Below are positions 1 to 64,000 of a stretch of 64,000 bases of DNA, piece after piece. The notes under the pieces are model-generated. The model ran no database searches. It was given only the letters and a program-made list of their open reading frames with translations, and had not been told where the DNA came from. This DNA comes from a bacterium (GTDB lineage Bacteria; Patescibacteriota; Minisyncoccia; Phycocordibacterales; Phycocordibacteraceae): NCBI GenBank assembly GCA_021849125.1, contig JAJZTG010000002.1, forward strand, positions 76,573 through 140,572. The letters run 5' to 3'. The translations under genes were made by a program, and so were the position numbers. How positions within the stretch are numbered: position 1 is the stretch's first letter; the number at the start of each line of letters is the position of its first letter.

Positions 1-513
1 CAATTCGGTGACCTCATCTTCAAGCTGGAGCCCTGCATACGAGGGAAGGAGTTTCGGAAGGCTCACGATCGACGCGTGTTTCCTGTGGCAAGTATCAAAT
101 GAGTCTTCGACGAACACGTCGCCGAGCATCGCGAGTTCTTTCGCGAAAGAGAGATCATTTGCCTGTTCGCGTTTATCGCGGCGCAGGTTCTCAAGTACGA
201 GAACGTCACCGGGGACCATCGCACGGATTGCGTCGCGAACGCGCGGACCGATCGTCTCCGGGAAGAATGAGACACGCGGGATACGTTTCCCAAGCGCTTT
301 CGCGACGGGCTCGAGGGTCTCGGTCCCCTTCTCCCCGATGTGGCTCACAAGGATGACACGTGCGCCGCGAGAAGAAAGGAATGTAAGCGTGGGAACAGCA
401 CGACGCAGACGATAGTCATTCATGACCACGCCATTCTCGACCGGCACGTTCATCGCGACGCGCACGATGACCGGGATGTTCTTGAGGACGGGGATAGTGC
501 GAACCGATCTCAT
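1..513 (-). CDS. pgk: phosphoglycerate kinase, N-terminal part (gene continues beyond window start)
   Basis: Minus-strand translation from the ATG at 513 gives MRSVRTIPVLKNIPVIVRVAMNVPVENGVVMNDYRLRRAVPTL...ENLRRDKRE, a typical Pgk N-terminus. There is no stop before the window edge, so it is absent from the ORF track. The ATGA junction overlaps the tpiA stop. Confidence 0.8.
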   Translation of the reverse strand, partial: MRSVRTIPVLKNIPVIVRVAMNVPVENGVVMNDYRLRRAVPTLTFLSSRGARVILVSHIGEKGTETLEPVAKALGKRIPRVSFFPETIGPRVRDAIRAMVPGDVLVLENLRRDKREQANDLSFAKELAMLGDVFVEDSFDTCHRKHASIVSLPKLLPSYAGLQLEDEVTEL

Positions 514-1256
514 GCAGAGAGCTCTTTGAGGATCTTGCCGAAGGTCACCGTGTCGACTGAAGCGTGTCCGATCAGGAATCCGTCGATGTGCGTAGCGTGC
601 GCGAGCGTCGCCACGTTTTCCGGCTCCACCGAGCCGCCGTAGAGCACCGGCGTCTTAAGCGAGCTTTTGCCGGGCAAAAGCTCAGACAGCACCTTGCGTA
701 TGTAGAGGATCATCTCAGCAAGATCATCCTCGCCTATCGCGTTTTCAGCAGTCTTGCCGATCGCCCAGATGGGTTCATACGCGATGACGATCTTCATGCG
801 TTCTTTCGGAGAGAACGGAGCAAGCGCAGAAGTGAGTTCTTCGCGAATGAACGACAGATAGCGGCCGTCCGTATCGCGCTCGCGCTCGCCGACGCAGAGG
901 ATGGGGGTAAGGTCTTGTGCAAACGCGCGAGTAAGCTTCTCTACGATTATTTCCGGCGTATCGCCGGCGGCCCGGCGCTCCGAATGCCCGATGAACGCAT
1001 ACGCGGCACCGGCTGCTTTCACCGCAGCCGCGGTGACTTCACCGGTCTGGGCGCCTCCGGGAGTGAGCGAAACATCCTGCGCAGCGAACGCGACAGCGCT
1101 TGCTTCTTTAAGCGCGAGCGCTGCAAGGAAAGGCGCTGGCGGAGCAAGCACGATAGTATGCGCCGATCGCGTGGACGCTTTCTTACTGAGCACGAGGAGC
1201 TCCTTGGCCTTCGCGAAATCTTCGACGTATGCTTTCCAGTTGGCAACGATGAGCAT
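510..1256 (-). CDS. tpiA: triosephosphate isomerase
   Basis: Motifs IVANWK, IGHSERR, AYEPIWAIGTG and YGGSV are present. The start was chosen at MLIVANWK (1256); the track ORF extends to 1274. Confidence 0.9.
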   Translation of the reverse strand: MLIVANWKAYVEDFAKAKELLVLSKKASTRSAHTIVLAPPAPFLAALALKEASAVAFAAQDVSLTPGGAQTGEVTAAAVKAAGAAYAFIGHSERRAAGDTPEIIVEKLTRAFAQDLTPILCVGERERDTDGRYLSFIREELTSALAPFSPKERMKIVIAYEPIWAIGKTAENAIGEDDLAEMILYIRKVLSELLPGKSSLKTPVLYGGSVEPENVATLAHATHIDGFLIGHASVDTVTFGKILKELSA

Positions 1257-1278
1257 GTACCTCAAGTATAGCAAGAGT

Positions 1279-1680
1279 ATGGCAGTACAGGCTTGCTATA
1301 CTTTCAAGGTGACACGAGGATTTACATTGATCGAAGTCCTTATCGCTCTTTTCGTGGCGAGCTTGCTTGTGGCCTTCGTAACCATCGTCGTCGGCACTAT
1401 CAAGGTCGTCCGCGACGCTTCCTATGAGAACATCGCGTTTCATGTCGCTGAAGACAAGCTCGATGAGTTACGTGCGGTCGGGTACGCTTCACTCACGAGC
1501 GGAGGCTCTTTTTCTAGTCCAGAGCTCGTTAGGATCCCGCAAGGGAGCGCGAGCACGAGCATACGCGCCGTGAATAGTAAGACAAAGGAAGTTTCGGCAG
1601 GAGTGTCGTGGAGCGGAAATGACGGCACAACGCGTGTAGTATCCCTCACGACGCTCGTTACCGAGACAGGCGGCCTATGA
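1279..1680 (+). CDS. type IV pilin-like (pseudopilin) with prepilin N-terminal motif
   Basis: N-terminus ...KVTRG/FTLIEVLIALFVASLLVAFV fits the class III signal and hydrophobic helix. The start is ambiguous (ATG 1279 or GTG 1311) because only 4-22 nt separate it from the divergent tpiA start. Confidence 0.6.
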   Translation: MAVQACYTFKVTRGFTLIEVLIALFVASLLVAFVTIVVGTIKVVRDASYENIAFHVAEDKLDELRAVGYASLTSGGSFSSPELVRIPQGSASTSIRAVNSKTKEVSAGVSWSGNDGTTRVVSLTTLVTETGGL

Positions 1681-2231
1681 ACATGACACGCGCATTCACG
1701 CTCATCGAGACCGTCGTCGTTATAGGACTCTCTGTCGCTCTCGTGGTCGCGATCGCGCAGCTTTCGCTCCTGTTTGGAAACACTATCGCGCTCCAGAATG
1801 CTTCTATCGGGAACTTGCTTGGCGCAAACACCATCACCGACGCAGTGCGCACAGCCGGGCTCCAGGCCGATCACATAGTCGCGAATCACGCGTTTTCCGG
1901 TTTTCAGCGGAGTACCGGCACGACCACGGTCATTTTCGAACTCCCGTCCGTCGATGTGTCAGGATCAATCATCTCGAATGTCTATGACTATGTCGGTATC
2001 TACGCTTCAGGCACGGAAGCATACCGTGTCATCGATACCGGGTCCGGAAGCGTACGTCATTCAGGTACCAAGCGTTTGAGCGACGTGCTCGACACCCTTT
2101 CTTTCTCATACGATGCGTCGGATGTATCGCTTGCGACGAGCGTACTTCTCGAAGCGACGACGAGCGCGGTCGTGAAAGGGGTGGTATCCGAGATGCATCT
2201 GTATGAACGTGTCTATCTGCGAAACCTATGA
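1677..2231 (+). CDS. pseudopilin / minor pilin-like
   Basis: N-terminus MNMTRA/FTLIETVVVIGLSVALVVAIA is prepilin-like. It overlaps the previous gene by ATGA, so the two are translationally coupled. Confidence 0.6.
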   Translation: MNMTRAFTLIETVVVIGLSVALVVAIAQLSLLFGNTIALQNASIGNLLGANTITDAVRTAGLQADHIVANHAFSGFQRSTGTTTVIFELPSVDVSGSIISNVYDYVGIYASGTEAYRVIDTGSGSVRHSGTKRLSDVLDTLSFSYDASDVSLATSVLLEATTSAVVKGVVSEMHLYERVYLRNL

Positions 2232-3991
2232 CGCTTCCTTTTAAAATCTCTCGGGGCTCTATCCTCGTCCTGACGCTCGTCATAAGTGCGGCTATCATGA
2301 CGGTCACCACGAGCTTCTTCGGCTATTTCGGGAGCGCTATCCACGCTGAGCGGGTAGCGCTTGCAGGAACGCAAGCGCGCATGCTTGCCGAAGCAGGCAT
2401 CGATAAAGCCATCTATGAGCTCAATCAGAACTCGAACTACTCAGGAGAGAGCGATACCCCGCTCGGCAACGGGATCTTCAGCGTCTCTGTCGCGAGCATA
2501 GACAGCAACACCAAGAACATTACCGTCACGAGCGCCGTGCCTGATGCGGTTCATCCGACTGCCACGAAAACGGTCCGAGTGAAAGCGAGCATCAATACGA
2601 CGCAAGTGTCGTTCCGCTATGGGGTGCAGGTCGGGACAGGCGGGGTTACCATGGGCAATGGCGCACAGATAGTCGGCAATATCTTCTCGGAAGGGAGCAT
2701 TACGGGCGGTGGTACGGTGACCGGGGATGCGACCGTGTCAGTCTCCACGAATCCGGTGGCCGACCAACAGTCCACCGTACAGAACAGCAGTTTTAACGTG
2801 GGCGACACATCAAGCCATGCCGACGTCGCGCAATCATTCAAGCCTTCGGTGACCACCACCTTGACGAAGGTGAGCCTTGATCTCGCGAAGGTCGGTAATC
2901 CGAGCGATCTTACGATAAAGATCGTGAGCGACAATAGCGGGAAGCCGTCGTCGACCGTGCTTGCGAGCGGCACGATCGCTTCCTCGCTCGTCACTTCTGC
3001 ATATGGTTTTACTGATGTCGCGCTCGACACGTCGCCAACCCTGACAGCGGACCAGTCGTATTGGATCATCGCGATCGCATCAGTGAGCGCATCGAACTAC
3101 TTCAAATGGGGTCTTGATACCTCAAGTGGTTACTCGCGTGGATCGGCGAAATACTCAAGCAATTGGAACGCGCAAAATCCGTCATGGAGCAGCATCTCAG
3201 GCGACCTCGGGTTTCAGGCGTTTGTAAGCGGCACGCTCACCTCGATAAGCGGCATTACCGTCCAAGGGAACGCATGGGCCTATTCCCTCTCGAATTGTAC
3301 GGTCGGCGGCACAGCGACGTATCAGACGATCTCAAGCTGCTCGGTCACGGGTACGCAGTATCCGGGGTCAAATCCAGCAACACCGGGCTCCTTTCCTATT
3401 TCAGATGCGCAGATTGCTGAATGGGAGGCTACGGCGGCGGCGGGCGGTACGCTTTCAGGCCCGTATTCCGTTTCTGGCACACAGGTGTTGGGACCAAAGA
3501 AGATCGAGGGTAATCTTACGGTGACCAATGGCGCAGCGCTTATTCTCAGCGGCCCGGTGTGGGTGAATGGCAACATCACGCTCTCGAACAACGCATCGCT
3601 TTCCATATCTCCGCTGACCGGCTCAAGCGGCGCTATCCTTATCGCGGATGCAACCGGGAATCAAGCGACAGCAGGAAAGGTGCAGCTTTCCAATAACGTG
3701 ACGACAACCGGAAACGGGTCGGCAGGTTCCTATCCTATGGTCATCAGTACGAACACGAGCGATACGGCGATAACCATCTCGAACAACGCGGCGGGCATCA
3801 TCCTTTACGCGCCCTATGGCGGTATGGATGTGAGCAATGGAGCCACGGCGAATCAGCTTACGGCAAAGAAGCTCGAGCTCGAGAATAACTCTACGATTAC
3901 CTACCTGAGCGGTTTGCAGAACGCGAGTTTCAGTAACGGCCCGGGCGGTTCATGGGCCGTGGTGCGAGGAACGTACGCGATCACGCAATAG
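2228..3991 (+). CDS. large pilus-associated protein (N-terminal anchor helix plus Gly/Asn/Thr-rich beta-helix-like repeats); possible tip or adhesin subunit
   Basis: A 587-aa ORF whose start overlaps the previous gene by 4 nt. The N-terminal hydrophobic segment SRGSILVLTLVISAAIM is followed by repeats such as GNLTVTNGAALILSGPVWVNGNITLSNNASLSISPL. No family was recognised. Confidence 0.45.
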   Translation: MTLPFKISRGSILVLTLVISAAIMTVTTSFFGYFGSAIHAERVALAGTQARMLAEAGIDKAIYELNQNSNYSGESDTPLGNGIFSVSVASIDSNTKNITVTSAVPDAVHPTATKTVRVKASINTTQVSFRYGVQVGTGGVTMGNGAQIVGNIFSEGSITGGGTVTGDATVSVSTNPVADQQSTVQNSSFNVGDTSSHADVAQSFKPSVTTTLTKVSLDLAKVGNPSDLTIKIVSDNSGKPSSTVLASGTIASSLVTSAYGFTDVALDTSPTLTADQSYWIIAIASVSASNYFKWGLDTSSGYSRGSAKYSSNWNAQNPSWSSISGDLGFQAFVSGTLTSISGITVQGNAWAYSLSNCTVGGTATYQTISSCSVTGTQYPGSNPATPGSFPISDAQIAEWEATAAAGGTLSGPYSVSGTQVLGPKKIEGNLTVTNGAALILSGPVWVNGNITLSNNASLSISPLTGSSGAILIADATGNQATAGKVQLSNNVTTTGNGSAGSYPMVISTNTSDTAITISNNAAGIILYAPYGGMDVSNGATANQLTAKKLELENNSTITYLSGLQNASFSNGPGGSWAVVRGTYAITQ

Positions 3992-3992
3992 T

Positions 3993-5204
3993 TTAGAACG
4001 CTGACGAGAGCGAATAGATCGGAGAGATCATGGAAACGGCGAACACGCCGACCACGCCGCCGATGACGAGCATGAGGATCGGCTCGATGATAGTCGAGAG
4101 ATCTTTCGTCTTTTCGGCCACATCGCCTTCATAAAATTCTGCGATCTGCTTGAGCATGCCGGCAACATCTCCCGTCTCCTCCCCCACCGCAAGCATATCG
4201 CTCATGAGAAGCGGATAGAGCTTCGTGTGTTCGGCAAATGAGGCTGAGAGGAGTTCGCCCTTGCGAACGTGTTCTTCCGCCTCTGCGATGACACGCGCAA
4301 ACGATTCGGCATGGACCACTTCCTTGGTGATCGCGAGCGCTTCGAGTACCGGGACGCCGGAGGAAAGGAGGGATGAGAGCGTGCGCGCCGCACGCGCCGT
4401 GTAGGTCTCGCGAATGAGTTCATTTATGACTGGAAGGTAGAGAGAGGCTGCGAGTGTCCATCGGGCACCGCGCGTAGAGCGGAAGAATGCGACAGCACCG
4501 CCCATAAGGACGACCAATCCGCCAAGGACAAGCCCGATGTTTCCTACCAAGAAGTTTGAAATAGCTACGATCGCACGAGTGGCGAGTGGCAGTTCCACGC
4601 CAAGCTGGGCAAACGTACTGGTCAAGGTCGGCACGACGAAGATGAGCATCAAGACACCGACGATCACGATGGCGGTGATGACAATCGAGGGATAGATCAT
4701 CGCCCCGCGGATCTTCCGTATGAGTTCCTCCGAGCGTTCCATCTGCAAAGCGACGATATTGAGCGCGTCGGTAAGGGAGCCAGATTCTTCTCCGGCTTTC
4801 ACCATAGCGATAAAGAGTGGCGAAAAGACTTTCGGGTACGCTGCGAGAGCTCCGTGGAATGATTCGCCTTTCTGGATCGATGCAGAAAGGCCAGTGATGA
4901 TCTTCTTGAAATACTTGTTATCGGACTGTCGCTCGGTGACCGAGAGTGCGCGCGAAAGCGAAAGGCCAGCCTTGAGCATGGCGGCGACATTCTTTGCCAT
5001 GCGTATCACGTCAGCACGCTTCACTCCGGTACCGAAGGAGATAAGGAGCCAGGGCGGGAGTTTCGTGCCCGTGTCCTCTACGATCTGTACGACCGTACTT
5101 CCGGTTTGCCCCACCTTATCGTAAACCTCGAAGCGTGAAGCTGCCTCGATGATCTGTTCCTTATCAGGAGCCCCATCAGTATGCACCGTGACGCGGAATT
5201 TCAT
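3993..5204 (-). CDS. pilC: type IV pilus / T2SS inner-membrane platform protein PilC (GspF family)
   Basis: 403 aa with two GspF-type repeats and three TM segments, a typical PilC architecture. It lies directly downstream of pilB. Confidence 0.85.
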   Translation of the reverse strand: MKFRVTVHTDGAPDKEQIIEAASRFEVYDKVGQTGSTVVQIVEDTGTKLPPWLLISFGTGVKRADVIRMAKNVAAMLKAGLSLSRALSVTERQSDNKYFKKIITGLSASIQKGESFHGALAAYPKVFSPLFIAMVKAGEESGSLTDALNIVALQMERSEELIRKIRGAMIYPSIVITAIVIVGVLMLIFVVPTLTSTFAQLGVELPLATRAIVAISNFLVGNIGLVLGGLVVLMGGAVAFFRSTRGARWTLAASLYLPVINELIRETYTARAARTLSSLLSSGVPVLEALAITKEVVHAESFARVIAEAEEHVRKGELLSASFAEHTKLYPLLMSDMLAVGEETGDVAGMLKQIAEFYEGDVAEKTKDLSTIIEPILMLVIGGVVGVFAVSMISPIYSLSSAF

Positions 5205-5208
5205 GGCC

Positions 5209-6957
5209 TTATTCGCTTACAGCACGCAGCACTTCTTCAAGCGAAGTGATGCCACGCGCCGCCTTGTAGAGGCCATCCTCGCGCATGGTAAGCATTCCTT
5301 CCTTCTTCGCTTGCGTCTCGATGGCGTCAGTCGTGCTTTCGTGGAGCATGATCTCGCGGATAGCCGGGGAGACCGCGAGCACTTCATGGATACCGATACG
5401 GCTCTTGTAGCCATCCTCGCAGTCGGGAGAAGAGCCTGGATGGTAGAACTGGATATCATTCAGCTTCGTCCCCTTTGGCACGAGCTTCTCCTCTTCGAGC
5501 GTCTTGAAAGCGATATCGAATTCGGCACCGCTTGCGACCTTGGCGCGCATGTCCGCAGTGAGCGTGTATGCTTCCTTGTTCTCGCAAAGCTTACGTACGA
5601 GGCGTTGGCCGACGATGACGCGGATGGTAGAGGTAAGGAGGAACGGTTCGACACCCATGTCGATCAATCGCGGGATCGCGCCAGCTGCGCTATTGGTATG
5701 GATCGTCGAGAGGACGAGGTGGCCGGTGAGCGCTGCATTGATCGCGAGCGATGCTGTCTCGCTGTCGCGGATCTCGCCGACCATGATGATGTCCGGGTCC
5801 TGGCGCACGAGCGAGCGAAGGCCGGAAGCGAAGGTGAAGCCGATCTGTGCGTTTACCTGCGTCTGATTGATGCGCTTCATCTGATATTCGATCGGATCCT
5901 CGACAGTCGAGATGTTCACGTCGGGCTGATTCAAGATATCGAGCATCGTGTAGAGCGTCGTCGTCTTACCGGAACCGGTCGGACCGGAAATGAGGATGAT
6001 ACCGGTCGTCGCGCCGAGCGCATGATGGATGCGCTCAAGATTCTCGCCATGCAGACCGAGCGCTTCGAGCGTGAAGCCCTCCCCCGTCTCGCGCAGGAGG
6101 CGCATCACGGTCTTTTCCCCGAAGAAAGTCGGGAGGATCGATACGCGGAAGGATACGCGATCAGCTTCGGTTTCCATCTTGAAACGACCGTCCTGAGGAA
6201 GGCGCTTCTCGTCGAGCTTGAGATTCGAGAGCACTTTGATGCGCGCGATGATGCCAGCTGCTGCGGCTTTCGGGAGCGTCATAGCGTCGTGGAGGATGCC
6301 GTCGATGCGGTAGCGGACGAGCACCTGATCTTCCATGGGCTCGATATGGATGTCGGATGCGCCTTGCACGATCGCGTGGCGCAAAAGCGTGTCGACGATG
6401 CGCACGATCGGCAAGTCCTCGGCCATCTTCTTGAGGTCTTCTCCAGAAAGGTCCTTTCCGCCTTCAGCGACCGCCTTGATCTTCCCAGCTTCGGTCGAGA
6501 TGATGTCGCCGAACTCGTCCTTAAGCGATTTCTGGTACTGCAAAAGCGCGTATTTGATACTCTCAGTATCGGTTAGACGCGGGAGGATCTTGAGCCCGGT
6601 CTTCTTGCCGACGGTCTCGATGGACGCGAGATCCTCGACATCGAGCATCGCTATCTCGAGAGAATCGATCGTCTTCTTGTACGCGATGATGTTGTGCGTC
6701 CGCGCGATCGGCTCGGGAATGAGCGAGAGGACGTCCGCGGGAATCTTGTGGTCCTTGAGACTTACGAATGGGATGCCAAGGACATATGCTTGGATGCGTC
6801 GGAGCGCGTCTTCGGTGAGTGCGCCGCGCGAGACGAGGATATCGCCGAGCGACTGCCCGCGTTCAGCCGCCTCTTTCGCTGCATCTTCGACGTCTTTCTT
6901 CGCGACGAGTCCCGAGTCGATGATGAATTCCTTCAGCTCCCCTTCTGAAACGTGCAT
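5209..6957 (-). CDS. pilB: type IV pilus assembly ATPase PilB (GspE family)
   Basis: Walker A GPTGSGKTTTLY, an N-terminal GspII_E-like domain and a Cys-containing C-terminus. 582 aa. Confidence 0.9.
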   Translation of the reverse strand: MHVSEGELKEFIIDSGLVAKKDVEDAAKEAAERGQSLGDILVSRGALTEDALRRIQAYVLGIPFVSLKDHKIPADVLSLIPEPIARTHNIIAYKKTIDSLEIAMLDVEDLASIETVGKKTGLKILPRLTDTESIKYALLQYQKSLKDEFGDIISTEAGKIKAVAEGGKDLSGEDLKKMAEDLPIVRIVDTLLRHAIVQGASDIHIEPMEDQVLVRYRIDGILHDAMTLPKAAAAGIIARIKVLSNLKLDEKRLPQDGRFKMETEADRVSFRVSILPTFFGEKTVMRLLRETGEGFTLEALGLHGENLERIHHALGATTGIILISGPTGSGKTTTLYTMLDILNQPDVNISTVEDPIEYQMKRINQTQVNAQIGFTFASGLRSLVRQDPDIIMVGEIRDSETASLAINAALTGHLVLSTIHTNSAAGAIPRLIDMGVEPFLLTSTIRVIVGQRLVRKLCENKEAYTLTADMRAKVASGAEFDIAFKTLEEEKLVPKGTKLNDIQFYHPGSSPDCEDGYKSRIGIHEVLAVSPAIREIMLHESTTDAIETQAKKEGMLTMREDGLYKAARGITSLEEVLRAVSE

Positions 6958-7024
6958 AGGTACCTAAAGTATACCGCGCGCAAGCGTAGCTTGCGCGCGG
7001 TATTACACAAATACGTGCAGAATG

Positions 7025-7858
7025 TTATCGAGATTCACCGAACGATTCGAGTTGTCTGCGGATCTCTGCAAAGACCCTATCGTCCTTAAGAGCCGCTGCG
7101 TCGGTTGATTTGCTCTGCATGATAGCTCGCACTCGCTCAAGTTCCTGTTCGTATATCTTCTTGATATCGAGCGCTGTCGCGTAAGCGGCGAAGGTTTCTA
7201 GTTGGAGCGCGATCTCGTTCAGGATGAGGTCCTGAATCGGATGCCTGCCAAGCTCCCCGTTCCTTCGGTTCATCCACAGGAGGCCGAGTTCTTTCACTCG
7301 TTCGATCTCAGCACCGATCACGACCTGCGGAACCCGGCGCTTCTCTCCAGTGAAATGTTGGCGATCGGAATGGAAGTACTTGATATCGCCGAGAGTACCG
7401 CTGTCTATCTTTGCACGTATAGCATCGAATTTCTTTTGCAGATCATGACTGCCAAAGGTGACATCGACGCCGAGCGCGAGGTGTGAGAATCGTTGCGTTT
7501 CATCTTCGAACTCAACCACCATATCGATCTTGTTTATGTAATCATCGAAGCGCGCGGTCTTTATAACCTGAGCTTCTGGTCCGAACCAATCGCTCAGCTC
7601 CCCATGCTCGCAGATGATCGCTTCGAGGATGTCGCCGTAGATCTTGCTTGGCGTCTGCTCGAAAAGCCCCTCCAAACGCGTGACCTCTCGCTGGTCACGT
7701 TCGATCATGGCGGGGTCGTACTTAGTGAAGATGCTTGGGTCGATCTCGCTTGCCGCAAGGCTTTCTCGCGCTTTCTGGTGTGCCGCTTCTATATCAAGAT
7801 ATGATTTCTCGAACTGGCGCTCGTGAGCGGTGTCCTTATAAACAGGTCGGTGTTCCAT
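7025..7858 (-). CDS. hypothetical protein
   Basis: Long ORF with coding-like composition and no recognisable family. The start is uncertain: the track start at 7969 is a TTG that would overlap the divergent gene, and the ATG at 7858 leaves a 95-nt divergent intergenic region. Confidence 0.45.
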   Translation of the reverse strand: MEHRPVYKDTAHERQFEKSYLDIEAAHQKARESLAASEIDPSIFTKYDPAMIERDQREVTRLEGLFEQTPSKIYGDILEAIICEHGELSDWFGPEAQVIKTARFDDYINKIDMVVEFEDETQRFSHLALGVDVTFGSHDLQKKFDAIRAKIDSGTLGDIKYFHSDRQHFTGEKRRVPQVVIGAEIERVKELGLLWMNRRNGELGRHPIQDLILNEIALQLETFAAYATALDIKKIYEQELERVRAIMQSKSTDAAALKDDRVFAEIRRQLESFGESR

Positions 7859-7952
7859 GGTGTCCCAATAGTAGCATCGTTTGACAGAGGTTTGCTGCAG
7901 GCGTACGGTGTCGGCGGAAGTAGCCACCTGAAATCTGATTGCGGAGGTCGTC

Positions 7953-8390
7953 ATGGCTCTCAAATTCAAGCAGTTGTCGCCGCGTACGGTGGTCTACCGA
8001 CGCGGCCAGGTTCGGGATGAAAACGGGGATCCCCAGGAGACGCTCGTTTTCATGTCGTTGCTTTTCAACTACGGTAAGTTAGATGTCTTGGTGCCTGATC
8101 CAGCATATGTCGCTGCGGCAAAAAAGAATGAAGACCTGTTTCTTGCCGAACTCTGCAAGACTGAGTTCATCGCTGTGCGAGCTCATATGGTGCAGATCCC
8201 GATTTTCGAAGGAGCCTGCCTATATGAAGGTTGCGATAAGGCCTGCAAAGGCCACGGCTATGAGCTTGTGCTAGGGCGCGTCAAAGCTGCCATTCTCATG
8301 CACCTCGACCCAGATGCTGTTTTCATTGACGCGGACAGGACAGAAATCATATTCCCGAGTCAGGAATGCCTTGGGCGCTGCAATGCTTAA
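7953..8390 (+). CDS. hypothetical Cys-containing small protein
   Basis: A strong RBS GGAGG sits 5 nt upstream of the ATG at 7953, and a terminator follows the gene. Cys cluster EGACLYEGCDKACKGHGYEL...QECLGRC. Confidence 0.5.
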   Translation: MALKFKQLSPRTVVYRRGQVRDENGDPQETLVFMSLLFNYGKLDVLVPDPAYVAAAKKNEDLFLAELCKTEFIAVRAHMVQIPIFEGACLYEGCDKACKGHGYELVLGRVKAAILMHLDPDAVFIDADRTEIIFPSQECLGRCNA

Positions 8391-8414
8391 AACACCCCCA
8401 TTTTGCGCGGCTTC

Positions 8415-8445
8415 GGCCGCGCGTTTTCATTTTCTTGACGCATAC
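8415..8445 (+). terminator. rho-independent terminator
   Basis: GCGCGGC-TTCG-GCCGCGC stem followed by GTTTTCATTTTC. Confidence 0.55.
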
Positions 8446-8486
8446 CGTGTATCTGGTAAAGTATCGCTATCCAGAGATGTCCGCGC

Positions 8487-8510
8487 CGCGGACATTTTTG
8501 CTAGAATCAG
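8487..8510 (+). terminator. hairpin plus T-run upstream of nusA (terminator or attenuator)
   Basis: ATGTCCGCG-C-CGCGGACAT followed by TTTTG. Confidence 0.45.
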
Positions 8511-8538
8511 GTTATTACAGTAGACATACACATTCCAT

Positions 8539-9903
8539 ATGATTGATCTTAAAACGATGGGCGCAGTGCTGGGAGAGTTCGAAGAGCGCGGCATTGACCG
8601 CACGACCATGATCGATGCCATAGAAAGCGCGATGGCCACTGCCTACAAGCGCGAATACGGCAAGCGCGGACAAGTCATCCGCGCAAAGCTCGACCTCAAC
8701 TCGGGCACCGTTTCCTTTGAGCAGGTGAAGACGGTCGTCGATGAGACGACGGTCCGTCCGGCTACCGAGGAGGAGATGGCGGCCGATGAGCACGCGCACC
8801 CGCATCCTTTCCACTCTGAAGAAGAGCATCTCGAGGAGGGTGAGCTTCCGCGTTTTGATGCTGAGAAGCATATCTATCTCGCTGATGCGAAGCTCATCAA
8901 GCGCGGCGTCGATGTGGGTGAGGAGATCATCTTCCCGCTCGAGCCGCAGGACGACTTCGGCCGCATCGCCGCACAGACGGCTAAGCAGGTGGTGATCCAG
9001 AAGGTCCGCGAGGCCGAGAAGCACTCCATGATGGAGGAATTCGGCGAGAAGAAGGGCGAGATCGTGGGCGGTATCGTGCAGCGCATCGAGCGCGGCGCGA
9101 TCTTCGTCGACCTCGGTCGCACGACCGGCATCATCCCCTACGAGGAGCAGATCCCGGGCGAGCGTTACCGCATGGGTGAGCGCATCCGTGCATACCTCTA
9201 TGCGGTTGATGAAGGTTTCCGTGGTGTGTACCTGCGCCTTTCCCGCGCACATCCGAAGTTCGTCGTGAAGCTCTTCGAGCAGGAGGCTCCGGAGCTCGCT
9301 TCGGGCGCTATCGAGATCAAGGCGCTCGCGCGTGAGCCCGGCAGCCGCACCAAGATCGCGCTCTCGTCGCTTGACCCGCATGTCGATCCGGTCGGCGCAC
9401 TCGTCGGCCAGCGCGGCGTGCGCGTCTCGACGGTGATGAGCGAGCTCGGCGGCGAGCGCATCGATATCATCGAGTGGAACGATGACATCCGCGAGTTCGT
9501 CCGCGAAGCGCTCTCCCCGGCGACCCCGATCGAGGTCGAGCTTAACGAGGAGGAGCACCGCGCGACGGTAACCGTTGCCGAAGACGAGCAGTCGCTCGCG
9601 ATCGGCCGCGGCGGCCAGAACGTACGCCTCGCGGCGAAGCTCACCGGCTGGAACATCGACATCGTCTCCGTTGCAGGCGAAGAAGTCGCTGAGAGCAATG
9701 GCGAGGAGGTCGCTTTTGCTGAGACGGAAGTCGACCCAGCTGAAGAGGCAGGCCTCATGCCGACCGAGAGCGTTGAAATCGTCGAAGGCGAAGCACCGCA
9801 AACCACCGAGCTTCCAGCTGAAGAGGAGCTCACTCCCCTTCCCGCAAGCGATGAGACCGTCGCTGATCGCGCGGAAGATCGCGATAAAGCGACCGATGAG
9901 TAA
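8539..9903 (+). CDS. nusA: transcription termination/antitermination factor NusA
   Basis: S1 and KH domains (AIGRGGQNVRLAAKLTGWNIDIV). The N-terminal domain carries an acidic, His-rich insertion. Confidence 0.9.
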   Translation: MIDLKTMGAVLGEFEERGIDRTTMIDAIESAMATAYKREYGKRGQVIRAKLDLNSGTVSFEQVKTVVDETTVRPATEEEMAADEHAHPHPFHSEEEHLEEGELPRFDAEKHIYLADAKLIKRGVDVGEEIIFPLEPQDDFGRIAAQTAKQVVIQKVREAEKHSMMEEFGEKKGEIVGGIVQRIERGAIFVDLGRTTGIIPYEEQIPGERYRMGERIRAYLYAVDEGFRGVYLRLSRAHPKFVVKLFEQEAPELASGAIEIKALAREPGSRTKIALSSLDPHVDPVGALVGQRGVRVSTVMSELGGERIDIIEWNDDIREFVREALSPATPIEVELNEEEHRATVTVAEDEQSLAIGRGGQNVRLAAKLTGWNIDIVSVAGEEVAESNGEEVAFAETEVDPAEEAGLMPTESVEIVEGEAPQTTELPAEEELTPLPASDETVADRAEDRDKATDE

Positions 9904-9925
9904 GCAGTAGAGTGCTAGATAAAAA

Positions 9926-9961
9926 CGCGCGCCGAGGCTTTGCCTCGGCGCGCGTTTTTGG
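9926..9961 (+). terminator. rho-independent terminator after nusA
   Basis: CGCGCGCCGAGGC-TTTG-CCTCGGCGCGCG followed by TTTTTG. Confidence 0.75.
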
Positions 9962-9975
9962 TATTCTCTACCCAT

Positions 9976-10494
9976 ATGAACCTCTTGCACGACATTGACC
10001 CAGGGACGAAAGACGAAATGAACGTCATCATTGAGATCCCAAAACACTCGCACAACAAGTATGAGATCGACAAGAAGACCGGCCTCATCAAGCTCGACCG
10101 CGTGATGCACTCGGCTCAGGACTACCCGTTCGACTACGGCTTCGTGCCGCAGACGCTCTGGGACGACGGTGATGCGCTCGATGTCGTGGTACTTACCACT
10201 TATCCGCTTGCGCCAGGGATCCTTGTCGAAGCTCGCCCGATCGGCATCATGCACATGACCGACGGCGGCGAAGCCGATGAAAAGGTCATCGCGGTCGCTG
10301 CGGGCGACCCGCGCTATGAAGCGGTGCGAGATATCAAGGATGCCAATCAGCATGTCCTCAAGGAGATCGCGCACTTCTTCGCGACCTACAAGCAGATTCA
10401 GAAAAAGGAGGTAATGGTAGGCGAGTTCGAAGGAGTCGAAGCTGCTAAGGATGCCTTCGAGCGCGCACGCAAGCTGTATGGAGACTCAAAATAA
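9976..10494 (+). CDS. ppa: inorganic pyrophosphatase
   Basis: Family I PPase: an Asp-rich active-site region and the Y-P-x-(D/N)-Y-G motif (PFDYGF). Start chosen at MNLLHD. Confidence 0.9.
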   Translation: MNLLHDIDPGTKDEMNVIIEIPKHSHNKYEIDKKTGLIKLDRVMHSAQDYPFDYGFVPQTLWDDGDALDVVVLTTYPLAPGILVEARPIGIMHMTDGGEADEKVIAVAAGDPRYEAVRDIKDANQHVLKEIAHFFATYKQIQKKEVMVGEFEGVEAAKDAFERARKLYGDSK

Positions 10495-10675
10495 CCTCCC
10501 AGTCGAGGGCGAGAAGCTCTTGCCGCCCGGCATTCCGTCGGAAAAGCAGCAGTCGTGGGGCGTGCTTATTTCGATCGTCGTCATCGTGCTTATGATCGTC
10601 ATCGGAGCCTTCTACGCCTGGGGCAAGCGCATCGCGCAGGAAAACGCCCTCATCGCTCCGATTGAAGCCCAATAA
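10478..10675 (+). CDS. small single-pass membrane protein (hypothetical)
   Basis: METQNNLPVEGEK...WGVLISIVVIVLMIVIGAFYAWGKR. It overlaps the ppa stop, and the start inside the track ORF is uncertain. Confidence 0.35.
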   Translation: METQNNLPVEGEKLLPPGIPSEKQQSWGVLISIVVIVLMIVIGAFYAWGKRIAQENALIAPIEAQ

Positions 10676-10688
10676 TCTGTAACGTATT

Positions 10689-11294
10689 TTGCTTATGAAA
10701 CACACCAACCTCCGTGCCTCGATGCTCGTCCCGATGGTGGTCGAGAAGAGCCAGTTCGGTGAGCGCGCTTACGATATCTACTCGCGTCTCCTCAAGGACC
10801 GCATCATCTTCCTCGGTGGTCCGATCGATGACGATGTGGCAAACCTGGTGATCGCGCAGCTTCTCTTCCTCGAGAGCGAGGATCCGAAGAAGGACATCTC
10901 GCTCTACGTGAACAGTCCTGGCGGTTCGGTGACGGCGGGTCTCGCAATCCTCGACACGATGAACCACGTGAAGCCGCACGTCTCGACGGTGTGTGTCGGT
11001 ATCGCAGCGTCCGCAGCCGCCGTCATCCTCTCAGCAGGAGAGAAAGGCAAGCGCTTCGCCCTTCCGAACTCGGAGGTGATGATCCACCAGCCGTGGGGTG
11101 GCGCCGAAGGCCAAGCGACTGACATCGAGATCACAGCAAAGCACATCATCGCGACGCGCGAGCGCCTGAACAAGATGCTCGCGAAGAATACCGGCCAGAC
11201 GCTCGAGAAGATTGCAAAGGATGTCGAGCGCGACTACTACATGACCGCCGACGAGGCGAAGAAGTACGGCATCGTCGACCAGGTGTTTAAGTAG
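10689..11294 (+). CDS. clpP: ATP-dependent Clp protease proteolytic subunit
   Basis: Ser/His/Asp catalytic-triad context ([19 protein letters not shown]). The true start may be the internal MLVPMVVEK at 10722. Confidence 0.9.
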
Positions 11295-11326
11295 CAAGCA
11301 TAATTGCCACAGCAGGAAAATAAAAA

Positions 11327-11360
11327 CCGGTGAGCATATGCTCACCGGTTGGCTTTTGCC
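11327..11360 (+). terminator. rho-independent terminator after clpP
   Basis: CCGGTGAGCATATGCTCACCGG followed by TTGGCTTTTG. Confidence 0.7.
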
Positions 11361-11367
11361 GGTACGT

Positions 11368-12111
11368 TTAAATGAAAACGGCGGCATCGTACGGGTGCGA
11401 GGATAAATCGTCGTAATCGGCGATGACATCTTTCCCGTCGACCACTTTGTAGGAGCAAATACGTCTCCCGTATGCAGAATGGCCACTAATACCTGGAACG
11501 TAGTAGCACCAGTCGTTCTTGCATATCGTTCCCCAGAAGAGCACGATGCCGAAGAAGTGTCCGGGGATGTGGTGCGGATTCTTCAAATAGAAATCACGCA
11601 GCGCGATGCCAGGCAACATCTTACCGAGCAAATATTTCGGCAGCAGATGCCTTTTGCTGAGGTTAAGCAACTCATCATCATCGGGGACATCGATGTGAGT
11701 GTTCGGTTTCGTCCGAGGCCGGCCATTTTCAGCATCGTGTTCATACGAACGCGATGCCGAGTATGAAGCAATTCCAAGGGTAAATTCACCAAGAATGAGA
11801 TGATGTGGAATACGTTTGTTCCCGTAGCGAGTACGGTTAAGTACCACCTCCCCTTTGTTGCCCCTCATATCGTCCCTATCCCCCGGTTTCACTAGATTGG
11901 GGCAAATAATCCGCTTCACAGGAACGACTTCAGCATCTCCTCGAAGCACGTCGAGCATCGGCCCGAGAACCCGGGATTTGCCGTCTTTCGTTGTTAACTC
12001 GTTTAGGTGACTGTCGTCCCAGGAACGGCTGGTTCCAAACTGAGCCTCGCTGTTACCAAGGGCTTCTGCGAGCGTATGGGCAAGCCCAACACCTTTCATA
12101 ACTTGTGACAT
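11368..12111 (-). CDS. hypothetical protein (orphan gene on the opposite strand)
   Basis: 247-aa ORF with no family recognised (HHIPGHFFGIVLFWG and a C-terminal Cys/Tyr-rich region). It sits between the clpP terminator and the rny promoter region. Confidence 0.5.
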   Translation of the reverse strand: MSQVMKGVGLAHTLAEALGNSEAQFGTSRSWDDSHLNELTTKDGKSRVLGPMLDVLRGDAEVVPVKRIICPNLVKPGDRDDMRGNKGEVVLNRTRYGNKRIPHHLILGEFTLGIASYSASRSYEHDAENGRPRTKPNTHIDVPDDDELLNLSKRHLLPKYLLGKMLPGIALRDFYLKNPHHIPGHFFGIVLFWGTICKNDWCYYVPGISGHSAYGRRICSYKVVDGKDVIADYDDLSSHPYDAAVFI

Positions 12112-12280
12112 GACAAAGATCTCCTCTGGAATGCGACGATGTCTAAAATTCAGACGGTGTCGCCTGTGAGAGCCTCAAGACATTTGAGATACTCTAACGA
12201 TATCTATTTTACAATAATATACATAAATCACAAGGATGCTGCATCGTGAGTCTAACGCGAATGTGTGGTAGGCTCAGCCC

Positions 12281-13810
12281 ATGTCACTCAAGATCATCCT
12301 TATCCTTTTGGCCCTTTCCGGCATCGGCGGCGTCGCGCTCGGGTACGTCTTGCGTGTGCTTATCGGCCTCGCTCAGCGTGGCTCCGTCGAGCTCGATACC
12401 AAGCAGAAGCTTCTGCAAGCGAAGGAGCAAGCGGCCAAGATCATGGCGGATGCCGAGTACCGCAGCGCCGTCATTGAGACAGAACGCCTCGAAGATATCG
12501 AGGAGCGCGAGGATAAAGTCTCGCAGCGCGAAGAACGTGTCGCGACACGCGAGGAGTTCCTCGACGCGCGTCAGCATGACCTCGACGAGAAAGAGTCCGA
12601 TATCCGTGCGCGCGAACAGGAGGCAGCACGTCTGAAGAAAGAAGCTGAGGAGCTCGCACAGAAGCGCGCGAAGGCGCTCGAGACCGCGTCGCATCTCTCA
12701 AGCGATAAGGCCCGTGAAGAGCTTTTCGCAGAGATCGAAGAAGAGAACGAGAACGCGATCCTCCTGCGCCTCCAGAAGCTTGCGGCAAACGGCCAAGAGC
12801 GTCTCGAAGAGAAGGCGCGCGATATCTTGCTCTCGATCGTCCATCGTCTCGGCAACGCGGTGAATGCGGACGTGATGTCGCTCTCGGTCGTCCTCTCTTC
12901 TCCGGAAGTGAAAGGAAAGATCATCGGCAAAGAGGGCCGCAACATCAAGGCATTCGAGCGTGCTACGGGCGTCGATGTGCTCATCGACGATGTGCCAGAC
13001 CGCATCACCCTTTCTTCTTTCGATCCGCTTCGCCGTACGGTCGCGAAGATTTCGCTTGAAAAGCTCATTGCCGACGGGCGCATCCAGCCGGCGAAGATCG
13101 AGGAGATCGTCGAAAAGACGCAAGGAGAGGTCGCCGAGCTCATCAAGCAGAAGGGCGAAGAGGCTGCCTATGAGGCGGGCGTCGTCGGGCTCGACCCGAA
13201 ACTCATTGCCCTTCTCGGCCGCCTTCATTTCCGTACGAGCTTCGGCCAGAACACGCTCCAGCACTCGATCGAGATGGCGCACCTGGCGGGCATGCTCGCG
13301 ACCGAGCTTGATGCTGACGCAGGCGTTGCGCGCGCCGGCGCCCTGCTTCACGACATCGGCAAGGCGGTGGACCATGAGGTACAGGGTACGCACGTGGAGA
13401 TCGGCCGCCGCATTCTCGAGAAGTTCGGTGTCGACGAGCGTGTCATCAAAGCGATGCAGTCGCATCATGAGGAGTATACGTACGAGACGCCGGAGTCTGT
13501 CATCGTGCAGGTTGCGGATGCCCTTTCGGCCGGTCGCCCGGGCGCACGCCGCGACACGGTGGATCGCTATCTTGAGCGCTTGGGCGACCTCGAACGTCTC
13601 GCAGCTACCTTCGAAGGTGTCGAGAAGGCCTACGCGATCGCTGCAGGCCGTGAAATCCGCGTCTTCGTGAACCCGGGCAAGGTCTCGGACGTCGCGATGC
13701 ACAAGCTCGCGCGCGATATCGCCAAGCGCGTCCAGGATGAGCTCAAGTATCCGGGCGAGATCAAGGTGGACGTAATCCGCGAAAACCGCGTCGTCGAGTT
13801 CGCCCGATAG
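12281..13810 (+). CDS. rny: ribonuclease Y
   Basis: N-terminal TM helix, a coiled coil, a KH domain (KGKIIGKEGRNIKAFE) and an HD domain (LLHDIGKAVDHE). Confidence 0.9.
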   Translation: MSLKIILILLALSGIGGVALGYVLRVLIGLAQRGSVELDTKQKLLQAKEQAAKIMADAEYRSAVIETERLEDIEEREDKVSQREERVATREEFLDARQHDLDEKESDIRAREQEAARLKKEAEELAQKRAKALETASHLSSDKAREELFAEIEEENENAILLRLQKLAANGQERLEEKARDILLSIVHRLGNAVNADVMSLSVVLSSPEVKGKIIGKEGRNIKAFERATGVDVLIDDVPDRITLSSFDPLRRTVAKISLEKLIADGRIQPAKIEEIVEKTQGEVAELIKQKGEEAAYEAGVVGLDPKLIALLGRLHFRTSFGQNTLQHSIEMAHLAGMLATELDADAGVARAGALLHDIGKAVDHEVQGTHVEIGRRILEKFGVDERVIKAMQSHHEEYTYETPESVIVQVADALSAGRPGARRDTVDRYLERLGDLERLAATFEGVEKAYAIAAGREIRVFVNPGKVSDVAMHKLARDIAKRVQDELKYPGEIKVDVIRENRVVEFAR

Positions 13811-13928
13811 GATTTCACGCTATCCCCCGCGTTTGTACAGCCCTATTGCGCAATATGGCTCATTTCCTATACTTTATGGCATCCCGGCTCCTGCTTGTGG
13901 TGCCTGGTTTACCAGCTAGCAGAAACTC

Positions 13929-14201
13929 ATGAACAAAGCAGAAATTGTCGACAAGGTGCATGGCGTTCTCGGCTCGACCAAGGCCGACGCAGAGCGTGCA
14001 GTTGAAACCGTCATCGATTCGATCGTCTCCACGCTCGCTTCAGGTGATGAGGTCTCGATCGCAGGTCTCGGTATCTTCGCGACGAAAGCACGCCCGGCAC
14101 GCGAAGGTCGCAACCCGCGTACGGGTGAGACGATTCGTATTCCGGCAACGCGTACCGCGAAGTTTCGCCCCGCAAAGGCACTCAAGGACGCGGTCAAATA
14201 G
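13929..14201 (+). CDS. hup: DNA-binding protein HU
   Basis: 90 aa, MNKAEIVDKV...GFGTF-like arm region RNPRTGETIRIPATRTAKFRPAKALKDAV. Confidence 0.9.
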   Translation: MNKAEIVDKVHGVLGSTKADAERAVETVIDSIVSTLASGDEVSIAGLGIFATKARPAREGRNPRTGETIRIPATRTAKFRPAKALKDAVK

Positions 14202-14213
14202 TCCGCATGAAAT

Positions 14214-14246
14214 AAAAAACGGCGCTCTTGAGCGCCGTTTTTTATT
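14214..14246. terminator. bidirectional rho-independent terminator shared by hup (+) and the membrane protein gene (-)
   Basis: AAAAAAC-GGCGCTCTTGAGCGCC-GTTTTTTATTT. Confidence 0.7.
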
Positions 14247-14247
14247 T

Positions 14248-14973
14248 CTATATCGGTTCGACTCCGGAGAGATCGTGGTACACCGCACGACTGGGCCGGG
14301 GCAGTTTCGCGAAGAGGACGCCCGAGAGGACATAGAAGAGCATGTGGAGCAGGATCGAATACACGATGCCGTTCGGCACGAAGATGATGAAGAACGTGAA
14401 AGCGAAGCCGCCGAGCGCTGCGTACGTCGTGTAATAGATACCCCAGAAGGTGCCGGACGAACGGAAAAGGTAGGCATGCGCAGCAGCGAAGAGCGCGACG
14501 AAGGTGATGACGATCTCCGGATATGAAACCCCACCCGCAGCGAGCGTGAGGATCATCGCGCCGGCGATAAGCTGCTGAAAGACGACATCGCCGATCTTCG
14601 CGAGGATGTAGCGTTCGCCCAAGGTAAGCATCCCCTGCCCTGGATAGAAGGCCGCGAGCCATTCCGGGTTCCCGCTTTGTTTGCGTGTGACGTGATAAAG
14701 GCCGGGAAAGATAACCAGCATCACGAAAGCGAGAAACAGGTAGTCGATGAGCGTCACATGCATGAAAAGTTCGTGCACCTGAGCCGGAAAGAGGTAGACA
14801 ACCAGGAACGCCCACGCGGTGAAGTAAAAAAGCGAGCGTACCGGCGCATGCTCGAAGGTGAGCTTGAAGTGTTTCTCAAAAAGACTTACGTGTATGAGGC
14901 GCACCGCGGTCGAGATGACGGCAAGAACGACGATCGGCGCGAACAACGCAAAGGTTGCGGAGGAGATTTCCAT
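14248..14973 (-). CDS. polytopic membrane protein (hypothetical)
   Basis: 241 aa with about 7 hydrophobic helices. No family assigned. Confidence 0.6.
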   Translation of the reverse strand: MEISSATFALFAPIVVLAVISTAVRLIHVSLFEKHFKLTFEHAPVRSLFYFTAWAFLVVYLFPAQVHELFMHVTLIDYLFLAFVMLVIFPGLYHVTRKQSGNPEWLAAFYPGQGMLTLGERYILAKIGDVVFQQLIAGAMILTLAAGGVSYPEIVITFVALFAAAHAYLFRSSGTFWGIYYTTYAALGGFAFTFFIIFVPNGIVYSILLHMLFYVLSGVLFAKLPRPSRAVYHDLSGVEPI

Positions 14974-15002
14974 GCCCCGAGCATACCATGCTCGTGTGGC
15001 AA

Positions 15003-16130
15003 CTATTTCAAGTATTTCTTCCCTTTCAGTTTCTCGGGGAGGTGGCTCTCAGTGTCGTAGAGTTCGTAGCCTCCGTGGTAGCCCAAGTCTTTCATGAGCT
15101 TGGTCGGCGCGTTCCGGATCTTTTTCGGAATAGGCAGATTGCCGAACTTTGCGACGTCCGCTTGCGCAGCGCGCAGCGCGTTGTAGCTCGCGCGACTCTT
15201 TTTCGCCTCGGCGAGGTACGCGACGCCGTGGGCTAGGTTGATCGCGCACTCGGGGTAGCCGATCGTCTCACAGGCGCGGAAGACCGCGTTTGCGACCACG
15301 AGCGCGGTCGGCTGAGCGAGTCCCACGTCTTCGCTCGCGAATACCACCATTCTCCGTGCGATGAAGAGCGGATCCTCCCCTGCTTCGACCATGCGCGCTA
15401 GGTAGTAGAGTGCGGCATCGCTCTGTGAAGCGCGCATGCTTTTGATGAAAGCGGAGATGGTATCGAAATGTTCTTCTCCTTTCTTGTCGTAGCGCAGGTG
15501 CGGCGATTCGAGCGCCTTGTCCAAGGTGTCGATTGAGACTTCGCCATAGAGACTCTGGGCCCCTTCAAGCATACCGATCGCTTTGCGCGCGTCTCCCTGC
15601 GCGTAGCCCAAGAGCCATTCGAAGGCGTCCTTCCCTACTTTGAGCTTCGTGCGCTTAACGATCTTCTTCAGCGCCTCTTCGCTCAAAGGCTCGAGCACGA
15701 AGACTCTAGCGCGCGAAAGGAGCGCCGGAATGATCTCAAAAGACGGGTTCTCGGTGGTGGCACCGATGAGCGTGATCTCGCCATTCTCGACGTGCGGCAA
15801 GAGGAAGTCCTGCTGCGCTTTATTGAAACGGTGGATCTCGTCGAGGAAGAGCACCTTCGGCTTCCCTTCCGTGTCGGTGTCGATCACCATACGCACGTCG
15901 TCTTTCCCTGCAGACACGGCCGAGAGCTCGAAGAGTGATGCATCGAGCGCATGCGCATAGATGCGTGCGATAGTAGTCTTCCCGGTCCCGGGCGGCCCCC
16001 AGAGGACGAAGGAGAAGCGGTGCTTCTTCTCTATGGCGACGCGAAGCGGCTTCCCTTCGCCGATAAGGTGCTCCTGCCCGACGACGTCGGAGAGTTTCGT
16101 AGGCCTGATCCGTGCAGCCAAGGGTCCCAT
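15003..16130 (-). CDS. rarA: replication-associated recombination protein A (AAA+ ATPase RarA/MgsA)
   Basis: GPPGTGKTT Walker A and the canonical N-terminus [22 protein letters not shown]. Start chosen at 16130; the track ORF extends to 16250. Confidence 0.85.
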
Positions 16131-16271
16131 GCCACCATGGTACTCCCCTTTCGTGTTTTGTGCGGGATAGGAGAATCGGACTCCTGCTCTCAGTTTGGAA
16201 AACTGATGTTCTACCATTAAACTAATCCCGCTTCGTGGCAAGAATACCATTTTTGCGCTAGCGTATAAACA

Positions 16272-17447
16272 ATGCCGAATTTCCTACTCTCCATAGGCTT
16301 GGCACTCGTCGCTTTCTTGGGTGCGCTCATGGCGCTCTGGCCTAAACCTACTGCGCCAGTCGAGACGCCTGTGCAAGCGACCTCGACGGTCGCGGTAATT
16401 CCTGTTGTCCCACCTGTAGCGCCTGCCCCCGCTTCTCCTGAGGTCGTGCCGGACGCTGAGTCGAAGCAGGAAGAGACGATCACACCCAAAACAGCTCCCG
16501 CCACTGAGCCTGTAAAGACTCCCGCACCGAAAAAGCCTACGGCACCTACCACGCCGACAGAAACTCCGGTCGCGACCACGACTGTACCAGAGCCTCAACC
16601 GCTCCCTTCTTCCGGCAATGCATCATTCGATACGGCTGCGGCGCATTTGCGCGATGCGCTCGTGAATATCGTCTGCTACGTACCGGCGGGCAGCGGCCTG
16701 CATTCGATTTCCGGTAGCGGCGTTTTCGTCGACACCAAGGGCATCATCATCACCAACGCGCATATCGCGCAGTACTTCCTTCTCGGTGACCGGGGTGCAT
16801 CTTGTACCGTTCGGACAGGGACGCCTGCGCAGAGTCGCTACAAGGCGGCGCTTATCTATATCTCCCCTCCCTGGCTGCAGGCGAATGCGAAAGTGCTTAC
16901 TCAAGCACTTCCCATGGGAACGGGCGAGTTTGACTTCGCGTTTATCGCGGTGACGGGAAGTGCGACGAAAGATCCGCTTCCTGTCTCGTTCCCAGCGATG
17001 CCTATCGCTTCATTGCCGCCTGCAGCCGGCACGTCAGTCGTCATCGGTTCCTATGGCGCGCAGTTCTTGCAGGCGAGTCAGATCGAGTCCGCGCTCTTCC
17101 CGACGATCGTCTTCGGTTCGGTGAAGGATGTCTTCACGTTCGATACCAATACGATCGACGTATTTTCGCTCGGCGGCTCGGCTGCCGCGCAAGAGGGTTC
17201 TTCCGGTGGCGGTGTCGTCGATATCAACGGCTCGCTTATCGGTACGATCACCACGAGTACCGTCCAAGGCTCGACAGATACGCGTACCCTTAGTGCGATC
17301 AGTTCCTCTTACATCCGCTCTGAGTATGCGCGCGAAACAGGCTCGCTCATCGACGCTCTTTTCGCACAGCCGACCTCGGTATCGGTCCAATCGTTCTCGA
17401 TGCGCATCCCCACGCTCGAGTCGATCATCACCGCGCAGCTGAATTAG
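16272..17447 (+). CDS. membrane-anchored trypsin-like serine protease (S1 family, no PDZ domain)
   Basis: N-terminal TM helix and a Pro/Thr-rich linker. Catalytic motifs TNAHI and GSSGGGVV. Confidence 0.8.
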   Translation: MPNFLLSIGLALVAFLGALMALWPKPTAPVETPVQATSTVAVIPVVPPVAPAPASPEVVPDAESKQEETITPKTAPATEPVKTPAPKKPTAPTTPTETPVATTTVPEPQPLPSSGNASFDTAAAHLRDALVNIVCYVPAGSGLHSISGSGVFVDTKGIIITNAHIAQYFLLGDRGASCTVRTGTPAQSRYKAALIYISPPWLQANAKVLTQALPMGTGEFDFAFIAVTGSATKDPLPVSFPAMPIASLPPAAGTSVVIGSYGAQFLQASQIESALFPTIVFGSVKDVFTFDTNTIDVFSLGGSAAAQEGSSGGGVVDINGSLIGTITTSTVQGSTDTRTLSAISSSYIRSEYARETGSLIDALFAQPTSVSVQSFSMRIPTLESIITAQLN

Positions 17448-17471
17448 TCTGCGCGCCAAAAAGAATCGGTC

Positions 17472-18479
17472 TTACGCGACGGTTACGTTTTCTGCCCTGA
17501 AGAGATCGAGCAGGGCGAGATTGATAGCCTGGCGGCGGTCCATGTAGGTTTCGTAATCGCTGTTGGTGACAAGATATACGAGTTCGAAAAGAATCGCGGA
17601 ACTATTGAATCCAGAGACATGCACGCGCTCGACACGGATGTCGGGTATATGCTCGATCGCGCTACGGATCTTCTCCGGGAGCATAGCGACCGCTTCTCGT
17701 GCCGTCGCATGCGCGATACCGAAATTCATCACGACCCGTCGCTCGCGCATCCGTTTGAAGTTCTGAATGCGTGCGGTGGTCAGCTCCTTGTTCGAGAGGA
17801 CGATCTCTTCGCCTTGGAGGGCGATGAGTCGTGTCGTCTTGATCCCGACCCTCGATACGGTGCCCATCTTGTCGCCGACGACGATGAAGTCCCCTATCTC
17901 AAACGGCTTATCCAGGAAGATCGCAAAGGAGCTGAAGAGATCAGCAAGGATATTCTGAAGCGCAAAAGCTATCGCGATGCCTCCGATGCCGAGCCCGGCA
18001 AGAAGTGATGAGACATTGATGCCAAGGTTTGAGAGGAGGAGCAAGAGAGCGACAATCCAGAGCACCCCCTTCCCGATCCCGGCGAGGACGCCGCGCGCGC
18101 GTCGCTCATCGTCGGTCGTAGCGCTGGCGGTCACGAGCAGGTCAAGCGCGACGCTTCCGGCATGGACCGCTTGATAGAGTACCCATCCGAAAAATATCGC
18201 ATTCAGAGCGACGTCAATGAGAGACGGCAGCACGAGGCTCTTCAGTCCTAGGTACAGGGAAAGAAACCAGTAGAAAGACGGATGAATGCTTTTGAGCATC
18301 TTCACGACCGCGTCATCGATACGCGTCTTCGAGCGCAGCGCAGCTTCCTCGAGGCGACGCAGGACACGATGCTCAAGGATCGAGAATACGATGAGGCCGA
18401 CCGCGAGTATAAGGAGTGCCGTCAGATACCCGGAAACAGGATTTCCGAAAAGCACGAGCTGATAGATTTCGTTCGTCAT
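17472..18479 (-). CDS. mscS: mechanosensitive ion channel, MscS family
   Basis: TM helices and an MscS beta-domain (GDFIVVGDKMGTVSRVGIKTTRLIALQGEEIVLSN). Confidence 0.85.
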   Translation of the reverse strand: MTNEIYQLVLFGNPVSGYLTALLILAVGLIVFSILEHRVLRRLEEAALRSKTRIDDAVVKMLKSIHPSFYWFLSLYLGLKSLVLPSLIDVALNAIFFGWVLYQAVHAGSVALDLLVTASATTDDERRARGVLAGIGKGVLWIVALLLLLSNLGINVSSLLAGLGIGGIAIAFALQNILADLFSSFAIFLDKPFEIGDFIVVGDKMGTVSRVGIKTTRLIALQGEEIVLSNKELTTARIQNFKRMRERRVVMNFGIAHATAREAVAMLPEKIRSAIEHIPDIRVERVHVSGFNSSAILFELVYLVTNSDYETYMDRRQAINLALLDLFRAENVTVA

Positions 18480-18573
18480 GATTTTCAGTGTAGGCGATTA
18501 CGTTTTCATCGCAAGTCTGTAATGCAAGTCGGCGCAGGCATGCTGCTTGCGTCCTCACTCCACTTCGTTACGT

Positions 18574-18644
18574 TCGGGCTGCTGGGAATCGAACCCAGTC
18601 AACATCCTCCCAAAGGATGCGTACTACCGGTATACGACAGCCCG
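18574..18644 (-). tRNA. tRNA-Pro (anticodon TGG), no encoded CCA
   Basis: Hand-folded cloverleaf: acceptor CGGGCTG/CAGCCCG, anticodon stem CATCC/GGATG with loop TTTGGGA, T-arm CTGGG-TTCGATT-CCCAG. Confidence 0.75.
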
Positions 18645-18741
18645 TTTTGTAGGAAAAGTATACATGTCTTCCTGTATGCTTTCTCCGGAAAAACGAGGAT
18701 GCAAGCTCTGCTTACAGCCCGTTCTTTGCACTCTAGCAGGT

Positions 18742-19140
18742 TTAGACAATTTGAGGGAGGTATCGCACGAGCGCCCGCCCGTCTCGCCGGCGGAGCCACA
18801 CGAGGCATCCGTCTACCTGCCACTCCCCTTCCCAGTCATTCTCAAGGACATACCACTCTCCGGTCCGAGCGACTTTCCGCACCTTGGCTTCATGGAGGTT
18901 AAGCGACGGATCATCATAGGCATCATGCGATCGAGCGGTCTCTGGAAACTCGTCGACCACGATGGTCTTCACTTCGACGATGTGGAGGGTTTCTCCATGG
19001 CTCGCGACCAGATCAAGCTCCCCTGTTTTCCGTGCCACATTGCGATCGCGGAGCGTAAAACCGTGCCGTTTCAGGTACTCGGCAGCAACACTTTCCCCCA
19101 GATTTCCTATCTCTTTCCTCGTCTTAGAAGAAATGTCCAC
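18742..19140 (-). CDS. yraN: UPF0102 / YraN family putative endonuclease
   Basis: GESVAAEYLKRHGFTLRDRNVARKTGELDLVASHGETLHIVEVK matches the YraN signature. Confidence 0.8.
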   Translation of the reverse strand: MDISSKTRKEIGNLGESVAAEYLKRHGFTLRDRNVARKTGELDLVASHGETLHIVEVKTIVVDEFPETARSHDAYDDPSLNLHEAKVRKVARTGEWYVLENDWEGEWQVDGCLVWLRRRDGRALVRYLPQIV

Positions 19141-19289
19141 GGCTTTTATAAAAATGGCTTATTTACTATCTATATTTTAGGACCGTAGGATTTTTCCTTT
19201 CTCAGACAAAAGTCCTTTATCCACAATATTAACACGTTTATCCACCACACTTTTGACGTCTTTAAAAGTCTATTTCGCTCCTCGGTCCA

Positions 19290-19515
19290 AACGAAAAGAA
19301 GCCCCAAATCAGGGCTTCTTTTCTTGACTGCCTCACTCGGTGCGGGTACCGAAATGCCGGTACCCGACACCTCGTTCGGCGTAAAAGGAAAACACGAGTT
19401 TCCTCGTGCTTTCCTTTTAGCCTCACTCGGTGCGGGTAAGCAGGAAGCTTGCCCGCTACTTCGCTCGCCGAAACGAAAAAGGAGCAAAAGCTCCTTTTTC
19501 GTTTATCTCGCTCAG
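19290..19515 (-). repeat. three tandem units downstream of tRNA-Gly, each a stem-loop ending in the tRNA acceptor 3' sequence ACCCGCA plus an 11-12-nt flank, and each followed by a terminator hairpin
   Basis: The 18-mer CCTCACTCGGTGCGGGTA occurs twice, and TCTCGCTCAGTGCGGGTA occurs at the genuine tRNA-Gly 3' end. Each copy is paired with an upstream complementary arm. The three terminator hairpins are GAAAAGAAGCCC...GGGCTTCTTTTC, AAAGGAAAACACGAG...CTCGTGCTTTCCTTT and AACGAAAAAGGAGC-AAAA-GCTCCTTTTTCGTT. Confidence 0.5.
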
Positions 19516-19586
19516 TGCGGGTAGGGAGAATCGAACTCCCGTCTCGTCCTTGGCAAGGACGCATTCTACCACTAAACCATACCCGC
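19516..19586 (-). tRNA. tRNA-Gly (anticodon GCC), no encoded CCA
   Basis: GCGGGTATGGTTTAGTGGTAGAATGCGTCCTTGCCAAGGACGAGACGGGAGTTCGATTCTCCCTACCCGCA is a canonical cloverleaf. Confidence 0.85.
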
Positions 19587-19625
19587 GTTTCTGCATACTA
19601 GCATATGCTCCCCCACCTTTTCTAG

Positions 19626-19697
19626 TGCCCCGGCCAGGACTCGAACCTAGAACGACAGTTCCGAAGACTGTTGTGATATCCATTTCACCACCGGGGC
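19626..19697 (-). tRNA. tRNA-Arg (anticodon TCG), no encoded CCA
   Basis: GCCCCGGTGGTGAAATGGATATCACAACAGTCTTCGGAACTGTCGTTCTAGGTTCGAGTCCTGGCCGGGGCA. Confidence 0.8.
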
Positions 19698-19758
19698 GAT
19701 ATCTGCATAGTACGGTACAGCCAGCAAAAAGCTAGGTTGCCTGTGGTACGATGCGGCT

Positions 19759-21219
19759 ATGCTCCACAGGATTCCGCATGAGATTCGCCAGGTTAGCGAT
19801 CGTCTCAAAGAAGGCGGTTTCGAGGCCTATCTGGTCGGCGGTTGCGTCCGTGACCTCCTTCTCGATCACGTCCCTAAGGATTGGGATATCACTACCAATG
19901 CTACCCCAGAGCAAATTCAGGGCGTATTTCCTGACTCTTTTTACGAAAACGATTATGGCACAGTCGGGGTAAAGACCGGCAGCGATGATCCGAAGATCGC
20001 GATCGTGGAGGTGACGCCTTACCGCACGGAATCCGGCTATTCCGACAAGCGTCGTCCAGACGCCGTAACCTTCGGCACTTCCCTCTCCGAAGATCTCGCC
20101 CGTCGCGATTTTACCGTAAACGCGATCGCACTCGACACTCAAGGACACCTCACCGACCCGTACGATGGTCAAAAGGACATAAAAGACAAGGTTATTCGCG
20201 CCGTCGGCAATCCCTCCGAGCGTTTCGGTGAGGATGCACTTCGCATGCTCCGGGCCGTTCGTTTCGTGGCTCAGCTCGGTTTTGGTATAGACGGCGCGAC
20301 CGCAGCGGCAATTAGTGAAAATAAGGCCAATCTAAGCCATGTTTCACGTGAACGAGTGCGTGATGAGCTCGTCCGTATCCTGGAATCGAAGAGTCCCATG
20401 GATGCGCTTGCGCTCGCCCAGCGCCTCGGGATTCTCGAATATATTTCCAAGGATCTCCCGCGTGGCGTGGGTATCGAGCAGAACCAGGCCCACTCCTACG
20501 ATGTCTTTGAGCACTTGCTTCGCACCATGCAGCATGCAGCCGATAAGGACTGGAATTTCGACATCCGCCTAGCTGGCCTTTTTCATGACATCTCTAAGCC
20601 TGAAACGCGTCGCTGGTCTGAAGAGAAGAAGGACTGGACTTTCCATGGGCATGAGGTGGTTGGTTCACGTGTAACGAAAAAGGCCCTCGAAGACCTCCGT
20701 TTTTCACGCGAAACGATAGAAAAGGTAGTAAAACTGGTGCGTTGGCACATGTTTTTCTCCGATCCTGACCAGATTACGCTCTCGGCCGTACGTCGCATGA
20801 TCGTGAACGTGGGGGAGGAGAACATCTGGGATCTCCTGAATTTGCGTATCTGTGACCGTATCGGGACCGGGCGTCCGAAGGAACAGCCGTTCCGCTTCCG
20901 TAAGTATAAAGCGATGGTGGAGCAGGCTCTCAGAGACCCGGTGTCCGTAAAGATGCTAAAGACAGACGGCAGCCGGATCATGGAGAAGTTCCACGTGAAA
21001 GCGGGGCCGAAGGTCGGTTATGTCCTCAACGCGCTCCTTGAGGAGGTGCTCGATAATCCGGCACTCAATAAGGCTGACTATCTAGACGAGCGGACACAAA
21101 CGCTCCTTGAGATGCCGGAAGAGGAGCTTCGTCGCCTTGGCGAGTCTGGAAAGCAGAGAAGGGAAGCTGCCGAGGAGGAAGAGATCCAGCATATCATGGA
21201 AAAGCACCACGTGTGCTAG
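19759..21219 (+). CDS. cca: CCA-adding tRNA nucleotidyltransferase with C-terminal HD domain
   Basis: PolyA-polymerase head domain (GGCVRDLLL...DWD) plus an HD domain. It is transcribed divergently from the tRNA-Arg/Gly locus. Confidence 0.85.
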   Translation: MLHRIPHEIRQVSDRLKEGGFEAYLVGGCVRDLLLDHVPKDWDITTNATPEQIQGVFPDSFYENDYGTVGVKTGSDDPKIAIVEVTPYRTESGYSDKRRPDAVTFGTSLSEDLARRDFTVNAIALDTQGHLTDPYDGQKDIKDKVIRAVGNPSERFGEDALRMLRAVRFVAQLGFGIDGATAAAISENKANLSHVSRERVRDELVRILESKSPMDALALAQRLGILEYISKDLPRGVGIEQNQAHSYDVFEHLLRTMQHAADKDWNFDIRLAGLFHDISKPETRRWSEEKKDWTFHGHEVVGSRVTKKALEDLRFSRETIEKVVKLVRWHMFFSDPDQITLSAVRRMIVNVGEENIWDLLNLRICDRIGTGRPKEQPFRFRKYKAMVEQALRDPVSVKMLKTDGSRIMEKFHVKAGPKVGYVLNALLEEVLDNPALNKADYLDERTQTLLEMPEEELRRLGESGKQRREAAEEEEIQHIMEKHHVC

Positions 21220-21242
21220 TTACACGTGGAACAAGCTAAGAG

Positions 21243-21270
21243 AAAGGCCGCAGATGCGGCCTTTCTGATT
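21243..21270 (+). terminator. rho-independent terminator after cca
   Basis: GAAAGGCCGCAGATGCGGCCTTTC followed by TGATT. Confidence 0.6.
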
Positions 21271-21562
21271 CACGTGTAACGTCTCTATAAAATAACAAAG
21301 CCGCCCTAGTGGTCGAAGCGGGGTAAGGAGCAGGGGCGTAAATGATTGCTTCAGCCGAGAAGTTTGGGCAGCTTGTTTTATGTTTTCGCGCTTTCACGTG
21401 AACCTGCGCCAGGTGGCTTGTAAGACGGATACGCCGTCGAGCGGTGGCAGGGCTAGTCGCTTATGCGCTTGATCGAAAGGATCCAGTAAAGATCAGTCGG
21501 TCTGAAAGTAATACTAGCGCTCTTAAGGACAGAGTAAAGGACACCCCTGTGGATAATGTCTT

Positions 21563-22330
21563 TTATGAGAGAGTAATGGTGACAGGGCAGTGGTCGCTGC
21601 CGTAGATTTCGGGAAGGATGTCGGCACCTTTGACCCGCTTCATGAATTCGTTTGCCACGAAGAAGTAGTCGATGCGCCAGCCGACGTTCCTGTCGCGCGC
21701 ACGCGTCTGCATATCCCAGTAGCTATAGGCTTCTTTGGTGTTCGGGTGGAAATGGCGGAAAGAATCGACATAGCCCGCATTTACGACCTCATCGATCCAG
21801 GCGCGCTCTTCCTCGAGGAAGCCTGTGGTGTGCTCATTCTGTTTCGGGCGGGCGAGGTCTATTTCCTCATGGGCGGTATTTACATCACCGCAGAAGATCA
21901 CCGGTTTTTTCTTGCGCAAATGTTCGGCAAAATCGAGGAACGCATCGTAAAAACGCAGCTTGTAGTCGAGTCGGTGCGGCCCTTGTCCCGCATTGGGGAA
22001 GTAAACGTTCAGGAGCCAGAAGTCATCGAATTCGGCACCGATGACGCGGCCCTCCTGGTCGAATTCCTCGATGCCCATGCCGTAGATAACCTTGAGCGGC
22101 TCGACCTTCGAGTAGAGCGCGACGCCGCTGTAGCCTTTGCGTACTTTGGACGAAGAGAAGAATGCCGAGTAGCCAGCAGGGGAGAGGAAGGTCTCGGAGA
22201 GCTGCTCCGGCGAGGCCTTGGTCTCTTGAAGGCAGAAGATGTCGGGCTTCGTTTTTTTGAGGAAGTCCTCCCAGTAGCCGTTCTTCCCGAGCGAACGCAG
22301 GCCGTTTACGTTCCAGGAAACTATTTTCAT
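21563..22330 (-). CDS. xth: exodeoxyribonuclease III (AP endonuclease, Xth family)
   Basis: MKIVSWNVNGLR...CLQETK...SDHCPV. Start chosen at 22330; the track ORF has an N-terminal extension. Confidence 0.85.
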   Translation of the reverse strand: MKIVSWNVNGLRSLGKNGYWEDFLKKTKPDIFCLQETKASPEQLSETFLSPAGYSAFFSSSKVRKGYSGVALYSKVEPLKVIYGMGIEEFDQEGRVIGAEFDDFWLLNVYFPNAGQGPHRLDYKLRFYDAFLDFAEHLRKKKPVIFCGDVNTAHEEIDLARPKQNEHTTGFLEEERAWIDEVVNAGYVDSFRHFHPNTKEAYSYWDMQTRARDRNVGWRIDYFFVANEFMKRVKGADILPEIYGSDHCPVTITLS

Positions 22331-22370
22331 GTGGGCATTGTACCTCGTTTCGGTGCGGTATGCTGGGGAC

Positions 22371-22868
22371 ATGGACGCGATGCAAGCAGGGCAATTTAGA
22401 TTCAAGAGGACCGACATCTGGCGGGAAGGCGAGTGGCTCGACCTCTGGAGTGTCGTGCACCTCCTTTCCGGCGTCTCGACCGGGTTCGCTCTCTATGTGG
22501 TGCATTTCGGAGCATCTGCGTCGTTGGTGCTCGCTTTCGTCCTCTTCGTAGCCTATGAGCTGTGGGAAGCGATGGTGCGGATCAAGGAGACGCCCGCGAA
22601 TCGCTTCATGGATGTTGTCGTTGGCATGGTCGGGTTCTACCCGGCGTTCGTATTCATTGCACCGGTGTTCAGCGGGACGACGTTCTGGGGCGTATTTGCA
22701 GCGATACTCACGGTGAACATATGGATGGCTACGCTCGGATGGATCGCATCGCAAAAAGCCGCAGCACTCGAGCGCCGGCTTCGCGCACGGTATCTGCGCG
22801 GGAAGACGCGAGCACGCGAACGTGCGATGCGCCTACGTCAGAAGTTCATGCACCGGCCTTATCGATAG
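22371..22868 (+). CDS. hypothetical 4-TM membrane protein
   Basis: Hydrophobic helices and a basic C-terminal tail. Divergent from xth; start chosen at MDAMQAG. Confidence 0.5.
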   Translation: MDAMQAGQFRFKRTDIWREGEWLDLWSVVHLLSGVSTGFALYVVHFGASASLVLAFVLFVAYELWEAMVRIKETPANRFMDVVVGMVGFYPAFVFIAPVFSGTTFWGVFAAILTVNIWMATLGWIASQKAAALERRLRARYLRGKTRARERAMRLRQKFMHRPYR

Positions 22869-22892
22869 TATTTAGCGCGCAAACACCTCAAG

Positions 22893-23810
22893 CTATGTTC
22901 GTCGGGAGTGATATTTCTTGTGGATCTCGCGTAGGTGGGCATCGGTGACGTGAGTGTAGATCTGGGTAGTATTGATCGAGGCGTGGCCGAGGAGCTGCTG
23001 CACGGAGCGGATGTCGGCCCCGTTGCTCAGAAGATCGGTCGCGAAGGCGTGGCGCAGGGTGTGCGGAGTGACGATCGAGGTGATGCCGGCGCGCGCGACG
23101 TAGTTTTTCAGATGACGCTGCACATCGCGCGGTGTGATGCGATGCGGGTGTTTCGGGCGACCGTCGACGAAAAGCGCCTCCTCCATATCGTCGCGTGCTT
23201 TCAAGTAAGTACGGACCGCCTCCTTTGCGGCAGGGGAGAGGAAGACGACGCGGACCTTCTCGCCCTTTCCGCGCACCGAAAGCTCGTCACGGGAGAGGTC
23301 GAGGTCGCTGTTGAGCGAGCAGAGTTCGCTCACGCGAAGTCCGGTCGAGAAAAGCATCTCGAAGATCGCCGTGTCGCGTAGGTACGCGCGCTTTTTATGC
23401 GGATCGGTCTCTTTTGCAGCGGCCTCACGAGGTGCTTTCATGAGCCGGTCGAGCTCGGAGGAAGTGATGAGGTCGAGCTGGCGCTCAGGGAGCTTCGCAA
23501 GCTCGATCTTCTCGGGTGAGATAGCTGGCATATCGCGCTTCCGGAGAAACTTGAGGAACGCGCGCAGCGCGATCATGTAGTAATTCTGCGTGCGTCGCTT
23601 CATCGAGTCGCGGCCGGAGCCTGGTTGGCGGTTGAGCCAGAGACGGAACTCGCGGATGTTCTGCTCGGTGATGTCGCCAGTGGTTTTCACACCCATCTGT
23701 TCGAAGTAGCGGGAGAGATAGTGGTCGTAATTCTCGACGGTTTTGACCGCACGGCCGCGCTCGATCTCTATATATTCAAGAAATTGCCGTTTTGCCGCCT
23801 GGGCGTCCAT
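22893..23810 (-). CDS. xerC: tyrosine site-specific recombinase, Xer-type
   Basis: Catalytic residues R, HxxR and Y in ...TPHTLRHAFATDLLSNGADIRSVQQLLGHASINTTQIYTHV. Start chosen at MDAQAAKRQF (23810). Confidence 0.85.
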   Translation of the reverse strand: MDAQAAKRQFLEYIEIERGRAVKTVENYDHYLSRYFEQMGVKTTGDITEQNIREFRLWLNRQPGSGRDSMKRRTQNYYMIALRAFLKFLRKRDMPAISPEKIELAKLPERQLDLITSSELDRLMKAPREAAAKETDPHKKRAYLRDTAIFEMLFSTGLRVSELCSLNSDLDLSRDELSVRGKGEKVRVVFLSPAAKEAVRTYLKARDDMEEALFVDGRPKHPHRITPRDVQRHLKNYVARAGITSIVTPHTLRHAFATDLLSNGADIRSVQQLLGHASINTTQIYTHVTDAHLREIHKKYHSRRT

Positions 23811-23829
23811 ACGAAAATGGTAGCATGCG

Positions 23830-23861
23830 AAGTGCGCACAATATGACGTTGTTGCGCACAA
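23830..23861. promoter_or_regulatory. dif-like imperfect inverted repeat (candidate Xer recombination site or operator) immediately upstream of the xer gene
   Basis: AAGTGCGCACAA-TATGACG-TTGTTGCGCACAA. The adjacent region carries further GCGC-rich palindromes, including TTGCGCGCAAAACGCGCGCAAG. Confidence 0.35.
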
Positions 23862-24010
23862 ACGAATGCAAAGACGCGCTTGCGCGCAAAACGCGCGCAA
23901 GAACGTGCGAAATTGCGGACCATCCCGCACATTCTCGCCGAGAGGCTCCCGAGCTCGTTATTACGAAAGACTTGCGCTTTTTGGCAAGACGTGGTAGGGT
24001 AGGACTAATC

Positions 24011-24277
24011 ATGCTTACCACGAAGAAAAAGACTACCGTCATCAAGGGCGTAGCTCGCCATGACACGGACACCGGCTCGGCCGATGTGCAGATCGCTCTT
24101 TTGAGCAAGCAGATCGACGAGCTCGCCAAGCACCTGAAGAAGAACCCGAAGGATTTCCATTCTCGCCGCGGACTTCTCCAGATGGTGGCCGATCGTCGCG
24201 CACACCTCCGCTATCTCGAGACCAACAACAAGCGCCGCTATACGGCACTTATCAAGAAACTCGGTCTCAAGAAGTAA
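24011..24277 (+). CDS. rpsO: 30S ribosomal protein S15
   Basis: MLTTKKKTTVIKG...HLKKNPKDFHSRRGLLQMVADRRAHLRYL. RBS AGGAC upstream of the start. Confidence 0.9.
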   Translation: MLTTKKKTTVIKGVARHDTDTGSADVQIALLSKQIDELAKHLKKNPKDFHSRRGLLQMVADRRAHLRYLETNNKRRYTALIKKLGLKK

Positions 24278-24280
24278 TCA

Positions 24281-24315
24281 CGAAGGCTGCGTTACGCAGC
24301 CTTCGCTGTTTTTAG
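24281..24315 (+). terminator. rho-independent terminator after rpsO
   Basis: CGAAGGCTGCGTTACGCAGCCTTCG followed by CTGTTTTTA. Confidence 0.7.
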
Positions 24316-24390
24316 GCGCAGGAGCAGTGGTACCATGAAGTGAGCAGTATTGCTGCTTTTTATCCCGTTCGTTTTCATAAGATTCTTTTT

Positions 24391-24906
24391 ATGGCAGTTA
24401 TCAAACATCAGGCACAGCGCGTAGGCGTGTTCATCGATACGCAGAACCTCTACCACAGTGCGAAACATCTCTACAAAGCACGCGTCAATTTCGGCGCGAT
24501 ACTCGATGAGGCCGTGAGCGGCCGTATACTCGTGCGTGCGATCGCCTACGTCATCAAGACGGAAGGCGGCGAGGAAAAGGGTTTCTTCGATGCGCTTACC
24601 AAGATCGGTATCGAGACCAAGGTCAAGGATCTCCAGATCTTCGCTGATGGCGCAAAGAAGGCCGACTGGGATGTCGGGATCGCGATCGATGCAGTGAAGC
24701 TCGCACCGAAGCTCGACACGGTCATTCTCGTCACGGGCGACGGCGACTTCGTACCCTTGATCGAGTATCTCGATATGAACGAGGGGTGCCAGGTTGAGGT
24801 CATCTCCTTCGGGAAATCCTCCTCCGCGAAGCTTAAGGAGGCTGCACATGCCTTCACCGACATGTGCGACAATCCGCACAAATTCACCATCTCGTCGCGT
24901 TCGTAA
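24391..24906 (+). CDS. NYN-domain (LabA-like) protein
   Basis: VFIDTQNLY...DVGIAIDA...ILVTGDGDFVPL. Start chosen at MAVIKHQAQ. Confidence 0.75.
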   Translation: MAVIKHQAQRVGVFIDTQNLYHSAKHLYKARVNFGAILDEAVSGRILVRAIAYVIKTEGGEEKGFFDALTKIGIETKVKDLQIFADGAKKADWDVGIAIDAVKLAPKLDTVILVTGDGDFVPLIEYLDMNEGCQVEVISFGKSSSAKLKEAAHAFTDMCDNPHKFTISSRS

Positions 24907-24945
24907 ATAGCACTACCGTCCCCATGCGGTATCATATGCATACGC

Positions 24946-26007
24946 ATGGATACGAATCCGAAAAGGGAAGAGAACGTTCCGGAGAAATACATCCGGACTT
25001 TTCAAAGCGACATGGCGACTCTCGAGGAAGGGAGGACGCCCAATCTCACCCCTCTTTCCGAGGAAGCAACGCCTGAGGAGCGGCTGGTCGCCGCTTCTCC
25101 GTTTGATCGACCTCAAGCGTCTGCTGCTCCCGAAGTGATCGAGGTGCCAGCGCCAACCGCACCGACCGGTCCGACCCCTATCAAGACCTACTCAGGGGAT
25201 TTTCAAGATCGAGTAAAAGAGACACAAGCTTCGACCGCGTCCATCCTTGCAGCAGAAGGTGATGCAGCACGAGTATCTGCGCCTGCGGCCGCTCAGAAAC
25301 GCAAGAATATCCTCGCAATCGTCCTAAGCCTTATCCTCATCGCTATCGGCGGATCAGGCGCGACGTATGCGTATCTGCGATATCAAGCCGCGCACGCGCC
25401 GGTCCCGGTGGCACCTGCGCCTAAAGCCCCGATCTTCGTCGACACTACCGAGGAACTTTCCGTAACAGGAAAAGAACTGCTCGCCGCTCTTGCTGTTTCG
25501 GCTCAGAAGCCGCTTTCTCCTGGGACGGTTCGTCTGCTCACGCTCGCATCTTCCACGACCGCGACGACGACCAACATCTTCCTTTCGCTTAACCTGCCTG
25601 CACCGGGCATCTTGCTGCGCAACGTCGATCCTGAGGGCGGCATGGCGGGGATTCTCAATACGACTTCCGGCGAGAGTCCTTTCTTCATACTCGCTGTGAC
25701 GGATTACAGCCCGAGTTTTTCCGGCATGCTCTCATGGGAGCCTACGATGCAGGGGGACCTGGCGACGCTCTACCCGATGCCGCTCTTGCCGCAGGCGACC
25801 ACCACGGCTACTTCGACGCAATCAGCCACCCCGCCCTCCTTCAGTGATGACGCAGTGCAGAACCATAACGTGCGTGTTCTCAAGACTGCCGACGGAAAGA
25901 GCATCATGCTCTACGGCTATTGGAACCCATCGACGCTCGTGATCGCGCGCGATCCGGCTGCTTTTATCGAAATCCTCAACCGGCTCGCGACCTCGCACAC
26001 CCAGTGA
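24946..26007 (+). CDS. hypothetical single-pass membrane protein with a Pro-rich N-terminal cytoplasmic region
   Basis: TM helix ILAIVLSLILIAIGGSGATYAYL and a Thr-rich extracytoplasmic domain. No family assigned. Confidence 0.55.
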   Translation: MDTNPKREENVPEKYIRTFQSDMATLEEGRTPNLTPLSEEATPEERLVAASPFDRPQASAAPEVIEVPAPTAPTGPTPIKTYSGDFQDRVKETQASTASILAAEGDAARVSAPAAAQKRKNILAIVLSLILIAIGGSGATYAYLRYQAAHAPVPVAPAPKAPIFVDTTEELSVTGKELLAALAVSAQKPLSPGTVRLLTLASSTTATTTNIFLSLNLPAPGILLRNVDPEGGMAGILNTTSGESPFFILAVTDYSPSFSGMLSWEPTMQGDLATLYPMPLLPQATTTATSTQSATPPSFSDDAVQNHNVRVLKTADGKSIMLYGYWNPSTLVIARDPAAFIEILNRLATSHTQ

Positions 26008-26031
26008 GCAGGTTTGCTATCATTAACGATC

Positions 26032-26382
26032 ATGAACACCGAACACTACAAACAGAAACTCGAAGAAGAGAAGGGGAGACTTGAGTCAGAGATGGCGACG
26101 ATCGGGAAACCTAACCCTGCGGTCCCTGGCGACTGGGAACCGGTGCCTCCTGAGACCGGCATGGAGCCCGACGTGCTCGACCAAGCGGACATCTTCGAAG
26201 CGCAAGATACCAATCGCGCGATCTTCGCGGATCTTGAAGCGCGGTACGACAAGGTGCTTGCCGCCCTTGAGCGAGTAGACGACGGCACGTTTGGCGTCTG
26301 CAGCGTATGCGGCGCGCCCATAGAAGAAGGACGTCTTGAAGCTGATCTCACGGCCGCGACGTGCGTCGCGCACCTTTCCTAG
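26032..26382 (+). CDS. DksA/TraR-family C4-type zinc-finger protein
   Basis: Coiled-coil N-terminus and C-terminal CSVCGAPIEEGRLEA...ATCVAH, similar to YteA/GS16O-like proteins. Confidence 0.7.
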   Translation: MNTEHYKQKLEEEKGRLESEMATIGKPNPAVPGDWEPVPPETGMEPDVLDQADIFEAQDTNRAIFADLEARYDKVLAALERVDDGTFGVCSVCGAPIEEGRLEADLTAATCVAHLS

Positions 26383-26388
26383 AAATAC

Positions 26389-27960
26389 ATGGCAGGGAAC
26401 ACGCCGACCTCAAAAAAGCAGGCAGCGGTTCCAAACAGCGGATTAAAACACGGCTATGCAAAGACGCTTGCCGCGCAACCTGTCGGCGCACAAGCGGAAA
26501 TCGTAATCGTCGAAGCCGACCTCACGCGCGGGCTGCATAATTTCGCGGTGGTCGGCCTTGCGGACAAAGCCGTCGAGGAAGCGCGCGACCGCGTGAGTGC
26601 TGCTATCCGGCACTCAGGGCTTAAGCCGCCCAAGCAGCAGAACAAGCGGATCGTCCTCTCGCTCTCGCCGGCAGACCTTAAGAAGGAAGGGTCGCACTAC
26701 GACCTTCCGCTTGCGGTAGCGTACCTCATCGCTGCAGGCGATATCGCTCCTGATGTGGAGGACGCGCTTTTCATCGGGGAGCTTGCGCTTGATGGCGGCA
26801 TCCGCGATGTGCGCGGCGTCTTGCCACAGGTACTTGCTGCAAAACGTGCCGGCGTCAAGAAGATCTTCGTACCGAAAGGGAATGCGAAGGAAGCGCTTCT
26901 TGCCGGTGAAGTCGCGATCTATGCCCCCGCCTCACTTGCGGAACTGCTCTCGCATCTGCGCGGGGAGAAACCGCTCGCATGTCTCGTTCGTGACCGCACG
27001 GAAGCACCGCGTCCCCTCACGATCGATCTCTCTGACGTGAAAGGGCAGGAAAGTGCCAAGCGTGCGCTTGAGATCGCAGCCGCGGGCCGGCACAACATCG
27101 TTTTCTACGGACCGCCGGGCACAGGCAAGACGATGCTTGCTCGTGCGCTCGCGGGTATCCTGCCGCCCTTGACCGACGACGAGATGCTTGAGGTGACCGC
27201 GATCCACTCGACTGCCGGACTTCTGGGTGATGGCGAAGCGATCGAGTGGCCGCCATTCCGTGCGCCGCATCATTCCGTATCCCATGTCGCTATCGTAGGC
27301 GGTGGCGCATTCCCGAAAGCGGGTGAAGTGACCCTTGCGCACAAGGGCGTGCTGTTTCTCGACGAGTTTCCCGAGTTCGAGTCGCGCGTGCTTGAGGCGC
27401 TTCGCCAACCGCTCGAGGATCGGGTCGTGACCGTATCGCGCGCACGAGCGACCGTGACTTTCCCGGCCGACTGCATGATCGTCGCCGCGATGAACCCGGC
27501 CGAGACGCTTTCAGAAGACGCGCAAACGGCCGTACGCGCAGCCGCGAAACAAGCACGACGCATCAGCCGGCCGATCGTCGACCGGCTCGACCTCTGGATC
27601 GAGGTGCCGCATGTCCCGCATGAGACGCTCGCTGGCCTTTCAAGCGGAGAATCCTCCGAGGAAGTGCGCAAACGCGTGGTCGCCGCACGGGAACGTGTGA
27701 CGAAACGTTCTGGAAAGAATGGAATGACCAATGCCGCGCTTACCGGTCGTGAGCTTGATGAGAAAAGCGGTTTTACGCCCGAAGCGAAGTCGGCGCTCAC
27801 GGCTGCCGCAACGCGGCTCAATCTTTCGCCGCGCAGTTACCATCGCACGATGCGCGTTGCGCGGACTATCGCGGATCTTGCCGGGAGTACTGCGGTTACG
27901 CCCGCTTTCATACATGAGGCGCTCCAGTATCGGCCGCGCGGCGTGTTCGGTTTCGAATAA
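26389..27960 (+). CDS. comM: YifB/ComM-family Mg-chelatase-like AAA+ ATPase
   Basis: Lon-like N-terminal domain followed by [11 protein letters not shown] and a ChlI-like C-terminus. Confidence 0.85.
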
Positions 27961-27982
27961 TCAGTGCGGTATACTTTTCTTT

Positions 27983-28759
27983 ATGGGCATCATCTCCCGG
28001 TTCGCGACAATCTCATCCGAAGATAAAGCACGTGCGGTGAAAATCTTGGTCGAGGGATCAACCCGCGATTTTGATTTCTTTTTCATGCTGACCCTCTCGG
28101 TCTTGATGGCCACGTTCGGCCTTTTGGCGGGAAGCGAGACGGTGGTTATCGGCTCGATGCTCCTTGCGCCGCTTCTGTATCCGGTTCTTGGCGTCGCCCT
28201 CGGCGTCTCGATGTCGGATCCGCTCCTCGTAAGCCGTTCGCTCGGAACCGTCGTCCGTTCCATGCTCGTCGCGATCGGCACCGCAATGTTCGCGACCTGG
28301 CTCTTCGCCTTCGGCTTCGCTGACGGGAACGTGAATGCGGTCATCGCGTCGCGTATACAGCCGAACCTCCTCTTCCTTCTCGTGGGCGTCATCTCCGGTC
28401 TCGCTGTCTCGTATGCGCTCGTGCGCCCGAAACTTTCCGAAACGTTGCCAGGGGTCGCCGTTTCGGTCGCACTCCTTCCGCCGCTTGCGGTCGTAGGTAT
28501 CGGTATCGCCTGGTTCGATCTTGCGATCGTCTCAGGAGCACTCATGATGTTCATCGTAAACGTTATCGGCATCATGGCAGCTGGCATGACGAGTTTCTCG
28601 CTCATGAACGTGCATGGGGAGCAGAAGATTGCACAGAAGACGATCGTGAAAGAAGAACAGCGCGTACAAAAAGAGATCGCGCAGGTAACTGCGGCGGATG
28701 TCGAAACAGCGATGAAGACGATCACGGAAAAACCGGAAGAGAATATTTCAAATCCATAA
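27983..28759 (+). CDS. DUF389-family membrane protein
   Basis: Multi-TM protein with an N-terminal cytoplasmic segment. Start chosen at MGIISRF, just after the comM stop. Confidence 0.7.
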   Translation: MGIISRFATISSEDKARAVKILVEGSTRDFDFFFMLTLSVLMATFGLLAGSETVVIGSMLLAPLLYPVLGVALGVSMSDPLLVSRSLGTVVRSMLVAIGTAMFATWLFAFGFADGNVNAVIASRIQPNLLFLLVGVISGLAVSYALVRPKLSETLPGVAVSVALLPPLAVVGIGIAWFDLAIVSGALMMFIVNVIGIMAAGMTSFSLMNVHGEQKIAQKTIVKEEQRVQKEIAQVTAADVETAMKTITEKPEENISNP

Positions 28760-29279
28760 TTTTAAGGGATATCGCATGAACAAGACGGCCTGCCACTCTC
28801 GTGGCAGGCCGTTCCCTATGCGCATTCGGGTATTGTTTCTTTGCAGGCCGCATGTATCTCGGGACCAGTGAACCAAACGAGTTCTCCAGAATCAAACCCG
28901 TGCCGGCTTTGGAAGAGTTCGTAAGCGCAGCGCGGAAGGTAGAGCTTGTAGTAGATCGCGAGGTCGCCTCATCGTTGCGTACTCCTTCGGCGTATGTCTT
29001 TCCGTCAGGGATGGTACGTATCTCGTGTGTCCTGAAAAACGCAGTGCGAGAGACGCACACGTTTCCCATGAGCCTGAAGACTGCCGCTGAGCTATAGACA
29101 CCCCGGAGAGGATAGGTTGGCCCAGGCTTCATACGCTGCAGCATGGCAGCGATGATATAGCGGTACGGGTCCCCTCCATTGTCTTGTTCGTGCGGATCCC
29201 CTTGGGAGTTCGTAGCGACCGATATGCTCACTCCGCCACATGCAAAGATAAGAACTAGGAAAATGATCAGGTAGCGCAT
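28722..29279 (-). CDS. putative small lipoprotein (hypothetical)
   Basis: RBS GGAGGG sits 8 nt upstream of the ATG at 29279. N-terminus MRYLIIFLVLIFACGG has a lipobox-like LIFAC. The remainder is low-complexity, so the true extent is uncertain. Confidence 0.45.
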   Translation of the reverse strand: MRYLIIFLVLIFACGGVSISVATNSQGDPHEQDNGGDPYRYIIAAMLQRMKPGPTYPLRGVYSSAAVFRLMGNVCVSRTAFFRTHEIRTIPDGKTYAEGVRNDEATSRSTTSSTFRAALTNSSKAGTGLILENSFGSLVPRYMRPAKKQYPNAHRERPATRVAGRLVHAISLKIMDLKYSLPVFP

Positions 29280-29320
29280 GATAACTGCCCTCCTTCCGAT
29301 TGTCTGTATTAGGTATACCG

Positions 29321-29358
29321 CTTTTTTGAAAAAACTAAAAGTCCGCCAAAGCGCGGAC
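29321..29358 (-). terminator. rho-independent terminator after the M23 peptidase gene
   Basis: Minus strand reads GTCCGC-GCTTTG-GCGGAC followed by TTTTAGTTTTTTC. Confidence 0.55.
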
Positions 29359-29383
29359 CTTTAGCTGTATGGGAAACGTAGAA

Positions 29384-30460
29384 TTATTGAGGGGAGCACA
29401 CGTTCCCGACCGAACAATTCCTGAACGGATTCGCCGCACCGCGGACCTCGAAGTGGAGGTGAGAACCGGTTGAGAGGCCGGTCGAGCCAGCATAGCCGAT
29501 AATCTGACCTGCTGATACTGACTGGCCTGAGGAGACGGACGTTTTCGTCATGTGCGAGTAGAGAGTCTGTGTGCCATTTCCGTGGGTGATAACGACATAG
29601 TTGCCGTAGCCGCCGTTCCATGCGCCATTGTTGCGAGCGAGTATCACTGTACCGGATGCTGCTGCGCGAATTGGCGTGCCGCGGGGCGCACCGAAATCGA
29701 CGGAGTTCCACCCGTGCAAGCCCTGCGTTATGGGAGCTCCTGGCAGAGGGTTACCATAGTAACCAGGCTGCGCTGCTCCGCCGCCACCCAAGTACGGTTC
29801 AGGACCAACCGCACGCTTAGACTTGGAGGAGGTGGATTTCTTCGCAACCGTAGGAGGTGGTGCGACGTCGCCTCCCGGAATGATGATCGATGAGTCGATG
29901 ACAAGCGGCTTTTCAGGGTCGAGACCGTTGTATTGCGCTATTTCCGTTGCATCACCATGATACTTGGCAGCGAGAGATTTGAGCGTATCGCCCTTTACGA
30001 CCTTATGCTCGACTCCTGAAATAGGGAGGATGACGAGCGTGTCTCCCGGATGAACGTCCGAAACACCCTTAAGGTCGTTTGCCCAGATGATGGTGTTTGC
30101 CGAGACTCCGAACATATCAGCAATCTCCGAAAGGGTGTCACCAGGGCGTACGACATAGACGGAAATGCGATCAGGAGGCGTCGAGCTCGCTACGTCAGCG
30201 ATCGTGCCCGAAGGGCCTGCGTACGCGAGCATCGCATTGCCGCTTAGCGGGATGTCAGCCCCGAGGCCCTTATTCGGGTTCGGATCGAAGTTTACGGCTG
30301 CGCGAAGGACCGGAGTCGAGACGTCGGGTGCTGCAAGGAGGCCAGCCGCGCTCGCGTCTGTCGAGAAAAACCAAAAAGCGTTTGCGCGGTTCGGAGCCCC
30401 AAGTGCCAAGATGGCGAGAACGGCAAATCCTAGTACGGAAAATTGAGCGATTGATTTAAT
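29384..30460 (-). CDS. secreted LysM-domain (two copies) M23 family metallopeptidase
   Basis: Two LysM repeats (YVVRPGDTLSEIA..., HKVVKGDTLKSLA...) and M23 motifs (HGWNSVDF, YGNYVVITHGNGTQTLYSHM, GSTGLSTGSHLHFEV). The first canonical start (TTG 30409) gives no signal peptide. An in-frame upstream stretch IKSIAQFSVLGFAVLAILALGAPNRANA is a textbook signal peptide, implying an ATT (30460) or CTG start. Confidence 0.75.
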   Translation of the reverse strand: MKSIAQFSVLGFAVLAILALGAPNRANAFWFFSTDASAAGLLAAPDVSTPVLRAAVNFDPNPNKGLGADIPLSGNAMLAYAGPSGTIADVASSTPPDRISVYVVRPGDTLSEIADMFGVSANTIIWANDLKGVSDVHPGDTLVILPISGVEHKVVKGDTLKSLAAKYHGDATEIAQYNGLDPEKPLVIDSSIIIPGGDVAPPPTVAKKSTSSKSKRAVGPEPYLGGGGAAQPGYYGNPLPGAPITQGLHGWNSVDFGAPRGTPIRAAASGTVILARNNGAWNGGYGNYVVITHGNGTQTLYSHMTKTSVSSGQSVSAGQIIGYAGSTGLSTGSHLHFEVRGAANPFRNCSVGNVCSPQ

Positions 30461-30638
30461 AGGAAACAGGGGAAATCAGTGGGTCATCCGAGTACAAAAA
30501 TGGCATAAGAACAAGTAAATAAGCCATTTCTTGAGTGCATCCGTATCAGTCGATATTCCGAGTATAGCCGAGGGAGCCCCTGAGTCAACCGCCTCCAAGG
30601 GCTACTGTGGAGAACAGTTTTTCGGGTATATTTGAAAG

Positions 30639-32555
30639 GTGAACTATCTCGATTCCTTAAATGACGCTCAGAAAGAGGCGGTCCTTGCTACAGAAGGACC
30701 GATTTCTGTCTTGGCGGGTGCCGGAAGCGGTAAGACACGCGTGCTTGCGACCCGTATCTACCATCTGATCCGTGAAGGGGCGCCGCCGGAGACGATCCTT
30801 GCGGTCACCTTTACCAATAAGGCGGCACGCGAGATGCGGGAGCGCGTACGCACGATGCTCGGAGACGATGCGTCCGTGCCATTTATCGCGACGTTCCACG
30901 GCCTCGGTCGAGAGATCCTTGAGCGGCACGGGTCGGTACTCGGCATCCCGCGCTATTTCAGCGTTTACGACCGTGATGATTCGGAGCGAGCGGTATCGGT
31001 GGCCCTCAAAGCACTCGATGTCTCGACCAAAGAGCTTTCACCGCGCGCGGTGCTCGGTCGCATCTCGCGCGCAAAGAACAGCGGCGTTCGCGCAAGCGAG
31101 TTTTATGAGAAGCAAGGGCGATCCGGTTTCGGTAACCGGATCGTGGCGGAGGTCTGGCTTCGTTATGAGAAGACCTTGAAAGAAGAGAAGGCGCTCGATT
31201 TCGACGATCTCATCGTGCTCCCGGTTAAGCTTCTCGAAGAGTATGCCGATATCCGAGCCGCGGCACAGGAGCGGTGGCGGTACCTTCACATCGATGAATA
31301 TCAGGACACGAGCGCGCTTCAGGGGCGCCTCACGAACCTTCTTGCGACGAAACACAAGAACCTGTTCGTGGTGGGCGATATCGATCAGACTATCTATACG
31401 TGGCGCGGCGCGACGATCGAGAACCTGCTTGAATTCGACAAGACGTATCCGGAAGCCCAGACGATCATCCTCGAGCGCAACTATCGTTCGACGAAGACGC
31501 TCGTCGATGCGGCAAACGCGGTCATCGAGAAGAACAAGAACCGTAAAGAGAAACGTTCGACCACGGAGCAGGGCGAAGGTGAGCCGATCAAGGTGCATGT
31601 CGCGCCAAATGCGGAATTCGAAGCACGCTACATCGCGAAGGAGATCCGAAGACTCATGCAAAACGGCGTGAAGCCAGAGGATGTCGCGGTCCTGTTCCGG
31701 ACAAACTTCCAATCACGCGCGCTCGAGGAAGGGCTTTTGCGAGAAGGGGTCCCGTACAAGCTGCTCGGTACGCGTTTCTTCGGACGCAAAGAAGTGAAAG
31801 ACATGCTCGCGTGGATGCGCCTCGCGATCGATCCGTCACGCGAAGCCGACAAGATGCGCGCGGTTGCGAGCCCGTCGCGCGGTATCGGCGCAGTCACGCT
31901 CGGCAAGCTTGCAGCGGGACAGCGTGAAGCGCTTCGTCCGTCTGACCTCGCGAAAGTCGAAGCGTTCGAGAAAGTCGTCACTGAACTTGCCTCGGCTTCC
32001 GAGACGCTCACGCCATCGGAGTTTGTCCGGCTCGTTGCCGAGAAAAGCGGCATGAAACGAGCCCTCGTCGACGAGGGCAGTGCCGAAGACCATGAGCGAT
32101 TCGAGAACATCGAAGAGCTCGCGTCGGTCGCAGCTCGGCATGATCATCTGCCGGGGAAGGAAGGCATCGCGCTCTTCTTGGCTGAAGCGGCGCTCGCAAG
32201 CGACCAGGACGAACTCGATCAGAATACGAAAAAAGGCGTGACACTCATGACCGTGCACGCGGCCAAGGGTCTCGAGTTCGATACCGTCTTCGTAACCGGT
32301 ATGGAAGAGGGTCTCTTTCCGCACAGCGACATGGGGGATGGCAAACGTGATGATGAGGAAGAGCGCCGCCTTTTCTATGTCGCGATCACGCGCGCTAAGC
32401 GCCGCTTGTATCTTACGCTTGCGCGCGTGCGCAAGATCTATGGTATCGACAGTTATGCCGAACCCTCTTCATTCCTTGCTGATATCGATGACGCGCTCGT
32501 GCTTTATGATGAAAGCTATGATCAGACCTATGATAAAGGATGGATCATCGAGTAA
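30639..32555 (+). CDS. pcrA: ATP-dependent DNA helicase, UvrD/PcrA family
   Basis: GAGSGKT Walker A and UvrD motifs (TFHGLGREIL, DEYQDT, VGDIDQTIY). 638 aa. Confidence 0.85.
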   Translation: MNYLDSLNDAQKEAVLATEGPISVLAGAGSGKTRVLATRIYHLIREGAPPETILAVTFTNKAAREMRERVRTMLGDDASVPFIATFHGLGREILERHGSVLGIPRYFSVYDRDDSERAVSVALKALDVSTKELSPRAVLGRISRAKNSGVRASEFYEKQGRSGFGNRIVAEVWLRYEKTLKEEKALDFDDLIVLPVKLLEEYADIRAAAQERWRYLHIDEYQDTSALQGRLTNLLATKHKNLFVVGDIDQTIYTWRGATIENLLEFDKTYPEAQTIILERNYRSTKTLVDAANAVIEKNKNRKEKRSTTEQGEGEPIKVHVAPNAEFEARYIAKEIRRLMQNGVKPEDVAVLFRTNFQSRALEEGLLREGVPYKLLGTRFFGRKEVKDMLAWMRLAIDPSREADKMRAVASPSRGIGAVTLGKLAAGQREALRPSDLAKVEAFEKVVTELASASETLTPSEFVRLVAEKSGMKRALVDEGSAEDHERFENIEELASVAARHDHLPGKEGIALFLAEAALASDQDELDQNTKKGVTLMTVHAAKGLEFDTVFVTGMEEGLFPHSDMGDGKRDDEEERRLFYVAITRAKRRLYLTLARVRKIYGIDSYAEPSSFLADIDDALVLYDESYDQTYDKGWIIE

Positions 32556-33315
32556 CCGACCGCGCGTCGTAGCGAAGAAATCACTCGGTCAGAATTTCCT
32601 CATGCATGCGCGCATCGCGGAGCGCATCGCGCTTACGGCGCCTATCACCAGAGAGTCGGTCGTACTTGAGATAGGTCCTGGTACGGGGATGCTCACCCGT
32701 GAGCTCTTGAAGAAGGCAAAGAAGGTCATCGCAGTCGAAGCTGATGACGAGCTTTTTGAGAAACTCAGGATCGATTTCGCCGAGACGATCGGAAAAGGGA
32801 GATTGGAACTCCATCACGGCGATGTCCGTACTTTTGACGCGGACAGTCTCCCAAAAGGTTATCTGCTTGTCGCGAACATCCCATACTACATTACCGGGGA
32901 AATATTCCGCATGTTTCTCGAGGCAAAGAATCAGCCGAGCACGATGGTGCTTCTCGTGCAGAAAGAGGTTGCAGAACGGATCGCTCGGTCGAAAAAAGAG
33001 AGCCTGCTCTCGCTCTCGGTGAAAGCCTACGGGACGCCGTCCTATGCGTTCACGGTGCCACGCGGAGCGTTTCATCCTGCGCCGAAGGTGGATTCGGCGG
33101 TCATTAAGGTGGAAGACATTTCACGCAAGAACTTTTCCTCTCAAGAAGAGGAAGACCGTTTCTTCAAGCTTATCCATGCCGGTTTCGCGCACAAGCGCAA
33201 GTTCGTGCGGAAAAACCTGACCGAGGCCGGACTTCGGGCGGGTGATTTGCCAGAAAAGGCGCGCGCGGAAGATCTTCCTCTCGCGACGTGGCTCGATCTT
33301 GCACGCATGCAGTGA
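32530..33315 (+). CDS. rsmA: 16S rRNA (adenine1518/1519-N6)-dimethyltransferase
   Basis: LGQNFL, EIGPGTG and NIPY motifs. The start overlaps the pcrA 3' end by 26 nt. Confidence 0.85.
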   Translation: MIKDGSSSNRPRVVAKKSLGQNFLMHARIAERIALTAPITRESVVLEIGPGTGMLTRELLKKAKKVIAVEADDELFEKLRIDFAETIGKGRLELHHGDVRTFDADSLPKGYLLVANIPYYITGEIFRMFLEAKNQPSTMVLLVQKEVAERIARSKKESLLSLSVKAYGTPSYAFTVPRGAFHPAPKVDSAVIKVEDISRKNFSSQEEEDRFFKLIHAGFAHKRKFVRKNLTEAGLRAGDLPEKARAEDLPLATWLDLARMQ

Positions 33316-33384
33316 GAATTGCACAGTTTGCAAGTAGACAAGGCGTCGTCCTCTAGGAGTATAGTGGTATACTAAAGAGCGAGT

Positions 33385-34422
33385 ATGAACAGCGTCTCTT
33401 CTTCGCAGTGGCGTATCTTAACTGCAGCCGGCGTCTCTACTGTGCTCATCATAGGTGCCTACTTTCTCGCTCGCGGATTCGGCGCGCCGGACGCAGCAAA
33501 AGCTTCTTCGGAAAGCGAACTCCTTCAGGCCATCGCCACCAAAGATACGGATAATGACGGACTTACCGATTGGGAGGAAGCTCTTTTTGGCACCGACCCG
33601 AAGGTGGTCGACACGTTCCATCTCGGGATGACCGATGGAGAAGCGGCAGCAAAAGGTCTCATCGTGCCCAAAGCGATCGCTGACGCCGGCACAGCGACTA
33701 CGACCCCGCGTGTCGCTATCGGCGACAGCTCTCTCCCAGCCCCCGTAGAGGGAACCCTCACGGCAGCTTTCGCAAAGAGTTTCTACACGCTTTATGTCGC
33801 TGCTAAGCAAGCAAAGGGCGGAGCCGACCTCACTCAAGACGAAATGTCAGGCGTTGCCAAGAAGGCGATAGCGAACCTCTCCGACTCCGTCAAAGCGGCT
33901 CCAAACTTTAAATCGGCGAGCGATCTCACTGTCTCGGGTTCTGGAGTTCAAGCGATGCTGACGTTTGCCGCAAGCGCCGAGGCGGTACTCCTTAAAAACA
34001 CGAATACCGCGACTAAGGGAGAGCTTGCGCTTCTCAAGGACGCGATCACCAATAATGACCAGTCCGCATACGAACAGCTCGCATCGCTTGCTAAGGGGTA
34101 TCGTGGTACAGCGGCAGGCCTCGCAGCGCTTCCTGTCCCGGAGGAGCTTGCTGCTACCGATCTCCTTCTCATAAACACGCTCATGCACATGGGCGAAATA
34201 ACCAGCGATTTCGTGCATACGGATACCGACCCGCTCGCGGCAATCCTTGCGCTTCAGCAATACGTTCAAACCGCACAGAATCTCGGCAAGGCCTTCATAG
34301 ATATCGGGCGCGTCTACGCTGCCTCCGGCATTTCGCTTCCAAACGGCACGCCAGGCGCTTTATTCGTGAACATGATCGCGGATATCGAGAGGGAGCAGGC
34401 TGCCGCGGCTAAGAAACCATGA
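33385..34422 (+). CDS. membrane-anchored protein of unknown function with a thrombospondin-type-3-like Ca-binding motif
   Basis: N-terminal TM helix followed by DTDNDGLTDWEEALFGTDP and an alpha-rich domain. First gene of a four-gene overlapping operon. Confidence 0.55.
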   Translation: MNSVSSSQWRILTAAGVSTVLIIGAYFLARGFGAPDAAKASSESELLQAIATKDTDNDGLTDWEEALFGTDPKVVDTFHLGMTDGEAAAKGLIVPKAIADAGTATTTPRVAIGDSSLPAPVEGTLTAAFAKSFYTLYVAAKQAKGGADLTQDEMSGVAKKAIANLSDSVKAAPNFKSASDLTVSGSGVQAMLTFAASAEAVLLKNTNTATKGELALLKDAITNNDQSAYEQLASLAKGYRGTAAGLAALPVPEELAATDLLLINTLMHMGEITSDFVHTDTDPLAAILALQQYVQTAQNLGKAFIDIGRVYAASGISLPNGTPGALFVNMIADIEREQAAAAKKP

Positions 34423-36335
34423 GCACCCGCCTATTATCATCTGGTATCGCTTCGCTCATCATCGCGGCACTTGTCGTGCCGGCGGTGTTTTTCATAGCTC
34501 CGCCGCAAGCACACGCGATCCCGGTCACGGTCGTTGGTGATATTTCTTTCCCGAGCTCCGTTACTACGGCTTTAAAGACCACCTATACGGCGATCAAAGA
34601 TACCCTTATCGAGATACATACTTACACCAGTGCGGCTGCAGATGTTGCACAATACATCAACACCTACGTGCTGGAGCCGCTTGCGTTTGTCATGTCGGGG
34701 CAGCTCATCAAGATGCTTACGGCAGCTGCCATCGGCTTTGTCATCGGCGAGGCGAACGGTACCGGCATACCCCAATTCATCACGGATGTGCATCGTTCGG
34801 TCCGGACTGTCGCTGACGGGCAAGCGCTTGCGTACCTCAAGCAGATAGGGCAGACAAACTCTCCGTTTGCGACGTCCATAGCGGCTTCACTTAATTCAGA
34901 CTACCTGAGCAAGACGAGTTTGGCCGGTTTCTGGAAGCAGAATCTCTGCACGCTCGAAGCAGCTTCTCCAGACGTAAATGCCTATCTCAGGGGAAATTGG
35001 ACGCAGGGTGGTATCGGCGCCTGGTTTACGCTCACGACGCAGGTCCAGAACGATCCGTACTCGCTTTACCTGCATACGCAAGAACAGCTTCATAATGTTG
35101 TCGGGCCGGGAGTGGGAGGCGCGACTGGTGCGAGGATTTCGGAACTCAATTGGGGTCAAGGATTCATGTCGTGGTGCGGCAATGCGCTTACGGAAGGATC
35201 TTCATGTAGCGATGTTAACGGTCGCGAGGGTACGATCAGCTCCGGAGGGGTATGTATCACGAGCGGCGCGGCAGCGGGGACCCAGTCCTGCAGCGACAAG
35301 TATGGAAATTTCGGCACAATCAATTCCGCAGGGCAATGCGTGGCGGACCCTTCATCCATCGTCGAAGGGTTTAATCCGGGAGATCCATGCACGCAAAGCG
35401 ACGGTACCCCGGGACAGATCAAGACGCCAGGTTCGACGATCAAGTCCACTTTGGACAAAGTGCTTGGTGGGCAGCAGGATCAGATCGTTCGTATGGGAAA
35501 CATCGGTCCTGAAATAAACGGCATACTTGGCGATATCGGAACCGTCTTCAATACGATCAATCTCGCATCTTCTCTCCTTGGAGGACATAATAGCCCAGGC
35601 GGTCTCCTCGGAGCGGGGAATATCTCCACGGGTCGGACGACATCGAGAATTACAGACTTGCAGACCTCGACCTCTACGCTCGGCATCACTACGCAGCAGA
35701 TCTACAAAGACAACAAGGACTCGATCGTGGTCAATGCTGATACCGACATGAAGACACGGGTGAACCTGTATAAATCAGCATGGACCACCATAATGTCGTC
35801 TGCCAATACTGCATCATCTAGTCTCACATCCCTCGCTTCTTTCTGCACGAAGGCGGCTGATGATGCGGCTCGTCTCCAGTATCAGAATAACTATGGCAGC
35901 ACCCCCACAGCCGCAGATATCGCTAAAGAGACTTCTCCGTTCATCACTGCCGCACGAGACCAGGCGAAGGAAGCTCAAAAAGTGATCTCCAGTGTCGTGG
36001 CGCCCGTTCTTGCGCAAGCGGCACTCGTCCCGGACATCATCGCCGCAGCGCTTGCTCAAGACGCGATCGTGCAAGACGAGCTTGCTACCGGTTCTACCAG
36101 CTATACGACCGATGCGGCGAAGCTCCGTACGATGTCGCCGACCTCTTCTGAAGTGGGTGATGCAGGATTTAACGCCACCAGGCTTGGAGCAGCTACGGCA
36201 GTTCCGGAGGGGTCCCTCTCGATCGCAGCCTCAGATTCAGTTCCTCTTGCCGATCAGATGAGCCTTCTGAGCACGAATGCAAGCGGATTGAAACAGACGG
36301 TGTGTACCCAAACAGCGAACAATAATGCTCCGTAG
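34419..36335 (+). CDS. large secreted protein of unknown function with tandem Cys-containing repeats
   Basis: Signal peptide ...APPQAHA/IPV. Repeats SCSDVNGREGTISSGGVCITSG and SCSDKYGNFGTINSAGQCVADP. ATGA overlap with the previous gene. Confidence 0.55.
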   Translation: MSTRLLSSGIASLIIAALVVPAVFFIAPPQAHAIPVTVVGDISFPSSVTTALKTTYTAIKDTLIEIHTYTSAAADVAQYINTYVLEPLAFVMSGQLIKMLTAAAIGFVIGEANGTGIPQFITDVHRSVRTVADGQALAYLKQIGQTNSPFATSIAASLNSDYLSKTSLAGFWKQNLCTLEAASPDVNAYLRGNWTQGGIGAWFTLTTQVQNDPYSLYLHTQEQLHNVVGPGVGGATGARISELNWGQGFMSWCGNALTEGSSCSDVNGREGTISSGGVCITSGAAAGTQSCSDKYGNFGTINSAGQCVADPSSIVEGFNPGDPCTQSDGTPGQIKTPGSTIKSTLDKVLGGQQDQIVRMGNIGPEINGILGDIGTVFNTINLASSLLGGHNSPGGLLGAGNISTGRTTSRITDLQTSTSTLGITTQQIYKDNKDSIVVNADTDMKTRVNLYKSAWTTIMSSANTASSSLTSLASFCTKAADDAARLQYQNNYGSTPTAADIAKETSPFITAARDQAKEAQKVISSVVAPVLAQAALVPDIIAAALAQDAIVQDELATGSTSYTTDAAKLRTMSPTSSEVGDAGFNATRLGAATAVPEGSLSIAASDSVPLADQMSLLSTNASGLKQTVCTQTANNNAP

Positions 36336-38490
36336 GCCTATGACGCGCTCTCTCCTCGCCGCGATTGCCGTCCCGATACTCTTTCTTGGCGCGGCTATCC
36401 TGACGCCGCAGGTCGTATGCGCTGCAAGCGCTTCTGATGTAGGGAAATCCTGTAGCAACGACGCGGGCGGCACGGGAACGTACAAGGACACCGGCGGAGG
36501 TAATATCCAGTGCGTCGTGACTAGCGACCCGGTTGCTGACCTTTCGCAACAGCCGGACGCACACACTCCCGACAATCCGACGGATTTCAAGAAGGATTCC
36601 GATTCGGTTTTCAATACGGTCATGATCAAGATCATGAGCCTCTTCGCATGGCTCGTCGGCGTTTCTGCGCTTACGCTCGATAATGCCGTGTACTACACCG
36701 TGGTCACGATGGGAGGTTACGTACACGAACTCGCAGCGGTCGGTGTCACCTGGCGGATCCTGCGCGACATCGGGAACATCCTGCTCATCTTCGGGTTCCT
36801 TGCGATAGGCATCTCGATCATCCTAAGCACCGAGCGGGTGGGTTTCGGGAAGAAGATGCTCCCAGGGCTCCTCATCGCGGCGGTCTTCATCAATTTCTCT
36901 CTCTTCATAACCGAAGCGGTCATCGACGCAGGGAATCTTTTCGCGACGCAATTCTACACGCAGATAAACGGCGGTAACCCGGCTTCACCGTCGAGTTTAG
37001 CCGGTTCGAATTCAATCGTCGATGTCGCTCGCACGGCGGGAAGTCAAGGCATCAGTAACAAGATCATGGCACAGCTCGGCCTCCAGACCATCTACGGGGA
37101 TGCGCTCGGTCAGAATACGCAGGTATTCAAGGGTGCTAACCCATTCCTCATAGGTTTTTTGGGCATCCTGCTCTTTCTTACGACCGCGTTCGTGATGTTT
37201 TCGCTCGCGTTCATCCTTATCGCGCGATTCGTAGCGCTCATCTTCATTATTATCTTGGCCCCGGTTGGCTTTGCCGGCCTCGCGATTCCTCAGTTGAAGA
37301 GTGTTGCGGGGAAGTGGTGGGGAGCCCTTTTCGAACAGACTCTTACCGCTCCGGTGCTCCTTCTCATGCTTTATGTGGCGCTCGCTGTTATTACCGATAA
37401 GCAGTTTCTGCCGGGTTTCGGACTCTCTGGTCCTGGGGCGGCAGGTGCCGCGACCGGGTTCGTAGATGGCGCGAATCTTGTCGCTTTCGGCAGCTTCATC
37501 CTTTCGTTCATCGTTGCGATGGGGCTTCTGCTTGCCGTGACGGTCTTTGCGAAGCAGCTCTCTGCGTTCGGGGCGGGTTGGGCGACGAAGGGTGCTAGCA
37601 TGGCGTCTTTCGGCGCGACAGCCTGGGGTGCCCGTCTTGTTGGAGGAGGTGTTGGCAGGGGCCTCAACAGCCGTTTGATGCGAGCACAAGCTTCAAAGAG
37701 CGGTGTCTTGGGTCTTGCTGCAAAAACGGCTGTATTTACCGGGCGTGGTATAGAGAATCGGACTTATGACGTTCGGAATCTGAAGACAGTGCAAGGTGTC
37801 CTGAGCGGCTCTGTGCTCGGCGTATCAACAGGGGTTGCCGCCGGATCATCCGTAACCGCGGGAGAGGCGGTTAAGAAGGCCGAAGAAGCAGCGAAGAAGT
37901 ACAAGCCGTTCTCGGGAGAATGGTGGCGCGACACACAAAAAGAATACGAGAAAGCAGCTAGCGAGCGTGAGAGGGAGAAAAAACTTGCATCGCCGGGTAC
38001 GCCTGATTTCAAGAAAGAACTGAATAAAATGTCTGAGGAAGAGCTTGCAGAACTCAAGGGTATTCGCCAAGGATTGGCCGATTTCGTTCATGTGCTTTCC
38101 CCTGCAAAATATGATTCCCTTTCCAAAAGCTCGAAGCTCCTTGCTGGTGAAAAAGACAAACTTGCGAAAACTTGGAATAGTCAGTTTGAGATTGATCCAA
38201 ATACGGGCGTTAATAATGCTGTGGCAACTATCGGGCGCTTTAGCACTGAAGAGGTCGCGGGGCTTAAAGGGGCTGTGCTTACTAAGCCAAACGTCGTTGC
38301 AGCGCTAGGGGTAAATGAATTCGAGAAGATTCGCAGCAAGGGCTCTCTCACGAAGGACGAACGTCGAGAAATCCGTAACCAAATGAATGCCGCTGCGCAA
38401 GCTAATCCAACCTACGCACAAGAAATTGCAGATTACTTCAATCCGGCAAATGACGTGGGTGAATCTCGCGATAAATACTGGAACGTATAA
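36325..38490 (+). CDS. polytopic membrane protein, TrbL/VirB6-like topology (putative), with a long coiled-coil C-terminal domain
   Basis: Signal peptide, Cys-containing ectodomain, about 6-7 TM helices with Gly-rich loops, and a 250-aa Lys/Glu-rich C-terminus. The family assignment is tentative. It overlaps the upstream gene by 11 nt. Confidence 0.5.
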   Translation: MLRRPMTRSLLAAIAVPILFLGAAILTPQVVCAASASDVGKSCSNDAGGTGTYKDTGGGNIQCVVTSDPVADLSQQPDAHTPDNPTDFKKDSDSVFNTVMIKIMSLFAWLVGVSALTLDNAVYYTVVTMGGYVHELAAVGVTWRILRDIGNILLIFGFLAIGISIILSTERVGFGKKMLPGLLIAAVFINFSLFITEAVIDAGNLFATQFYTQINGGNPASPSSLAGSNSIVDVARTAGSQGISNKIMAQLGLQTIYGDALGQNTQVFKGANPFLIGFLGILLFLTTAFVMFSLAFILIARFVALIFIIILAPVGFAGLAIPQLKSVAGKWWGALFEQTLTAPVLLLMLYVALAVITDKQFLPGFGLSGPGAAGAATGFVDGANLVAFGSFILSFIVAMGLLLAVTVFAKQLSAFGAGWATKGASMASFGATAWGARLVGGGVGRGLNSRLMRAQASKSGVLGLAAKTAVFTGRGIENRTYDVRNLKTVQGVLSGSVLGVSTGVAAGSSVTAGEAVKKAEEAAKKYKPFSGEWWRDTQKEYEKAASEREREKKLASPGTPDFKKELNKMSEEELAELKGIRQGLADFVHVLSPAKYDSLSKSSKLLAGEKDKLAKTWNSQFEIDPNTGVNNAVATIGRFSTEEVAGLKGAVLTKPNVVAALGVNEFEKIRSKGSLTKDERREIRNQMNAAAQANPTYAQEIADYFNPANDVGESRDKYWNV

Positions 38491-38503
38491 TAAAATTTGA
38501 CCC

Positions 38504-39277
38504 ATGAAAGATCTTTCTCTAGAGGAGGCAGGACGTTGGATGGATGCGGCACCCAAGATGGTGCAGGATGCAGTCACGAACCCTGTAACTCAACAGGTGC
38601 TAAGTGAGATCAGTGGGCGATATGCGCTCCATATCGATGTAAGCGGACTGCTTGAGAAGCTCACGAGCTATACGCTTATAGGCTATATCGGCCCGCAAGA
38701 TTTCTTCAGGGAGTTGCAAGCCTCTGGAGTTTCCGAGAAGGAAGCTCGAGAGATCATGGATGAGATTAATAAGAAGATTTTCATGCCGCTACGCGATGCG
38801 GAACGAAAGGAGGCGCCGGAGGCTATGACGCCGGCTCCTGCGCCCAAGCCTGTTTCCGCTCCGCGTCCTGCCGTCCCAAGCACTCCATCCTCGCTTCCTC
38901 CGCGTGCGGTTTTGCCTACGCGCCCAGTGATTAACCTACTTGAGGATCATGAGGAGCCAAGCATCCATTTTCCTCCGCTTCCTTCAGTAATACCCCAGGT
39001 AGCAGCACCCGCGCCCGTGTCTGCGCTCGCTCAGGCATCTATCCCGCGATCTGAGGCGATAGTGCAGCCCCAGAACCTCCCAGGCTCATTCCCACCTGTT
39101 CCCGTACCCGAAACGGCCACTTCTCACGAACCGGTAGCACCAGCTCCTGCCCCAGCACCAGCTCCGCTTACGCCGGCAAAGCCTGTGGTTGCCCAACCTG
39201 TGGTTCCGTCGGTGCCGCCCATTACTTCCTATTCGGTCGATCCATACCGCGAGCCGATCGACGAGAAGAACGGCTAG
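38504..39277 (+). CDS. hypothetical protein with a Pro/Ala-rich C-terminal half
   Basis: Last gene of the operon. The N-terminal globular domain is followed by PAPAPKPVSAPRPAVP...PAPAPAPAP. Confidence 0.5.
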   Translation: MKDLSLEEAGRWMDAAPKMVQDAVTNPVTQQVLSEISGRYALHIDVSGLLEKLTSYTLIGYIGPQDFFRELQASGVSEKEAREIMDEINKKIFMPLRDAERKEAPEAMTPAPAPKPVSAPRPAVPSTPSSLPPRAVLPTRPVINLLEDHEEPSIHFPPLPSVIPQVAAPAPVSALAQASIPRSEAIVQPQNLPGSFPPVPVPETATSHEPVAPAPAPAPAPLTPAKPVVAQPVVPSVPPITSYSVDPYREPIDEKNG

Positions 39278-39431
39278 CCTATATAGGCCAGAGTTGCGTT
39301 AATTAGCGTCTTCCTTTATAGTTCTTCCTGACCCTCTCGGGTCTTCTTTTACTGCCAAGCGATTCCGAGGAAAGGCGAAACTAACGTTTCGCCTTTCCGA
39401 GGAGAGCGCAGGGAGAAAACCCATTTACTAC

Positions 39432-39842
39432 ATGGCAACCATCAACCAGCTTACGAAGAAAGGGCGCAAGACTCGCACGTCGAAGACGAAAGTGCCTGCG
39501 CTTGCCCGCGGCTTTAACGCGCTCAAGAACCGCCCGACTTCGTACGCTTCGCCTTTCAAGCGTGGTGTTTGCACGAAGGTGACCACGAAGACCCCTCGCA
39601 AGCCGAACTCGGCTATCCGTAAGATCGCTCGCGTACGCCTCACTAACGGCATGGAAGTGACCGCCTACATCCCAGGCGAGACTCATAACCTTCAGGAACA
39701 CTCGGTGGTGCTTCTGCGCGGCGGCCGTGTGAAGGACATCGGCGTACAGTACACGATCGTGCGCGGCAAGCTCGATGCTTCGGGCCTCGAGAAGCGCCGC
39801 ACCGCTCGCTCGCGCTACGGTTCCAAGAAGCCGAAGGCATAA
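39432..39842 (+). CDS. rpsL: 30S ribosomal protein S12
   Basis: [13 protein letters not shown]...PKKPNSALRK-like sequence, highly conserved. Confidence 0.95.
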
Positions 39843-39863
39843 TTATTTCCGTAATATTCACTC

Positions 39864-40328
39864 ATGCGTCGACCTCTTAAAAAGCAGCGAACCTGGCGTC
39901 CGGACCTCAAGTACGGATCGGAGACGCTTACGCGTTTCATCAATGCCGTCATGTGGAGCGGCAAGAAGGATATCGCACGCGGTATCGTCTACGATGCGCT
40001 CGCAAAGATCGAGACAGAAGGGAAGGATCCGCTTGAGACCTTCGAGGCAGCGCTCCGCAATGCCTCGCCCTTGATGGAAGTGCGTTCCCGCCGCGTCGGC
40101 GGTGCCAACTACCAGGTTCCGCGCGAAGTCCCGCAGAACCGCCGTCTCGCGCTCTCGTTCCGCTGGATTATCAACGCTGCCCGCAACAAGAAGGGTAAGC
40201 CGATGGCTGAGAAGCTCGCGACCGAGCTCTTGCTCGCCGCAAACAACGAAGGCGACGCAGTGAAGAAGAAGGAGGATGTCCACCGCATGGCCGACTCCAA
40301 CAAGGCCTTCGCCCACTTCGCGTGGTAA
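39864..40328 (+). CDS. rpsG: 30S ribosomal protein S7
   Basis: Conserved S7 sequence ([18 protein letters not shown]...). Confidence 0.95.
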
Positions 40329-40350
40329 TCGCTACGAACTGAAAGCAAAA

Positions 40351-40378
40351 AAGCCCCGCATTGCGGGGCTTTTGTTTA
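40351..40378. terminator. bidirectional terminator after rpsG
   Basis: AAAAAA-GCCCCGC-ATT-GCGGGGC-TTTTGTTT. Confidence 0.7.
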
Positions 40379-40384
40379 GGCGAT

Positions 40385-40738
40385 TTAGTGAGGACGTCTC
40401 GACAATAGGTCTGCCAGCTGCATGAGCGGCTGGACGTAAGGTCCTTTCGCTCTGTCGGAAGGTGAAAAGTTCATATCGTCCTCGATAGGCAATGGTAGCC
40501 AACGGTTTGACCTCCGTTTCTCTAGAACGAAGGCGGTCCCAAAAAGATCATGTAAATACGAAAGCTCGGTTTCCGGCAATTTCTCCAAATCCTGCTTGCT
40601 CATCGAAATGAGCCGCTCCGCTTCAGCAGATGCTTCGCTCAAAAGATCTTCGGGTTTCTTGAATCTCTTTTGCATCCTTCGGATTGACTCGATTCCGACG
40701 AGCGTAAAAGCGTCACGAATCTTAGATTTAGGAGGCAT
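40385..40738 (-). CDS. hypothetical small protein (117 aa) in a low-GC islet between rpsG and fusA
   Basis: RBS GGAG sits about 8 nt upstream of the ATG at 40738. Local GC is clearly lower than in the neighbouring genes. No family assigned. Confidence 0.45.
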   Translation of the reverse strand: MPPKSKIRDAFTLVGIESIRRMQKRFKKPEDLLSEASAEAERLISMSKQDLEKLPETELSYLHDLFGTAFVLEKRRSNRWLPLPIEDDMNFSPSDRAKGPYVQPLMQLADLLSRRPH

Positions 40739-40794
40739 CGTTGTTCTCCAAGGTTGTTGGTCTGTAATATATGATACAACTAAAATAATAAAAT

Positions 40795-40828
40795 GCAAAA
40801 ATTGAGAACCCGCCGTATGGCGGGTTCG
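40795..40828 (-). terminator. rho-independent terminator for the small gene at 40830-41036
   Basis: Minus strand reads GAACCCGCC-ATAC-GGCGGGTTC followed by TCAATTTTTGCATTTT, immediately after the stop codon. Confidence 0.55.
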
Positions 40829-40829
40829 G

Positions 40830-41036
40830 TTAGAGGGTTTTGCAGTGGGCGCTTTCGGCGACAGAAAGCGCCTCACCATACTCGGTGTAGCCTTGGTCGA
40901 CCGCAGCGCGGAGGACCGAGACCGCCTGAGTGAGGGTCCCATGAGAAAGAGCGACAACCGGGTCGACTCCGTTAAGTAGGTTAGAAAAGTGGTCAGCCTG
41001 CACAATGAGGGGGTCCTCAAACGCTTCGGTATGCAT
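40830..41036 (-). CDS. hypothetical small protein (68 aa)
   Basis: RBS GGGAGA sits 6 nt upstream of the ATG at 41036, and a dedicated terminator follows. Sequence MHTEAFEDPLIVQADHFSNLLNGVDPVVALSH... has no recognised family. Confidence 0.4.
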   Translation of the reverse strand: MHTEAFEDPLIVQADHFSNLLNGVDPVVALSHGTLTQAVSVLRAAVDQGYTEYGEALSVAESAHCKTL

Positions 41037-41166
41037 GGTATGTCTCCCGGGTGGCAACTGTTCCTATCGCAGGATACCGGCTGCAGGCACTCTTTGCAAT
41101 TCTCGGAAGTTGGGCTATGCTTCGGATAACGCTTCGGCGGGCTTTTTATTTCTTTATCCTTCTCTC

Positions 41167-43323
<2,157 letters not shown>

Positions 43324-43342
43324 ACGACAAGCACATATAAGA

Positions 43343-43390
43343 AAGCACGCGGCCGCCCGAAAGGGCGGCCGCGTGCTTTTCTTTGTGTTT
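43343..43390. terminator. strong bidirectional terminator after fusA
   Basis: AAGCACGCGGCCGCCC-GAAA-GGGCGGCCGCGTGCTT followed by TTCTTTGTGTTT. Confidence 0.75.
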
Positions 43391-43673
43391 ACGCGCCAAT
43401 GAGCTGATACACCGCGCAGCGCATGATCTCGGGCACAGCATCGCCTTTTACCGCTTCGTTTATCTTGTCGAGCTCAGTGTGAGCGCTACGACTATCATAT
43501 GAGTATAGATACTCGCCCTCGATGTACGAGAGCTTCTTTCCCTCCATATCCTTCACGTATCCGTCGCTCACATAGCCGATCTTCTCGTAATTATGGTCGC
43601 GTACGTACTCTTCCTCCACATACCCTATGACCTGCCCGTCGCGTCGTACTTTTCCGCCTTCGATTTCAATCAT
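43389..43673 (-). CDS. hypothetical small Gly/Tyr-repeat protein
   Basis: Repeats GQVIGYVEEEYVRDHNYEKIGYVSDGYVKDMEGKKLSYIEGEYLY. There is no clear RBS, so coding status is uncertain. Confidence 0.35.
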   Translation of the reverse strand: MIEIEGGKVRRDGQVIGYVEEEYVRDHNYEKIGYVSDGYVKDMEGKKLSYIEGEYLYSYDSRSAHTELDKINEAVKGDAVPEIMRCAVYQLIGA

Positions 43674-43870
43674 GAGCACATGGTACCACGTACCCGATAT
43701 CCCGATTGTTGCATTCCCAAAAGGGTTCCCGTATAGTTACCTATAACGCATCTTGGCGTCGCTCTTTGGCTTGTCCTGCAATTCTGTTTCGACGGGCCGA
43801 GAGCTTATTCCGGCTCAGGCCGGGATAATTCGTGATTTATTCGAAATTATCATTAATTATCCGATTACAT

Positions 43871-45070
<1,200 letters not shown>

Positions 45071-45092
45071 GCCGGTTTACTCGAGGATTCCT

Positions 45093-45461
45093 ATGGAAAC
45101 GGAAACGAAATCTAAGGCAAAGCGAGGGGCAAAGAAGGATGTTGCCGCACAGGCTGAGCACAAGCTCCGCATCCGCGTCCGCGCCTACGAGCACAAGATC
45201 CTCGATCTCTCGGTGAAGCAGATCATGGATACCGCAGCCCGCTTCGATGCAGTCATCGTCGGCCCTGTGCCGCTTCCGACTGAGATCAAGCGCTGGACCG
45301 TGAACCGTTCGAGCTTCGTCCACAAGGACGCACGCGAGCAGTTCGAGATGCGCATCCATAAGCGTCTCATCGACATCCTGAATCCCTCATCGAAGGTGGT
45401 GGAGGCCCTCACGAACCTCAGCCTCCCTTCCGGCGTCACGATCGACGTCAAGATGGTCTAA
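45093..45461 (+). CDS. rpsJ: 30S ribosomal protein S10 with a basic N-terminal extension
   Basis: ...RIRVRAYEHKILDLSVKQIMDTAARFDAVIVGPVPLPTEIKRWTVNRSSFVHKDAREQFEMRIHKRLIDI. Confidence 0.9.
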   Translation: METETKSKAKRGAKKDVAAQAEHKLRIRVRAYEHKILDLSVKQIMDTAARFDAVIVGPVPLPTEIKRWTVNRSSFVHKDAREQFEMRIHKRLIDILNPSSKVVEALTNLSLPSGVTIDVKMV

Positions 45462-45480
45462 CTAGGTTCAATCGAGCCAA

Positions 45481-45520
45481 AAAACGAAAACCGCCCTCCG
45501 GGGCGGTTTTCGTTTTTCTT
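45481..45520 (+). terminator. hairpin plus T-run between rpsJ and rplC (terminator or attenuator)
   Basis: AAAACGAAAACCGCCC-TCCG-GGGCGGTTTTCGTTTT followed by TCTT. Confidence 0.6.
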
Positions 45521-45636
45521 GCATATTTTCACGAGCTCGTGTAGAGTGCTTCTAAACGCTACGTACCCCTCTTGAGGGAGACCAATGGCAAAACGCGCGC
45601 TAGAGCCGTTTGCCTACGCGCGTTTTGCTTTACCTC

Positions 45637-46251
45637 ATGAAATTCATCCTCGCCACCAAAGAGAACATGACCCGCATCTTCACGGATGACGGGCGTGCCT
45701 ACGCAGGTACGATTCTTTCGGTCGCGCCTATGACCGTCACCCAGGTGAAGACCGCGGAAGGGAAGGACGGCTACGCTGCCGTACAGGTTGGTGCTGGTGA
45801 GCGTCGCGAGAAGAACGTCTCGAAGGCGGTTCTCGGTCACACGGGAGGTAAGGCATACGCGGCTATCCGCGAATTCCGTGATGGTGATGCCGCTGAGGTC
45901 GGTTCGGCACTCGACGCCTCGGTCTTCGCGATCGGTGACACCGTACAGGTCTCAGGCCTTACCAAGGGTAAGGGCTTCGCAGGCGTCGTGAAGCGTCATG
46001 GGTTCCATGGCGGTCCGCGCAGCCACGGTCAGAAGCACACCGAGCGCGCTCCTGGTTCGATCGGCGGTTCCGGCGGTCGCGCCGGCGGTCGCGTCGTGAA
46101 GGGCAAGCGCATGGCTGGCCGCATGGGTACGGACCGTGTCACGGTCAAGAACCTCAAGGTCCTCGCGGTCGATGCGAAGGAAGGGAAGATCATCATCTCG
46201 GGTGCCGTCCCGGGTCATCGCGGTACGCTCCTCGAGGTCGTCTCTGCATAA
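45637..46251 (+). CDS. rplC: 50S ribosomal protein L3
   Basis: Conserved L3 sequence. Confidence 0.95.
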   Translation: MKFILATKENMTRIFTDDGRAYAGTILSVAPMTVTQVKTAEGKDGYAAVQVGAGERREKNVSKAVLGHTGGKAYAAIREFRDGDAAEVGSALDASVFAIGDTVQVSGLTKGKGFAGVVKRHGFHGGPRSHGQKHTERAPGSIGGSGGRAGGRVVKGKRMAGRMGTDRVTVKNLKVLAVDAKEGKIIISGAVPGHRGTLLEVVSA

Positions 46252-46261
46252 TTTGAATACT

Positions 46262-46972
46262 ATGGCTACCGAAAAGAACATCACCAAGAAGGCCGCACCA
46301 TCGCTTGAGATGCCTGTCTACTCGATGGACGGCGCAAAGGTCGGCACGACCACTCTTCCGGAGAACCTCTTCGGTGTGGCATGGCGTCCGGACCTCGTCC
46401 ACCAGGTGACGACCGCGATGCAGGCGAACCTTCGCCAGAACCGCGCTCACACCAAGGATCGCTCCGAGGTCTCTGGTAGCAACAAGAAGCCGTGGAAGCA
46501 GAAGGGTACCGGTCAGGCTCGTGTCGGTCAGAAGCGCTCTCCGATCTGGCGCCATGGCGGTATCACGTTCGGTCCGCGCAACGATCGCGACTACAGCGAG
46601 AAGATCAACCGCAAGATGCGCGTCGGCGCTCTCCTCTCGATCCTCTCGAAGAAGGCCAAGGATGGCGAGATCATCCTCGTCGACAAGTTCGCTTTCGCTG
46701 AGCCGAAGACGGCTACGGCAAAGACCGCGCTCAAGAAGCTCGCCGAGGGGGCAGCTGCAGAGGCGCTCGTCTCGAAGAAGAAGAATGCCGCGCTCCTCGC
46801 CCTTGCTGCGTACGACACGAACGCGATCAAGAGCTTTGCGAACTTCGGCAACGTCTCGACCGAAGAGATCCGTAACCTTAATCCGCTTGCCGTCATGACG
46901 GCGAAGTATCTCATCATCGAGAAGCCGGAGGAGGCATTCGAGTCTCTCCGTTCCCGCGCAGCGGCTAAATAA
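46262..46972 (+). CDS. rplD: 50S ribosomal protein L4
   Basis: Conserved L4 sequence. Confidence 0.95.
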   Translation: MATEKNITKKAAPSLEMPVYSMDGAKVGTTTLPENLFGVAWRPDLVHQVTTAMQANLRQNRAHTKDRSEVSGSNKKPWKQKGTGQARVGQKRSPIWRHGGITFGPRNDRDYSEKINRKMRVGALLSILSKKAKDGEIILVDKFAFAEPKTATAKTALKKLAEGAAAEALVSKKKNAALLALAAYDTNAIKSFANFGNVSTEEIRNLNPLAVMTAKYLIIEKPEEAFESLRSRAAAK

Positions 46973-46978
46973 ACGAGT

Positions 46979-47344
46979 ATGGCTATCTTTGGAGACAAAA
47001 AGAAGGAGAAGAAGGACAAGGTGGCGCAGAAGCGCTACGCCCATGCGACCGTGACGCCGCAGGGCGGTGCGCACGACATCATCCGCGCCCCGTGGTTCTC
47101 TGAGAAGGCGCTCCTTGGGACCGAGAAGGGCGTGTACGCTTTTGCGGTCGCGCCGCGCGCGACCAAGGCGCAGATAGCGGGTGCCATCAAGGAGATTTAC
47201 AATGTTTCGCCGAAGGCCGTCCGCCTCGTCAACCTCCCGGCAAAGGCGAAGTCGCTTCGCACGCGTCGCGGCATCGGCATGCGTTCCGCACGCGCGAAGG
47301 CCTATGTGTACCTCAACGAAGGGGACACCATCCAGTTTGCATAA
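46979..47344 (+). CDS. rplW: 50S ribosomal protein L23
   Basis: Conserved L23 sequence. Confidence 0.9.
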   Translation: MAIFGDKKKEKKDKVAQKRYAHATVTPQGGAHDIIRAPWFSEKALLGTEKGVYAFAVAPRATKAQIAGAIKEIYNVSPKAVRLVNLPAKAKSLRTRRGIGMRSARAKAYVYLNEGDTIQFA

Positions 47345-47355
47345 TCCAATCGCGT

Positions 47356-48204
47356 ATGAAAACTTATCGTCCCACAACCAAGAGCCGTCGCTCCATGACC
47401 AGCCTCCCGTTCAAGGAGCTTCTTTCGGGTGACGCGCCGCACAAGGCGCTTCTCGCCAAGAAGAAGCGTCAGGGCGGTCGTAACGGCGCTGGCCGCATCA
47501 CCATGCGCCATCAGGGCGGCGGACATAAGCGCCGTCTCCGCGACATCGATTTCTCGTACGATAAGAAGGGCATTCCGGCTAAGATCGAGACGATCGAATA
47601 CGATCCGTTCCGTTCAGCATTCATCGGCATCGCGCTCTATCGCGACGGCGAGCGCCGCTACGTCGTCCTTCCGAAGGGAGTCGCGGTCGGTGATACGTTC
47701 ATCGTCGCCGAGGACGCACCACTTACGGTCGGCAACCGCCTTCCGCTCGGCAAGATCCCGGTCGGTACGTCCGTCTACAACATCGAGATCGCTCCGGGTA
47801 CCGGCGCATCGCTCGTCCGTTCGGCAGGCAACTTCGCCGAAGTGGTCGCGCATGACGCAGGTTACGCGCAGGTCAAGCTTCCGTCGACCGAAGTGCGCAA
47901 GATCTCTGACCTCTCTTGGGCTTCGATCGGTGCGGTCGGCAACGAAGAGCACAACCTTGTCGTGATCGGCAAGGCAGGTCGCAGTCGCTGGATGGGTATC
48001 CGCCCGACCGTCCGCGGTTCGGTCATGAACCCGGTCGATCACCCGCATGGCGGCGGTGAAGGTCGCCAGGGTCGTGGTCTCCGCCGCGCAAAGAGCAAGT
48101 GGGGCAAGCCCACCGGCAAAGGTCAGAAGACCCGTACGCCGAAGAAGTACAGCAACGTCTTCATCGTCTCTCGCCGCAAGGTTGGCAAGCGCAAGAAGGG
48201 TTAA
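47356..48204 (+). CDS. rplB: 50S ribosomal protein L2
   Basis: ...VMNPVDHPHGGGEGR... Confidence 0.95.
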   Translation: MKTYRPTTKSRRSMTSLPFKELLSGDAPHKALLAKKKRQGGRNGAGRITMRHQGGGHKRRLRDIDFSYDKKGIPAKIETIEYDPFRSAFIGIALYRDGERRYVVLPKGVAVGDTFIVAEDAPLTVGNRLPLGKIPVGTSVYNIEIAPGTGASLVRSAGNFAEVVAHDAGYAQVKLPSTEVRKISDLSWASIGAVGNEEHNLVVIGKAGRSRWMGIRPTVRGSVMNPVDHPHGGGEGRQGRGLRRAKSKWGKPTGKGQKTRTPKKYSNVFIVSRRKVGKRKKG

Positions 48205-48214
48205 TTCCCATATA

Positions 48215-48250
48215 AAACGAACCGCCGCGATATCGCGGCGGTTCGTTTTA
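48215..48250. terminator. bidirectional terminator after rplB
   Basis: AAAACGAACCGCCGCGATATCGCGGCGGTTCGTTTTA. Confidence 0.7.
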
Positions 48251-48253
48251 TAT

Positions 48254-48961
48254 TCAGTAGATCGGTTTCAGGATGCTTGAGAATGTCGAGAGGGGAAGGC
48301 GTAGGGTCTGCGGACCGTCGGCAAACGATGCGACCTGGTAGGTATCGAAAAGGAAGACGATATCAGCATTATCGATGAAGAAATTCTCGAAATTCTTAGT
48401 ATCAGGCGTCGTGCCCTTTTCTATAAAGACCGCATCTGCAGTGGGACCGATGACCTCAGGAAGCTTTGCGCGGCTTATGCGCGAAAGAGCTTCAAGATAG
48501 TCGCTCTCTCCTTTAAAAATGTCCGAAAGCGTAAGCTCTTTGCCTGTTGCGGTGTCGAACGTGAAAGTCTTGAAACGCGTATTCCCGTGTACTCCCTCAG
48601 TGTCCTCGTAGATCGTGTAGATGTAGGAAACGGTGTGAGGCGAAGAGGAGATGAGGTAGCGGATAAGCAGCGTTTCCTTGCGTTTTTGGGCAGTTGCAGG
48701 CGCTGCGGCCTTGAACGCCGCTATCGTATCGCCTAGGAAGCGATGCATGGAAACGATGGCGGCCTTATCGGCGGCGGTGCTAAGCGGCGTACTGTTCGCA
48801 TAGTTTGCGACGATGTCATAGACCGGCGTCTGTTCCGTGTAGAGATTGCCAGAAAGCTCCGGCGGGTGCAGACGAGCCGTAGAGGGTGCCCGCAGGGCCC
48901 AGGCCGCAAAAGCGGCGACCAAAACGAGGAGAACAGCGCTGCCGATGACTTTCTTATTCAT
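48254..48961 (-). CDS. secreted or membrane-anchored hypothetical protein inserted in the S10 cluster
   Basis: N-terminal signal/anchor MNKKVIGSAVLLVLVAAFAAWALRAP. 235 aa, no confident family. Confidence 0.55.
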   Translation of the reverse strand: MNKKVIGSAVLLVLVAAFAAWALRAPSTARLHPPELSGNLYTEQTPVYDIVANYANSTPLSTAADKAAIVSMHRFLGDTIAAFKAAAPATAQKRKETLLIRYLISSSPHTVSYIYTIYEDTEGVHGNTRFKTFTFDTATGKELTLSDIFKGESDYLEALSRISRAKLPEVIGPTADAVFIEKGTTPDTKNFENFFIDNADIVFLFDTYQVASFADGPQTLRLPLSTFSSILKPIY

Positions 48962-49072
48962 GCAAGCAGTGTAGCAAAAGCACGCAAAAGTTAAAAAATT
49001 TGCAGGAAGGCCCCGCTGCCATTACTCTGAATATCAGAGTCGCATGGTGCGACAAAATATTGAGGAGGTTGT

Positions 49073-49348
49073 ATGACTGAAGATTACCCCACTCCAGGAA
49101 TCAAAAGTATCCAAACGAATCTGGATGCGATCCTTGAGGCCTCGGCCGGCAAGTATAACCGACCGATCATCTGGACTATCGATCCAGAGTACAGAGGACC
49201 GATTTTCCTCGGTGTGCTTGTGTCAGCGTACGATTATTTTGAGCAGAAGGAGGATTCGCGAGGGGTGTCCAATAGTCACCACTGGGGCTTGGAGCTCCGT
49301 TTTCGTAGGTGCCAGGAGACGCTCAGAACGCTCATCTGTGCTCGCTAG
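49073..49348 (+). CDS. hypothetical small protein (91 aa)
   Basis: Strong RBS GAGGAGG sits 5 nt upstream of the ATG, and the gene has its own terminator. Confidence 0.5.
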
Positions 49349-49381
49349 ACCGCCCCGCAAGGGGCGGTCAGTTTCTTTTCG
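49348..49381 (+). terminator. rho-independent terminator
   Basis: GACCGCCCC-GCAA-GGGGCGGTC followed by AGTTTCTTTTC. Confidence 0.65.
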
Positions 49382-49469
49382 GACCAGGTTTGCCGTAAAA
49401 GTTGACTCTTTGTGCAGCTTCCTGTATCTTTCCTTGTATCCCGCTGTGCGGGCTTTTCCTTACTGTTGT

Positions 49470-49814
49470 ATGTCTCGCTCACTCAAGAAAGGGCCTTATG
49501 TGGACGCAAAACTCCTCAAAAAGCTCATCGATAAGAAACCGGCTACTGCCGGGGTTATTAAGACGTGGGCCCGCGCAAGCCAGATAAGCCCCGAGATGGT
49601 CGGCTTCACCTTCGGGGTACACAATGGTAAGCAGCACATCGAGGTCCTGGTCTCTGAGGAGATGGTGGGCCACCGCTTGGGCGAATTCTCGCCGACGAAG
49701 AAGTTCGTCCGTCACGGCGGTAAGATGCAGAAAGAGCTCGAACAGAAGCGCCAGCAGGCCGAAATCGCCGCCGCAAAGGCAGCAAAGGCTGCTCCGGCGC
49801 CTAAGAAGAAATAA
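49470..49814 (+). CDS. rpsS: 30S ribosomal protein S19 with a Lys/Ala-rich C-terminal extension
   Basis: [12 protein letters not shown]...HNGKQHIEV... Confidence 0.9.
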
Positions 49815-49816
49815 TC

Positions 49817-50137
49817 ATGGCCAACGCGACACTCCAGAGCTATAACCAGTCTCCGCGCAAAGTCCGCCTGGTGACGGATCTCGTGAAGGGCAAGAAAGTC
49901 CCGGCCGCGCTTACCGCGCTTGAGTTCTTGCCGCGCCGCGCCGCAGAACCGGTCGCAAAGCTCATCAAGAGCGCAGCGGCTTCCGCTAAGGCAGAAGGGA
50001 AGAACCCCGAGGAGCTTAAGGTTGCTTCGATTACCGTCGAGAGCGCTGGCATGATGAAGCGGTACATGCCTCGCGCTTTCGGTCGCGCTGCACCGATCCG
50101 CCGCCGCAAGAGCCGTGTGAAAGTCACGCTCGCCTAA
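49817..50137 (+). CDS. rplV: 50S ribosomal protein L22
   Basis: Conserved L22 sequence. Confidence 0.95.
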   Translation: MANATLQSYNQSPRKVRLVTDLVKGKKVPAALTALEFLPRRAAEPVAKLIKSAAASAKAEGKNPEELKVASITVESAGMMKRYMPRAFGRAAPIRRRKSRVKVTLA

Positions 50138-50145
50138 CATTTACT

Positions 50146-50847
50146 ATGACGCACACCTCACATCCGTATGCTCATCGTCTCGGCATCATCCGCGACTGGA
50201 AGAGTCGTTGGTTTGCTGCTGACTCGAAGAGCTATCGCGAGAACATCAAGGTCGACGAGACCATCCGCCGCTTCCTCACGAAGCGCTTGCGCGGTACGTA
50301 CACCTCGAACATCGAGATCGAGCGTTCGGCAAACGAGCTCCGCGTCGTGCTTCACACGGCACGTCCGGGTCTCGTGATCGGCCGCTCCGGCGAGAACGCA
50401 GAGAAGCTTCGCAAGGAGCTCGCTACGGTGGTGCGTACAGTCGCTCCGGCAGACCGCCGCACGTTGAAGCTCGATATCATCGAGATCCGTCAGCCTGAGA
50501 CCGATGCAGCAGTCGTCGCCTACATGGTGGCCGAAGGCCTCGAAAAGCGCATGCCGTTCCGCCGCATCCTCAAACAGACGGTCGAGAAAGTCATGGCAGC
50601 TCGCGAGGTCCAGGGTGTCCGTATCGCGGTTTCGGGTCGCTTGGGCGGCGCTGAGATGAGCCGTAAGGAGGAGCTCAAGAAGGGCCGCATCCCGCTTCAG
50701 ACCTTCCGTGCGGATATCGATTTTGCACACGAGAAAGCGTATCTCCCGTACGGCGTGATCGGCATCAAGGTTTGGATCTATCGCGGCGATATCTACGAAG
50801 ATAAGCGTGCCCAGGTCCACTTCGGTGAGACGCCGGCACGCGGTTAA
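50146..50847 (+). CDS. rpsC: 30S ribosomal protein S3
   Basis: Conserved S3 sequence. Confidence 0.95.
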   Translation: MTHTSHPYAHRLGIIRDWKSRWFAADSKSYRENIKVDETIRRFLTKRLRGTYTSNIEIERSANELRVVLHTARPGLVIGRSGENAEKLRKELATVVRTVAPADRRTLKLDIIEIRQPETDAAVVAYMVAEGLEKRMPFRRILKQTVEKVMAAREVQGVRIAVSGRLGGAEMSRKEELKKGRIPLQTFRADIDFAHEKAYLPYGVIGIKVWIYRGDIYEDKRAQVHFGETPARG

Positions 50848-50858
50848 TCTATAGGCAT

Positions 50859-51281
50859 ATGTTGTTTCCTAAGAAAGTAAAACATCGAAAGTGGCAGACG
50901 CAGCGCATGAGCGAGAAGCGTCTCGCGCGTCCTGATACGCGCGGCGTTGACGTCGTATTCGGCTCCTTCGGTTTGAAGGCTATTACCGCTTCGCGCATGA
51001 CGAGCAATCAGATCGAGGCGGCTCGTAAGGTGCTTACCCGCGCGACCGCGAAGACCGGCAAGCTTTGGATCCGCGTCTTCCCAGATCGCCCGGTTACCGG
51101 CAAGCCGGCTGAAGTCGGCATGGGTAGCGGTAAGGGCGATCCGAAGCACTACGTCTTCCAGGTGCGCCCGGGCCGCATCCTCTTCGAGATGGACGGCGTG
51201 CCGGAAGCTACCGCGCGTGAGTACCTGCGCAAGGCAGGCATGAAGCTCCCGATGAAGGTAGCGGTCGTCGAACGCAAATAA
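50859..51281 (+). CDS. rplP: 50S ribosomal protein L16
   Basis: Conserved L16 sequence. Confidence 0.95.
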   Translation: MLFPKKVKHRKWQTQRMSEKRLARPDTRGVDVVFGSFGLKAITASRMTSNQIEAARKVLTRATAKTGKLWIRVFPDRPVTGKPAEVGMGSGKGDPKHYVFQVRPGRILFEMDGVPEATAREYLRKAGMKLPMKVAVVERK

Positions 51282-51300
51282 TTGCTTTTTTCATACTAGT

Positions 51301-51495
51301 ATGGCAAAAAAAGAAGTAATGACGACGAAGACGGATCAGGAGCTCAAGAAGCTCCTTGCTGAAACGCGCGCCAAGTTGCGTGAAGTACGCTTTACGGCAG
51401 CAGGTGCTCGCGCAAAGGACAGCGACGCGCCGAAGAAGCTCCGTGCAACGATTGCCCGCATCCTTACCGAGCAGAACGCTCGCGTCACCGCATAA
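51301..51495 (+). CDS. rpmC: 50S ribosomal protein L29
   Basis: Conserved L29 sequence. Confidence 0.9.
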   Translation: MAKKEVMTTKTDQELKKLLAETRAKLREVRFTAAGARAKDSDAPKKLRATIARILTEQNARVTA

Positions 51496-51500
51496 ATTTT

Positions 51501-51776
51501 ATGGAAGAAAAAACCACACGCCCCCAGACTTTCGTAGGCACCGTCGTGAAGACGGCGATGCAGGACACGGCTACGGTCCAGGTCGACCGCTACGTGAAGA
51601 ACGCGAAGTATCAGAAGTATCTCGTCCGTTCGAAGAAATTCCTCGCGCACAATCCGGGCAATACCGCCAAGGTCGGCGATACGGTGACGATCGTCGCCAC
51701 GAGCCCGATCAGCAAGCGCAAGAGCTTCATCATCGATGCAGCGAAGACCGTCTCGGGCGGGAAAGAAGCCGAATAA
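51501..51776 (+). CDS. rpsQ: 30S ribosomal protein S17
   Basis: Conserved S17 sequence. Confidence 0.9.
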   Translation: MEEKTTRPQTFVGTVVKTAMQDTATVQVDRYVKNAKYQKYLVRSKKFLAHNPGNTAKVGDTVTIVATSPISKRKSFIIDAAKTVSGGKEAE

Positions 51777-51779
51777 CCT

Positions 51780-52157
51780 ATGTTGCAGCCTCAATCCATC
51801 GTCAAAGTAGCAGATAACTCCGGCGGCAAGATCGCACGCGTCTTCAAGGTGCTCGGTGGCAGCAAGCGTCGTTACGCTGAGATCGGCGACACGGTCGTCG
51901 TCTCGATCCAGACGGCGGAGCCGCGCAAGGCGGTAAAGAAGAAGGATATCTACAAGGCGATCGTCGTACGTCAAGCAAAGCCGTTCGGCCGTAAGGACGG
52001 TTCGTACGTGCGTTTCGACGAGAATGCGGTCGTGCTCATCGAGAAGCAGGGCAAGGAGATGGGGCCGAAAGGGAACCGTATCTTCGGTCCGGTGCCGCGC
52101 GAACTCTCAGAGATGGGCTGGCACTCGATCGTTTCGCTCGCTCCTGAAGTCGTCTAA
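51780..52157 (+). CDS. rplN: 50S ribosomal protein L14
   Basis: Conserved L14 sequence. Confidence 0.95.
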   Translation: MLQPQSIVKVADNSGGKIARVFKVLGGSKRRYAEIGDTVVVSIQTAEPRKAVKKKDIYKAIVVRQAKPFGRKDGSYVRFDENAVVLIEKQGKEMGPKGNRIFGPVPRELSEMGWHSIVSLAPEVV

Positions 52158-52168
52158 TTCATTCACGT

Positions 52169-52387
52169 ATGCACGTCAAAAAAGGAGATACCGTCAAGGT
52201 CATAGCAGGAAAGGATAAAGGGAAGACCGGCACGATCGTGCGCGCCCTTCCGAAGTTCGGCAAGGTCGTCGTCGAAGGCGTCGCTATCGCGAAGCGCCAT
52301 GTGAAAGGTCGTGCAGGCCAGGTCGGCCACATCGCGGAACGCCCGCAGCCGATCGATGCTTCAAACGTCGCACGTATCGAAAAATAA
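52169..52387 (+). CDS. rplX: 50S ribosomal protein L24 (short form, 72 aa)
   Basis: KOW motif VKKGDTVKVIAGKDKGKTGTIV. Confidence 0.85.
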   Translation: MHVKKGDTVKVIAGKDKGKTGTIVRALPKFGKVVVEGVAIAKRHVKGRAGQVGHIAERPQPIDASNVARIEK

Positions 52388-52388
52388 T

Positions 52389-52940
52389 ATGTCTATTTCA
52401 AAGGAAAAACAGAAGACGGTCTACGAGGCCATGAAGGACACGTTCGGTTATACGAGCGTGATGCAGACGCCGCGCGTCGAGAAGATCATCGTCTCCTCGG
52501 GTGTCGGTAAGAAGCGTGATCAGAAGCAGATCGATCTCATTTCTGACCGCCTCGCGAAGATCACGGGCCAGAAGGCCTCTCCGCGCCCGGCACGTCTCTC
52601 GATCGCATCGTTCAAGGTGCGTCAGGGCGACATCGTCGGTCTTCAGACGACCCTTCGAGGCGCGCGTATGTATGACTTCCTCGATAAGCTCATCCATATC
52701 GCTCTTCCGCGCACGCGCGATTTCCGCGGCCTGAAGGCTACGGCGATCGATGACATGGGGAACTACACCCTCGGTATCAAGGAAAGCTCGATCTTCCCGG
52801 AAACCGCAGATGAGGACCTCAAGGATGTCTTCGGGCTCGCGATCACGATCGTGACCTCAGCCAAGTCGAAGGCTGAAGCAGAAGCGCTCCTTCGCCATAT
52901 CGGCATGCCGCTCGTCGTTGACGCAGAGGTAAAACGCTGA
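52389..52940 (+). CDS. rplE: 50S ribosomal protein L5
   Basis: Conserved L5 sequence; start at MSISKEKQ. Confidence 0.95.
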   Translation: MSISKEKQKTVYEAMKDTFGYTSVMQTPRVEKIIVSSGVGKKRDQKQIDLISDRLAKITGQKASPRPARLSIASFKVRQGDIVGLQTTLRGARMYDFLDKLIHIALPRTRDFRGLKATAIDDMGNYTLGIKESSIFPETADEDLKDVFGLAITIVTSAKSKAEAEALLRHIGMPLVVDAEVKR

Positions 52941-52978
52941 TAATCTGAGCCTTACGCTCTTCTGGAGCCTTTATTTTT

Positions 52979-53248
52979 ATGGCAAAAAAGTCACAACTCG
53001 CACGCGCCGACAAGAGGGCAAAGCTTGTCACGAAGTACGCAGAAAAGCGTGCGGCGCTTAAGGCTGCCGGTGACGTCGCAGGCCTCCAGAAGCTCCCGAA
53101 GAATTCCTCGCCGGTCCGTATCAAGAACCGCTGCGCCATCACAGGCCGCTCGCGTGGGTACATGCGCGCATTCGGCCTCTCGCGCATCCAGTTCCGCGAG
53201 CTCGTGCTCGAGGGTAAGATCCCAGGCGTAAAGAAAGCATCATGGTAA
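52979..53248 (+). CDS. rpsN: 30S ribosomal protein S14 (long, non-zinc type)
   Basis: 89 aa with a single Cys. Confidence 0.9.
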
Positions 53249-53640
53249 CGGACCGCATCGGAGATTTCATCATTCGCTTGCAGAATGCCGCCAAGGTCGG
53301 CAAGCAGGAAGTCGCTGCGCCGTACTCCGCGCACCTCTTCGCGATTGCAAAGAAGCTCAAGGAGCTCGGGTTCCTCGCCTCTGTCGAGGTCAAGGGTGAT
53401 ACGGCCGCTACCAAGGAGCTCATGGTGATGCTCGCCTGTGATGAGAAGGGCACCCCGCGTCTTCGCGGCGTGAAGCGCATCTCTAAGCCGGGTCGTCGCC
53501 TCTATGTGCCGTCTGCTGGTGCGCATCAGGTGAAGGGTGGTACGGGTTCGCGTATCATCTCCTCGCCGGCAGGCATCGTCTCTGATGCTGAGGCGCGCAA
53601 AGCGCATGTCGGCGGTGAGAACCTGTTCGAAATCTGGTAA
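53242..53640 (+). CDS. rpsH: 30S ribosomal protein S8
   Basis: Conserved S8 sequence. Confidence 0.95.
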
Positions 53641-53644
53641 TACT

Positions 53645-54175
53645 ATGAGCCGCCTCGCACGAAAACCTACTATAGCTGGAAAGACCGAAGTCTCGGTCCA
53701 GGGAGGCATGCTGACCGTGAAGGGCAGCAAGGGTACGCTCACGAAGCGCGTCCATCCGTCGATCGACATCACGGTCGATGCGGGCAATGTTTCGGTTGCA
53801 CCGAAGGACCGCTCGCGCCTCGCAAAGGCCCTCACGGGTACGTTTGCTGCCCATGTGAAGAACATGGTCACGGGCGTCGAGACGCCGTTTACGAAGAAGC
53901 TCATCCTCGAAGGCGTCGGTTACCGCGTGGAAGTGAAAGGCAAGGATCTCGTCCTTACGGTCGGTTTCTCGCACACCGTTCCGCTCGCTATCCCTGAGGA
54001 TATTACCGCGACGGTCGAGAAGAACGTCATCAAGCTCGAGAGCATCAACAAGGAGTCTCTTGGCCAGTTCGCTGCGAATATCCGTCGCGTGAAGCCGCCT
54101 GAGCCGTACCTCGGCAAGGGTATCCGCTACGAAGGCGAGGTGATCCGCCGCAAGCAGGGCAAGAAGGCCGTCTAA
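53645..54175 (+). CDS. rplF: 50S ribosomal protein L6
   Basis: Conserved L6 sequence; start at MSRLARKP. Confidence 0.95.
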   Translation: MSRLARKPTIAGKTEVSVQGGMLTVKGSKGTLTKRVHPSIDITVDAGNVSVAPKDRSRLAKALTGTFAAHVKNMVTGVETPFTKKLILEGVGYRVEVKGKDLVLTVGFSHTVPLAIPEDITATVEKNVIKLESINKESLGQFAANIRRVKPPEPYLGKGIRYEGEVIRRKQGKKAV

Positions 54176-54180
54176 TACTT

Positions 54181-54531
54181 ATGCAACACGCACCTACGAC
54201 AAAGAATGAACTCAGGAAGCGCCGCCATGCGCGCGTCCGCGCTACGATCAAGGGCACAGCAGAGCGCCCGCGCCTCGCGGTGTTCCGCAGCAACCGTTTC
54301 GTTTCCGCGCAGCTCATCGATGATGAGGCAGGGAAGACCATCGCTGCCGCACACGGCCGCGAATTCAAGGGACCGCAGTCGGTACAGGCAAAGGAGGTCG
54401 GCTCGGCGATCGCCGCGAAAGCTAAGGCTTCGGGCATCACCACCGTCGTATTCGATCGTGCCGGCTACCGTTATGGCGGTCAGGTGAAGACGCTTGCCGA
54501 CGCGGCTCGCGAGGGAGGGCTCGCCTTTTAA
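54181..54531 (+). CDS. rplR: 50S ribosomal protein L18
   Basis: Conserved L18 sequence. Confidence 0.9.
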   Translation: MQHAPTTKNELRKRRHARVRATIKGTAERPRLAVFRSNRFVSAQLIDDEAGKTIAAAHGREFKGPQSVQAKEVGSAIAAKAKASGITTVVFDRAGYRYGGQVKTLADAAREGGLAF

Positions 54532-54534
54532 TAC

Positions 54535-55113
54535 ATGACTACGACTATGGAACAAGACGTACAGAAGAAAGAGGAAGCAGTCGTAGAGACGGCAGCACCG
54601 GCAGCACGTCCGGCACGCGGTTCGCTCCGTGGTCGTGGTCCGCGCGGAGGCGGTCGCACGTCCCGTGCGCCGCGCGAGCGCAGCGAATTCGATCAGGTTA
54701 CGATCGAAGCTCGCCGTGTGGCTCGCGTTATGGCCGGTGGGCGCCGTTTCAACTTCAGCCTGACCGTCGTCATCGGCGATCATAAGGGACGTGTCGGTGT
54801 CGGTATCGGGAAGGGCATCGATACCGCGCTTGCCATCGAGAAGGCGACGCGCGACGCGAAGAAGAACCTCTTCACCGTCTCGCGTACAGCCTCTGGCTCC
54901 ATCCCGCATGCGGTCCGTGCGAAGTACGCGTCTTCTGACGTAGAAGTGATCCCGTCTTCAGGTCGCGGTCTCGTTGCCGGTTCGGCAGTCCGTACCGTGC
55001 TTGAGCTCGCTGGCGTTACGGACGTGGTTACTAAGATCCACACGCGCAGCAAGAACAAACTCACGATCGCTCGCGCGACAGTCGAAGCGCTTAAGCAGCT
55101 CCGTACCAAGTAG
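54535..55113 (+). CDS. rpsE: 30S ribosomal protein S5
   Basis: Conserved S5 sequence with an Arg/Gly-rich N-terminal extension. Confidence 0.95.
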   Translation: MTTTMEQDVQKKEEAVVETAAPAARPARGSLRGRGPRGGGRTSRAPRERSEFDQVTIEARRVARVMAGGRRFNFSLTVVIGDHKGRVGVGIGKGIDTALAIEKATRDAKKNLFTVSRTASGSIPHAVRAKYASSDVEVIPSSGRGLVAGSAVRTVLELAGVTDVVTKIHTRSKNKLTIARATVEALKQLRTK

Positions 55114-55124
55114 TTTTTAGTATC

Positions 55125-55577
55125 ATGCAACTCAACACTCTCACTCCCCAGACGAAAGCGAAACAGTCGGTCCAGGTCGGACGCGGCGGTAAGCGCGGCA
55201 AGACGAGCGGTCGCGGTGGCAAGGGTCAGACGGCACGTGCGGGACATAAGATCCGCCCGGAGGTTCGCGATCTCATCAAGAAGCTCCCGAAGCGCCGTGG
55301 CCATGGCAAGAACCGCTCGCGTACGGTCCGCACGAACCGCATCCCGGCAACGGCCGTAAACCTCGCGGTACTCGAAGCTTCCTACGCAGCAGGCGAGACG
55401 GTTTCTCCGGCATCGCTTCTTGCGAAAGGTCTTGTGCGCCGCGCCAAGGGCCGCGCACCGCACGTAAAGGTCCTCGGTCTCGGTGATATCACCAAGGCGC
55501 TCGTCGTACGCGGTTGCGAAGTGTCCGAAGCGGCACGCGCTGCCCTTACGAAAGCAGGCGGCTCGATCCATGATTAA
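55125..55577 (+). CDS. rplO: 50S ribosomal protein L15 (follows S5 directly; no L30 gene)
   Basis: Conserved L15 sequence. Confidence 0.9.
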   Translation: MQLNTLTPQTKAKQSVQVGRGGKRGKTSGRGGKGQTARAGHKIRPEVRDLIKKLPKRRGHGKNRSRTVRTNRIPATAVNLAVLEASYAAGETVSPASLLAKGLVRRAKGRAPHVKVLGLGDITKALVVRGCEVSEAARAALTKAGGSIHD

Positions 55578-56844
55578 TACTTTCTTCCATAAGGTAAAAA
55601 TCGCCCTCAGTGATTCCGAGATTCGCGCGCGCATCCTCTTCCTTATCGGAGTGCTCGCACTCTTCCGCTTTCTTGCCATAATCCCGATCCCGGGCGTCGA
55701 TAAGAACGCGCTCGCCGCCTTCTTCGCGGACAACCAGTTCCTTGGACTTTTGAATATCTTCTCGGGCGGCGGTCTCTCGCAGCTTTCGGTCGTGATGCTC
55801 GGTGTGGGGCCCTATATCACCGCTTCGATCGTCATGCAGCTTGCGACCATCGTCTTCCCGCAGGTAAAACAGGCGTATTTCGAGGAAGGAGAGGCTGGTC
55901 GCGCGAAGTTCATCGAGTGGAGCCGCATACTCTCGGTGCCCATCGCAGTCCTTCAGGCGATCGGTTTCCTCGTGCTGCTTGAGAATCAGGGCGTAATCGG
56001 TGATTTGGGAACGCTCGCATTCGTCGCGAACGTGCTTCTCGTTACTGCAGGCTCGATCTTCCTCATGTGGCTCGGCGAGCTCGTGACGGAGTTTGGTATC
56101 GGTAACGGTGTCTCGCTCATCATTCTCGCAGGCATCCTTGCCAGTGTCCCAGCTAGCGTCTCCCAGAGCCTCTTCGCCGCAACGGCTGCAAACATCCCGG
56201 CATACCTAGCATTCGGTTTCCTCGGGCTTGCCATGACCTATGCGGTTGTCGTGGTATCCGACGCAGAACGTTCAATCCCGATCGCATATGCACGCGCAGT
56301 GCGTGGCGCGGCTCTTGCACAGGGTGCAGCGACGTACCTCCCAATCCGCCTCCTTCAGGCAGGCGTTATTCCGATCATTTTCGCACTTTCGCTCCTCTTG
56401 GTTCCGCAGATGGCGCTCTCAATGCTCTCAGCGCTCAATGTTTCGTTTGCATCGAGCGCAGCGCTTTGGTACACGGCCTTCTTGTCGAATCCGTGGCAGT
56501 ACGGCGCAGTGTACTTCGCTTTCGTCGTGCTCTTCACGTACTTCTATACGGCAGTAACCTTCGAGCCTAGCCGCGTTGCGGACAATCTCCAGAAGACCGG
56601 CGCGTTCGTGCCAGGTGTTCGTCCAGGCCGTGAGACCAAGGAGTACATCAACAATGTCGTGAACCGCATTACGCTCCCGGGTGCCTGTTTCCTCGGTCTT
56701 CTTGCGGTTGCGCCGTCAATCATCCAAGGACTCACGGGCGTTACTACACTCGTCTTGGGCGGTACCGCACTCCTTATTGCGGTACAGGTCATCCTCGACC
56801 TCGCACAGAAGATCGACGCGCAAGTCTCGCTTCGCGAATACTAA
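55570..56844 (+). CDS. secY: preprotein translocase subunit SecY
   Basis: 10-TM SecY. Start at MINTFF, overlapping the rplO end. Confidence 0.95.
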   Translation: MINTFFHKVKIALSDSEIRARILFLIGVLALFRFLAIIPIPGVDKNALAAFFADNQFLGLLNIFSGGGLSQLSVVMLGVGPYITASIVMQLATIVFPQVKQAYFEEGEAGRAKFIEWSRILSVPIAVLQAIGFLVLLENQGVIGDLGTLAFVANVLLVTAGSIFLMWLGELVTEFGIGNGVSLIILAGILASVPASVSQSLFAATAANIPAYLAFGFLGLAMTYAVVVVSDAERSIPIAYARAVRGAALAQGAATYLPIRLLQAGVIPIIFALSLLLVPQMALSMLSALNVSFASSAALWYTAFLSNPWQYGAVYFAFVVLFTYFYTAVTFEPSRVADNLQKTGAFVPGVRPGRETKEYINNVVNRITLPGACFLGLLAVAPSIIQGLTGVTTLVLGGTALLIAVQVILDLAQKIDAQVSLREY

Positions 56845-56932
56845 TCCTGAGTTCGAAAATGCGCGTCGGCTATGTCGACGCGCATTTTCATTTACCCTTA
56901 CGCTCACAGATGCAAAATGCTAAAGTAACCGC

Positions 56933-57499
56933 ATGAATCAGCCACATACTGTCTTTTTTATCGGCAAACCCGGTTGCGGAAAAGGTACGCAGGCGAAGCT
57001 TCTGGCCCAGAAAACCGGCTGGACGATCATCTCTGCAGGAGAGCAGTTCCGGAAGATCGCGAGCGAGGATACGCCGGTAGGCCACAAGATCCGCCTCGAG
57101 ATGAATGCGGGTGATCTCGCACCGCACTGGTTCGCGATGTATCTCTACCTGAAATCGCTTTTTGCGCTGGGAGCGGATGCGAATGTCATCTTTGACGGTT
57201 TCAACCGAAAAGTTCCGGAAGCGGAGCTCGTGATCGACTCCCTTCTCTGGCTTGACCGCTCGTTCAAGATCATCCATCTCGCCGTATCGGACGACATCGT
57301 GCATAAACGGCTTGCCGGCCGGAAGGAGATAGAAGGACGTCCTGATGATGACGCGGTCGACGAACGGCTCAAGGAGTTTTACGAGCACACCGAGCCGGCA
57401 TTGAAGATTTTCCGCGATGCAGGGGTACTTATCGAGATTGACGGCGAACAAGAGGAGGCGAAGATTGCTGCCGATATACAAGCTGCCATCGGTATCTGA
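56933..57499 (+). CDS. adk: adenylate kinase (short, lid-less type)
   Basis: GKPGCGKGTQ P-loop. Confidence 0.9.
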   Translation: MNQPHTVFFIGKPGCGKGTQAKLLAQKTGWTIISAGEQFRKIASEDTPVGHKIRLEMNAGDLAPHWFAMYLYLKSLFALGADANVIFDGFNRKVPEAELVIDSLLWLDRSFKIIHLAVSDDIVHKRLAGRKEIEGRPDDDAVDERLKEFYEHTEPALKIFRDAGVLIEIDGEQEEAKIAADIQAAIGI

Positions 57500-57502
57500 A
57501 CC

Positions 57503-58267
57503 ATGACGATCAAGAACGATACTGAACGTGCACATCTTATCGAGGGAGGGAAGCGCCTTGCTGCTATCTTGCGTGAACTTTCTGCAGCTGTCGCGCCAGG
57601 TGTTACCAGTGAAGAGCTCGACGACCTCGCGGAGCGGCTTATCCGTGATGGGGGCGACGAGCCCTGCTTCCTCGGCTACACGCCGGACGGGGGTATGCGT
57701 CCCTATCCTGCATCGCTTTGTGTTTCTATCAACGATGAGGTCGTACACGGGATCCCGAATGATGCAGTGAAGACGCTCAAGGAAGGCGATATCGTGGGAC
57801 TCGATCTCGGCCTCTCGCATGAAGGCATTATCGTCGATTCCGCCATTACTGTTCCGGTCGGAAAGATCGACGACGTTTCCAACCGACTGCTGCGTGCTAC
57901 GGAAGAAGCGCTTGCTGCAGGTATCAAGGCCGCAACCCCAGGTAACCATGTCGAGGATATTTCCTATGCGATCCAGCAGGTGATCGAGAGGGCGGGCTTT
58001 ACCGTGGTGAAAGAGCTCGGTGGGCACGGCGTAGGCGAGCATGTGCACGAGGAGCCGTTCGTGCCTAATTTCGGCCACCCAGGTCGCGGAGAGCTCCTTG
58101 AAGAGGGAATGGTGCTCGCACTTGAGCCCATCGCCTCGGCTGGGAAGGCCGCGGTACGGCTCGCGCCCGACGGCTACACCTTCCGCACTAAGGACGGTTC
58201 GCGCTCGGCACACTTCGAGCACACTATCTTGCTCGAGAAGACCGGCGCGCGTATCATAACAGCATAA
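57503..58267 (+). CDS. map: methionine aminopeptidase, type I
   Basis: Metal-binding residues in DIVGLDLG...HGVGEHVHEEP... Confidence 0.9.
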   Translation: MTIKNDTERAHLIEGGKRLAAILRELSAAVAPGVTSEELDDLAERLIRDGGDEPCFLGYTPDGGMRPYPASLCVSINDEVVHGIPNDAVKTLKEGDIVGLDLGLSHEGIIVDSAITVPVGKIDDVSNRLLRATEEALAAGIKAATPGNHVEDISYAIQQVIERAGFTVVKELGGHGVGEHVHEEPFVPNFGHPGRGELLEEGMVLALEPIASAGKAAVRLAPDGYTFRTKDGSRSAHFEHTILLEKTGARIITA

Positions 58268-58419
58268 TCGCCGTAGGGCGCATTTATTAAGAAAAACAAT
58301 AAGCGTACGACTATGTTTTTCTTAACCCTGTTAAATCGCGGCGGAGCCGCGCCTCGCTTGACGAGGATTTAACAGGGTCTAAGATTTTATAATTCGTTAC
58401 GCTCATAACAAAATCTAAG

Positions 58420-58896
58420 ATGACCCATCCGAAAGAAGAGAAGACCCTTATCATCCTCAAGCCCGACGCGGTACACCGCGGCCTCATGGGCGAAGTCATC
58501 GGCCGTTTCGAGCGCAAAGGCCTCAAGATCGTCGGCATGAAGATGGTCCAGCTCGAGGATGCGCTCATCGATGCGCACTATGCGCACATCGCCGACAAGC
58601 CCTTCTTCGCGGGCATCAAGACCTTCATGAAGACTTCTCCGGTCGTCCTCATGGCTCTCTCCGGTATCAATGCGGTCGAGTCGACGCGCCTTATCGTCGG
58701 TCCCACCAAGGGCTACGAAGCAGCTGCCGGTACGATCCGCGGTGACCTCTCGCTCTCGACGCAGAGCAATCTCGTACACGCTTCCGATAGCGTCGAGAAT
58801 GGCAAGGTCGAGGTCGCGCGGTTCTTCAAGGATGAGGAGCTCTTCGAGTACAAGCGTAACGATTTCGACTTCATCAGTGCCGAAGAAGTGTTCTAA
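58420..58896 (+). CDS. ndk: nucleoside diphosphate kinase
   Basis: ERTLIILKPDAV...NLVHASDS, conserved. Confidence 0.9.
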   Translation: MTHPKEEKTLIILKPDAVHRGLMGEVIGRFERKGLKIVGMKMVQLEDALIDAHYAHIADKPFFAGIKTFMKTSPVVLMALSGINAVESTRLIVGPTKGYEAAAGTIRGDLSLSTQSNLVHASDSVENGKVEVARFFKDEELFEYKRNDFDFISAEEVF

Positions 58897-59086
58897 TTTT
58901 CTTGTCCACACCGGGGTTCTGGGGGAGGAGTATACTGGTAAGTGGAGCTGTTCTTGTTAACGCAACTTGCTTTCTCTAAGGGGAAAACGCATTGAGACAG
59001 CCCGGTGAAGTCTGTATGGACATCTGACGGCCGTCGTTACGTTCCCCACCTGGCACAAAAAAGTTGCCAGAGAGGACAGTTCCACC

Positions 59087-59120
59087 AAAACCCGCCGTAA
59101 GGCGGGTTTTGGTGTTTTGG
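59087..59120 (+). terminator. rho-independent terminator
   Basis: AAAACCCGCC-GTAA-GGCGGGTTTT followed by GGTGTTTT. Confidence 0.65.
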
Positions 59121-59141
59121 GTGCATGCTACAGTAAGTGAC

Positions 59142-60548
59142 ATGGCATTTCGTCTCACGTCATACGGTGGAGCCGGCAAAGTGACCGGCTCGAATTTCTT
59201 GGTAGAAGGAAGCCGCGGGAAAGTGCTTGTCGATTGTGGCATCGAGCAAGGCGCTGACTTCTGTGAAGAGTGCGTGTATGGGCCATTCCCCTACGATGTG
59301 GCGAAGATCGATGCGCTCGTCGTGACGCATGCGCATCTCGACCATGTCGGGCGTATCCCGAAGCTTGTCAAAGACGGGTTTTGCGGAAAGATTTATATGA
59401 CGCTGCCGACGCGCGATCTTGCCGAGCTCATTTTGCGTGACTCGGTCGAGATTCTCGGCCAAGACGCGCAAAGGAAAGGGCACGAGCCGCTCTATGGGGC
59501 AAAGGATGTCGATGCCACGTTCGCACTCATCGAGACGCTCGACTACCACACAGAAAAGGACGTCGCACCAGGCATCTCCGTGCTCCTACGCAACACGGGG
59601 CACATCCTCGGTTCTGCAAGCGCACGGTTTCGCGATGAAGATGGCACGACGATCGCGCTTACGGGGGACATTGGCAACTCGCCATCCCCGCTCCTGCCTG
59701 ACTGGGAGCCCGTTACGGACGCAGATGCGTTTCTTATGGAAAGCGTCTATGGCGATCGTCTGCATCCTCCGCATGAAGAGCGCGTAGAGCGTCTCAGAGA
59801 CACGCTCAAAGCGGCCATCGAGCGAGGCGGGACGATCCTTATCCCTGCATTCTCTTTGGAGCGGACTCAGCTCATGCTCTACGAGCTCTCCAACTTCTTT
59901 TCGCAAGGTGATCTTCCGCGGGTGCCCGTCTTCCTCGACTCGCCGCTCGCGATTCATGTGACTGAGGTCTATGAAAAGTATGGCGCGACCTATTTCAAGC
60001 CTGCAGCCGAAGCCGAGATGCGACAGGAGCATAGCCTTTTCGAATTCCCGTTCCTCAAGAAGACGCTCCACCCGGAGGAATCAGCAGCTATCGGGAAGGT
60101 GTCCGGTCCGAAGATCATCATCGCGGGAGCCGGCATGAGCCATGGGGGCCGTATAGGGCGCTGGGAAGCCCGTTACCTGCCCGAATCATCCACTACGCTC
60201 ATTATCGTCGGCTACCAGGCTCCAGGAAGCCCTGGGCGCCGCATGGCTGAGGGCGCTGCGACCGTACGCCTGAACGGGGAAGATATCCCGCTCAAGGCGA
60301 AAGTCGTGATCCTCGAAGGCTGGTCGGCGCATGCCGATCGAGACGAGCTGCTCTCCTTCGCGGAAAAGTCTCTTGCCGGGAAGCGAGCCAAGGCGGTCTT
60401 CGTCGGTCTTGGAGAACCGGCAGCTGAACGTTTCCTCGCACAGCGTATCCACGATTACCTCGGTACACGCGCTATCGTGCCGGAAGTAGGGGAGGCCTGG
60501 GAGGTGACAAAAGAGTCGGTGCAGAAGGTGTCGCTCAAAAGCGCATGA
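59142..60548 (+). CDS. MBL-fold beta-CASP family RNA-metabolising hydrolase (RNase J / CPSF-like)
   Basis: HAHLDH motif in a beta-lactamase fold followed by a beta-CASP region. 468 aa; start chosen at MAFRLTSYGG. Confidence 0.75.
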   Translation: MAFRLTSYGGAGKVTGSNFLVEGSRGKVLVDCGIEQGADFCEECVYGPFPYDVAKIDALVVTHAHLDHVGRIPKLVKDGFCGKIYMTLPTRDLAELILRDSVEILGQDAQRKGHEPLYGAKDVDATFALIETLDYHTEKDVAPGISVLLRNTGHILGSASARFRDEDGTTIALTGDIGNSPSPLLPDWEPVTDADAFLMESVYGDRLHPPHEERVERLRDTLKAAIERGGTILIPAFSLERTQLMLYELSNFFSQGDLPRVPVFLDSPLAIHVTEVYEKYGATYFKPAAEAEMRQEHSLFEFPFLKKTLHPEESAAIGKVSGPKIIIAGAGMSHGGRIGRWEARYLPESSTTLIIVGYQAPGSPGRRMAEGAATVRLNGEDIPLKAKVVILEGWSAHADRDELLSFAEKSLAGKRAKAVFVGLGEPAAERFLAQRIHDYLGTRAIVPEVGEAWEVTKESVQKVSLKSA

Positions 60549-60763
60549 GCATCGAGCCGGGCATCTATGAGCATTACAAAGGGAAGCGTTACCGCGTAAT
60601 CGGCGTCGGGAAGCACAGCGAGACGTTCGAAGATCTCGTCCTCTATGAGACGTTGTATGAAAACGAACTGTCGAAGCTCTGGGTACGACCGCTCGGTATG
60701 TTCCTCGAGGAAGTCGAAGTGGCCGGGGAAAGGTTTCCTCGTTTCAAGCGTGTAGAAGAATAA
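60545..60763 (+). CDS. DUF1653-domain protein
   Basis: IYEHYKGKRYRVIGVGKHSETFEDLVLYETLYENELSKLWVRPLGMF matches the DUF1653 signature. Confidence 0.7.
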   Translation: MSIEPGIYEHYKGKRYRVIGVGKHSETFEDLVLYETLYENELSKLWVRPLGMFLEEVEVAGERFPRFKRVEE

Positions 60764-60764
60764 A

Positions 60765-60792
60765 AAGAAACGCGGCACCTGAAGTGCCGCGG
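60765..60792 (-). terminator. rho-independent terminator for the lipoprotein gene
   Basis: Minus strand reads CGCGGCAC-TTCAG-GTGCCGCG followed by TTTCTTTTTATT. Confidence 0.55.
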
Positions 60793-60794
60793 GC

Positions 60795-61115
60795 TCATCC
60801 GTGTGCGATATCGAAATATCCGAGAACTTCCTTCGGCAACCTAAGGCGGTCACCTATCTCGCAGTTTCTATATTTCTCGCCATAGGGCGTGAATCGCGGT
60901 CGATATCCTCCCTCAAAGACCAAGGCGAGCAAGTACGGTTTTTCTGAATCGTCCGAATACAGCTGTATCCTGCTCTCAAGCTGGAGAAGACAAGCGCCGC
61001 CGTCTACGAGGTCGAAGTGAAGCGGTTTTCTCGGTTCAAGCAAATCTCCCGGTCGAGGGGCGGGCGAGCAGGAGAGCAAGAGGAAAGTGATGAATAACAA
61101 GACAAACCGTTCCAC
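60795..61115 (-). CDS. putative lipoprotein (hypothetical)
   Basis: RBS AAAGGAG sits 5-6 nt upstream of the GTG at 61115. N-terminus MERFVLLFITFLLLSCS carries a lipobox LLSC. Confidence 0.55.
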   Translation of the reverse strand: MERFVLLFITFLLLSCSPAPRPGDLLEPRKPLHFDLVDGGACLLQLESRIQLYSDDSEKPYLLALVFEGGYRPRFTPYGEKYRNCEIGDRLRLPKEVLGYFDIAHG

Positions 61116-61245
61116 GAGGACTCCTTTCTGCTGCGTGGCAGCCGTAGTGTACAGGATTCTGAAAAGAACCATACGCCCGCGTCATTTTCCTGTCAAAAAG
61201 AAACACCGCCTCGAGGAGGCGGTGTTTCTTTGCGTGAAAGGGCGA

Positions 61246-61593
61246 TTAGGCTACCTTTTTCGCGATGCGCTCGAAGATTTCCGGGCGCTCTGCCGCGAAC
61301 TCAGCAAGGACCTTACGGTCGAGGGCGATATCCGCCTTCTTGAGCTTGTTGATGAAGGTGCTGTAGGACTGATGACCCTGCTCGCGGATAGCGGCGTTCA
61401 AGCGAACGATCCAGAGCTGGCGGAATGCCGTCTTCTTGTCGCGGCGGTGCGCAAAAGCGTAGCGGCCGGCGCGCATAAGCGCTTCGTGGGCAGCGTGGAG
61501 CTTCTTCGAGCGGATACCGCGGTAGCCCTTAGCACGCTCAAGGAGGTTCTTGCGGCGCTTGTTTGCTTGGACTCCACCTTTTACTCGTGACAT
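61246..61593 (-). CDS. rplT: 50S ribosomal protein L20
   Basis: Conserved L20 sequence. Confidence 0.95.
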   Translation of the reverse strand: MSRVKGGVQANKRRKNLLERAKGYRGIRSKKLHAAHEALMRAGRYAFAHRRDKKTAFRQLWIVRLNAAIREQGHQSYSTFINKLKKADIALDRKVLAEFAAERPEIFERIAKKVA

Positions 61594-61619
61594 ACGGAAA
61601 TGATTAGTAAGGGATAAAT

Positions 61620-61805
61620 TTAGGTACCCGGGAGGAAGCGACGCACTACGCGTGCGGTGAGGCTGAGCGAGGTTGCGCGACGTTTGCCGGCGCGGGTCGA
61701 GCCGCTCTGCTTCGCATTGAAATGGTTCTGGCCGGCCTTGCGCGCGACAAGCTTCCCGGTACGGGTGACACGAATTCTCTTGGTATACGATTTATTGGTT
61801 TTCAT
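61620..61805 (-). CDS. rpmI: 50S ribosomal protein L35
   Basis: MKTNKSYTKRIRVTRTGKLVARKAGQNHF... Start at the internal ATG 61805. Confidence 0.9.
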   Translation of the reverse strand: MKTNKSYTKRIRVTRTGKLVARKAGQNHFNAKQSGSTRAGKRRATSLSLTARVVRRFLPGT

Positions 61806-62358
61806 GTTTGGTTTGCGCTTCTTTTTCGCGTTTCGCTTGCGCGGCCAGATCACGTTCGATGACACCAGCGAACCCTTTCGGGCTGCGCGTCACCGGTTCG
61901 GCGACCTTGTAGGCATAAGGGATGCGGGTAAGGAACTTCTCAAGACGGGTCTTGAGGAAGGCCTCATCCATACCCTTGTAGCGACCTTTGAGGAAGAGCT
62001 CGGCACGGACCCGGTGACCTTCGGCGAGCCATTCGGCTGCCTTTTTGGCCTTGAGGGCCATATCGTTATCGCCGGTGCCGACTTTGATCTGGACTTCCTT
62101 GGTTTCGGAGACCTTGACCTTGGCCTTAGCTACTTTTTCCTTCTTGCTCCGCTCGTATTCGAATTTACCATAATCTACGATCTTCGCAACGGGCGGGTTT
62201 GCCGAGGGCGAGATCTCGATAAGGTCGACCCCGGCCCGCTTGGCGGCTGCCAGAGCCTCGTCGAGCGAAAGAACGCCCAGGTTTTCGCCTTCAAAGCCGA
62301 TTACGCGCAGTTCTACTGCGCGGATCTCGTTATTGATGCGGAGTCGTTCGTTAGCCAC
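61792..62358 (-). CDS. infC: translation initiation factor IF-3
   Basis: Conserved IF-3 sequence. GTG start with no obvious SD, consistent with the known atypical infC initiation. Overlaps rpmI by 14 nt. Confidence 0.9.
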   Translation of the reverse strand: MANERLRINNEIRAVELRVIGFEGENLGVLSLDEALAAAKRAGVDLIEISPSANPPVAKIVDYGKFEYERSKKEKVAKAKVKVSETKEVQIKVGTGDNDMALKAKKAAEWLAEGHRVRAELFLKGRYKGMDEAFLKTRLEKFLTRIPYAYKVAEPVTRSPKGFAGVIERDLAAQAKREKEAQTKHENQ

Positions 62359-62418
62359 TGGGAGTCAGTTAAATATAGCACAAAAATGAGGGAATACGCA
62401 AGGGAAACGAGATGAAAG

Positions 62419-63336
62419 TTATTCTTTACGGAGTTGGTCGGGGGAGGAGAGGACGATCTCGGCTTTGCCTTGGTAACTTTGGATTTTCCCGGTCAAAGTG
62501 ACGGTCGCTCCTTCGTATCGGGAGAGATCGCCGAATTTCTTCACATCATCGGCAAATATGACGCCAGAGAATGAGCAGGATTTGTAGTCGGTGCAGAAAT
62601 CGAGGAAAAGGGTGCCGCTTTTGCTCGTGTAGCTTTTCACGAGCGTGCCGGTTACCGAAGCGTAGTCGCCCACATGCTTCAAAGCCTCGGTATAGGAGAT
62701 TGTTCCTATAGAGACGGGCGCGGCCGCTTGTGCGGCCGCGCTGTTCCCTCGGTATGCTTCGTAAAGCCGTCTGAGGATATCTTCATATGCCTTGCGGAGC
62801 CCGGGATCGGTGCCGATCTCGAGTATCTCATCGTTGAGCGTGGTCGCCGACTGTGTCCAGTTATAGCTTCCGACCGCGTAGGCAGACTCGGTAACGATCG
62901 CTTTGATGTGCATGATGCCATTTCCGGTCGGATGCTTCTCAACGACTACCGGTATGCCTGCCGCGAGCAGTTTCTTGGTGATCGGTGATCCGTAGGTATC
63001 CGTGCTCTGTCCTGAGTCCATCACGCCGCGCACATCGACGCCACGTTTCTTTGCGGCGACTAAGGCATCAGCGATGTTGGGAAGAGTAAAGGTGTAAATA
63101 GCGAAGTAGATCCTGCTTTCGGCAGCGTCGATGAGCGCGATGATCTCCTTATCGTTCTGTTTGGCGTCGAGGCTGTAGAGGACGCGGGTGGTGCCGGCGA
63201 CCGGCACCGTTACGGTTTCTTGCGGGATGCTCGTGCACGCGCCTGATGCCTTCGTGCCGCTTGCGGAATACCCGACTCCTCCGGCAGCGAGCGCGAGAAT
63301 GAGCGCGATTACTGCGCGGACTGATTTTTGTTGCAT
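62419..63336 (-). CDS. secreted phospholipase D-family nuclease (Nuc-like HKD motif) with a C-terminal OB-fold-like domain
   Basis: Signal peptide MQQKSVRAVIALILALAAGG. HKD motif HIKAIVTESAYAVGSYNWTQSA. Confidence 0.7.
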   Translation of the reverse strand: MQQKSVRAVIALILALAAGGVGYSASGTKASGACTSIPQETVTVPVAGTTRVLYSLDAKQNDKEIIALIDAAESRIYFAIYTFTLPNIADALVAAKKRGVDVRGVMDSGQSTDTYGSPITKKLLAAGIPVVVEKHPTGNGIMHIKAIVTESAYAVGSYNWTQSATTLNDEILEIGTDPGLRKAYEDILRRLYEAYRGNSAAAQAAAPVSIGTISYTEALKHVGDYASVTGTLVKSYTSKSGTLFLDFCTDYKSCSFSGVIFADDVKKFGDLSRYEGATVTLTGKIQSYQGKAEIVLSSPDQLRKE

Positions 63337-63356
63337 AGGGCCAGTATACTGTACTT

Positions 63357-64000
63357 ATGGCACTCGTATTCGATATCGAGACGGTGGGGGAGCCGTGGGA
63401 CGCGCTCGACCACACGACGCAGGACAACTTACAACGCTGGATCCGCGAAACCGTACACGACGCGGATGAATACGAACACGAACTGAAACAGATAAAGGAT
63501 GGGCTCGGCTTCTCTCCGCTTACCGGGCGTATCGTGGCGATCGGCGCGTATGATACCGAGCACGGGAAGGGTGCCGTGTACTTCTCGACCGAGGGTGAAC
63601 CGATCGAAACTTTCGAAGAAGACGGTATCAAGTATGAGGCGATGAACGAGAAGGAGATGCTCGAGCGTTTCTGGCGAGTCGCGGACACAGTAGGGGAATT
63701 CGTTTCATTCAACGGTCGCGGTTTCGACGCGCCGTTTCTCGCGATCCGTTCCATGGTGCATGGGCTCGTGCCCGCTAAAGACCTGCTTTCAAGCCGCTAT
63801 CTCGCTTCGCAGCGAGGGTGTCTTCATATCGACCTGCAGGATCAGCTCACCTTCTATGGCGCGATGCGTAAGCGTCCGTCGCTCCATCTTTTCTGTCGTG
63901 CGCTCGGCATCGAAAGCCCTAAGGCGAGCGGCACGACCGGCGACGATGTTGCGGCGCTCTATGCCGATAAAAAGTATCGCGAAATCGCCCGCTACAACGC
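63357..64000 (+). CDS. RNase H-like 3'-5' exonuclease (DnaQ/PolB-exo-like), 5' part; gene continues beyond window end
   Basis: MALVFDIETVGE... (Exo I DxE motif) and FNGRGFDAPFL (Exo II). No stop before the window edge. Confidence 0.6.
   Translation, partial: MALVFDIETVGEPWDALDHTTQDNLQRWIRETVHDADEYEHELKQIKDGLGFSPLTGRIVAIGAYDTEHGKGAVYFSTEGEPIETFEEDGIKYEAMNEKEMLERFWRVADTVGEFVSFNGRGFDAPFLAIRSMVHGLVPAKDLLSSRYLASQRGCLHIDLQDQLTFYGAMRKRPSLHLFCRALGIESPKASGTTGDDVAALYADKKYREIARYN

Follow-up and report, generated by a model that had tools for sequence, protein, structure and literature searches.

The genomes of CPR bacteria are tiny, and hardly anything has been explored of the non-coding RNAs that they encode. 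In E. coli, the tyrT operon carries repeat units of 178 bp that include 19 nt of tRNA-Tyr. The transcript ends within the repeats. One 3′ repeat unit of this operon encodes a small RNA (rttR, or RtT; PMC3318445, citing Bosl and Kersten 1991). TIGR-Tas systems in CPR comprise variable palindromic stem-loops in tandem, separated by short conserved motifs (PMC12045711). Here we analyse an array of cassettes behind a tRNA-Gly gene in a 64,000-nt stretch of DNA, hereafter the window, from an uncultured, Kaiserbacteria-like CPR genome.

On the minus strand, three repeated units of 85–90 nt each lie 3′ of tRNA-Gly(GCC) (Table 1), as an earlier inspection of the letters, which we call the sequence-only reading, had claimed. 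The tRNA gene does not encode CCA; it ends in ...TACCCGCA, followed by C at 19515, and its last 8 nt are the repeated sequence. In each unit, ...TACCCGCA is followed by the purine-rich linker CYGAGYGAG and by a hairpin of the A-tract/GC/T-tract kind. A repeat search places three in-register copies of a 32-nt unit at 19523–19492, 19438–19407 and 19348–19317, spaced by 85 and 90 nt. The repeats are not a product of chance: TACCCGCA occurs four times in 64 kb against 1.1 expected, with three of the four occurrences inside 183 nt, and the 19-mer TACCCGCACCGAGTGAGGC occurs exactly twice in the window and in none of 100 shuffles. The repeat spans 8 nt of tRNA and 11 nt of flank, extending into the 3′ flank and not the T-arm, just as the sequence-only reading had it; the units are free of ORFs, and the linker–rod motif is confined to 19273–19515 within the 64 kb. 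That reading also placed a stem-loop in every unit, which holds for units 2 and 3; in unit 1, CTGAGCGAGAT comes directly after the 3′ end of the tRNA gene itself.

Table 1. Features of the tRNA-Gly trailer array and of the tRNA-Pro trailer, with window coordinates
Feature	Coordinates	Strand	Basis
tRNA-Gly(GCC)	19516..19586	-	ARAGORN; Rfam RF00005, 70.3 bits
5′ linker of rod 1, CTGAGCGAGAT	19505..19515	-	sequence
Rod/terminator H1, AAACGAAAAAGGAGC-TTTT-GCTCCTTTTTCGTTT	19471..19504	-	repeat search; perfect 15 bp
3′ linker of rod 1, CGGCGAGCGAAGTA	19457..19470	-	sequence, fold
Minihelix mh1, GCGGGCAAGC-TTCCT-GCTTACCCGC-A	19431..19456	-	fold, −15.5 kcal/mol, z = −2.8
5′ linker of rod 2, CCGAGTGAGGC	19420..19430	-	exact repeat
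Rod/terminator H2, TAAAAGGAAAGCACGAG-GAAA-CTCGTGTTTTCCTTTTA	19382..19419	-	repeat search; 17 bp, one G.U
3′ linker of rod 2, CGCCGAACGAGGTGT	19367..19381	-	fold
Minihelix mh2, CGGGTACCG-GCATTT-CGGTACCCG-CA	19341..19366	-	fold, −21.2 kcal/mol, z = −5.9
5′ linker of rod 3, CCGAGTGAGGC	19330..19340	-	exact repeat
Rod/terminator H3, GAAAAGAAGCCC-TGATTTG-GGGCTTCTTTTC, then GTTT	19293..19323	-	repeat search; perfect 12 bp
Degenerate 3′ linker of rod 3, GGACCGAGGAGCGAAA; array end	19273..19288	-	sequence; weakly paired in fold
tRNA-Pro(TGG) trailer, decayed-looking large-element copy	18492..18573	-	alignment with the L015 element behind tRNA-Pro

The terminator hairpin claimed for each unit was recovered in all three, perfect but for the single G.U pair of H2. 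All three hairpins have an A-tract 5′ and a T-tract 3′, arms that make H1 terminator-like on both strands. Their cores and tails, GGAGC-TTTT-GCTCC then TTTTTCGTTT in H1, GCACGAG-GAAA-CTCGTG then TTTTCCTTTT in H2 and GAAGCCC..GGGCTTC then TTTTCGTTT in H3, read as those of putative intrinsic terminators; a simple terminator scan does not list them for the minus strand, since the T-runs are part of their stems. The window has about 12 further intergenic hairpins of the same type, and, judged from sequence, H1–H3 are the genome's ordinary bidirectional terminator type. Nearly all related tRNA-Gly trailers hold one such hairpin, against three here. The rod loops measure 4–7 nt, and the segments between rods consist of conserved linkers plus a minihelix. 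The sequence-only reading mentioned neither this standard terminator type, nor the linker pairing around it, nor the larger related element found in other genomes.

The 3′ linker pairs back to the 5′ linker, so that the terminator becomes the tip of a long rod. This linker–linker helix, which includes two tandem G.A motifs, belongs to the minimum free energy structure of rods 1 and 2. In rod 1, the 5′ linker pairs with 19470–19457 in the order WC-WC / G.A-A.G / G-C, C-G / G.A-A.G (RNAfold MFE); in rod 2, it pairs with 19381–19371 (−40.3 kcal/mol, z = −10, 90% of the ensemble). The 3′ linker of rod 2 is kept as CGCCGARCGAGGTG in 13 homologues, and its GGTG can either close rod 2, with CACC after mh1, or extend mh2, with CAC after mh2. 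Among homologues, the outer pairs of the linker helix covary (CC/GG, CU/AG and, in L039, UU/AA), as do the middle pairs (GU/AC, GC/GC), and the G.A pairs are retained. This covariation is modest, with an automated count of 37 of 52 cells paired against 32.4 ± 2.0 for shuffled partners (the script mis-registered unit 1 of the window; manual re-registration would bring the count to 41 of 52), and an A.A mismatch remains in GAGAGA variants. The rods show no wobble strand bias (12 G.T versus 9 A.C). The G.A motifs sit in symmetric 2×2 internal loops with no bulge, which is not the C-stem, 3-nt bulge and tandem sheared G.A arrangement of a kink-turn. A small ORF behind the SD-like GAGGTG was considered and rejected; its ATG is present in L052-type copies and missing from the window.

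Each of the two minihelices is preceded by a terminator. In both, the 3′ strand of the acceptor stem is identical to that of the tRNA and the 5′ strand matches at six of seven positions. Minihelix mh1, with homologues in L052, L007 and L021, combines both Gly acceptor-stem strands with 3 bp and has one C.A mismatch (G.U if read on the plus strand), which is conserved and is A.C on the tRNA-sense strand. The mh2 helix, with its flanks, runs as GUG(U)CGGGUACCG...CGGUACCCGCAC (19370–19340), the actual pairing being GUG-CGGGUA...UACCCG-CAC. Across 13 homologues of mh2, 91% of cells are paired, the inner pairs are doubly changed (TGG/CCA, CCG/CGG, TCG/CGA) and the loop GCATTT is conserved; there is no wobble strand bias. 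The conserved loop implies a sequence-specific role, which an explanation by terminators alone does not supply.

As one of two options, the sequence-only reading proposed functional minihelices for the adjacent CCA-adding enzyme or for RNase P/Z. The enzyme is indeed there, on the plus strand at 19759–21219, with the Pfam domains PolyA_pol, PolyA_pol_RNAbd and HD. In its fuller form, the proposal is that acceptor mimics are cut from read-through RNA and serve as substrates or decoys for the CCA-adding enzyme, RNase P/Z, GlyRS or acceptor-targeting toxins. The presence of both acceptor strands, with a 3′ arm and discriminator identical to the tRNA's, fits this, as do the stability and conservation of the hairpins, their compensatory inner pairs and conserved loop, the mimicry of acceptor and T stems by the larger element of relatives, and the cassettes behind tRNA-Gly(UCC), which end in TATCCCGCA, so that the 3′ arm follows the local tRNA. 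Other findings speak against it. A73, the discriminator, and C74 pair with the upstream GU in 13 of 13 mh2 copies, so the helix is blunt, with no free 3′ tail, and the pair equivalent to 3:70 is broken in 7 of the 13. Both minihelices carry 3 extra bp and a 5–6-nt loop (TTCCT, GCATTT), with no TTCGA-type loop and no T-stem or T-arm, and a tRNA covariance model found nothing tRNA-like in 19150–19530 even at E ≤ 10; in the window, the four real tRNAs alone score. The minihelices also sit downstream of terminators and are missing from the nearest relatives, and cca adjoins this tRNA cluster in relatives with or without the array. Because the discriminator and C74 are paired in every homologue, the minihelices make poor tRNA-like substrates, and we regard the mimic proposal as improbable. 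They are probably vestigial or structural, and any biochemical role for them is conjectural.

Alignment with related genomes shows that the cassettes are conserved: they occur in about 17 of 66 related tRNA-Gly(GCC) trailers as well as behind tRNA-Gly(UCC), and units are conserved where the CCA enzymes are only 73–80% identical. The mh2 variant TACACGCA is common to 6 genomes, which points to old lineages and not to fresh copies. Orthologous 'cacgag/ctcgtg' rods (H2) recur in L052, L062, L028 and L292 with compensatory arm changes, and the rods are distributed as a mosaic, in that H2 of the window corresponds to L052 H2, L062 H1, L028 H1 and L292 H1, and L062 H2 to L026 H1. A metagenome scan with the pattern ACCCGCACYGAGHGAGR gave 120 loci, of which 119 were chance matches, the pattern being too short, and L292 the sole real one. 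The array is absent from the closest relatives (CCA enzyme 83–84% identical) and scattered over the protein tree, and is therefore dispensable; among 5.8 billion proteins, no relative of the CCA enzyme exceeded 84% identity, and an exact look-up of the YraN protein gave no match. Cassettes and the larger element described below are distributed patchily even among sister genomes (L007 versus L008, L016 versus L027).

When filled sites are compared with empty ones, the array, or the larger element, turns out to begin right after ...CGCA(C) and to stop right where the ordinary trailer starts. Of 227 tRNAs, 29 have an exact 8-nt copy of their own 3′ end on the downstream side, and none has one upstream. 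Within the family, the 3′ side of tRNA-Gly is a hotspot for insertions, among them serine-recombinase islands, genes for Endonuclease VII and one for a ThsB-TIR protein. These points favour the sequence-only suggestion of integration relics, which is partly supported. Against plain decay, the units are conserved, with compensatory stem changes and a preserved mh2 loop, and have no foreign DNA between the repeats. A broader form of that suggestion, that the array is neutral debris of decayed tandem duplications of the tRNA-Gly gene and its terminator, or of integration scars, with no present function, could draw on mh2, which reads as tRNA nt 1–10 joined to nt ~57–74, on mismatches in the acceptor-like part of many copies, on the array's dispensability and on tRNA-Arg of L004, where 12 nt of the tRNA 3′ end are simply duplicated in tandem. 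We consider it very unlikely, given that the mh2 loop, the linkers and rod X are recognizable in genomes whose proteins share 73–80% identity, a distance at which non-coding sequence would otherwise be lost from view, that mh2, rods and linkers all show compensatory changes, and that the tandem G.A positions have been kept and have not drifted.

At the same tRNA-trailer position, relatives carry a 130–190-nt structured element with strong covariation and no Rfam match. It is non-coding, is bounded by 13–20-nt repeats, occurs in several copies per genome and is found behind tRNA-Arg, Gly(GCC), Gly(UCC) and Pro, its closing helix copying the T and acceptor stems of its neighbour; the T-stem copy is found only in this element and in neither mh1 nor mh2. 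Over 31 model hits, 94.6% of cells are paired and 17 of 20 pairs are doubly changed, values that 0 of 500 shuffles reach, and on the tRNA-sense strand there are 50 G.U against 6 A.C. Rfam searches of the window and relatives, at gathering scores and at E ≤ 10, returned only tRNAs and noise (such as ylbH, 19 bits), and the literature search found no described tRNA-trailer motif in CPR. The start of mh1, GCGGG(C/T)AAGC, is common to the large elements of L015, L018 and L023. Covariance model R1 of the large element had no match in the window; the tRNA-Pro(TGG) trailer contains a leader ACGTAACGAAGTGGAGTGAGG, a hairpin and a P4-like GCGATGAAAACGTAATCGC, with no core and no terminal tRNA copy. The window minihelices look like reduced relatives of the large element. 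Because of this larger structured RNA at the same spot and the patchy sharing among relatives, the cassettes, as far as sequence can tell, are neither chance nor simple scars. Possibly, though this is less likely than not, cassettes and large element belong to one class of structured RNAs, linked to tRNA genes in CPR and so far undescribed, in which the 3′ end of the neighbouring tRNA would determine how each copy begins and ends, the 5′ part being antisense to tRNA ~54–74 and the 3′ part copying them. Such an RNA might fold on itself or else base-pair with the tRNA or the tRNA gene. Its role might lie in the maturation or surveillance of tRNA, or it might be a mobile element that is self-templated and target-guided.

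Mobility can also be posited without such a role. The large element and its minimal or decayed rod–minihelix forms would then be non-autonomous, selfish insertions at the 3′ ends of tRNA genes, moving as folded single strands or through a trans-acting recombinase, with structure conserved for mobility; insertion would regenerate the target, so that arrays build up. The patchy distribution between sisters agrees with this, as do the precise filled and empty sites flanked by 8–20-nt direct repeats of the tRNA end, the four different tRNA targets with element ends matching each, the tandem or truncated copies (L015, L023, L037 and the tRNA-Pro trailer of the window) and the hotspot itself. However, no transposase or integrase accompanies the element or the cassettes, and the large-element core is essentially absent from 120 viral contigs retrieved with the core 14-mer GAGGCGGGGTCGCG, whose matches there are by chance except in L086. 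Copies in one genome are not near-identical, those behind tRNA-Pro group together from genome to genome according to tRNA type, as vertical lineages might, and the rods differ wholly between cassettes of one array. Identity of large-element cores within versus between genomes was non-discriminating. Mobile cassettes of this kind seem to us rather unlikely.

A Xer-like recombinase is encoded about 3–3.5 kb from the array, in synteny in genomes with and without arrays, which again counts against mobile cassettes. It bears too on the idea of a DNA-level site, in which the 12-6-12 format of mh2 (GTGCGGGTANNN-GCATTT-NNNTACCCGCAC) would be a tyrosine-recombinase core (dif/lox-like) or a dimeric repressor operator. 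A near-perfect palindrome with a conserved 6-bp spacer, the missing wobble strand bias in mh2 and rods, and a recombinase 3.5 kb away are what such a site might show. Yet a folded strand accounts better for the symmetric double changes at the inner arm positions than does a duplex contacted by protein. In mh1 the spacer is 5 nt long and the arms differ, the end of the tRNA does not by itself amount to a full site, genomes encode the recombinase whether or not they have arrays, and the flanking G.A linkers are meaningful only in a folded single strand; we consider a DNA-level site highly improbable. A type III toxin–antitoxin system, with repeats and terminator ahead of a toxin gene, was rejected, as the gene downstream encodes a UPF0102/YraN protein that is syntenic in array-less relatives. 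At the DnaA boxes beside the array, a candidate replication origin, the GC skew does not change sign.

The reading we favour, tentatively and at somewhat less than even odds, is a modular array in the tRNA trailer whose terminators serve as a fail-safe and which arose through duplication at the 3′ end of the tRNA. A cassette would consist of the tRNA-Gly 3′ end or its hairpin copy, then the purine-rich linker CYGAGYGAGG and an ordinary bidirectional intrinsic terminator, and last the matching linker CCGARCGAGG, pairing to the first through the two G.A motifs. Cassettes would be gained by duplication or insertion that copies the last 8–9 nt of the tRNA plus linker, and recombination between the direct repeats would shuffle or delete them, which would explain the mosaic, patchy distribution; relative to the large element, mh1 would represent the terminal helix plus the basal part of the first hairpin, and mh2 would represent tRNA nt 1–10 joined to nt ~57–74. 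The array would work at the RNA level and in cis, closing the transcription unit of tRNA-Arg and tRNA-Gly, where three successive terminators would keep the strong transcription of the tRNAs from reaching the DnaA-box region and yraN, and any read-through RNA would fold into rods and blunt hairpins. Several observations count against the terminator array: the need for three consecutive terminators is not obvious, and most relatives have one; the minihelices sit behind strong terminators; the array is dispensable; the rods lack a wobble bias; mh1 has its conserved A.C mismatch; and the linker covariation is modest.

The repeats in the window are real and conserved, yet poor candidates for CCA-enzyme or RNase P/Z substrates. 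As this locus shows, the tRNA trailers of one CPR family are not plain spacers; conserved, exchangeable modules make them up (tRNA-end copy, G.A linkers, terminator). Should the large element prove to be a functional RNA, a new class of tRNA-linked RNAs would be at hand; should it prove mobile, a new way of targeting tRNA genes.

Among known systems, TIGR-Tas arrays share with the present one tandem variable palindromic stem-loops with short conserved inter-motifs in a CPR genome. Here, by contrast, dual 8–12-nt spacers with box C/D-like motifs are absent, the 3′ end of a tRNA is where the array is anchored, and Pfam found no Nop-domain Tas protein among the genes at ~13.9–26 kb (none within ~6 kb of the array). 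REP/BIME elements are likewise clustered intergenic hairpins 3′ of genes; they occur as many dispersed copies, whereas the motif here has one locus in 64 kb and a single orientation, with no GTAG/CTAC signature at both ends. Integrase attL/attR sites offer a direct repeat of the tRNA 3′ end bounding an insertion that starts exactly at the tRNA end, and the same tRNA-Gly flank in relatives carries serine-recombinase islands. The window differs from an att relic, a T-arm-reaching repeat that bounds foreign genes with a recombinase, in that only 8 nt of tRNA are repeated, the flank is part of the identical stretch, the repeats enclose no genes, the complement of each copy stands just ahead of it and the units are conserved with compensatory changes. 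tRNA acceptor minihelices and tRNA-like 3′ modules such as mascRNA are unlike mh1 and mh2, which have no T-arm, a discriminator and 3′ tail paired in 13 of 13 copies, acceptor mismatches and a position behind terminators.

The tyrT/rttR operon resembles the array in having same-strand tandem units directly 3′ of a tRNA gene, each copying its 3′-terminal segment. The units here are 85–90 nt, with an intrinsic terminator of their own, G.A linkers and a tRNA-end complement that forms a hairpin; the terminator cores vary between units, and there is no sequence or Rfam relation. RtT RNA, on the assumption that the Rfam 15 search included its family, had no match in the window at the gathering score and none at E ≤ 10 in 19150–19530. 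Bidirectional intrinsic terminators share with H1–H3 the GC core with A-tract and T-tract arms; what distinguishes H1–H3 is that all three lie within 215 nt and that the base of the rods is extended by a conserved helix with two tandem G.A motifs, a feature absent from the other terminators of the window.

All features of the array lie on the minus strand, where three in-register units follow tRNA-Gly(GCC) with a period of 85–90 nt. Four segments make up every unit: TACCCGCA, a purine-rich linker (CTGAGCGAGAT in unit 1, CCGAGTGAGGC in units 2 and 3), a hairpin armed with an A-tract and a T-tract, and a second linker. The TACCCGCA of unit 1 is the genuine end of tRNA-Gly, and those of units 2 and 3 belong to hairpins, the minihelices mh1 and mh2, each of which contains both strands of the tRNA-Gly acceptor stem. 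TACCCGCA occurs four times in the 64 kb, against 1.1 expected, with three of the four copies in the array, and the 19-mer TACCCGCACCGAGTGAGGC is found twice in the window and in none of the shuffles. The data exclude a chance origin. Given this anatomy and these non-chance repeats, the sequence-only reading, which had described repeated tRNA ends alternating with terminator hairpins, is correct in its account of the units.

Features of the array, its flanks and related loci (L numbers denote loci compared with the window)
Feature	Locus	Position	Strand	Remark
tRNA-Arg(TCG)	window	19697-19626	minus	
tRNA-Gly(GCC)	window	19586-19516	minus	
mh1 hairpin (unit 2)	window	19456-19431	minus	
mh2 hairpin (unit 3)	window	19366-19341	minus	
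DnaA-box-like 9-mer	window	19246-19238	minus	GGTGGATAA
DnaA-box-like 9-mer	window	19225-19217	minus	TGTGGATAA, perfect
tRNA-Pro trailer	window	18492-18573	minus	leader ACGTAACGAAGTGGAGTGAGG, hairpin, P4-like GCGATGAAAACGTAATCGC
Large-element copies	L015	5401-5520, 2661-2784, 2494-2611	minus	covariance-model search
Large-element copy	L015	4463-4602	plus	covariance-model search
Large-element copies (others besides)	L016; L007; L069; L073	2985-3107; 3201-3323; 2215-2316; 3321-3444	minus	covariance-model search
Large serine recombinase, tRNA-Gly(GCC) 3′ flank	L056; L068	2034-4457; 2359-3684		reverse transcriptase also in L056
Endonuclease VII, tRNA-Gly(GCC) 3′ flank	L022; L036; L059; L051	5256-5696; 5133-5561; 4072-4515; 4389-4853		
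ThsB-type TIR gene, tRNA-Gly(GCC) 3′ flank	L002	960-1559		

H1–H3, the hairpins of the three units, are terminators of an ordinary kind. Scanning the window turned up 26 hairpins of 10 or more Watson–Crick pairs; about 12 of these are of the same intergenic A-tract/GC/T-tract type (three of them inside the 215-nt array stretch), and one such hairpin stands in nearly all related tRNA-Gly trailers. Because the type is so common, the presence of terminators here is in itself unremarkable. What is remarkable instead is the triplication and the sequence between the terminators. The linkers flanking each terminator form a helix, 5′-CC GA GU GA GG...CC GA AC GA GG-3′, in which Watson–Crick pairs are broken by two tandem G·A/A·G motifs. 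RNAfold gives this helix in the lowest-energy structure of rods 1 and 2 (terminator hairpins extended by the paired linkers), and rod 2 with its linkers reaches −40.3 kcal/mol, with z = −10 and 90% of the ensemble. The Watson–Crick positions covary, with outer pairs CC/GG, CU/AG (unit 1) and UU/AA (L039) and middle pairs GU/AC and GC/GC; GAGAGA variants leave an A·A mismatch. An automated count, in which unit 1 of the window was mis-registered, scored 37 of 52 cells as paired, compared with 32.4 ± 2.0 for shuffled partners, and support for linker pairing is modest. Such linkers are absent from the other terminators found by the hairpin scan of the 64-kb window.

The window is contig DAHVJR010000001.1 of GCA_027321305.1. 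Its relatives are Kaiserbacteria/Paceibacterota MAGs, and the protein collection searched held no CCA-adding enzyme more than 84% identical to that of the window. They keep the gene order cca, tRNA-Arg, tRNA-Gly(GCC), yraN, tRNA-Pro, tRNA-Gly(UCC), and about 17 of 66 tRNA-Gly(GCC) trailers carry one to three cassettes (linker, rod, linker, minihelix). The cassettes form a mosaic: 'cacgag/ctcgtg' is the H2 rod of the window and of L052 and the H1 rod of L062, L028 and L292, and the H1 rod of L026 is the H2 rod of L062. In L009 and L018, tRNA-Gly(UCC) is trailed by the same design, ending in its own TATCCCGCA. Counted over all loci, 29 of 227 tRNAs have an exact 8-nt copy of their own 3′ end 20–400 nt downstream, and 0 of 227 have one upstream. 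The distribution is patchy, with the nearest relatives (L001, L322–L324) lacking the array, carriers scattered over the CCA-protein tree and sister genomes differing, and comparison of filled with empty sites puts the boundaries of the array exactly at ...CGCA(C) on one side and, on the other, at the trailer that directly adjoins the tRNA in empty genomes. A non-autonomous mobile cassette would account for this patchiness and these precise boundaries better than a trailer acting in cis, but it comes with no enzyme and no near-identical copies, and we regard it as doubtful.

In other relatives the tRNA-Gly(GCC) 3′ flank is an insertion hotspot, where the Endonuclease VII genes stop ~12 nt short of the tRNA; recombination-based origins therefore remain plausible. 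The encoding of CCA differs among tRNA-Gly 3′ ends (window 19515; L001–L080): A73 is followed by CTG in the window, CC-G is encoded in many relatives and full CCA in some (L002, L007, L012, L014), the first C being almost always present. In L004 (~160–185, minus) the tRNA-Arg 3′ end, CCA included, is duplicated in tandem over 12 nt (GTCGGGGCACCA CA GTCGGGGCACCA), a simple case of tRNA-end duplication in the family. Between the array and yraN lie two DnaA-box-like 9-mers, in a block (..GGATAAA..TGGGGATAAAGGAC..) conserved in almost all relatives; an origin-like switch in GC skew was not seen. An Xer-like tyrosine recombinase (Phage_int_SAM_1 and Phage_integrase; window 22893–23930, minus) adjoins rpsO and has a syntenic counterpart in relatives whether or not they carry an array.

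Across 13 homologues of mh2 (loop GCATTT), 91% of cells are paired, inner pairs have changed on both sides (TGG/CCA, CCG/CGG, TCG/CGA) and no control shuffle reached the covariation score. In its helix, GUG-CGGGUA...UACCCG-CAC, the pairs formed by the discriminator A and by C74 never vary (13/13) and one acceptor pair is broken in 7 of 13; mh2 is a blunt hairpin, not a free-tailed acceptor stem. The earlier proposal that the minihelices serve as decoys or substrates for the CCA-adding enzyme or RNase P/Z is disfavoured in its simple form, because the discriminator is paired, a T-arm is lacking, each minihelix has a terminator upstream, and the array is dispensable, with the adjacency of cca independent of it; a functional mimic is unlikely. 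Plain decay of the array is argued against, and we give neutral debris slightly less credence again; a site acting at the DNA level is very improbable. In mh2 the 5′ arm is identical to nt 1–10 of tRNA-Gly in relatives, and the 3′ part is similar to nt ~57–74, which suggests descent from an internally deleted tRNA copy. Because the 3′-arm variant TACACGCA is common to six genomes whose tRNA has TACCCGCA, the hairpins are old lineages rather than fresh copies of the local tRNA. The mh1 hairpin folds better on the plus strand (−19.3 versus −15.5 kcal/mol), and its C·A mismatch, equivalent to a G·U wobble on that strand, is kept in L052 and L007.

In place of mh1, relatives often carry a 130–190-nt element on the tRNA strand, and the start of mh1, GCGGG(C/T)AAGC, is shared with this large element. 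From 5′ to 3′ it begins with the upstream tRNA's 5′ acceptor strand (GTGCGGGTA) and a variable hairpin, continues with GGGAGAATCGAA, which is complementary to the T-loop of the tRNA and the 3′ strand of its T-stem, and then has a conserved three-hairpin core and a copy of the tRNA's last 13–20 nt; the closing helix reproduces both the T stem and the acceptor stem of the tRNA that it follows. The element occurs behind tRNA-Gly(GCC), tRNA-Gly(UCC), tRNA-Pro and also tRNA-Arg, where its form is more divergent. Its ends match the tRNA in each case, and the copies that follow tRNA-Pro cluster with one another in different genomes. A covariance model (R1) built from 13 copies gave 31 matches across 85 sources; the window had none, and the element has no Rfam match. 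Its structure is well supported, with 94.6% of cells paired, double-sided changes in 17 of 20 pairs and 0 of 500 shuffles reaching the observed value. One G·U pair is conserved, and on the tRNA-sense strand G·U stands at 50 versus 6 for A·C, in an alignment fitted to the model.

A 13–20-nt copy of the tRNA-Arg(TCG) 3′ end, preceded by GCGTAATCGCGG, lies ~160 nt downstream in L007 (~4170–4330, minus), L008, L009, L016, L019, L024 and L037. These copies, at which R1 has no match listed, explain part of the variable Arg–Gly spacing and look like a divergent variant of the large element. The window's tRNA-Pro trailer retains only the leader, hairpin and P4-like piece, its leader being close to that of the L015 element behind tRNA-Pro, and is apparently a decayed copy. 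In L018 (plus strand, from the tRNA-Gly 3′ end) and L023 (~5690–5750, minus), a single near-perfect palindrome of 22–24 bp (TACCCGCAC-AAAATACAAAAGCCCC-loop-GGGGCTTTTGTATTTT-GTGCGGGCA) is made up of the tRNA 3′ end, a terminator and the beginning of the large element, so read-through RNA could sequester the tRNA's own acceptor strand. The sole core match outside the Kaiserbacteria loci (L086, IMGVR_UViG_3300033463_005745, 3066–3187, minus; 47 bits) has a closing stem, GGGATTTG/CAAATCCC, that is not a tRNA copy, no tRNA nearby and a second partial copy upstream; genes beside it look cellular (GalE-like, cytidine deaminase-like).

The reading we favour, tentatively, is a modular cis-acting trailer. 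Cassettes would arise through duplication at the tRNA 3′ end, their redundant terminators would act in cis in the tRNA trailer, and the minihelices would be reduced relatives of the large element.

Follow-up and report, generated by a model that had tools for sequence, protein, structure and literature searches.

Are the boxes that crowd the upstream region of a xer recombinase gene a site for chromosome recombination or an operator? This question is raised by a Candidatus Kaiserbacteria-type genome of Paceibacteria, in the CPR (Candidate Phyla Radiation), of which one 64-kb stretch, here called the window, was analyzed as a whole. In the window, xer and rpsO diverge from a 200-bp gap that holds all the boxes, upstream of xer (Table 1). 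A sequence-only reading had described them as a dif-like inverted repeat followed by an array of GCGC palindromes, and had offered two interpretations, the dimer-resolution site of a single-Xer system and an autoregulatory operator. The strings that it quoted are present in the divergent gap, AAGTGCGCACAA at 23830-23841, TATGACG at 23842-23848, TTGTTGCGCACAA at 23849-23861, and TTGCGCGCAAAACGCGCGCAAG at 23880-23901.

The xer product is the single tyrosine recombinase of the window (n = 1), and contains the Pfam domains Phage_integrase and SAM-like. It passes the NCBIfam XerA_Arch model with 236.3 bits (cut-off 220), stays under the cut-offs of the XerC and XerD models, and scores 119.7 bits against the XerS model, the cut-off of which is 267. 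The nearest solved structure is XerA of P. abyssi (4a8e), and an identical protein is encoded in GCA_027321305.1.

In the output of a repeat finder, TGCGCACAA is directly repeated without a mismatch at a distance of 20 bp (23833 and 23853), position 23881 carries a third copy (TGCGCGCAA), and a hairpin has its arms at 23874-23887 and 23893-23906. When the first pair is read as an inverted repeat, a 1-nt bulge (an extra T) and a 7-8-nt spacer are required, and the reading is possible only because TGCGCA is self-complementary. The two boxes of the claimed inverted repeat do exist, but their best register is direct. Matches to GCGCRCAA number 19 on both strands of the window, and 5 of the 19 lie within 23834-23900. 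About 0.01 would be expected per 67-bp stretch by our estimate, and the clustering is far above chance. The gap folds into three consecutive hairpins at −44.8 kcal/mol (z = −3.3 versus shuffles). Its GC-rich palindrome contains two GCGCGCAA boxes, arm-like with one mismatch, and the outer arms of the third palindrome are GAGAATGTGCG and CGCACgTTCT.

Table 1 Features of the divergent xer and rpsO genes and of the gap between them, in window coordinates
Feature	Position	Strand	Remarks
xer	22893-23810	minus	XerA-like tyrosine recombinase, 305 aa
xer extended −10 element TGcTACCAT	23817-23825	minus	predicted; 6 nt upstream of ATG
Half-dif site	23831-23844	minus	ATATTGTGCGCACT in xer sense; AGTGCGCACAATAT on the plus strand
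Second box TTGTTGCGCACAAACG	23849-23864	none	weak copy of the arm, directly repeated at 20 bp from the half-dif site
GC-rich palindrome CTTGCGCGC-AAAAC-GCGCGCAAG	23879-23901	none	inverted repeat I1 of the repeat finder; hairpin in the fold
Third palindrome GCGAAATTGCGG-ACCATC-CCGCACATTCTCGC	23907-23938	none	hairpin in the fold
rpsO promoter (putative)	23972-24000	plus	TTGCGC, 17-nt spacer, TAGGGT after TGG; 10 nt before ATG 24011
rpsO	24011-24277	plus	ribosomal protein S15

Intrinsic terminators were considered for the hairpins, as a scan gave weak minus-strand candidates at 23874-23896. They were rejected because the flanking genes diverge and leave nothing there to terminate. Elsewhere in the window, another GCGCGCAA box lies at 22873-22882, 11 nt beyond the xer stop in a 24-nt gap to a convergent ORF, and an inverted GCGCGCAA pair lies at 6976 and 6991 (6976-6998). 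These boxes are probably terminator hairpins.

Upstream regions were aligned among 80 related xer loci with an Xer protein identity of 52-85%. The alignment contains a single conserved 14-15-mer, aATATTGTGCGACAT, with a Kaiser-clade form ATATTGTGCGCACt, and it is present in 63 related loci. A position weight matrix, for which training and scoring used the same sites, gave 62 matches of at least 15 bits in 626 kb, compared with 2.6 in a shuffled-sequence control. Fifty-seven of them, from 56 of 79 loci, fall within about −60 to +5/+14 of the xer ATG, and four of the other five are at most 210 nt upstream. In the window, the matrix has one strong match, which scores 18.1 bits and occupies −34 to −21 relative to the xer ATG. 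Information content is highest in the inner heptamer TTGTGCG and the adjoining centre nucleotides, and lowest in the outer bases.

Each locus has one 14-mer, in either orientation. It is positioned at −25 to −60 in 34 loci, at −8 to −24 in 12, and across the start codon in 11. In these 11 loci, the ATG inside the 14-mer is the xer start codon itself, and ATGTCGCACAATATT is translated as MSHNI. A closer set, fetched later, comprises relatives with 84-95% identical Xer (including L139, L143, and L150-L156). All of them carry one site at −33, identical or nearly identical to that of the window, then TGnTAnnCT, 6 nt, and the ATG. About a quarter of the loci have no recognizable site, including L004 and L008 with an Xer identity of 78-81%, and some close relatives have kept xer and lost the site. 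The motif is present in 30 loci where rpsO is not the neighbor, so the site follows xer, not rpsO.

The identity of the 14-mer is given by full dif sites of CPR bacteria. Metagenome contigs were searched for facing arms with TGTCGCACAATN{2,8}ATTGTGCGACA, which allows centres of 4-10 bp between CAA and TTG. The search found 31 loci, and the gap was exactly 4 in 31 of 31, making an 11-6-11 site, where by our estimate chance would give fewer than one match, at random gaps. The CPR dif is (A)TGTCGCACAA-N6-TTGTGCGACA(T), 28 bp long, with a centre of the form TnnnnA, such as TATACA, TATTTA, or TGTATA (the last in L097 and L114). Its two arms are identical, which implies a single recombinase.

In two cellular contigs (L098 and L106), dif is found in the gap where secF converges with two T4CP-like genes, and public records place secD of L098 in Patescibacteria or Ca. 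Berkelbacteria. The same setting recurs on a complete Berkelbacteria chromosome (CP066697.1, 768,650 bp), which carries ATGTCGCACAA-TGTATC-TTGTGCGACAT at about 437 kb, between convergent secF and T4CP-like genes and far from xer. GC skew there is +0.029 on the left and −0.040 on the right, a local maximum of cumulative skew is at most 0.9 kb away, and related contigs are alike. This site is the predicted canonical dif of the chromosome. As for its surroundings in Berkelbacteria (L134:12784-18173; L098:2374-7703; L106:9-4273), dif invariably has two large tandem DUF8128/TrwB-like genes, which are type IV coupling protein-like, on one side and secF-secD on the other. At short dif loci of the metagenomes, GC skew was positive in 5 of 11.

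Here 'half-site' refers to the xer-linked 14-mer, as it consists of ATGTCGCACAA and TAT, that is, one dif arm with the first 3 nt of the centre. The consensus of the 14-mer and the dif arm with its centre are identical at 14 of 14 positions. In the window, the inner heptamer CGCACAA occupies 23835-23841 and the TAT of the dif centre 23842-23844, preceded by the outer triplet GTG of the Kaiser clade. The likeness to an Xer-binding arm that the sequence-only reading noticed is therefore real, and it is a likeness to one arm plus TAT of the 28-bp CPR dif. The Kaiser variant departs from the dif arm at the three outermost bases only (GTG for TGT), which fits the finding that XerCD contacts are concentrated on the seven innermost arm bases (PMC9226527).

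Full dif was located in Berkelbacteria and the half-site in Paceibacteria, and not both in one genome. The Berkelbacteria xer, upstream of rpsF-ssb-rpsR, has no half-site, and none of about 90 loci has a full dif within 4-10 kb of xer. A Kaiser-type dif in synthetic form would be GTGCGCACAA-TATACA-TTGTGCGCAC. Searching viral contigs for the full Kaiser variant, GTGCGCACAAT-N4-ATTGTGCGCAC, gave 0 matches, and a looser pattern gave 3, about the chance level. The only link of a full dif to Paceibacteria is indirect: a protein encoded on a dif-bearing contig (L119) has a counterpart with at least 90% identity in a Ca. Taylorbacteria MAG. A literature search found no description of the CPR dif, or of the 14-mer in a relevant context.

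The half-site coincides with the predicted promoter of xer. In 45 of 78 loci, a TAnnnT hexamer has its last base 6-7 nt ahead of the ATG, and the TG extension is present in 30 of these 45; each other offset is found in 0-8 loci. With the hexamer that close to the ATG, xer seems to have an extended −10 promoter that yields a leaderless mRNA. All positions of the 14-mer are within the typical footprint of RNA polymerase on this putative promoter, so that the site overlaps it in the window and in the 56 of 79 loci. The spacing between the 14-mer and the −10 element ranges from 4 to 8 nt or more. The 14-mer was also considered as a −35 core element, and this was rejected in view of its two orientations and its positions from −60 to +14.

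On the rpsO side (23971-24010 in the window; L001-L014 and L047), a conserved pattern, cTTGCr-N8-9-CAAG-N4-TGGTAnnnT, stands 7-10 nt ahead of the ATG. It resembles a promoter in which TTGCGC is the −35 element and the spacer contains a CTTGC/GCAAG inverted repeat, and it would serve a near-leaderless rpsO. This promoter element is not part of the Xer site. The S15 mRNA leader was discarded as an explanation of the boxes, as they come before the rpsO promoter and Rfam gave no match at the gathering score or at E values up to 10. An NrdR box was discarded as well. ATATTGTGC is like one half of what we take to be the NrdR consensus, acaCwAtATaTwGtgt, but the other half is absent, the conserved GCGACAT falls outside it, and xer is not an nrd gene. 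By eye, no convincing match to a DnaA, ParB, or LexA box was seen.

We consider it moderately likely that the half-site is an autoregulatory operator of xer, through which Xer would repress its own synthesis. At a full dif, four Xer monomers would occupy the two 11-bp arms of each of two sites, and recombination would proceed across the 6-bp centre. At the xer promoter, a lone arm would be embedded in the core promoter, and strand exchange would be impossible with one arm only. An Xer monomer on −34 to −21 of a leaderless extended −10 promoter would then hinder RNA polymerase, resulting in negative feedback and a low recombinase level. We infer from the sequence comparisons that Xer binds the half-site and that this binding represses transcription, and that Paceibacteria keep a full dif elsewhere.

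If no strand exchange occurs at a lone arm, any orientation and exact position would do, provided that the arm covers part of the promoter, a second arm would not be kept, and some lineages could have lost the site, as L004 and L008 have. The operator alternative of the sequence-only reading thus suits the site, which in either orientation always lies over the putative xer promoter. For difSL, which lies in the xerS promoter, Le Bourgeois et al. (2007) proposed autoregulation of this kind (PMC1914069). A simple and widely conserved feedback loop would result if the recombinase used a single arm of its recombination site as an operator, a loop speculated on previously for XerS/difSL only.

The 14-mer could instead be the operator of another protein, a dedicated repressor of xer, with the likeness to a dif arm arising by coincidence or from competition with Xer. 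Overlap with the promoter regardless of orientation is expected of any operator, and a dimeric regulator could be suited by the partial dyad AT.T.G..C.A.AT or by the longer palindrome of the Kaiser clade (AATAATGTGCGCACAATAT in L001). In addition, Berkelbacteria have the same dif arms without a site at xer, so arm specificity alone does not produce an operator. Against this reading, 14 of 14 consensus positions equal dif arm and centre. The 626 kb of related sequence hold essentially no further copy, hence the 14-mer is not part of a regulon, and no conserved regulator gene travels with xer, whose neighbors vary. We regard another repressor as unlikely.

According to a second alternative, the sequence beside xer is a functional dif within a xer-dif module, with AAGTGCGCACAA as a strong arm and TTGTTGCGCACAA as a degenerate one. 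The site adjoins xer in most Paceibacteria, and its arm is a genuine dif arm. Known modules also provide parallels, as difSL has an extra right-arm nucleotide (PMC5357621) and is located within the xerS promoter or close to it (PMC1914069), and dif of Sulfolobales is near xerA (PMC2958812). The second arm argues against a module, since it is conserved at no spacing or orientation. Columns flanking the 14-mer in the alignment carry about 0 bits, with no partial second arm at the expected positions. A partner arm within 45 bp, sought in any geometry with the full 14-mer matrix, was not enriched over random anchors, and an inverted partner was found in 1 of 60 loci. A relaxed pair scan with a 10-mer sub-matrix, in both geometries and with gaps of 0-12, returned L021 only.

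Half-site pairs of another kind, tail to tail and thus with a geometry opposite to dif, were seen at L141:1440-1485 (L141/142) and L021:3943-3972. Together, the two half-sites of a pair read as one long, perfect palindrome (such as GAGAGATTGTGCGCAC-TTTGTGACAAA-GTGCGCACAATCTCTC), and this arrangement originated independently in two lineages. A degenerate scan of viral contigs for the tail-to-tail geometry gave chance-level hairpins only.

In the window itself, the second box keeps CGCACAA intact but lacks the TAT. It scores 8.2 bits in the direct orientation only, and under 9 bits in the inverted orientation. When the window is aligned to L001 and L010, insertions hold the second box and some of the GC hairpin, and the third palindrome is common to the window and these two loci only. 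The GC-rich palindrome was not found in L139, L143, or L150-L156, and relatives with 84-95% identical Xer have no second arm, GCGC hairpin, or third palindrome. In a relative with 95% Xer identity, the gap is just 106 bp. Related genomes were expected to share the palindrome, and this holds for the xer-proximal box (56 of 79 loci) but not for the second arm, which is absent in 59 of 60 more distant loci. Judging from these alignments, the extra boxes at 23849-23938 are arm-like repeats and palindromes gained only in the lineage of the window. They may provide weak additional Xer binding or have no role. The weight that the sequence-only reading gave to the GCGC array is thus misplaced, most of the array being lineage-specific decoration.

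Further evidence against a module comes from its would-be centre and from the terminus. The centre of the CPR dif is strictly 6 bp, whereas the pair in the window needs 7-8 bp and an indel. In the 11 loci where the 14-mer spans the start codon, the stretch that would have to serve as centre and second arm is xer coding sequence and has no dyad symmetry. The variable spacing between the site and the −10 element and the close relatives with xer but no site also speak against a module. GC skew around the site in the window is positive on both sides (+0.024 left, +0.011 right), and no switch appears on average across 45 loci, where the mean left-minus-right difference is −0.002 (p = 0.78). The xer locus carries no terminus mark, neither a skew switch nor convergence of the flanking genes, which diverge. 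With no inverted second arm, no 6-bp centre, and no skew switch, the dimer-resolution interpretation fails these tests, and so does that of a complete dif kept beside xer, as only a half-site is there and dif of Berkelbacteria is far from xer. A functional xer-dif module is very unlikely, and the site in the window is not the dif of this genome.

As a variation of the module, the promoter-embedded arm could be the only chromosomal target of Xer in Paceibacteria, a 'one-armed' dif with a second half that is non-conserved and sometimes made of xer codons. We hold this to be highly improbable. If true, bacteria with tiny genomes would resolve chromosome dimers on a single-arm site fused to the recombinase's own promoter. 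Lastly, an architectural half-site, used by Xer apart from recombination and gene regulation like the SMC-unloading XerD sites of Bacillus, has precedent in non-dif Xer-binding sites (Karaboja 2021, cited in PMC9226527), but it is extremely improbable, because the Bacillus sites are in the terminus region and have a 5-bp partial second arm where the 14-mer alignment has about 0 bits, and because the site here has no terminus signal and is tied to the xer promoter.

The half-dif operator and the CPR dif can be placed among known systems as follows. E. coli dif is GGTGCGCATAA-TGTATA-TTATGTTAAAT. It shares with the CPR sites the arm core CGCAyAA followed by T-R-T and the highest conservation of inner bases, its centre recurs unchanged in some of them (L097 and L114), and by our count it agrees with CPR dif at 18 of 28 positions. 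The two arms of CPR dif are identical and suggest one recombinase instead of XerC and XerD, under whose cut-offs the Xer of the window remains. Thermococcales dif agrees with E. coli dif at 14-18 of 28 positions (Cortez et al. 2010, PMC2958812). The XerA/dif system of Archaea, as in P. abyssi, is similar in the recombinase, by the NCBIfam XerA model and the nearest structure, and in the site, whose 11-6-11 layout and identical arms are what one recombinase would be expected to use. The dif of Berkelbacteria is likewise not beside the recombinase gene. The present lineage differs in being bacterial (CPR), and a solitary arm in the recombinase's own promoter, present here, is not described for XerA systems.

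Recombinase genes of Tn3 (res/TnpR) and of Tn4430 and Tn5401 (IRS/TnpI) are autoregulated through their own full, functional recombination sites. The likeness is a recombinase site over its own promoter, putative here, and extra boxes may lie nearby. These transposon sites can recombine but the lone arm cannot. In XerS/difSL of streptococci and lactococci, an Xer-binding sequence is also found just upstream of the recombinase gene, probably within the promoter (PMC1914069). However, difSL is a complete two-armed terminus site of 31 bp, while one conserved arm without a terminus signal is found here, and XerS belongs to a family different from the Xer of the window. The XerD-binding sites (XDS) of B. 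subtilis and S. aureus, cited in PMC9226527, act on SMC from the terminus region and retain part of a second arm. They resemble the half-site in that Xer binds them away from dif and no recombination is involved (putatively so here), but the half-site is solitary, over a promoter, and tied to xer.

The CPR dif, RTGTCGCACAA-N6-TTGTGCGACAY, is testable by itself, and its identical arms imply a single XerA-like recombinase. The motif can be used to mark replication termini in metagenome-assembled genomes of CPR bacteria. Full 28-bp dif sites were also found in phage-like contigs of IMG/VR (L096, L102, L103, L108, L110, L114, L116, L120, and L122-L132), usually with terminase small or large subunit genes alongside (Pfam Terminase_6N in L103). 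The available parts of these contigs contain no Xer-like integrase. By analogy with IMEX elements, the contigs may be tailed phages that integrate via the host Xer, and dif beside terminase genes makes it worthwhile to look for tailed phages that exploit Xer in CPR hosts. The 23-kb L119 (4970-11581) has a dif-like site together with its own tyrosine recombinase (about 30% identity with Xer) and an ATPase of 233 aa that weakly matches Zot of inoviruses. In L095 (710-790) and L109 (820-900), a direct repeat TGACCCCTGTTACA lies on both sides of a dif-like site, and could be a duplication from an insertion event.

The surroundings of xer are an insertion hot spot in close Kaiser relatives (L141, L143, L154, and L156). 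Accessory cassettes with HicA, Fic/RhuM, RelB/YafQ, and small ORFs occupy the rpsO-xer interval or the interval that separates xer from the exonuclease III gene, with no arm-like sites flanking them. Among the closest cluster representatives, several proteins of 650-870 aa (P0245, P0248, P0255, P0264, P0282, and others) have two Xer-like stretches, and they could be fused or interrupted recombinases. One of them, P0248, begins with MSHNI, a translated half-site.

Follow-up and report, generated by a model that had tools for sequence, protein, structure and literature searches.

A conserved four-gene operon encoding an extended VirB6/TrbL-family membrane protein between rsmA and rpsL in Kaiserbacteria

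Gene order and coupling at the locus

The 64,000-nucleotide stretch of DNA analysed here (the window) comes from a CPR organism, a possibility that a first-pass annotation had raised, and is part of a MAG of the Paceibacteria/Kaiserbacteria. Between rsmA and rpsL it carries four ORFs on the + strand, O1 through O4, of 345, 638, 721 and 257 aa, all present where that annotation had placed them. The locus is flanked by RsmA (PF00398) on one side and by S12, S7 and EF-G on the other.

The four ORFs had been described as a tightly coupled operon between rsmA and the str operon, and their junctions were conserved across about 70 genomes. O1 and O2 share an ATGA overlap in the window, and 71 related loci kept this overlap (-4) almost without exception. 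The 11-nt overlap proposed earlier for O2 and O3 holds if O3 starts at the ATG at position 36325. NCBI calls the start at another ATG, at 36340, which lies 4 nt past the O2 stop and aligns with a Met conserved in at least 90% of 118 homologues. The junction is probably a 4-nt gap; coupling is tight with either start. O3 and O4 are 13 nt apart. A terminator-like hairpin with a T-run in the O4/rpsL gap (39330..39353, + strand; a pattern match only, from a consensus scan) likely marks the 3′ end of the operon.

The order M23-UvrD-RsmA-O1-O2-O3-O4-S12-S7, in which the M23 peptidase is a LysM-M23 protein, was found again in about 80 species-level genomes, far more often than chance would allow. As the first-pass annotation would have it, the four genes occurred together wherever the contig was long enough. 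O1 was present in 72 of 81 related loci, in each directly 5′ of O2 with the ATGA overlap, and in practically every locus O3 was separated from rpsL by an O4-sized ORF. We conclude that O1-O4 form one translationally coupled operon, co-inherited in about 80 species, and that its position between rsmA and rpsL is fixed in the whole lineage of these ultra-small CPR bacteria, the Kaiserbacteria. The GC content of the region is typical of the window.

Compared with the housekeeping genes around them, the four genes evolve much faster, with a median identity of 30-55% against 72-88%. Their rates covary along the chain O1-O2-O3-O4: clearly for O1-O2 (partial Mantel r 0.58, 0/2000 permutations) and O3-O4 (r 0.54, 0/2000), and weakly for O2-O3 (r 0.24, 22/2000). 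Covariation was not significant for the remaining pairs among O1-O4. The source of the covariation may be linkage or shared exposure instead of contact.

The four products

O1 (33385..34422, + strand) has a single TM anchor at aa 10-29 (33412-33471, + strand; a hydrophobic segment), followed by an Ala-rich, helical, extracytoplasmic part with no Cys. The first-pass annotation had read it as an anchored protein with a DxDxDGxxDxxE loop, and both features held. The sequence DTDNDGLTDWEE at aa 54-65 matches this pattern and opens a TSP3-type calcium-binding loop (33544..33600, + strand), which in the window copy matched Pfam PF18884 (TSP3_bac) at E 1.1e-5; 29 of 46 orthologues were matched as well. 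D54, D58, G59, D62 and W63 were invariant in the orthologue alignment. A search of O1 against PDB sequences gave no match. O1 is extracytoplasmic, with a signal anchor and a TSP3 calcium loop.

O2 (34419..36335, + strand) begins with a Sec signal at aa 1-33 with an AxA site (the signal peptide ends in AHA). Next comes a long N-terminal helix that includes a hydrophobic stretch, then a conserved core, a variable insert and a C-terminal long helical bundle (aa 440-630; 35736..36308, + strand). Its homologues, about 200, are all CPR proteins without a name. The insert (35178..35375, + strand), defined by column conservation and insert lengths, is hypervariable, with a conservation of 0.19 compared to 0.75 in its flanks, and is bracketed by the conserved Cys253 and Cys324. 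Among 112 homologues it was 16-84 aa long and its Cys count was always even (0, 2 or 4). O2 is extracytoplasmic, with a signal peptide and paired cysteines, because it carries the AxA signal and the insert varies only by even numbers of Cys. The tandem Cys repeats noted earlier are present in the window copy, as two C-x15-C repeats at aa 263-279 and 291-307, but they belong to the lineage-variable insert and are not a feature of the family.

O3 (36325..38490, + strand; 716 aa if counted from 36340) is a polytopic membrane protein: a cleaved signal peptide (aa 1-34) precedes an N-terminus that lies outside, and about 7 TM helices lead to a cytoplasmic tail of 300 aa. Behind the signal lies a hypervariable extracytoplasmic segment with 3 Cys (aa 35-95; 36427..36609, + strand), recognised by its low conservation (0.21) and low AlphaFold confidence (pLDDT <50); the stretch before the LFAWL motif ranged from 6 to 127 aa among homologues. 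The TM core (aa 96-415; 36610..37569, + strand), delimited by hydropathy and AlphaFold, is conserved (0.72-0.80). Its modelled helices span aa 92-127, 137-166, 174-214, 272-318, 322-356 and 385-412 with pLDDT 80-90. The tail (37570..38487, + strand), assigned from AlphaFold and charge distribution, starts with Gly-rich, K/R-rich amphipathic helices (aa 416-530) and is predicted to end in a compact all-helical domain (aa 531-721, pLDDT >93; 93-97 for aa 550-720); the tail had neither a sequence nor a fold match in the PDB. Of the architecture first proposed, the Cys-containing ectodomain and the TM helices stood, while the long coiled-coil tail gave way to this folded domain.

O4 (38504..39277, + strand) is cytoplasmic: its sequence has neither a signal peptide nor a TM helix. 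It had been taken for a secreted or membrane-associated, Pro-rich spacer; the Pro content is high (17.5%), but the protein is not secreted and carries conserved short motifs. In an alignment of 46 orthologues, a conserved N-terminal helical domain (aa 1-105) was followed by a disordered Pro-rich linker with the motifs LLEDHEEPxIxF (38936-38971, + strand) and NLPG (39074-39088, + strand) and by an invariant C-terminal Y-x-DPYREP (39230-39259, + strand). O4 had no match in Pfam or the PDB, and no other architecture with its N-terminal domain was found.

Likeness to type IV secretion components

A likeness of O3 to TrbL/VirB6 had been suggested from its architecture, and profile and fold searches bore this out. 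PF04610 (TrbL) was matched by 6 of 28 O3 homologues, the best at 1.9e-7, and TrbL_4 was also matched; precomputed PF04610 and PF19590 matches exist for O3 orthologues. Two of the Pfam-positive orthologues, P0019 and P0113, lie in identical synteny. The window O3 itself matched no Pfam or NCBIfam model and fell below all curated HMM thresholds, and hhalign against the single TrwI sequence gave nothing. With the AlphaFold model of O3, the best five Foldseek matches in the PDB all came from entries of the R388 TrwJ/VirB5-TrwI/VirB6 stalk, assigned to TrwI/VirB6 by length, and the TM core was the part aligned; the scores were modest (E 0.05-0.16, prob 0.92-1.0, TM 0.35-0.45). We conclude that O3 is an extended, very divergent member of VirB6/TrbL because its orthologues match PF04610 in the same synteny and the five best PDB folds are TrwI/VirB6. 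The O3 superfamily is huge: a profile search returned 4676 cluster representatives at E<=1e-30 and 10339 at E<=1e-10.

Like the VirB6/TrbL proteins (PF04610; TrwI of R388, PDB 7O3V, 8RT9 and 8RTD), O3 is polytopic with its N-terminus out and its C-terminus in. It is twice the size of TrwI (721 versus 342 aa) and adds the cleaved signal peptide, the hypervariable ectodomain and the folded cytoplasmic tail of 300 aa. The gene order is close to trwJ-eex-trwI in R388, with a TrbJ/VirB5-like secreted O2 encoded just 5′ of O3; in R388 the small eex gene lies between trwJ and trwI, whereas O2 and O3 adjoin directly. In contrast to VirB6/TrbL systems, the O3 gene is unlinked to virB2-B4 or B8-B11, and its host is a monoderm. 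The Gram-positive VirB6-like proteins (PrgH/TcpH/ConG; CD3337/EF1877, Mbov_0396) share the monoderm context. Like O3, they continue from a multi-TM core into a long C-terminal region in the cytoplasm. However, their genes lie on mobile elements, next to those for VirB4 and a coupling protein, and the similarity of O3 is only at E 1e-3 to 5e-3, seen as weak NCBIfam matches of O3 orthologues to these monoderm mobilome membrane families (0.005 for CD3337/EF1877, 0.0011 for Mbov_0396).

For O2, the mature N-terminus is TrbJ/VirB5-like in some orthologues. In 12 of 114 homologues it begins D-[IV]-V-F-D-P-T-N, resembling QGIPVFDGT of R388 TrwJ; the window copy retains only IPV. NCBIfam TrbJ (NF010448) was matched by two homologues (E 2e-6 and 1e-5), DUF4141 by two at 2e-7 and PF07996 by one at 0.022, all N-terminal only, below curated cut-offs and in few orthologues. 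O2 shares with VirB5/TrbJ (TrwJ; TraC of pKM101, PDB 1R8I; the models just named) a Sec signal, long helices including a helical bundle, an [IV]-x-V-F-D-x-T mature N-terminus in some orthologues and a gene directly 5′ of the virB6-like gene, where virB5 sits. It differs in size (638 versus about 220 aa, three times larger), in its large conserved middle region and in the disulfide-bracketed hypervariable insert, and the N-terminal motif is limited to about 10% of orthologues. Fold searches with O2 were non-specific, with TraC matched no better than generic bundles, and hhalign against the single TrwJ sequence gave nothing.

Consistent with the first-pass remark that no secretion ATPase accompanies the operon, no VirB4, VirD4 or VirB11-type ATPase was found in the window or in 10 kb past each end (about 84 kb), apart from PilB of the type IV pilus (5209-6957). 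Genes for VirB4, T4CP, VirB3, TrsD and VirB2 were absent from this region and from within ±10 kb of the operon in 80 genomes. Patescibacteria carry MPF-FATA-like type IV secretion systems (T4SS) with VirB2-like pilins, essential in Southlakia (PMC10633639, PMC12102498). The system of Southlakia epibionticum (SEML1_0006-0019) is, like the operon, chromosomal, from the same phylum and without relaxase logic; VirB6 homologues belong to it and are essential there (PMC12102498, PMC10633639). In these systems VirB6 is usually 2-4 genes from VirB3-TrsD-VirB4 (Table S3, PMC12102498), unlike O3. VirB5 homologues are reported for one Gram-negative-type cluster only (PMC12102498), and O1, O2 and O4 are absent from the listed components. 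In the rows of a published table that concern these bacteria, VirB4 is listed for four of five genomes carrying the O1-O4 cluster and for most Kaiserbacteria; the fifth, a MAG that is possibly incomplete, is listed without it (PMC12102498). In other classes, rsmA/ksgA is among the genes that often neighbour virB4 (PMC12102498), which fits a cluster that was split.

A parallel is offered by the rvh system of Rickettsiales (PMC2653234, PMC7648143), compared here by description. There too, VirB6-family proteins carry large extra hydrophilic domains, and the T4SS genes are dispersed on the chromosome, in a host-dependent bacterium with a reduced genome, rather than gathered in one operon, yet they still form one machine (mentioned in PMC12102498). 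The Rickettsiales are diderm, with tandemly duplicated VirB6 copies and without VirB5, whereas O3 occurs once per genome, with a VirB5-like gene next to it, and its extra domains are different.

Possible roles of the operon

The reading that we prefer, with about an even chance of being right, is that the operon is a relocated VirB5/VirB6-like membrane platform/stalk module of the patescibacterial T4SS, vertically inherited apart from the VirB4 genes. O1-O4 would encode the membrane-embedded part of a type IV secretion-like apparatus whose VirB4 ATPase genes are physically separate. O2 would be the functional counterpart of VirB5/TrbJ and would sit on an O3 oligomer on the outside of the membrane, in the way that TrwI carries TrwJ in R388, with its hypervariable loop, stapled by disulfides, turned towards the host or the environment. 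Judged by location and covariation only, O1 may keep O2 at the membrane or act as its chaperone there, and O4 may bind the O3 cytoplasmic domain via its short conserved motifs; O4 could then link the platform to substrates, or to a VirB4/TrsD/VirB3 motor, whose genes lie elsewhere in the genome. The machine, once assembled, might serve epibiont-host contact or transfer, and possibly nucleate the VirB2-like pili known in the phylum, rather than conjugation. A host-interaction or conduit machine, as the first-pass annotation had put it, is a function that we infer. Patescibacterial T4SS have already been described (PMC10633639, PMC12102498), which lowers the novelty of the operon.

O3 and its partners could instead have become detached from type IV secretion and work by themselves, as a membrane-anchored adhesin, conduit or envelope structure in which the O2 loop meets the host and O4 anchors to cytoplasmic partners. 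Several observations suit such a VirB4-independent, exapted surface complex: the operon was never linked to a T4SS ATPase in 80 genomes, it is a core-genome locus amid housekeeping genes, no T4SS family could be assigned above threshold to O1, O2 or O4, a possibly incomplete MAG with the cluster is listed without VirB4 (PMC12102498), and exposed stretches of both O2 and the O3 ectodomain are hypervariable. On the other side, O2 has a TrbJ-like N-terminus, which points to retained T4SS logic. To our knowledge, no VirB6 protein works without VirB4. The published table rows give VirB4 for most Kaiserbacteria, and Rickettsiales show that scattered T4SS genes can make one machine (PMC12102498). We consider this alternative distinctly less probable than the relocated platform.

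Less probable again, and in our view unlikely, is an envelope or housekeeping role unrelated to secretion (membrane homeostasis, wall or division site), in which O3 and VirB6 would have only a distant ancestral fold in common. The place of the operon, flanked by rsmA and the str operon and in conserved synteny with UvrD and the LysM-M23 peptidase, the GC content and the lack of curated family matches in the window proteins except the TSP3 loop would agree with it. Against it are the low identity of O1-O4 relative to their neighbours, hypervariable exposed regions typical of surface-interaction proteins and not of core biogenesis factors, and O3 orthologues that pass Pfam TrbL with a fold search pointing specifically to VirB6; moreover, none of O1-O4 matched a housekeeping family. 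Genes for TrbL/VirB6 and TrbJ-like proteins normally belong to conjugation, and O3 orthologues weakly resemble ICE membrane proteins, so that a decayed integrated conjugative element, with a leftover VirB5/VirB6 pair and cargo genes without current function, might also be considered. This explanation is effectively refuted: integrase, relaxase and coupling protein are all absent next to the operon, no relatives were found in plasmid or viral collections, GC is normal, and the ORFs are unbroken, keep their translational coupling and have strongly constrained cores (column conservation 0.72-0.80) and an identical position and order in about 80 species-level genomes.

The operon and its VirB6-like membrane protein

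Four plus-strand open reading frames (ORFs), O1 (345 aa), O2 (638 aa), O3 (721 aa) and O4 (257 aa), follow one another in 33385-39277. Upstream are genes for a minus-strand LysM-M23 peptidase, UvrD and RsmA; downstream are rpsL, rpsG and fusA. O1 and O2 share an ATGA. O2 and O3 overlap by 11 nt if O3 starts at the ATG at 36325, or are separated by 4 nt if it starts at the ATG at 36340, the start called by NCBI; at the aligned position, at least 90% of 118 homologues have a Met. The spacing between O3 and O4 is 13 nt. A consensus scan, together with the sequence itself, placed a terminator-like hairpin 3′ of O4 (39330-39343). No sigma-70-like promoter was found by a simple scan, and no Rfam family was found in 32000-41000. 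The GC content of the operon was 0.545-0.568, with a window mean of about 0.56. The four genes and their tight junctions are as the first-pass annotation, made from the sequence alone, had described them.

The O3 protein of the window matched no Pfam or NCBIfam family even at E≤1. Among its homologues, 6 of 28 matched PF04610 (TrbL; best E value, 1.9e-7) and two matched TrbL_4. Two of the Pfam-positive proteins (P0019 and P0113) are encoded in the identical rsmA...rpsL synteny and are 50-54% identical to O3; in view of this synteny, they are orthologues of O3. Homology of O3 to TrbL/VirB6 is thus shown, at the sequence level, through its orthologues. O3 orthologues were also weakly similar to two families of VirB6-like membrane proteins from mobile elements of monoderms, CD3337/EF1877 and Mbov_0396. 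When 1.84 billion cluster representatives were searched with a profile, 10339 relatives of O3 were returned at E≤1e-10, and the 150 matches listed were all in-family.

The predicted fold points in the same direction. An AlphaFold2 model of O3 based on 118 sequences had a mean pLDDT of 79, with 80-90 in the membrane core. When it was compared with the PDB by Foldseek, chains of the R388 TrwJ/VirB5-TrwI/VirB6 stalk took ranks 1-5, 7 and 9, the top five coming from entries 8RT9, 8RTD and 7O3V; the chain length at ranks 1-5 was that of TrwI/VirB6. The probability was 0.92-1.0, with E values of only 0.05-0.16, target TM-scores of 0.35-0.45 and identities of 16-18%. The modelled fold resembles that of solved VirB6. 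The O3 profile gave no signal against the single R388 TrwI sequence in hhalign, which we regard as a test of low power because the homology between O3 and VirB6 is supported by the other tests.

O3 begins with a signal peptide ending in an AxA site (aa 1-34). The ectodomain that follows (aa 35-95) carries Cys and is hypervariable (conservation, 0.21). The core (aa 96-415; conservation, 0.72-0.80) has about seven transmembrane (TM) helices by hydropathy and AlphaFold. It is followed by an amphipathic stretch rich in Gly and in K/R (aa 416-530) and by a compact C-terminal helical domain (aa 531-721; pLDDT >93) without a counterpart in the PDB. From the signal peptide with its AxA site and the K/R-rich segment after the last TM helix, the N-terminus is predicted to be outside and the C-terminus cytoplasmic, as in TrbL/VirB6, polytopic proteins with at least five TM helices. 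This architecture fits the 'extended VirB6' type in the literature on type IV secretion systems (T4SS; PMC12857230). We conclude that O3 is an extended VirB6/TrbL. The orthologues matching PF04610 and the fold matches to TrwI support the earlier reading of a TrbL/VirB6-like third protein, with corrections to its tail, which is modelled as a folded domain and not as a coiled coil, and to its partners.

Proposed partners of O3

The Sec signal of O2 ends in AxA. Two blocks of the protein are conserved (aa 71-255 and 317-400), and long helices form a C-terminal bundle (aa 440-630) that was modelled very confidently. Cys253 and Cys324, both conserved, bracket a hypervariable insert, which measures 16-84 aa in 112 homologues and in all of them has an even number of Cys (0, 2 or 4). 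The even counts argue for disulfides and, therefore, for an extracytoplasmic location of O2. The tandem Cys repeats that had been noted in O2 are present in the window, but they are just its version of the hypervariable insert.

O2 is a possible counterpart of VirB5/TrbJ. Its gene is directly upstream of that for the VirB6-like O3, and the order in R388 is nearly alike, with a small eex between trwJ and trwI. The sequence D-[IV]-V-F-D-P-T-N follows the AxA site at the start of the mature chain in 12 of 114 O2 homologues, and is close to the mature start of R388 TrwJ/VirB5, QGIPVFDGT. In the window, the mature chain starts as A|IPVTVVGD and just 'IPV' of the TrwJ motif is left. It is homologues with the D-[IV]-V-F-D-P-T-N start that gave matches to TrbJ and related families. 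Two O2 orthologues matched the NCBIfam TrbJ family NF010448 with E values of 2.2e-6 and 1.2e-5, over the N-terminal part only and far under the 225-bit cut-off. DUF4141 was matched in 2 of 37 orthologues at 2.2e-7 and PF07996 in 1 of 37 at 0.022. The O2 of the window matched no Pfam or NCBIfam family. In size, O2 (638 aa; orthologues, 520-930 aa) differs from VirB5 (~220 aa) and TrwJ (226 aa). An hhalign comparison of the O2 profile with the single R388 TrwJ sequence, a low-power test, gave no signal.

O1 has a single N-terminal anchor; its remainder is Ala-rich and without known relatives. Its TSP3 loop, which carries the pattern DxDxDGxxDxxE, matched PF18884 at 25.7 bits (cut-off, 25; E = 1.1e-5), the only match of the four window proteins to a family of Pfam, NCBIfam, PHROGs or PADLOC. 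The TSP3 match was found in 29 of 46 orthologues. The acidic residues of the loop are invariant.

O4 had been described as spacer-like, in an operon of secreted or membrane proteins. It is no secreted spacer and has neither a signal peptide nor a TM helix. A conserved domain of about 105 aa is followed by a proline-rich linker, which varies in length and contains the short motifs LLEDHEEPxIxF and NLPG; the C-terminus carries an invariant Y-x-DPYREP. No relatives were found in Pfam and the PDB, and a profile search with the N-terminal domain yielded nothing but 34 short fragments, with no different architecture among them. O4 is best read as a cytoplasmic adaptor; it is possibly, instead, a substrate with a C-terminal signal. 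Sequence searches of the PDB with the single proteins and the profiles of all four families gave coiled-coil noise only, and hhalign detected no homology between O4 and O3 or between O1 and O2.

We compared the pairwise protein distances of 33 genomes with all the genes by partial Mantel tests, after removal of the distance component of UvrD, RsmA and M23. The strongest covariation was between O1 and O2 (r = 0.58) and between O3 and O4 (r = 0.54), values reached in none of 2000 permutations, followed by O2 and O3 (r = 0.24; reached in 22 of 2000). The other pairs of operon proteins, and RsmA with its neighbour O1, gave no covariation signal. These distances would fit a chain in which O1 meets O2 outside the membrane, O2 meets O3 at the membrane and the O3 tail meets O4 inside. 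Linkage or shared exposure could also have caused the covariation.

Conservation among related genomes

Scanning one genome per GTDB species, we found 80 loci with an O3 relative. With the window proteins as tblastn queries, 81 loci were counted for O3, 75 for O2, 72 for O1 and 63 for O4. The gene order M23(-)-UvrD-RsmA-O1-O2-O3-O4-S12-S7 was identical wherever the contig was long enough. Even in loci whose O4 escapes tblastn through divergence, an ORF-sized gap of about 940 nt is present between O3 and rpsL. The 4-nt overlap of O1 and O2 is retained in nearly all of 71 loci, and the median spacing was -4 nt for O2/O3 and +9 nt for O3/O4. Median identities were 55% (O1), 38% (O2), 48% (O3) and 30% (O4), against 72% for RsmA, 75% for UvrD and 88% for S12; the four proteins evolve much faster than the flanking ones.

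The taxonomic labels of the homologues are Paceibacteria/Kaiserbacteria, that is, Patescibacteria (CPR). No relatives of the operon were found in viral-contig and plasmid collections, and none of the four window proteins matched phage or defence families (PHROGs, PADLOC). Fixed synteny and these negative results led us to conclude that the operon is a core-genome locus of a CPR lineage and not a mobile element. An origin from a phage or another mobile element was rejected for its window-typical GC content, its position fixed in about 80 species and the lack of plasmid or viral relatives. That the operon is a remnant of an integrated conjugative element is very improbable: it has no adjacent integrase, relaxase or coupling protein, and neither a patchy distribution nor an atypical composition. 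The nearest integrase is a tyrosine recombinase 9.5 kb upstream on the opposite strand (22893-23930, minus strand), with Phage_integrase and an N-terminal SAM-like domain; nothing around it resembles a mobile element, and it is probably XerC/D-like.

Between rsmA and O1, about 20 related genomes have an additional gene on the minus strand, of about 330-385 aa and at most 613 aa (loci L003, L006, L010, L019, L023, L028, L030, L033, L034, L036, L041, L042, L050, L052, L060, L061 and L063). Read by eye, its product is a candidate secreted protein, in which the N-terminal motif is peptidoglycan-binding-like and the C-terminal domain contains Cys. The window is without this gene and has a 69-nt gap between rsmA and O1. 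Further upstream, the synteny of the LysM + Peptidase_M23 wall hydrolase (29384-30409, minus strand) is kept in 52 loci. Hydrolases of the LysM/M23 type have been discussed as VirB1 substitutes in patescibacterial T4SS (PMC12102498). We draw no link between this one and the operon because it is on the other strand and separated by UvrD and RsmA.

Some record titles disagree with this lineage. Many loci with the same Kaiserbacteria-type synteny (L015, L022-L025, L028, L035, L038, L051-L053, L056, L066, L069, L072 and L077) bear the title 'uncultured Candidatus Saccharibacteria bacterium', and L081 has this synteny under a 'Victivallales' title; these look like mislabels or mis-binned contigs. 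One MAG (JAJYQV01, isolate DS4.bin61) has the whole rsmA-O1-O2-O3 region twice, on different contigs (L016 and L071); two strains mixed in one bin are a likelier cause than a true duplication. A protein set identical to that of the window is present in MAG GCA_027321305.1, where window positions ~1-14000 and 26000-64000 fall on two contigs, DAHVJR010000004.1 and DAHVJR010000001.1. NCBI and ENA also list a 152,789-bp contig with O3 and O2, and the left part of the window is found on a separate 26-kb contig in ENA. The window thus seems to derive from an assembly of this organism that is more contiguous. Between rpsG and fusA, the longest-ORF list has a 211-aa minus-strand ORF (40385-41057) and a 772-aa fusA (41005-43323); NCBI instead has two short genes of 117 and 68 aa on the minus strand, and its EF-G measures 718 aa. 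The shorter NCBI calls mean that mechanical longest ORFs over-extend at 40385-43323.

The missing motor and the possible role of the operon

Patescibacteria encode on the chromosome an MPF-FATA-like T4SS that includes VirB2-like pilins but no relaxase; it is essential in Southlakia (PMC10633639, PMC12102498). Among the rows covered of Table S3 of PMC12102498, VirB6 is usually encoded a few genes from VirB3-TrsD-VirB4. O3 is not encoded with VirB4 and other mating-pair-formation genes: no gene for VirB4, a coupling protein, VirB3, TrsD or VirB2 was found in the window and 10 kb past either end (~84 kb). The first-pass remark that no secretion ATPase accompanies the operon holds across this stretch, the type IV pilus PilB aside. 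No cluster with VirB3/PrgI, TrsD and VirB2-like pilins within 20 CDS of virB4, the patescibacterial arrangement, was found here or in relatives. A tblastn search with R388 VirB4, T4CP, VirB3, VirB2 and VirB8, of limited sensitivity, gave no match in 1.46 Mb of related loci.

A motor might be encoded at another place in the genome. Of the 480 VirB6 homologues detected, just 304 were near virB4, and in some classes ksgA/rsmA is often found in the vicinity of virB4 (PMC12102498). Among the rows covered in Table S1 of the same paper, VirB4 is given as present in four of five operon-carrying genomes (L031, L032, L049 and L059, with L073 as the exception) and is listed for most Kaiserbacteria. Because of this listing, as far as those rows go, the motor is probably encoded elsewhere in the operon-carrying Kaiserbacteria.

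We give about even chances to the reading that the operon is a detached VirB6-based platform module of a patescibacterial T4SS in which a VirB5-like protein and two new accessory proteins take part. Its main rival is a surface complex exapted from such a system and working without VirB4. It is possible, if on the unlikely side; the motor is missing around the operon and VirB4 is not listed for L073, while it is listed for the other four genomes. An envelope role outside secretion is distinctly unlikely; no housekeeping family was matched by any of the four proteins, and O3 is an extended VirB6/TrbL. This role and the remnant of a conjugative element are both less likely than a platform module or an exapted surface complex.

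A bolder reading is speculative, and we consider it rather unlikely as a whole. In Kaiserbacteria-type CPR bacteria, O2 would be the first VirB5-like protein in a monoderm T4SS lineage, expanded three-fold, with a disulfide-stapled hypervariable loop for host recognition, and paired with an extended VirB6. This stalk module, with O1 outside and O4 inside as dedicated partners, would have become a free-standing core-genome operon that either nucleates the patescibacterial VirB2-like pili or acts as a VirB4-independent conduit for epibiont-host contact.

T4SS and VirB6 in CPR are already published; the split arrangement, the O1, O2 and O4 partners and a possible monoderm VirB5 analogue are not. 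Few machineries have been shown to be essential for the epibiotic life of Patescibacteria; type IV secretion is one of them, but the parts that form its membrane channel and contact the host are poorly defined. In several classes, VirB6 was described as scarce or 'extremely divergent', and VirB5 was essentially not found despite abundant VirB2-like pilins. The locus is a concrete candidate for the missing platform in a large groundwater and soil lineage, at a fixed and easily recognised position, with an extended VirB6 that is very divergent, a protein with an exposed hypervariable loop that may correspond to VirB5, and two new partners. Such modules will be missed by annotation that starts from the surroundings of virB4. 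Should the link to VirB4 be confirmed, the operon offers testable targets for host-range determinants; if it is refuted, the operon would be a rare example of a VirB6-based complex that does without a T4SS motor.

A type IV pilus gene group (901-6957) is the one locus of the window with a secretion-type ATPase. It comprises a pilin-like protein that bears an N_methyl motif (901-1680), a pair of small ORFs without assignment, one of them at 1677-2231, a 587-aa protein without a family match (2228-3991), and, on the minus strand, PilC/T2SSF (3993-5204) and PilB/T2SSE (5209-6957).
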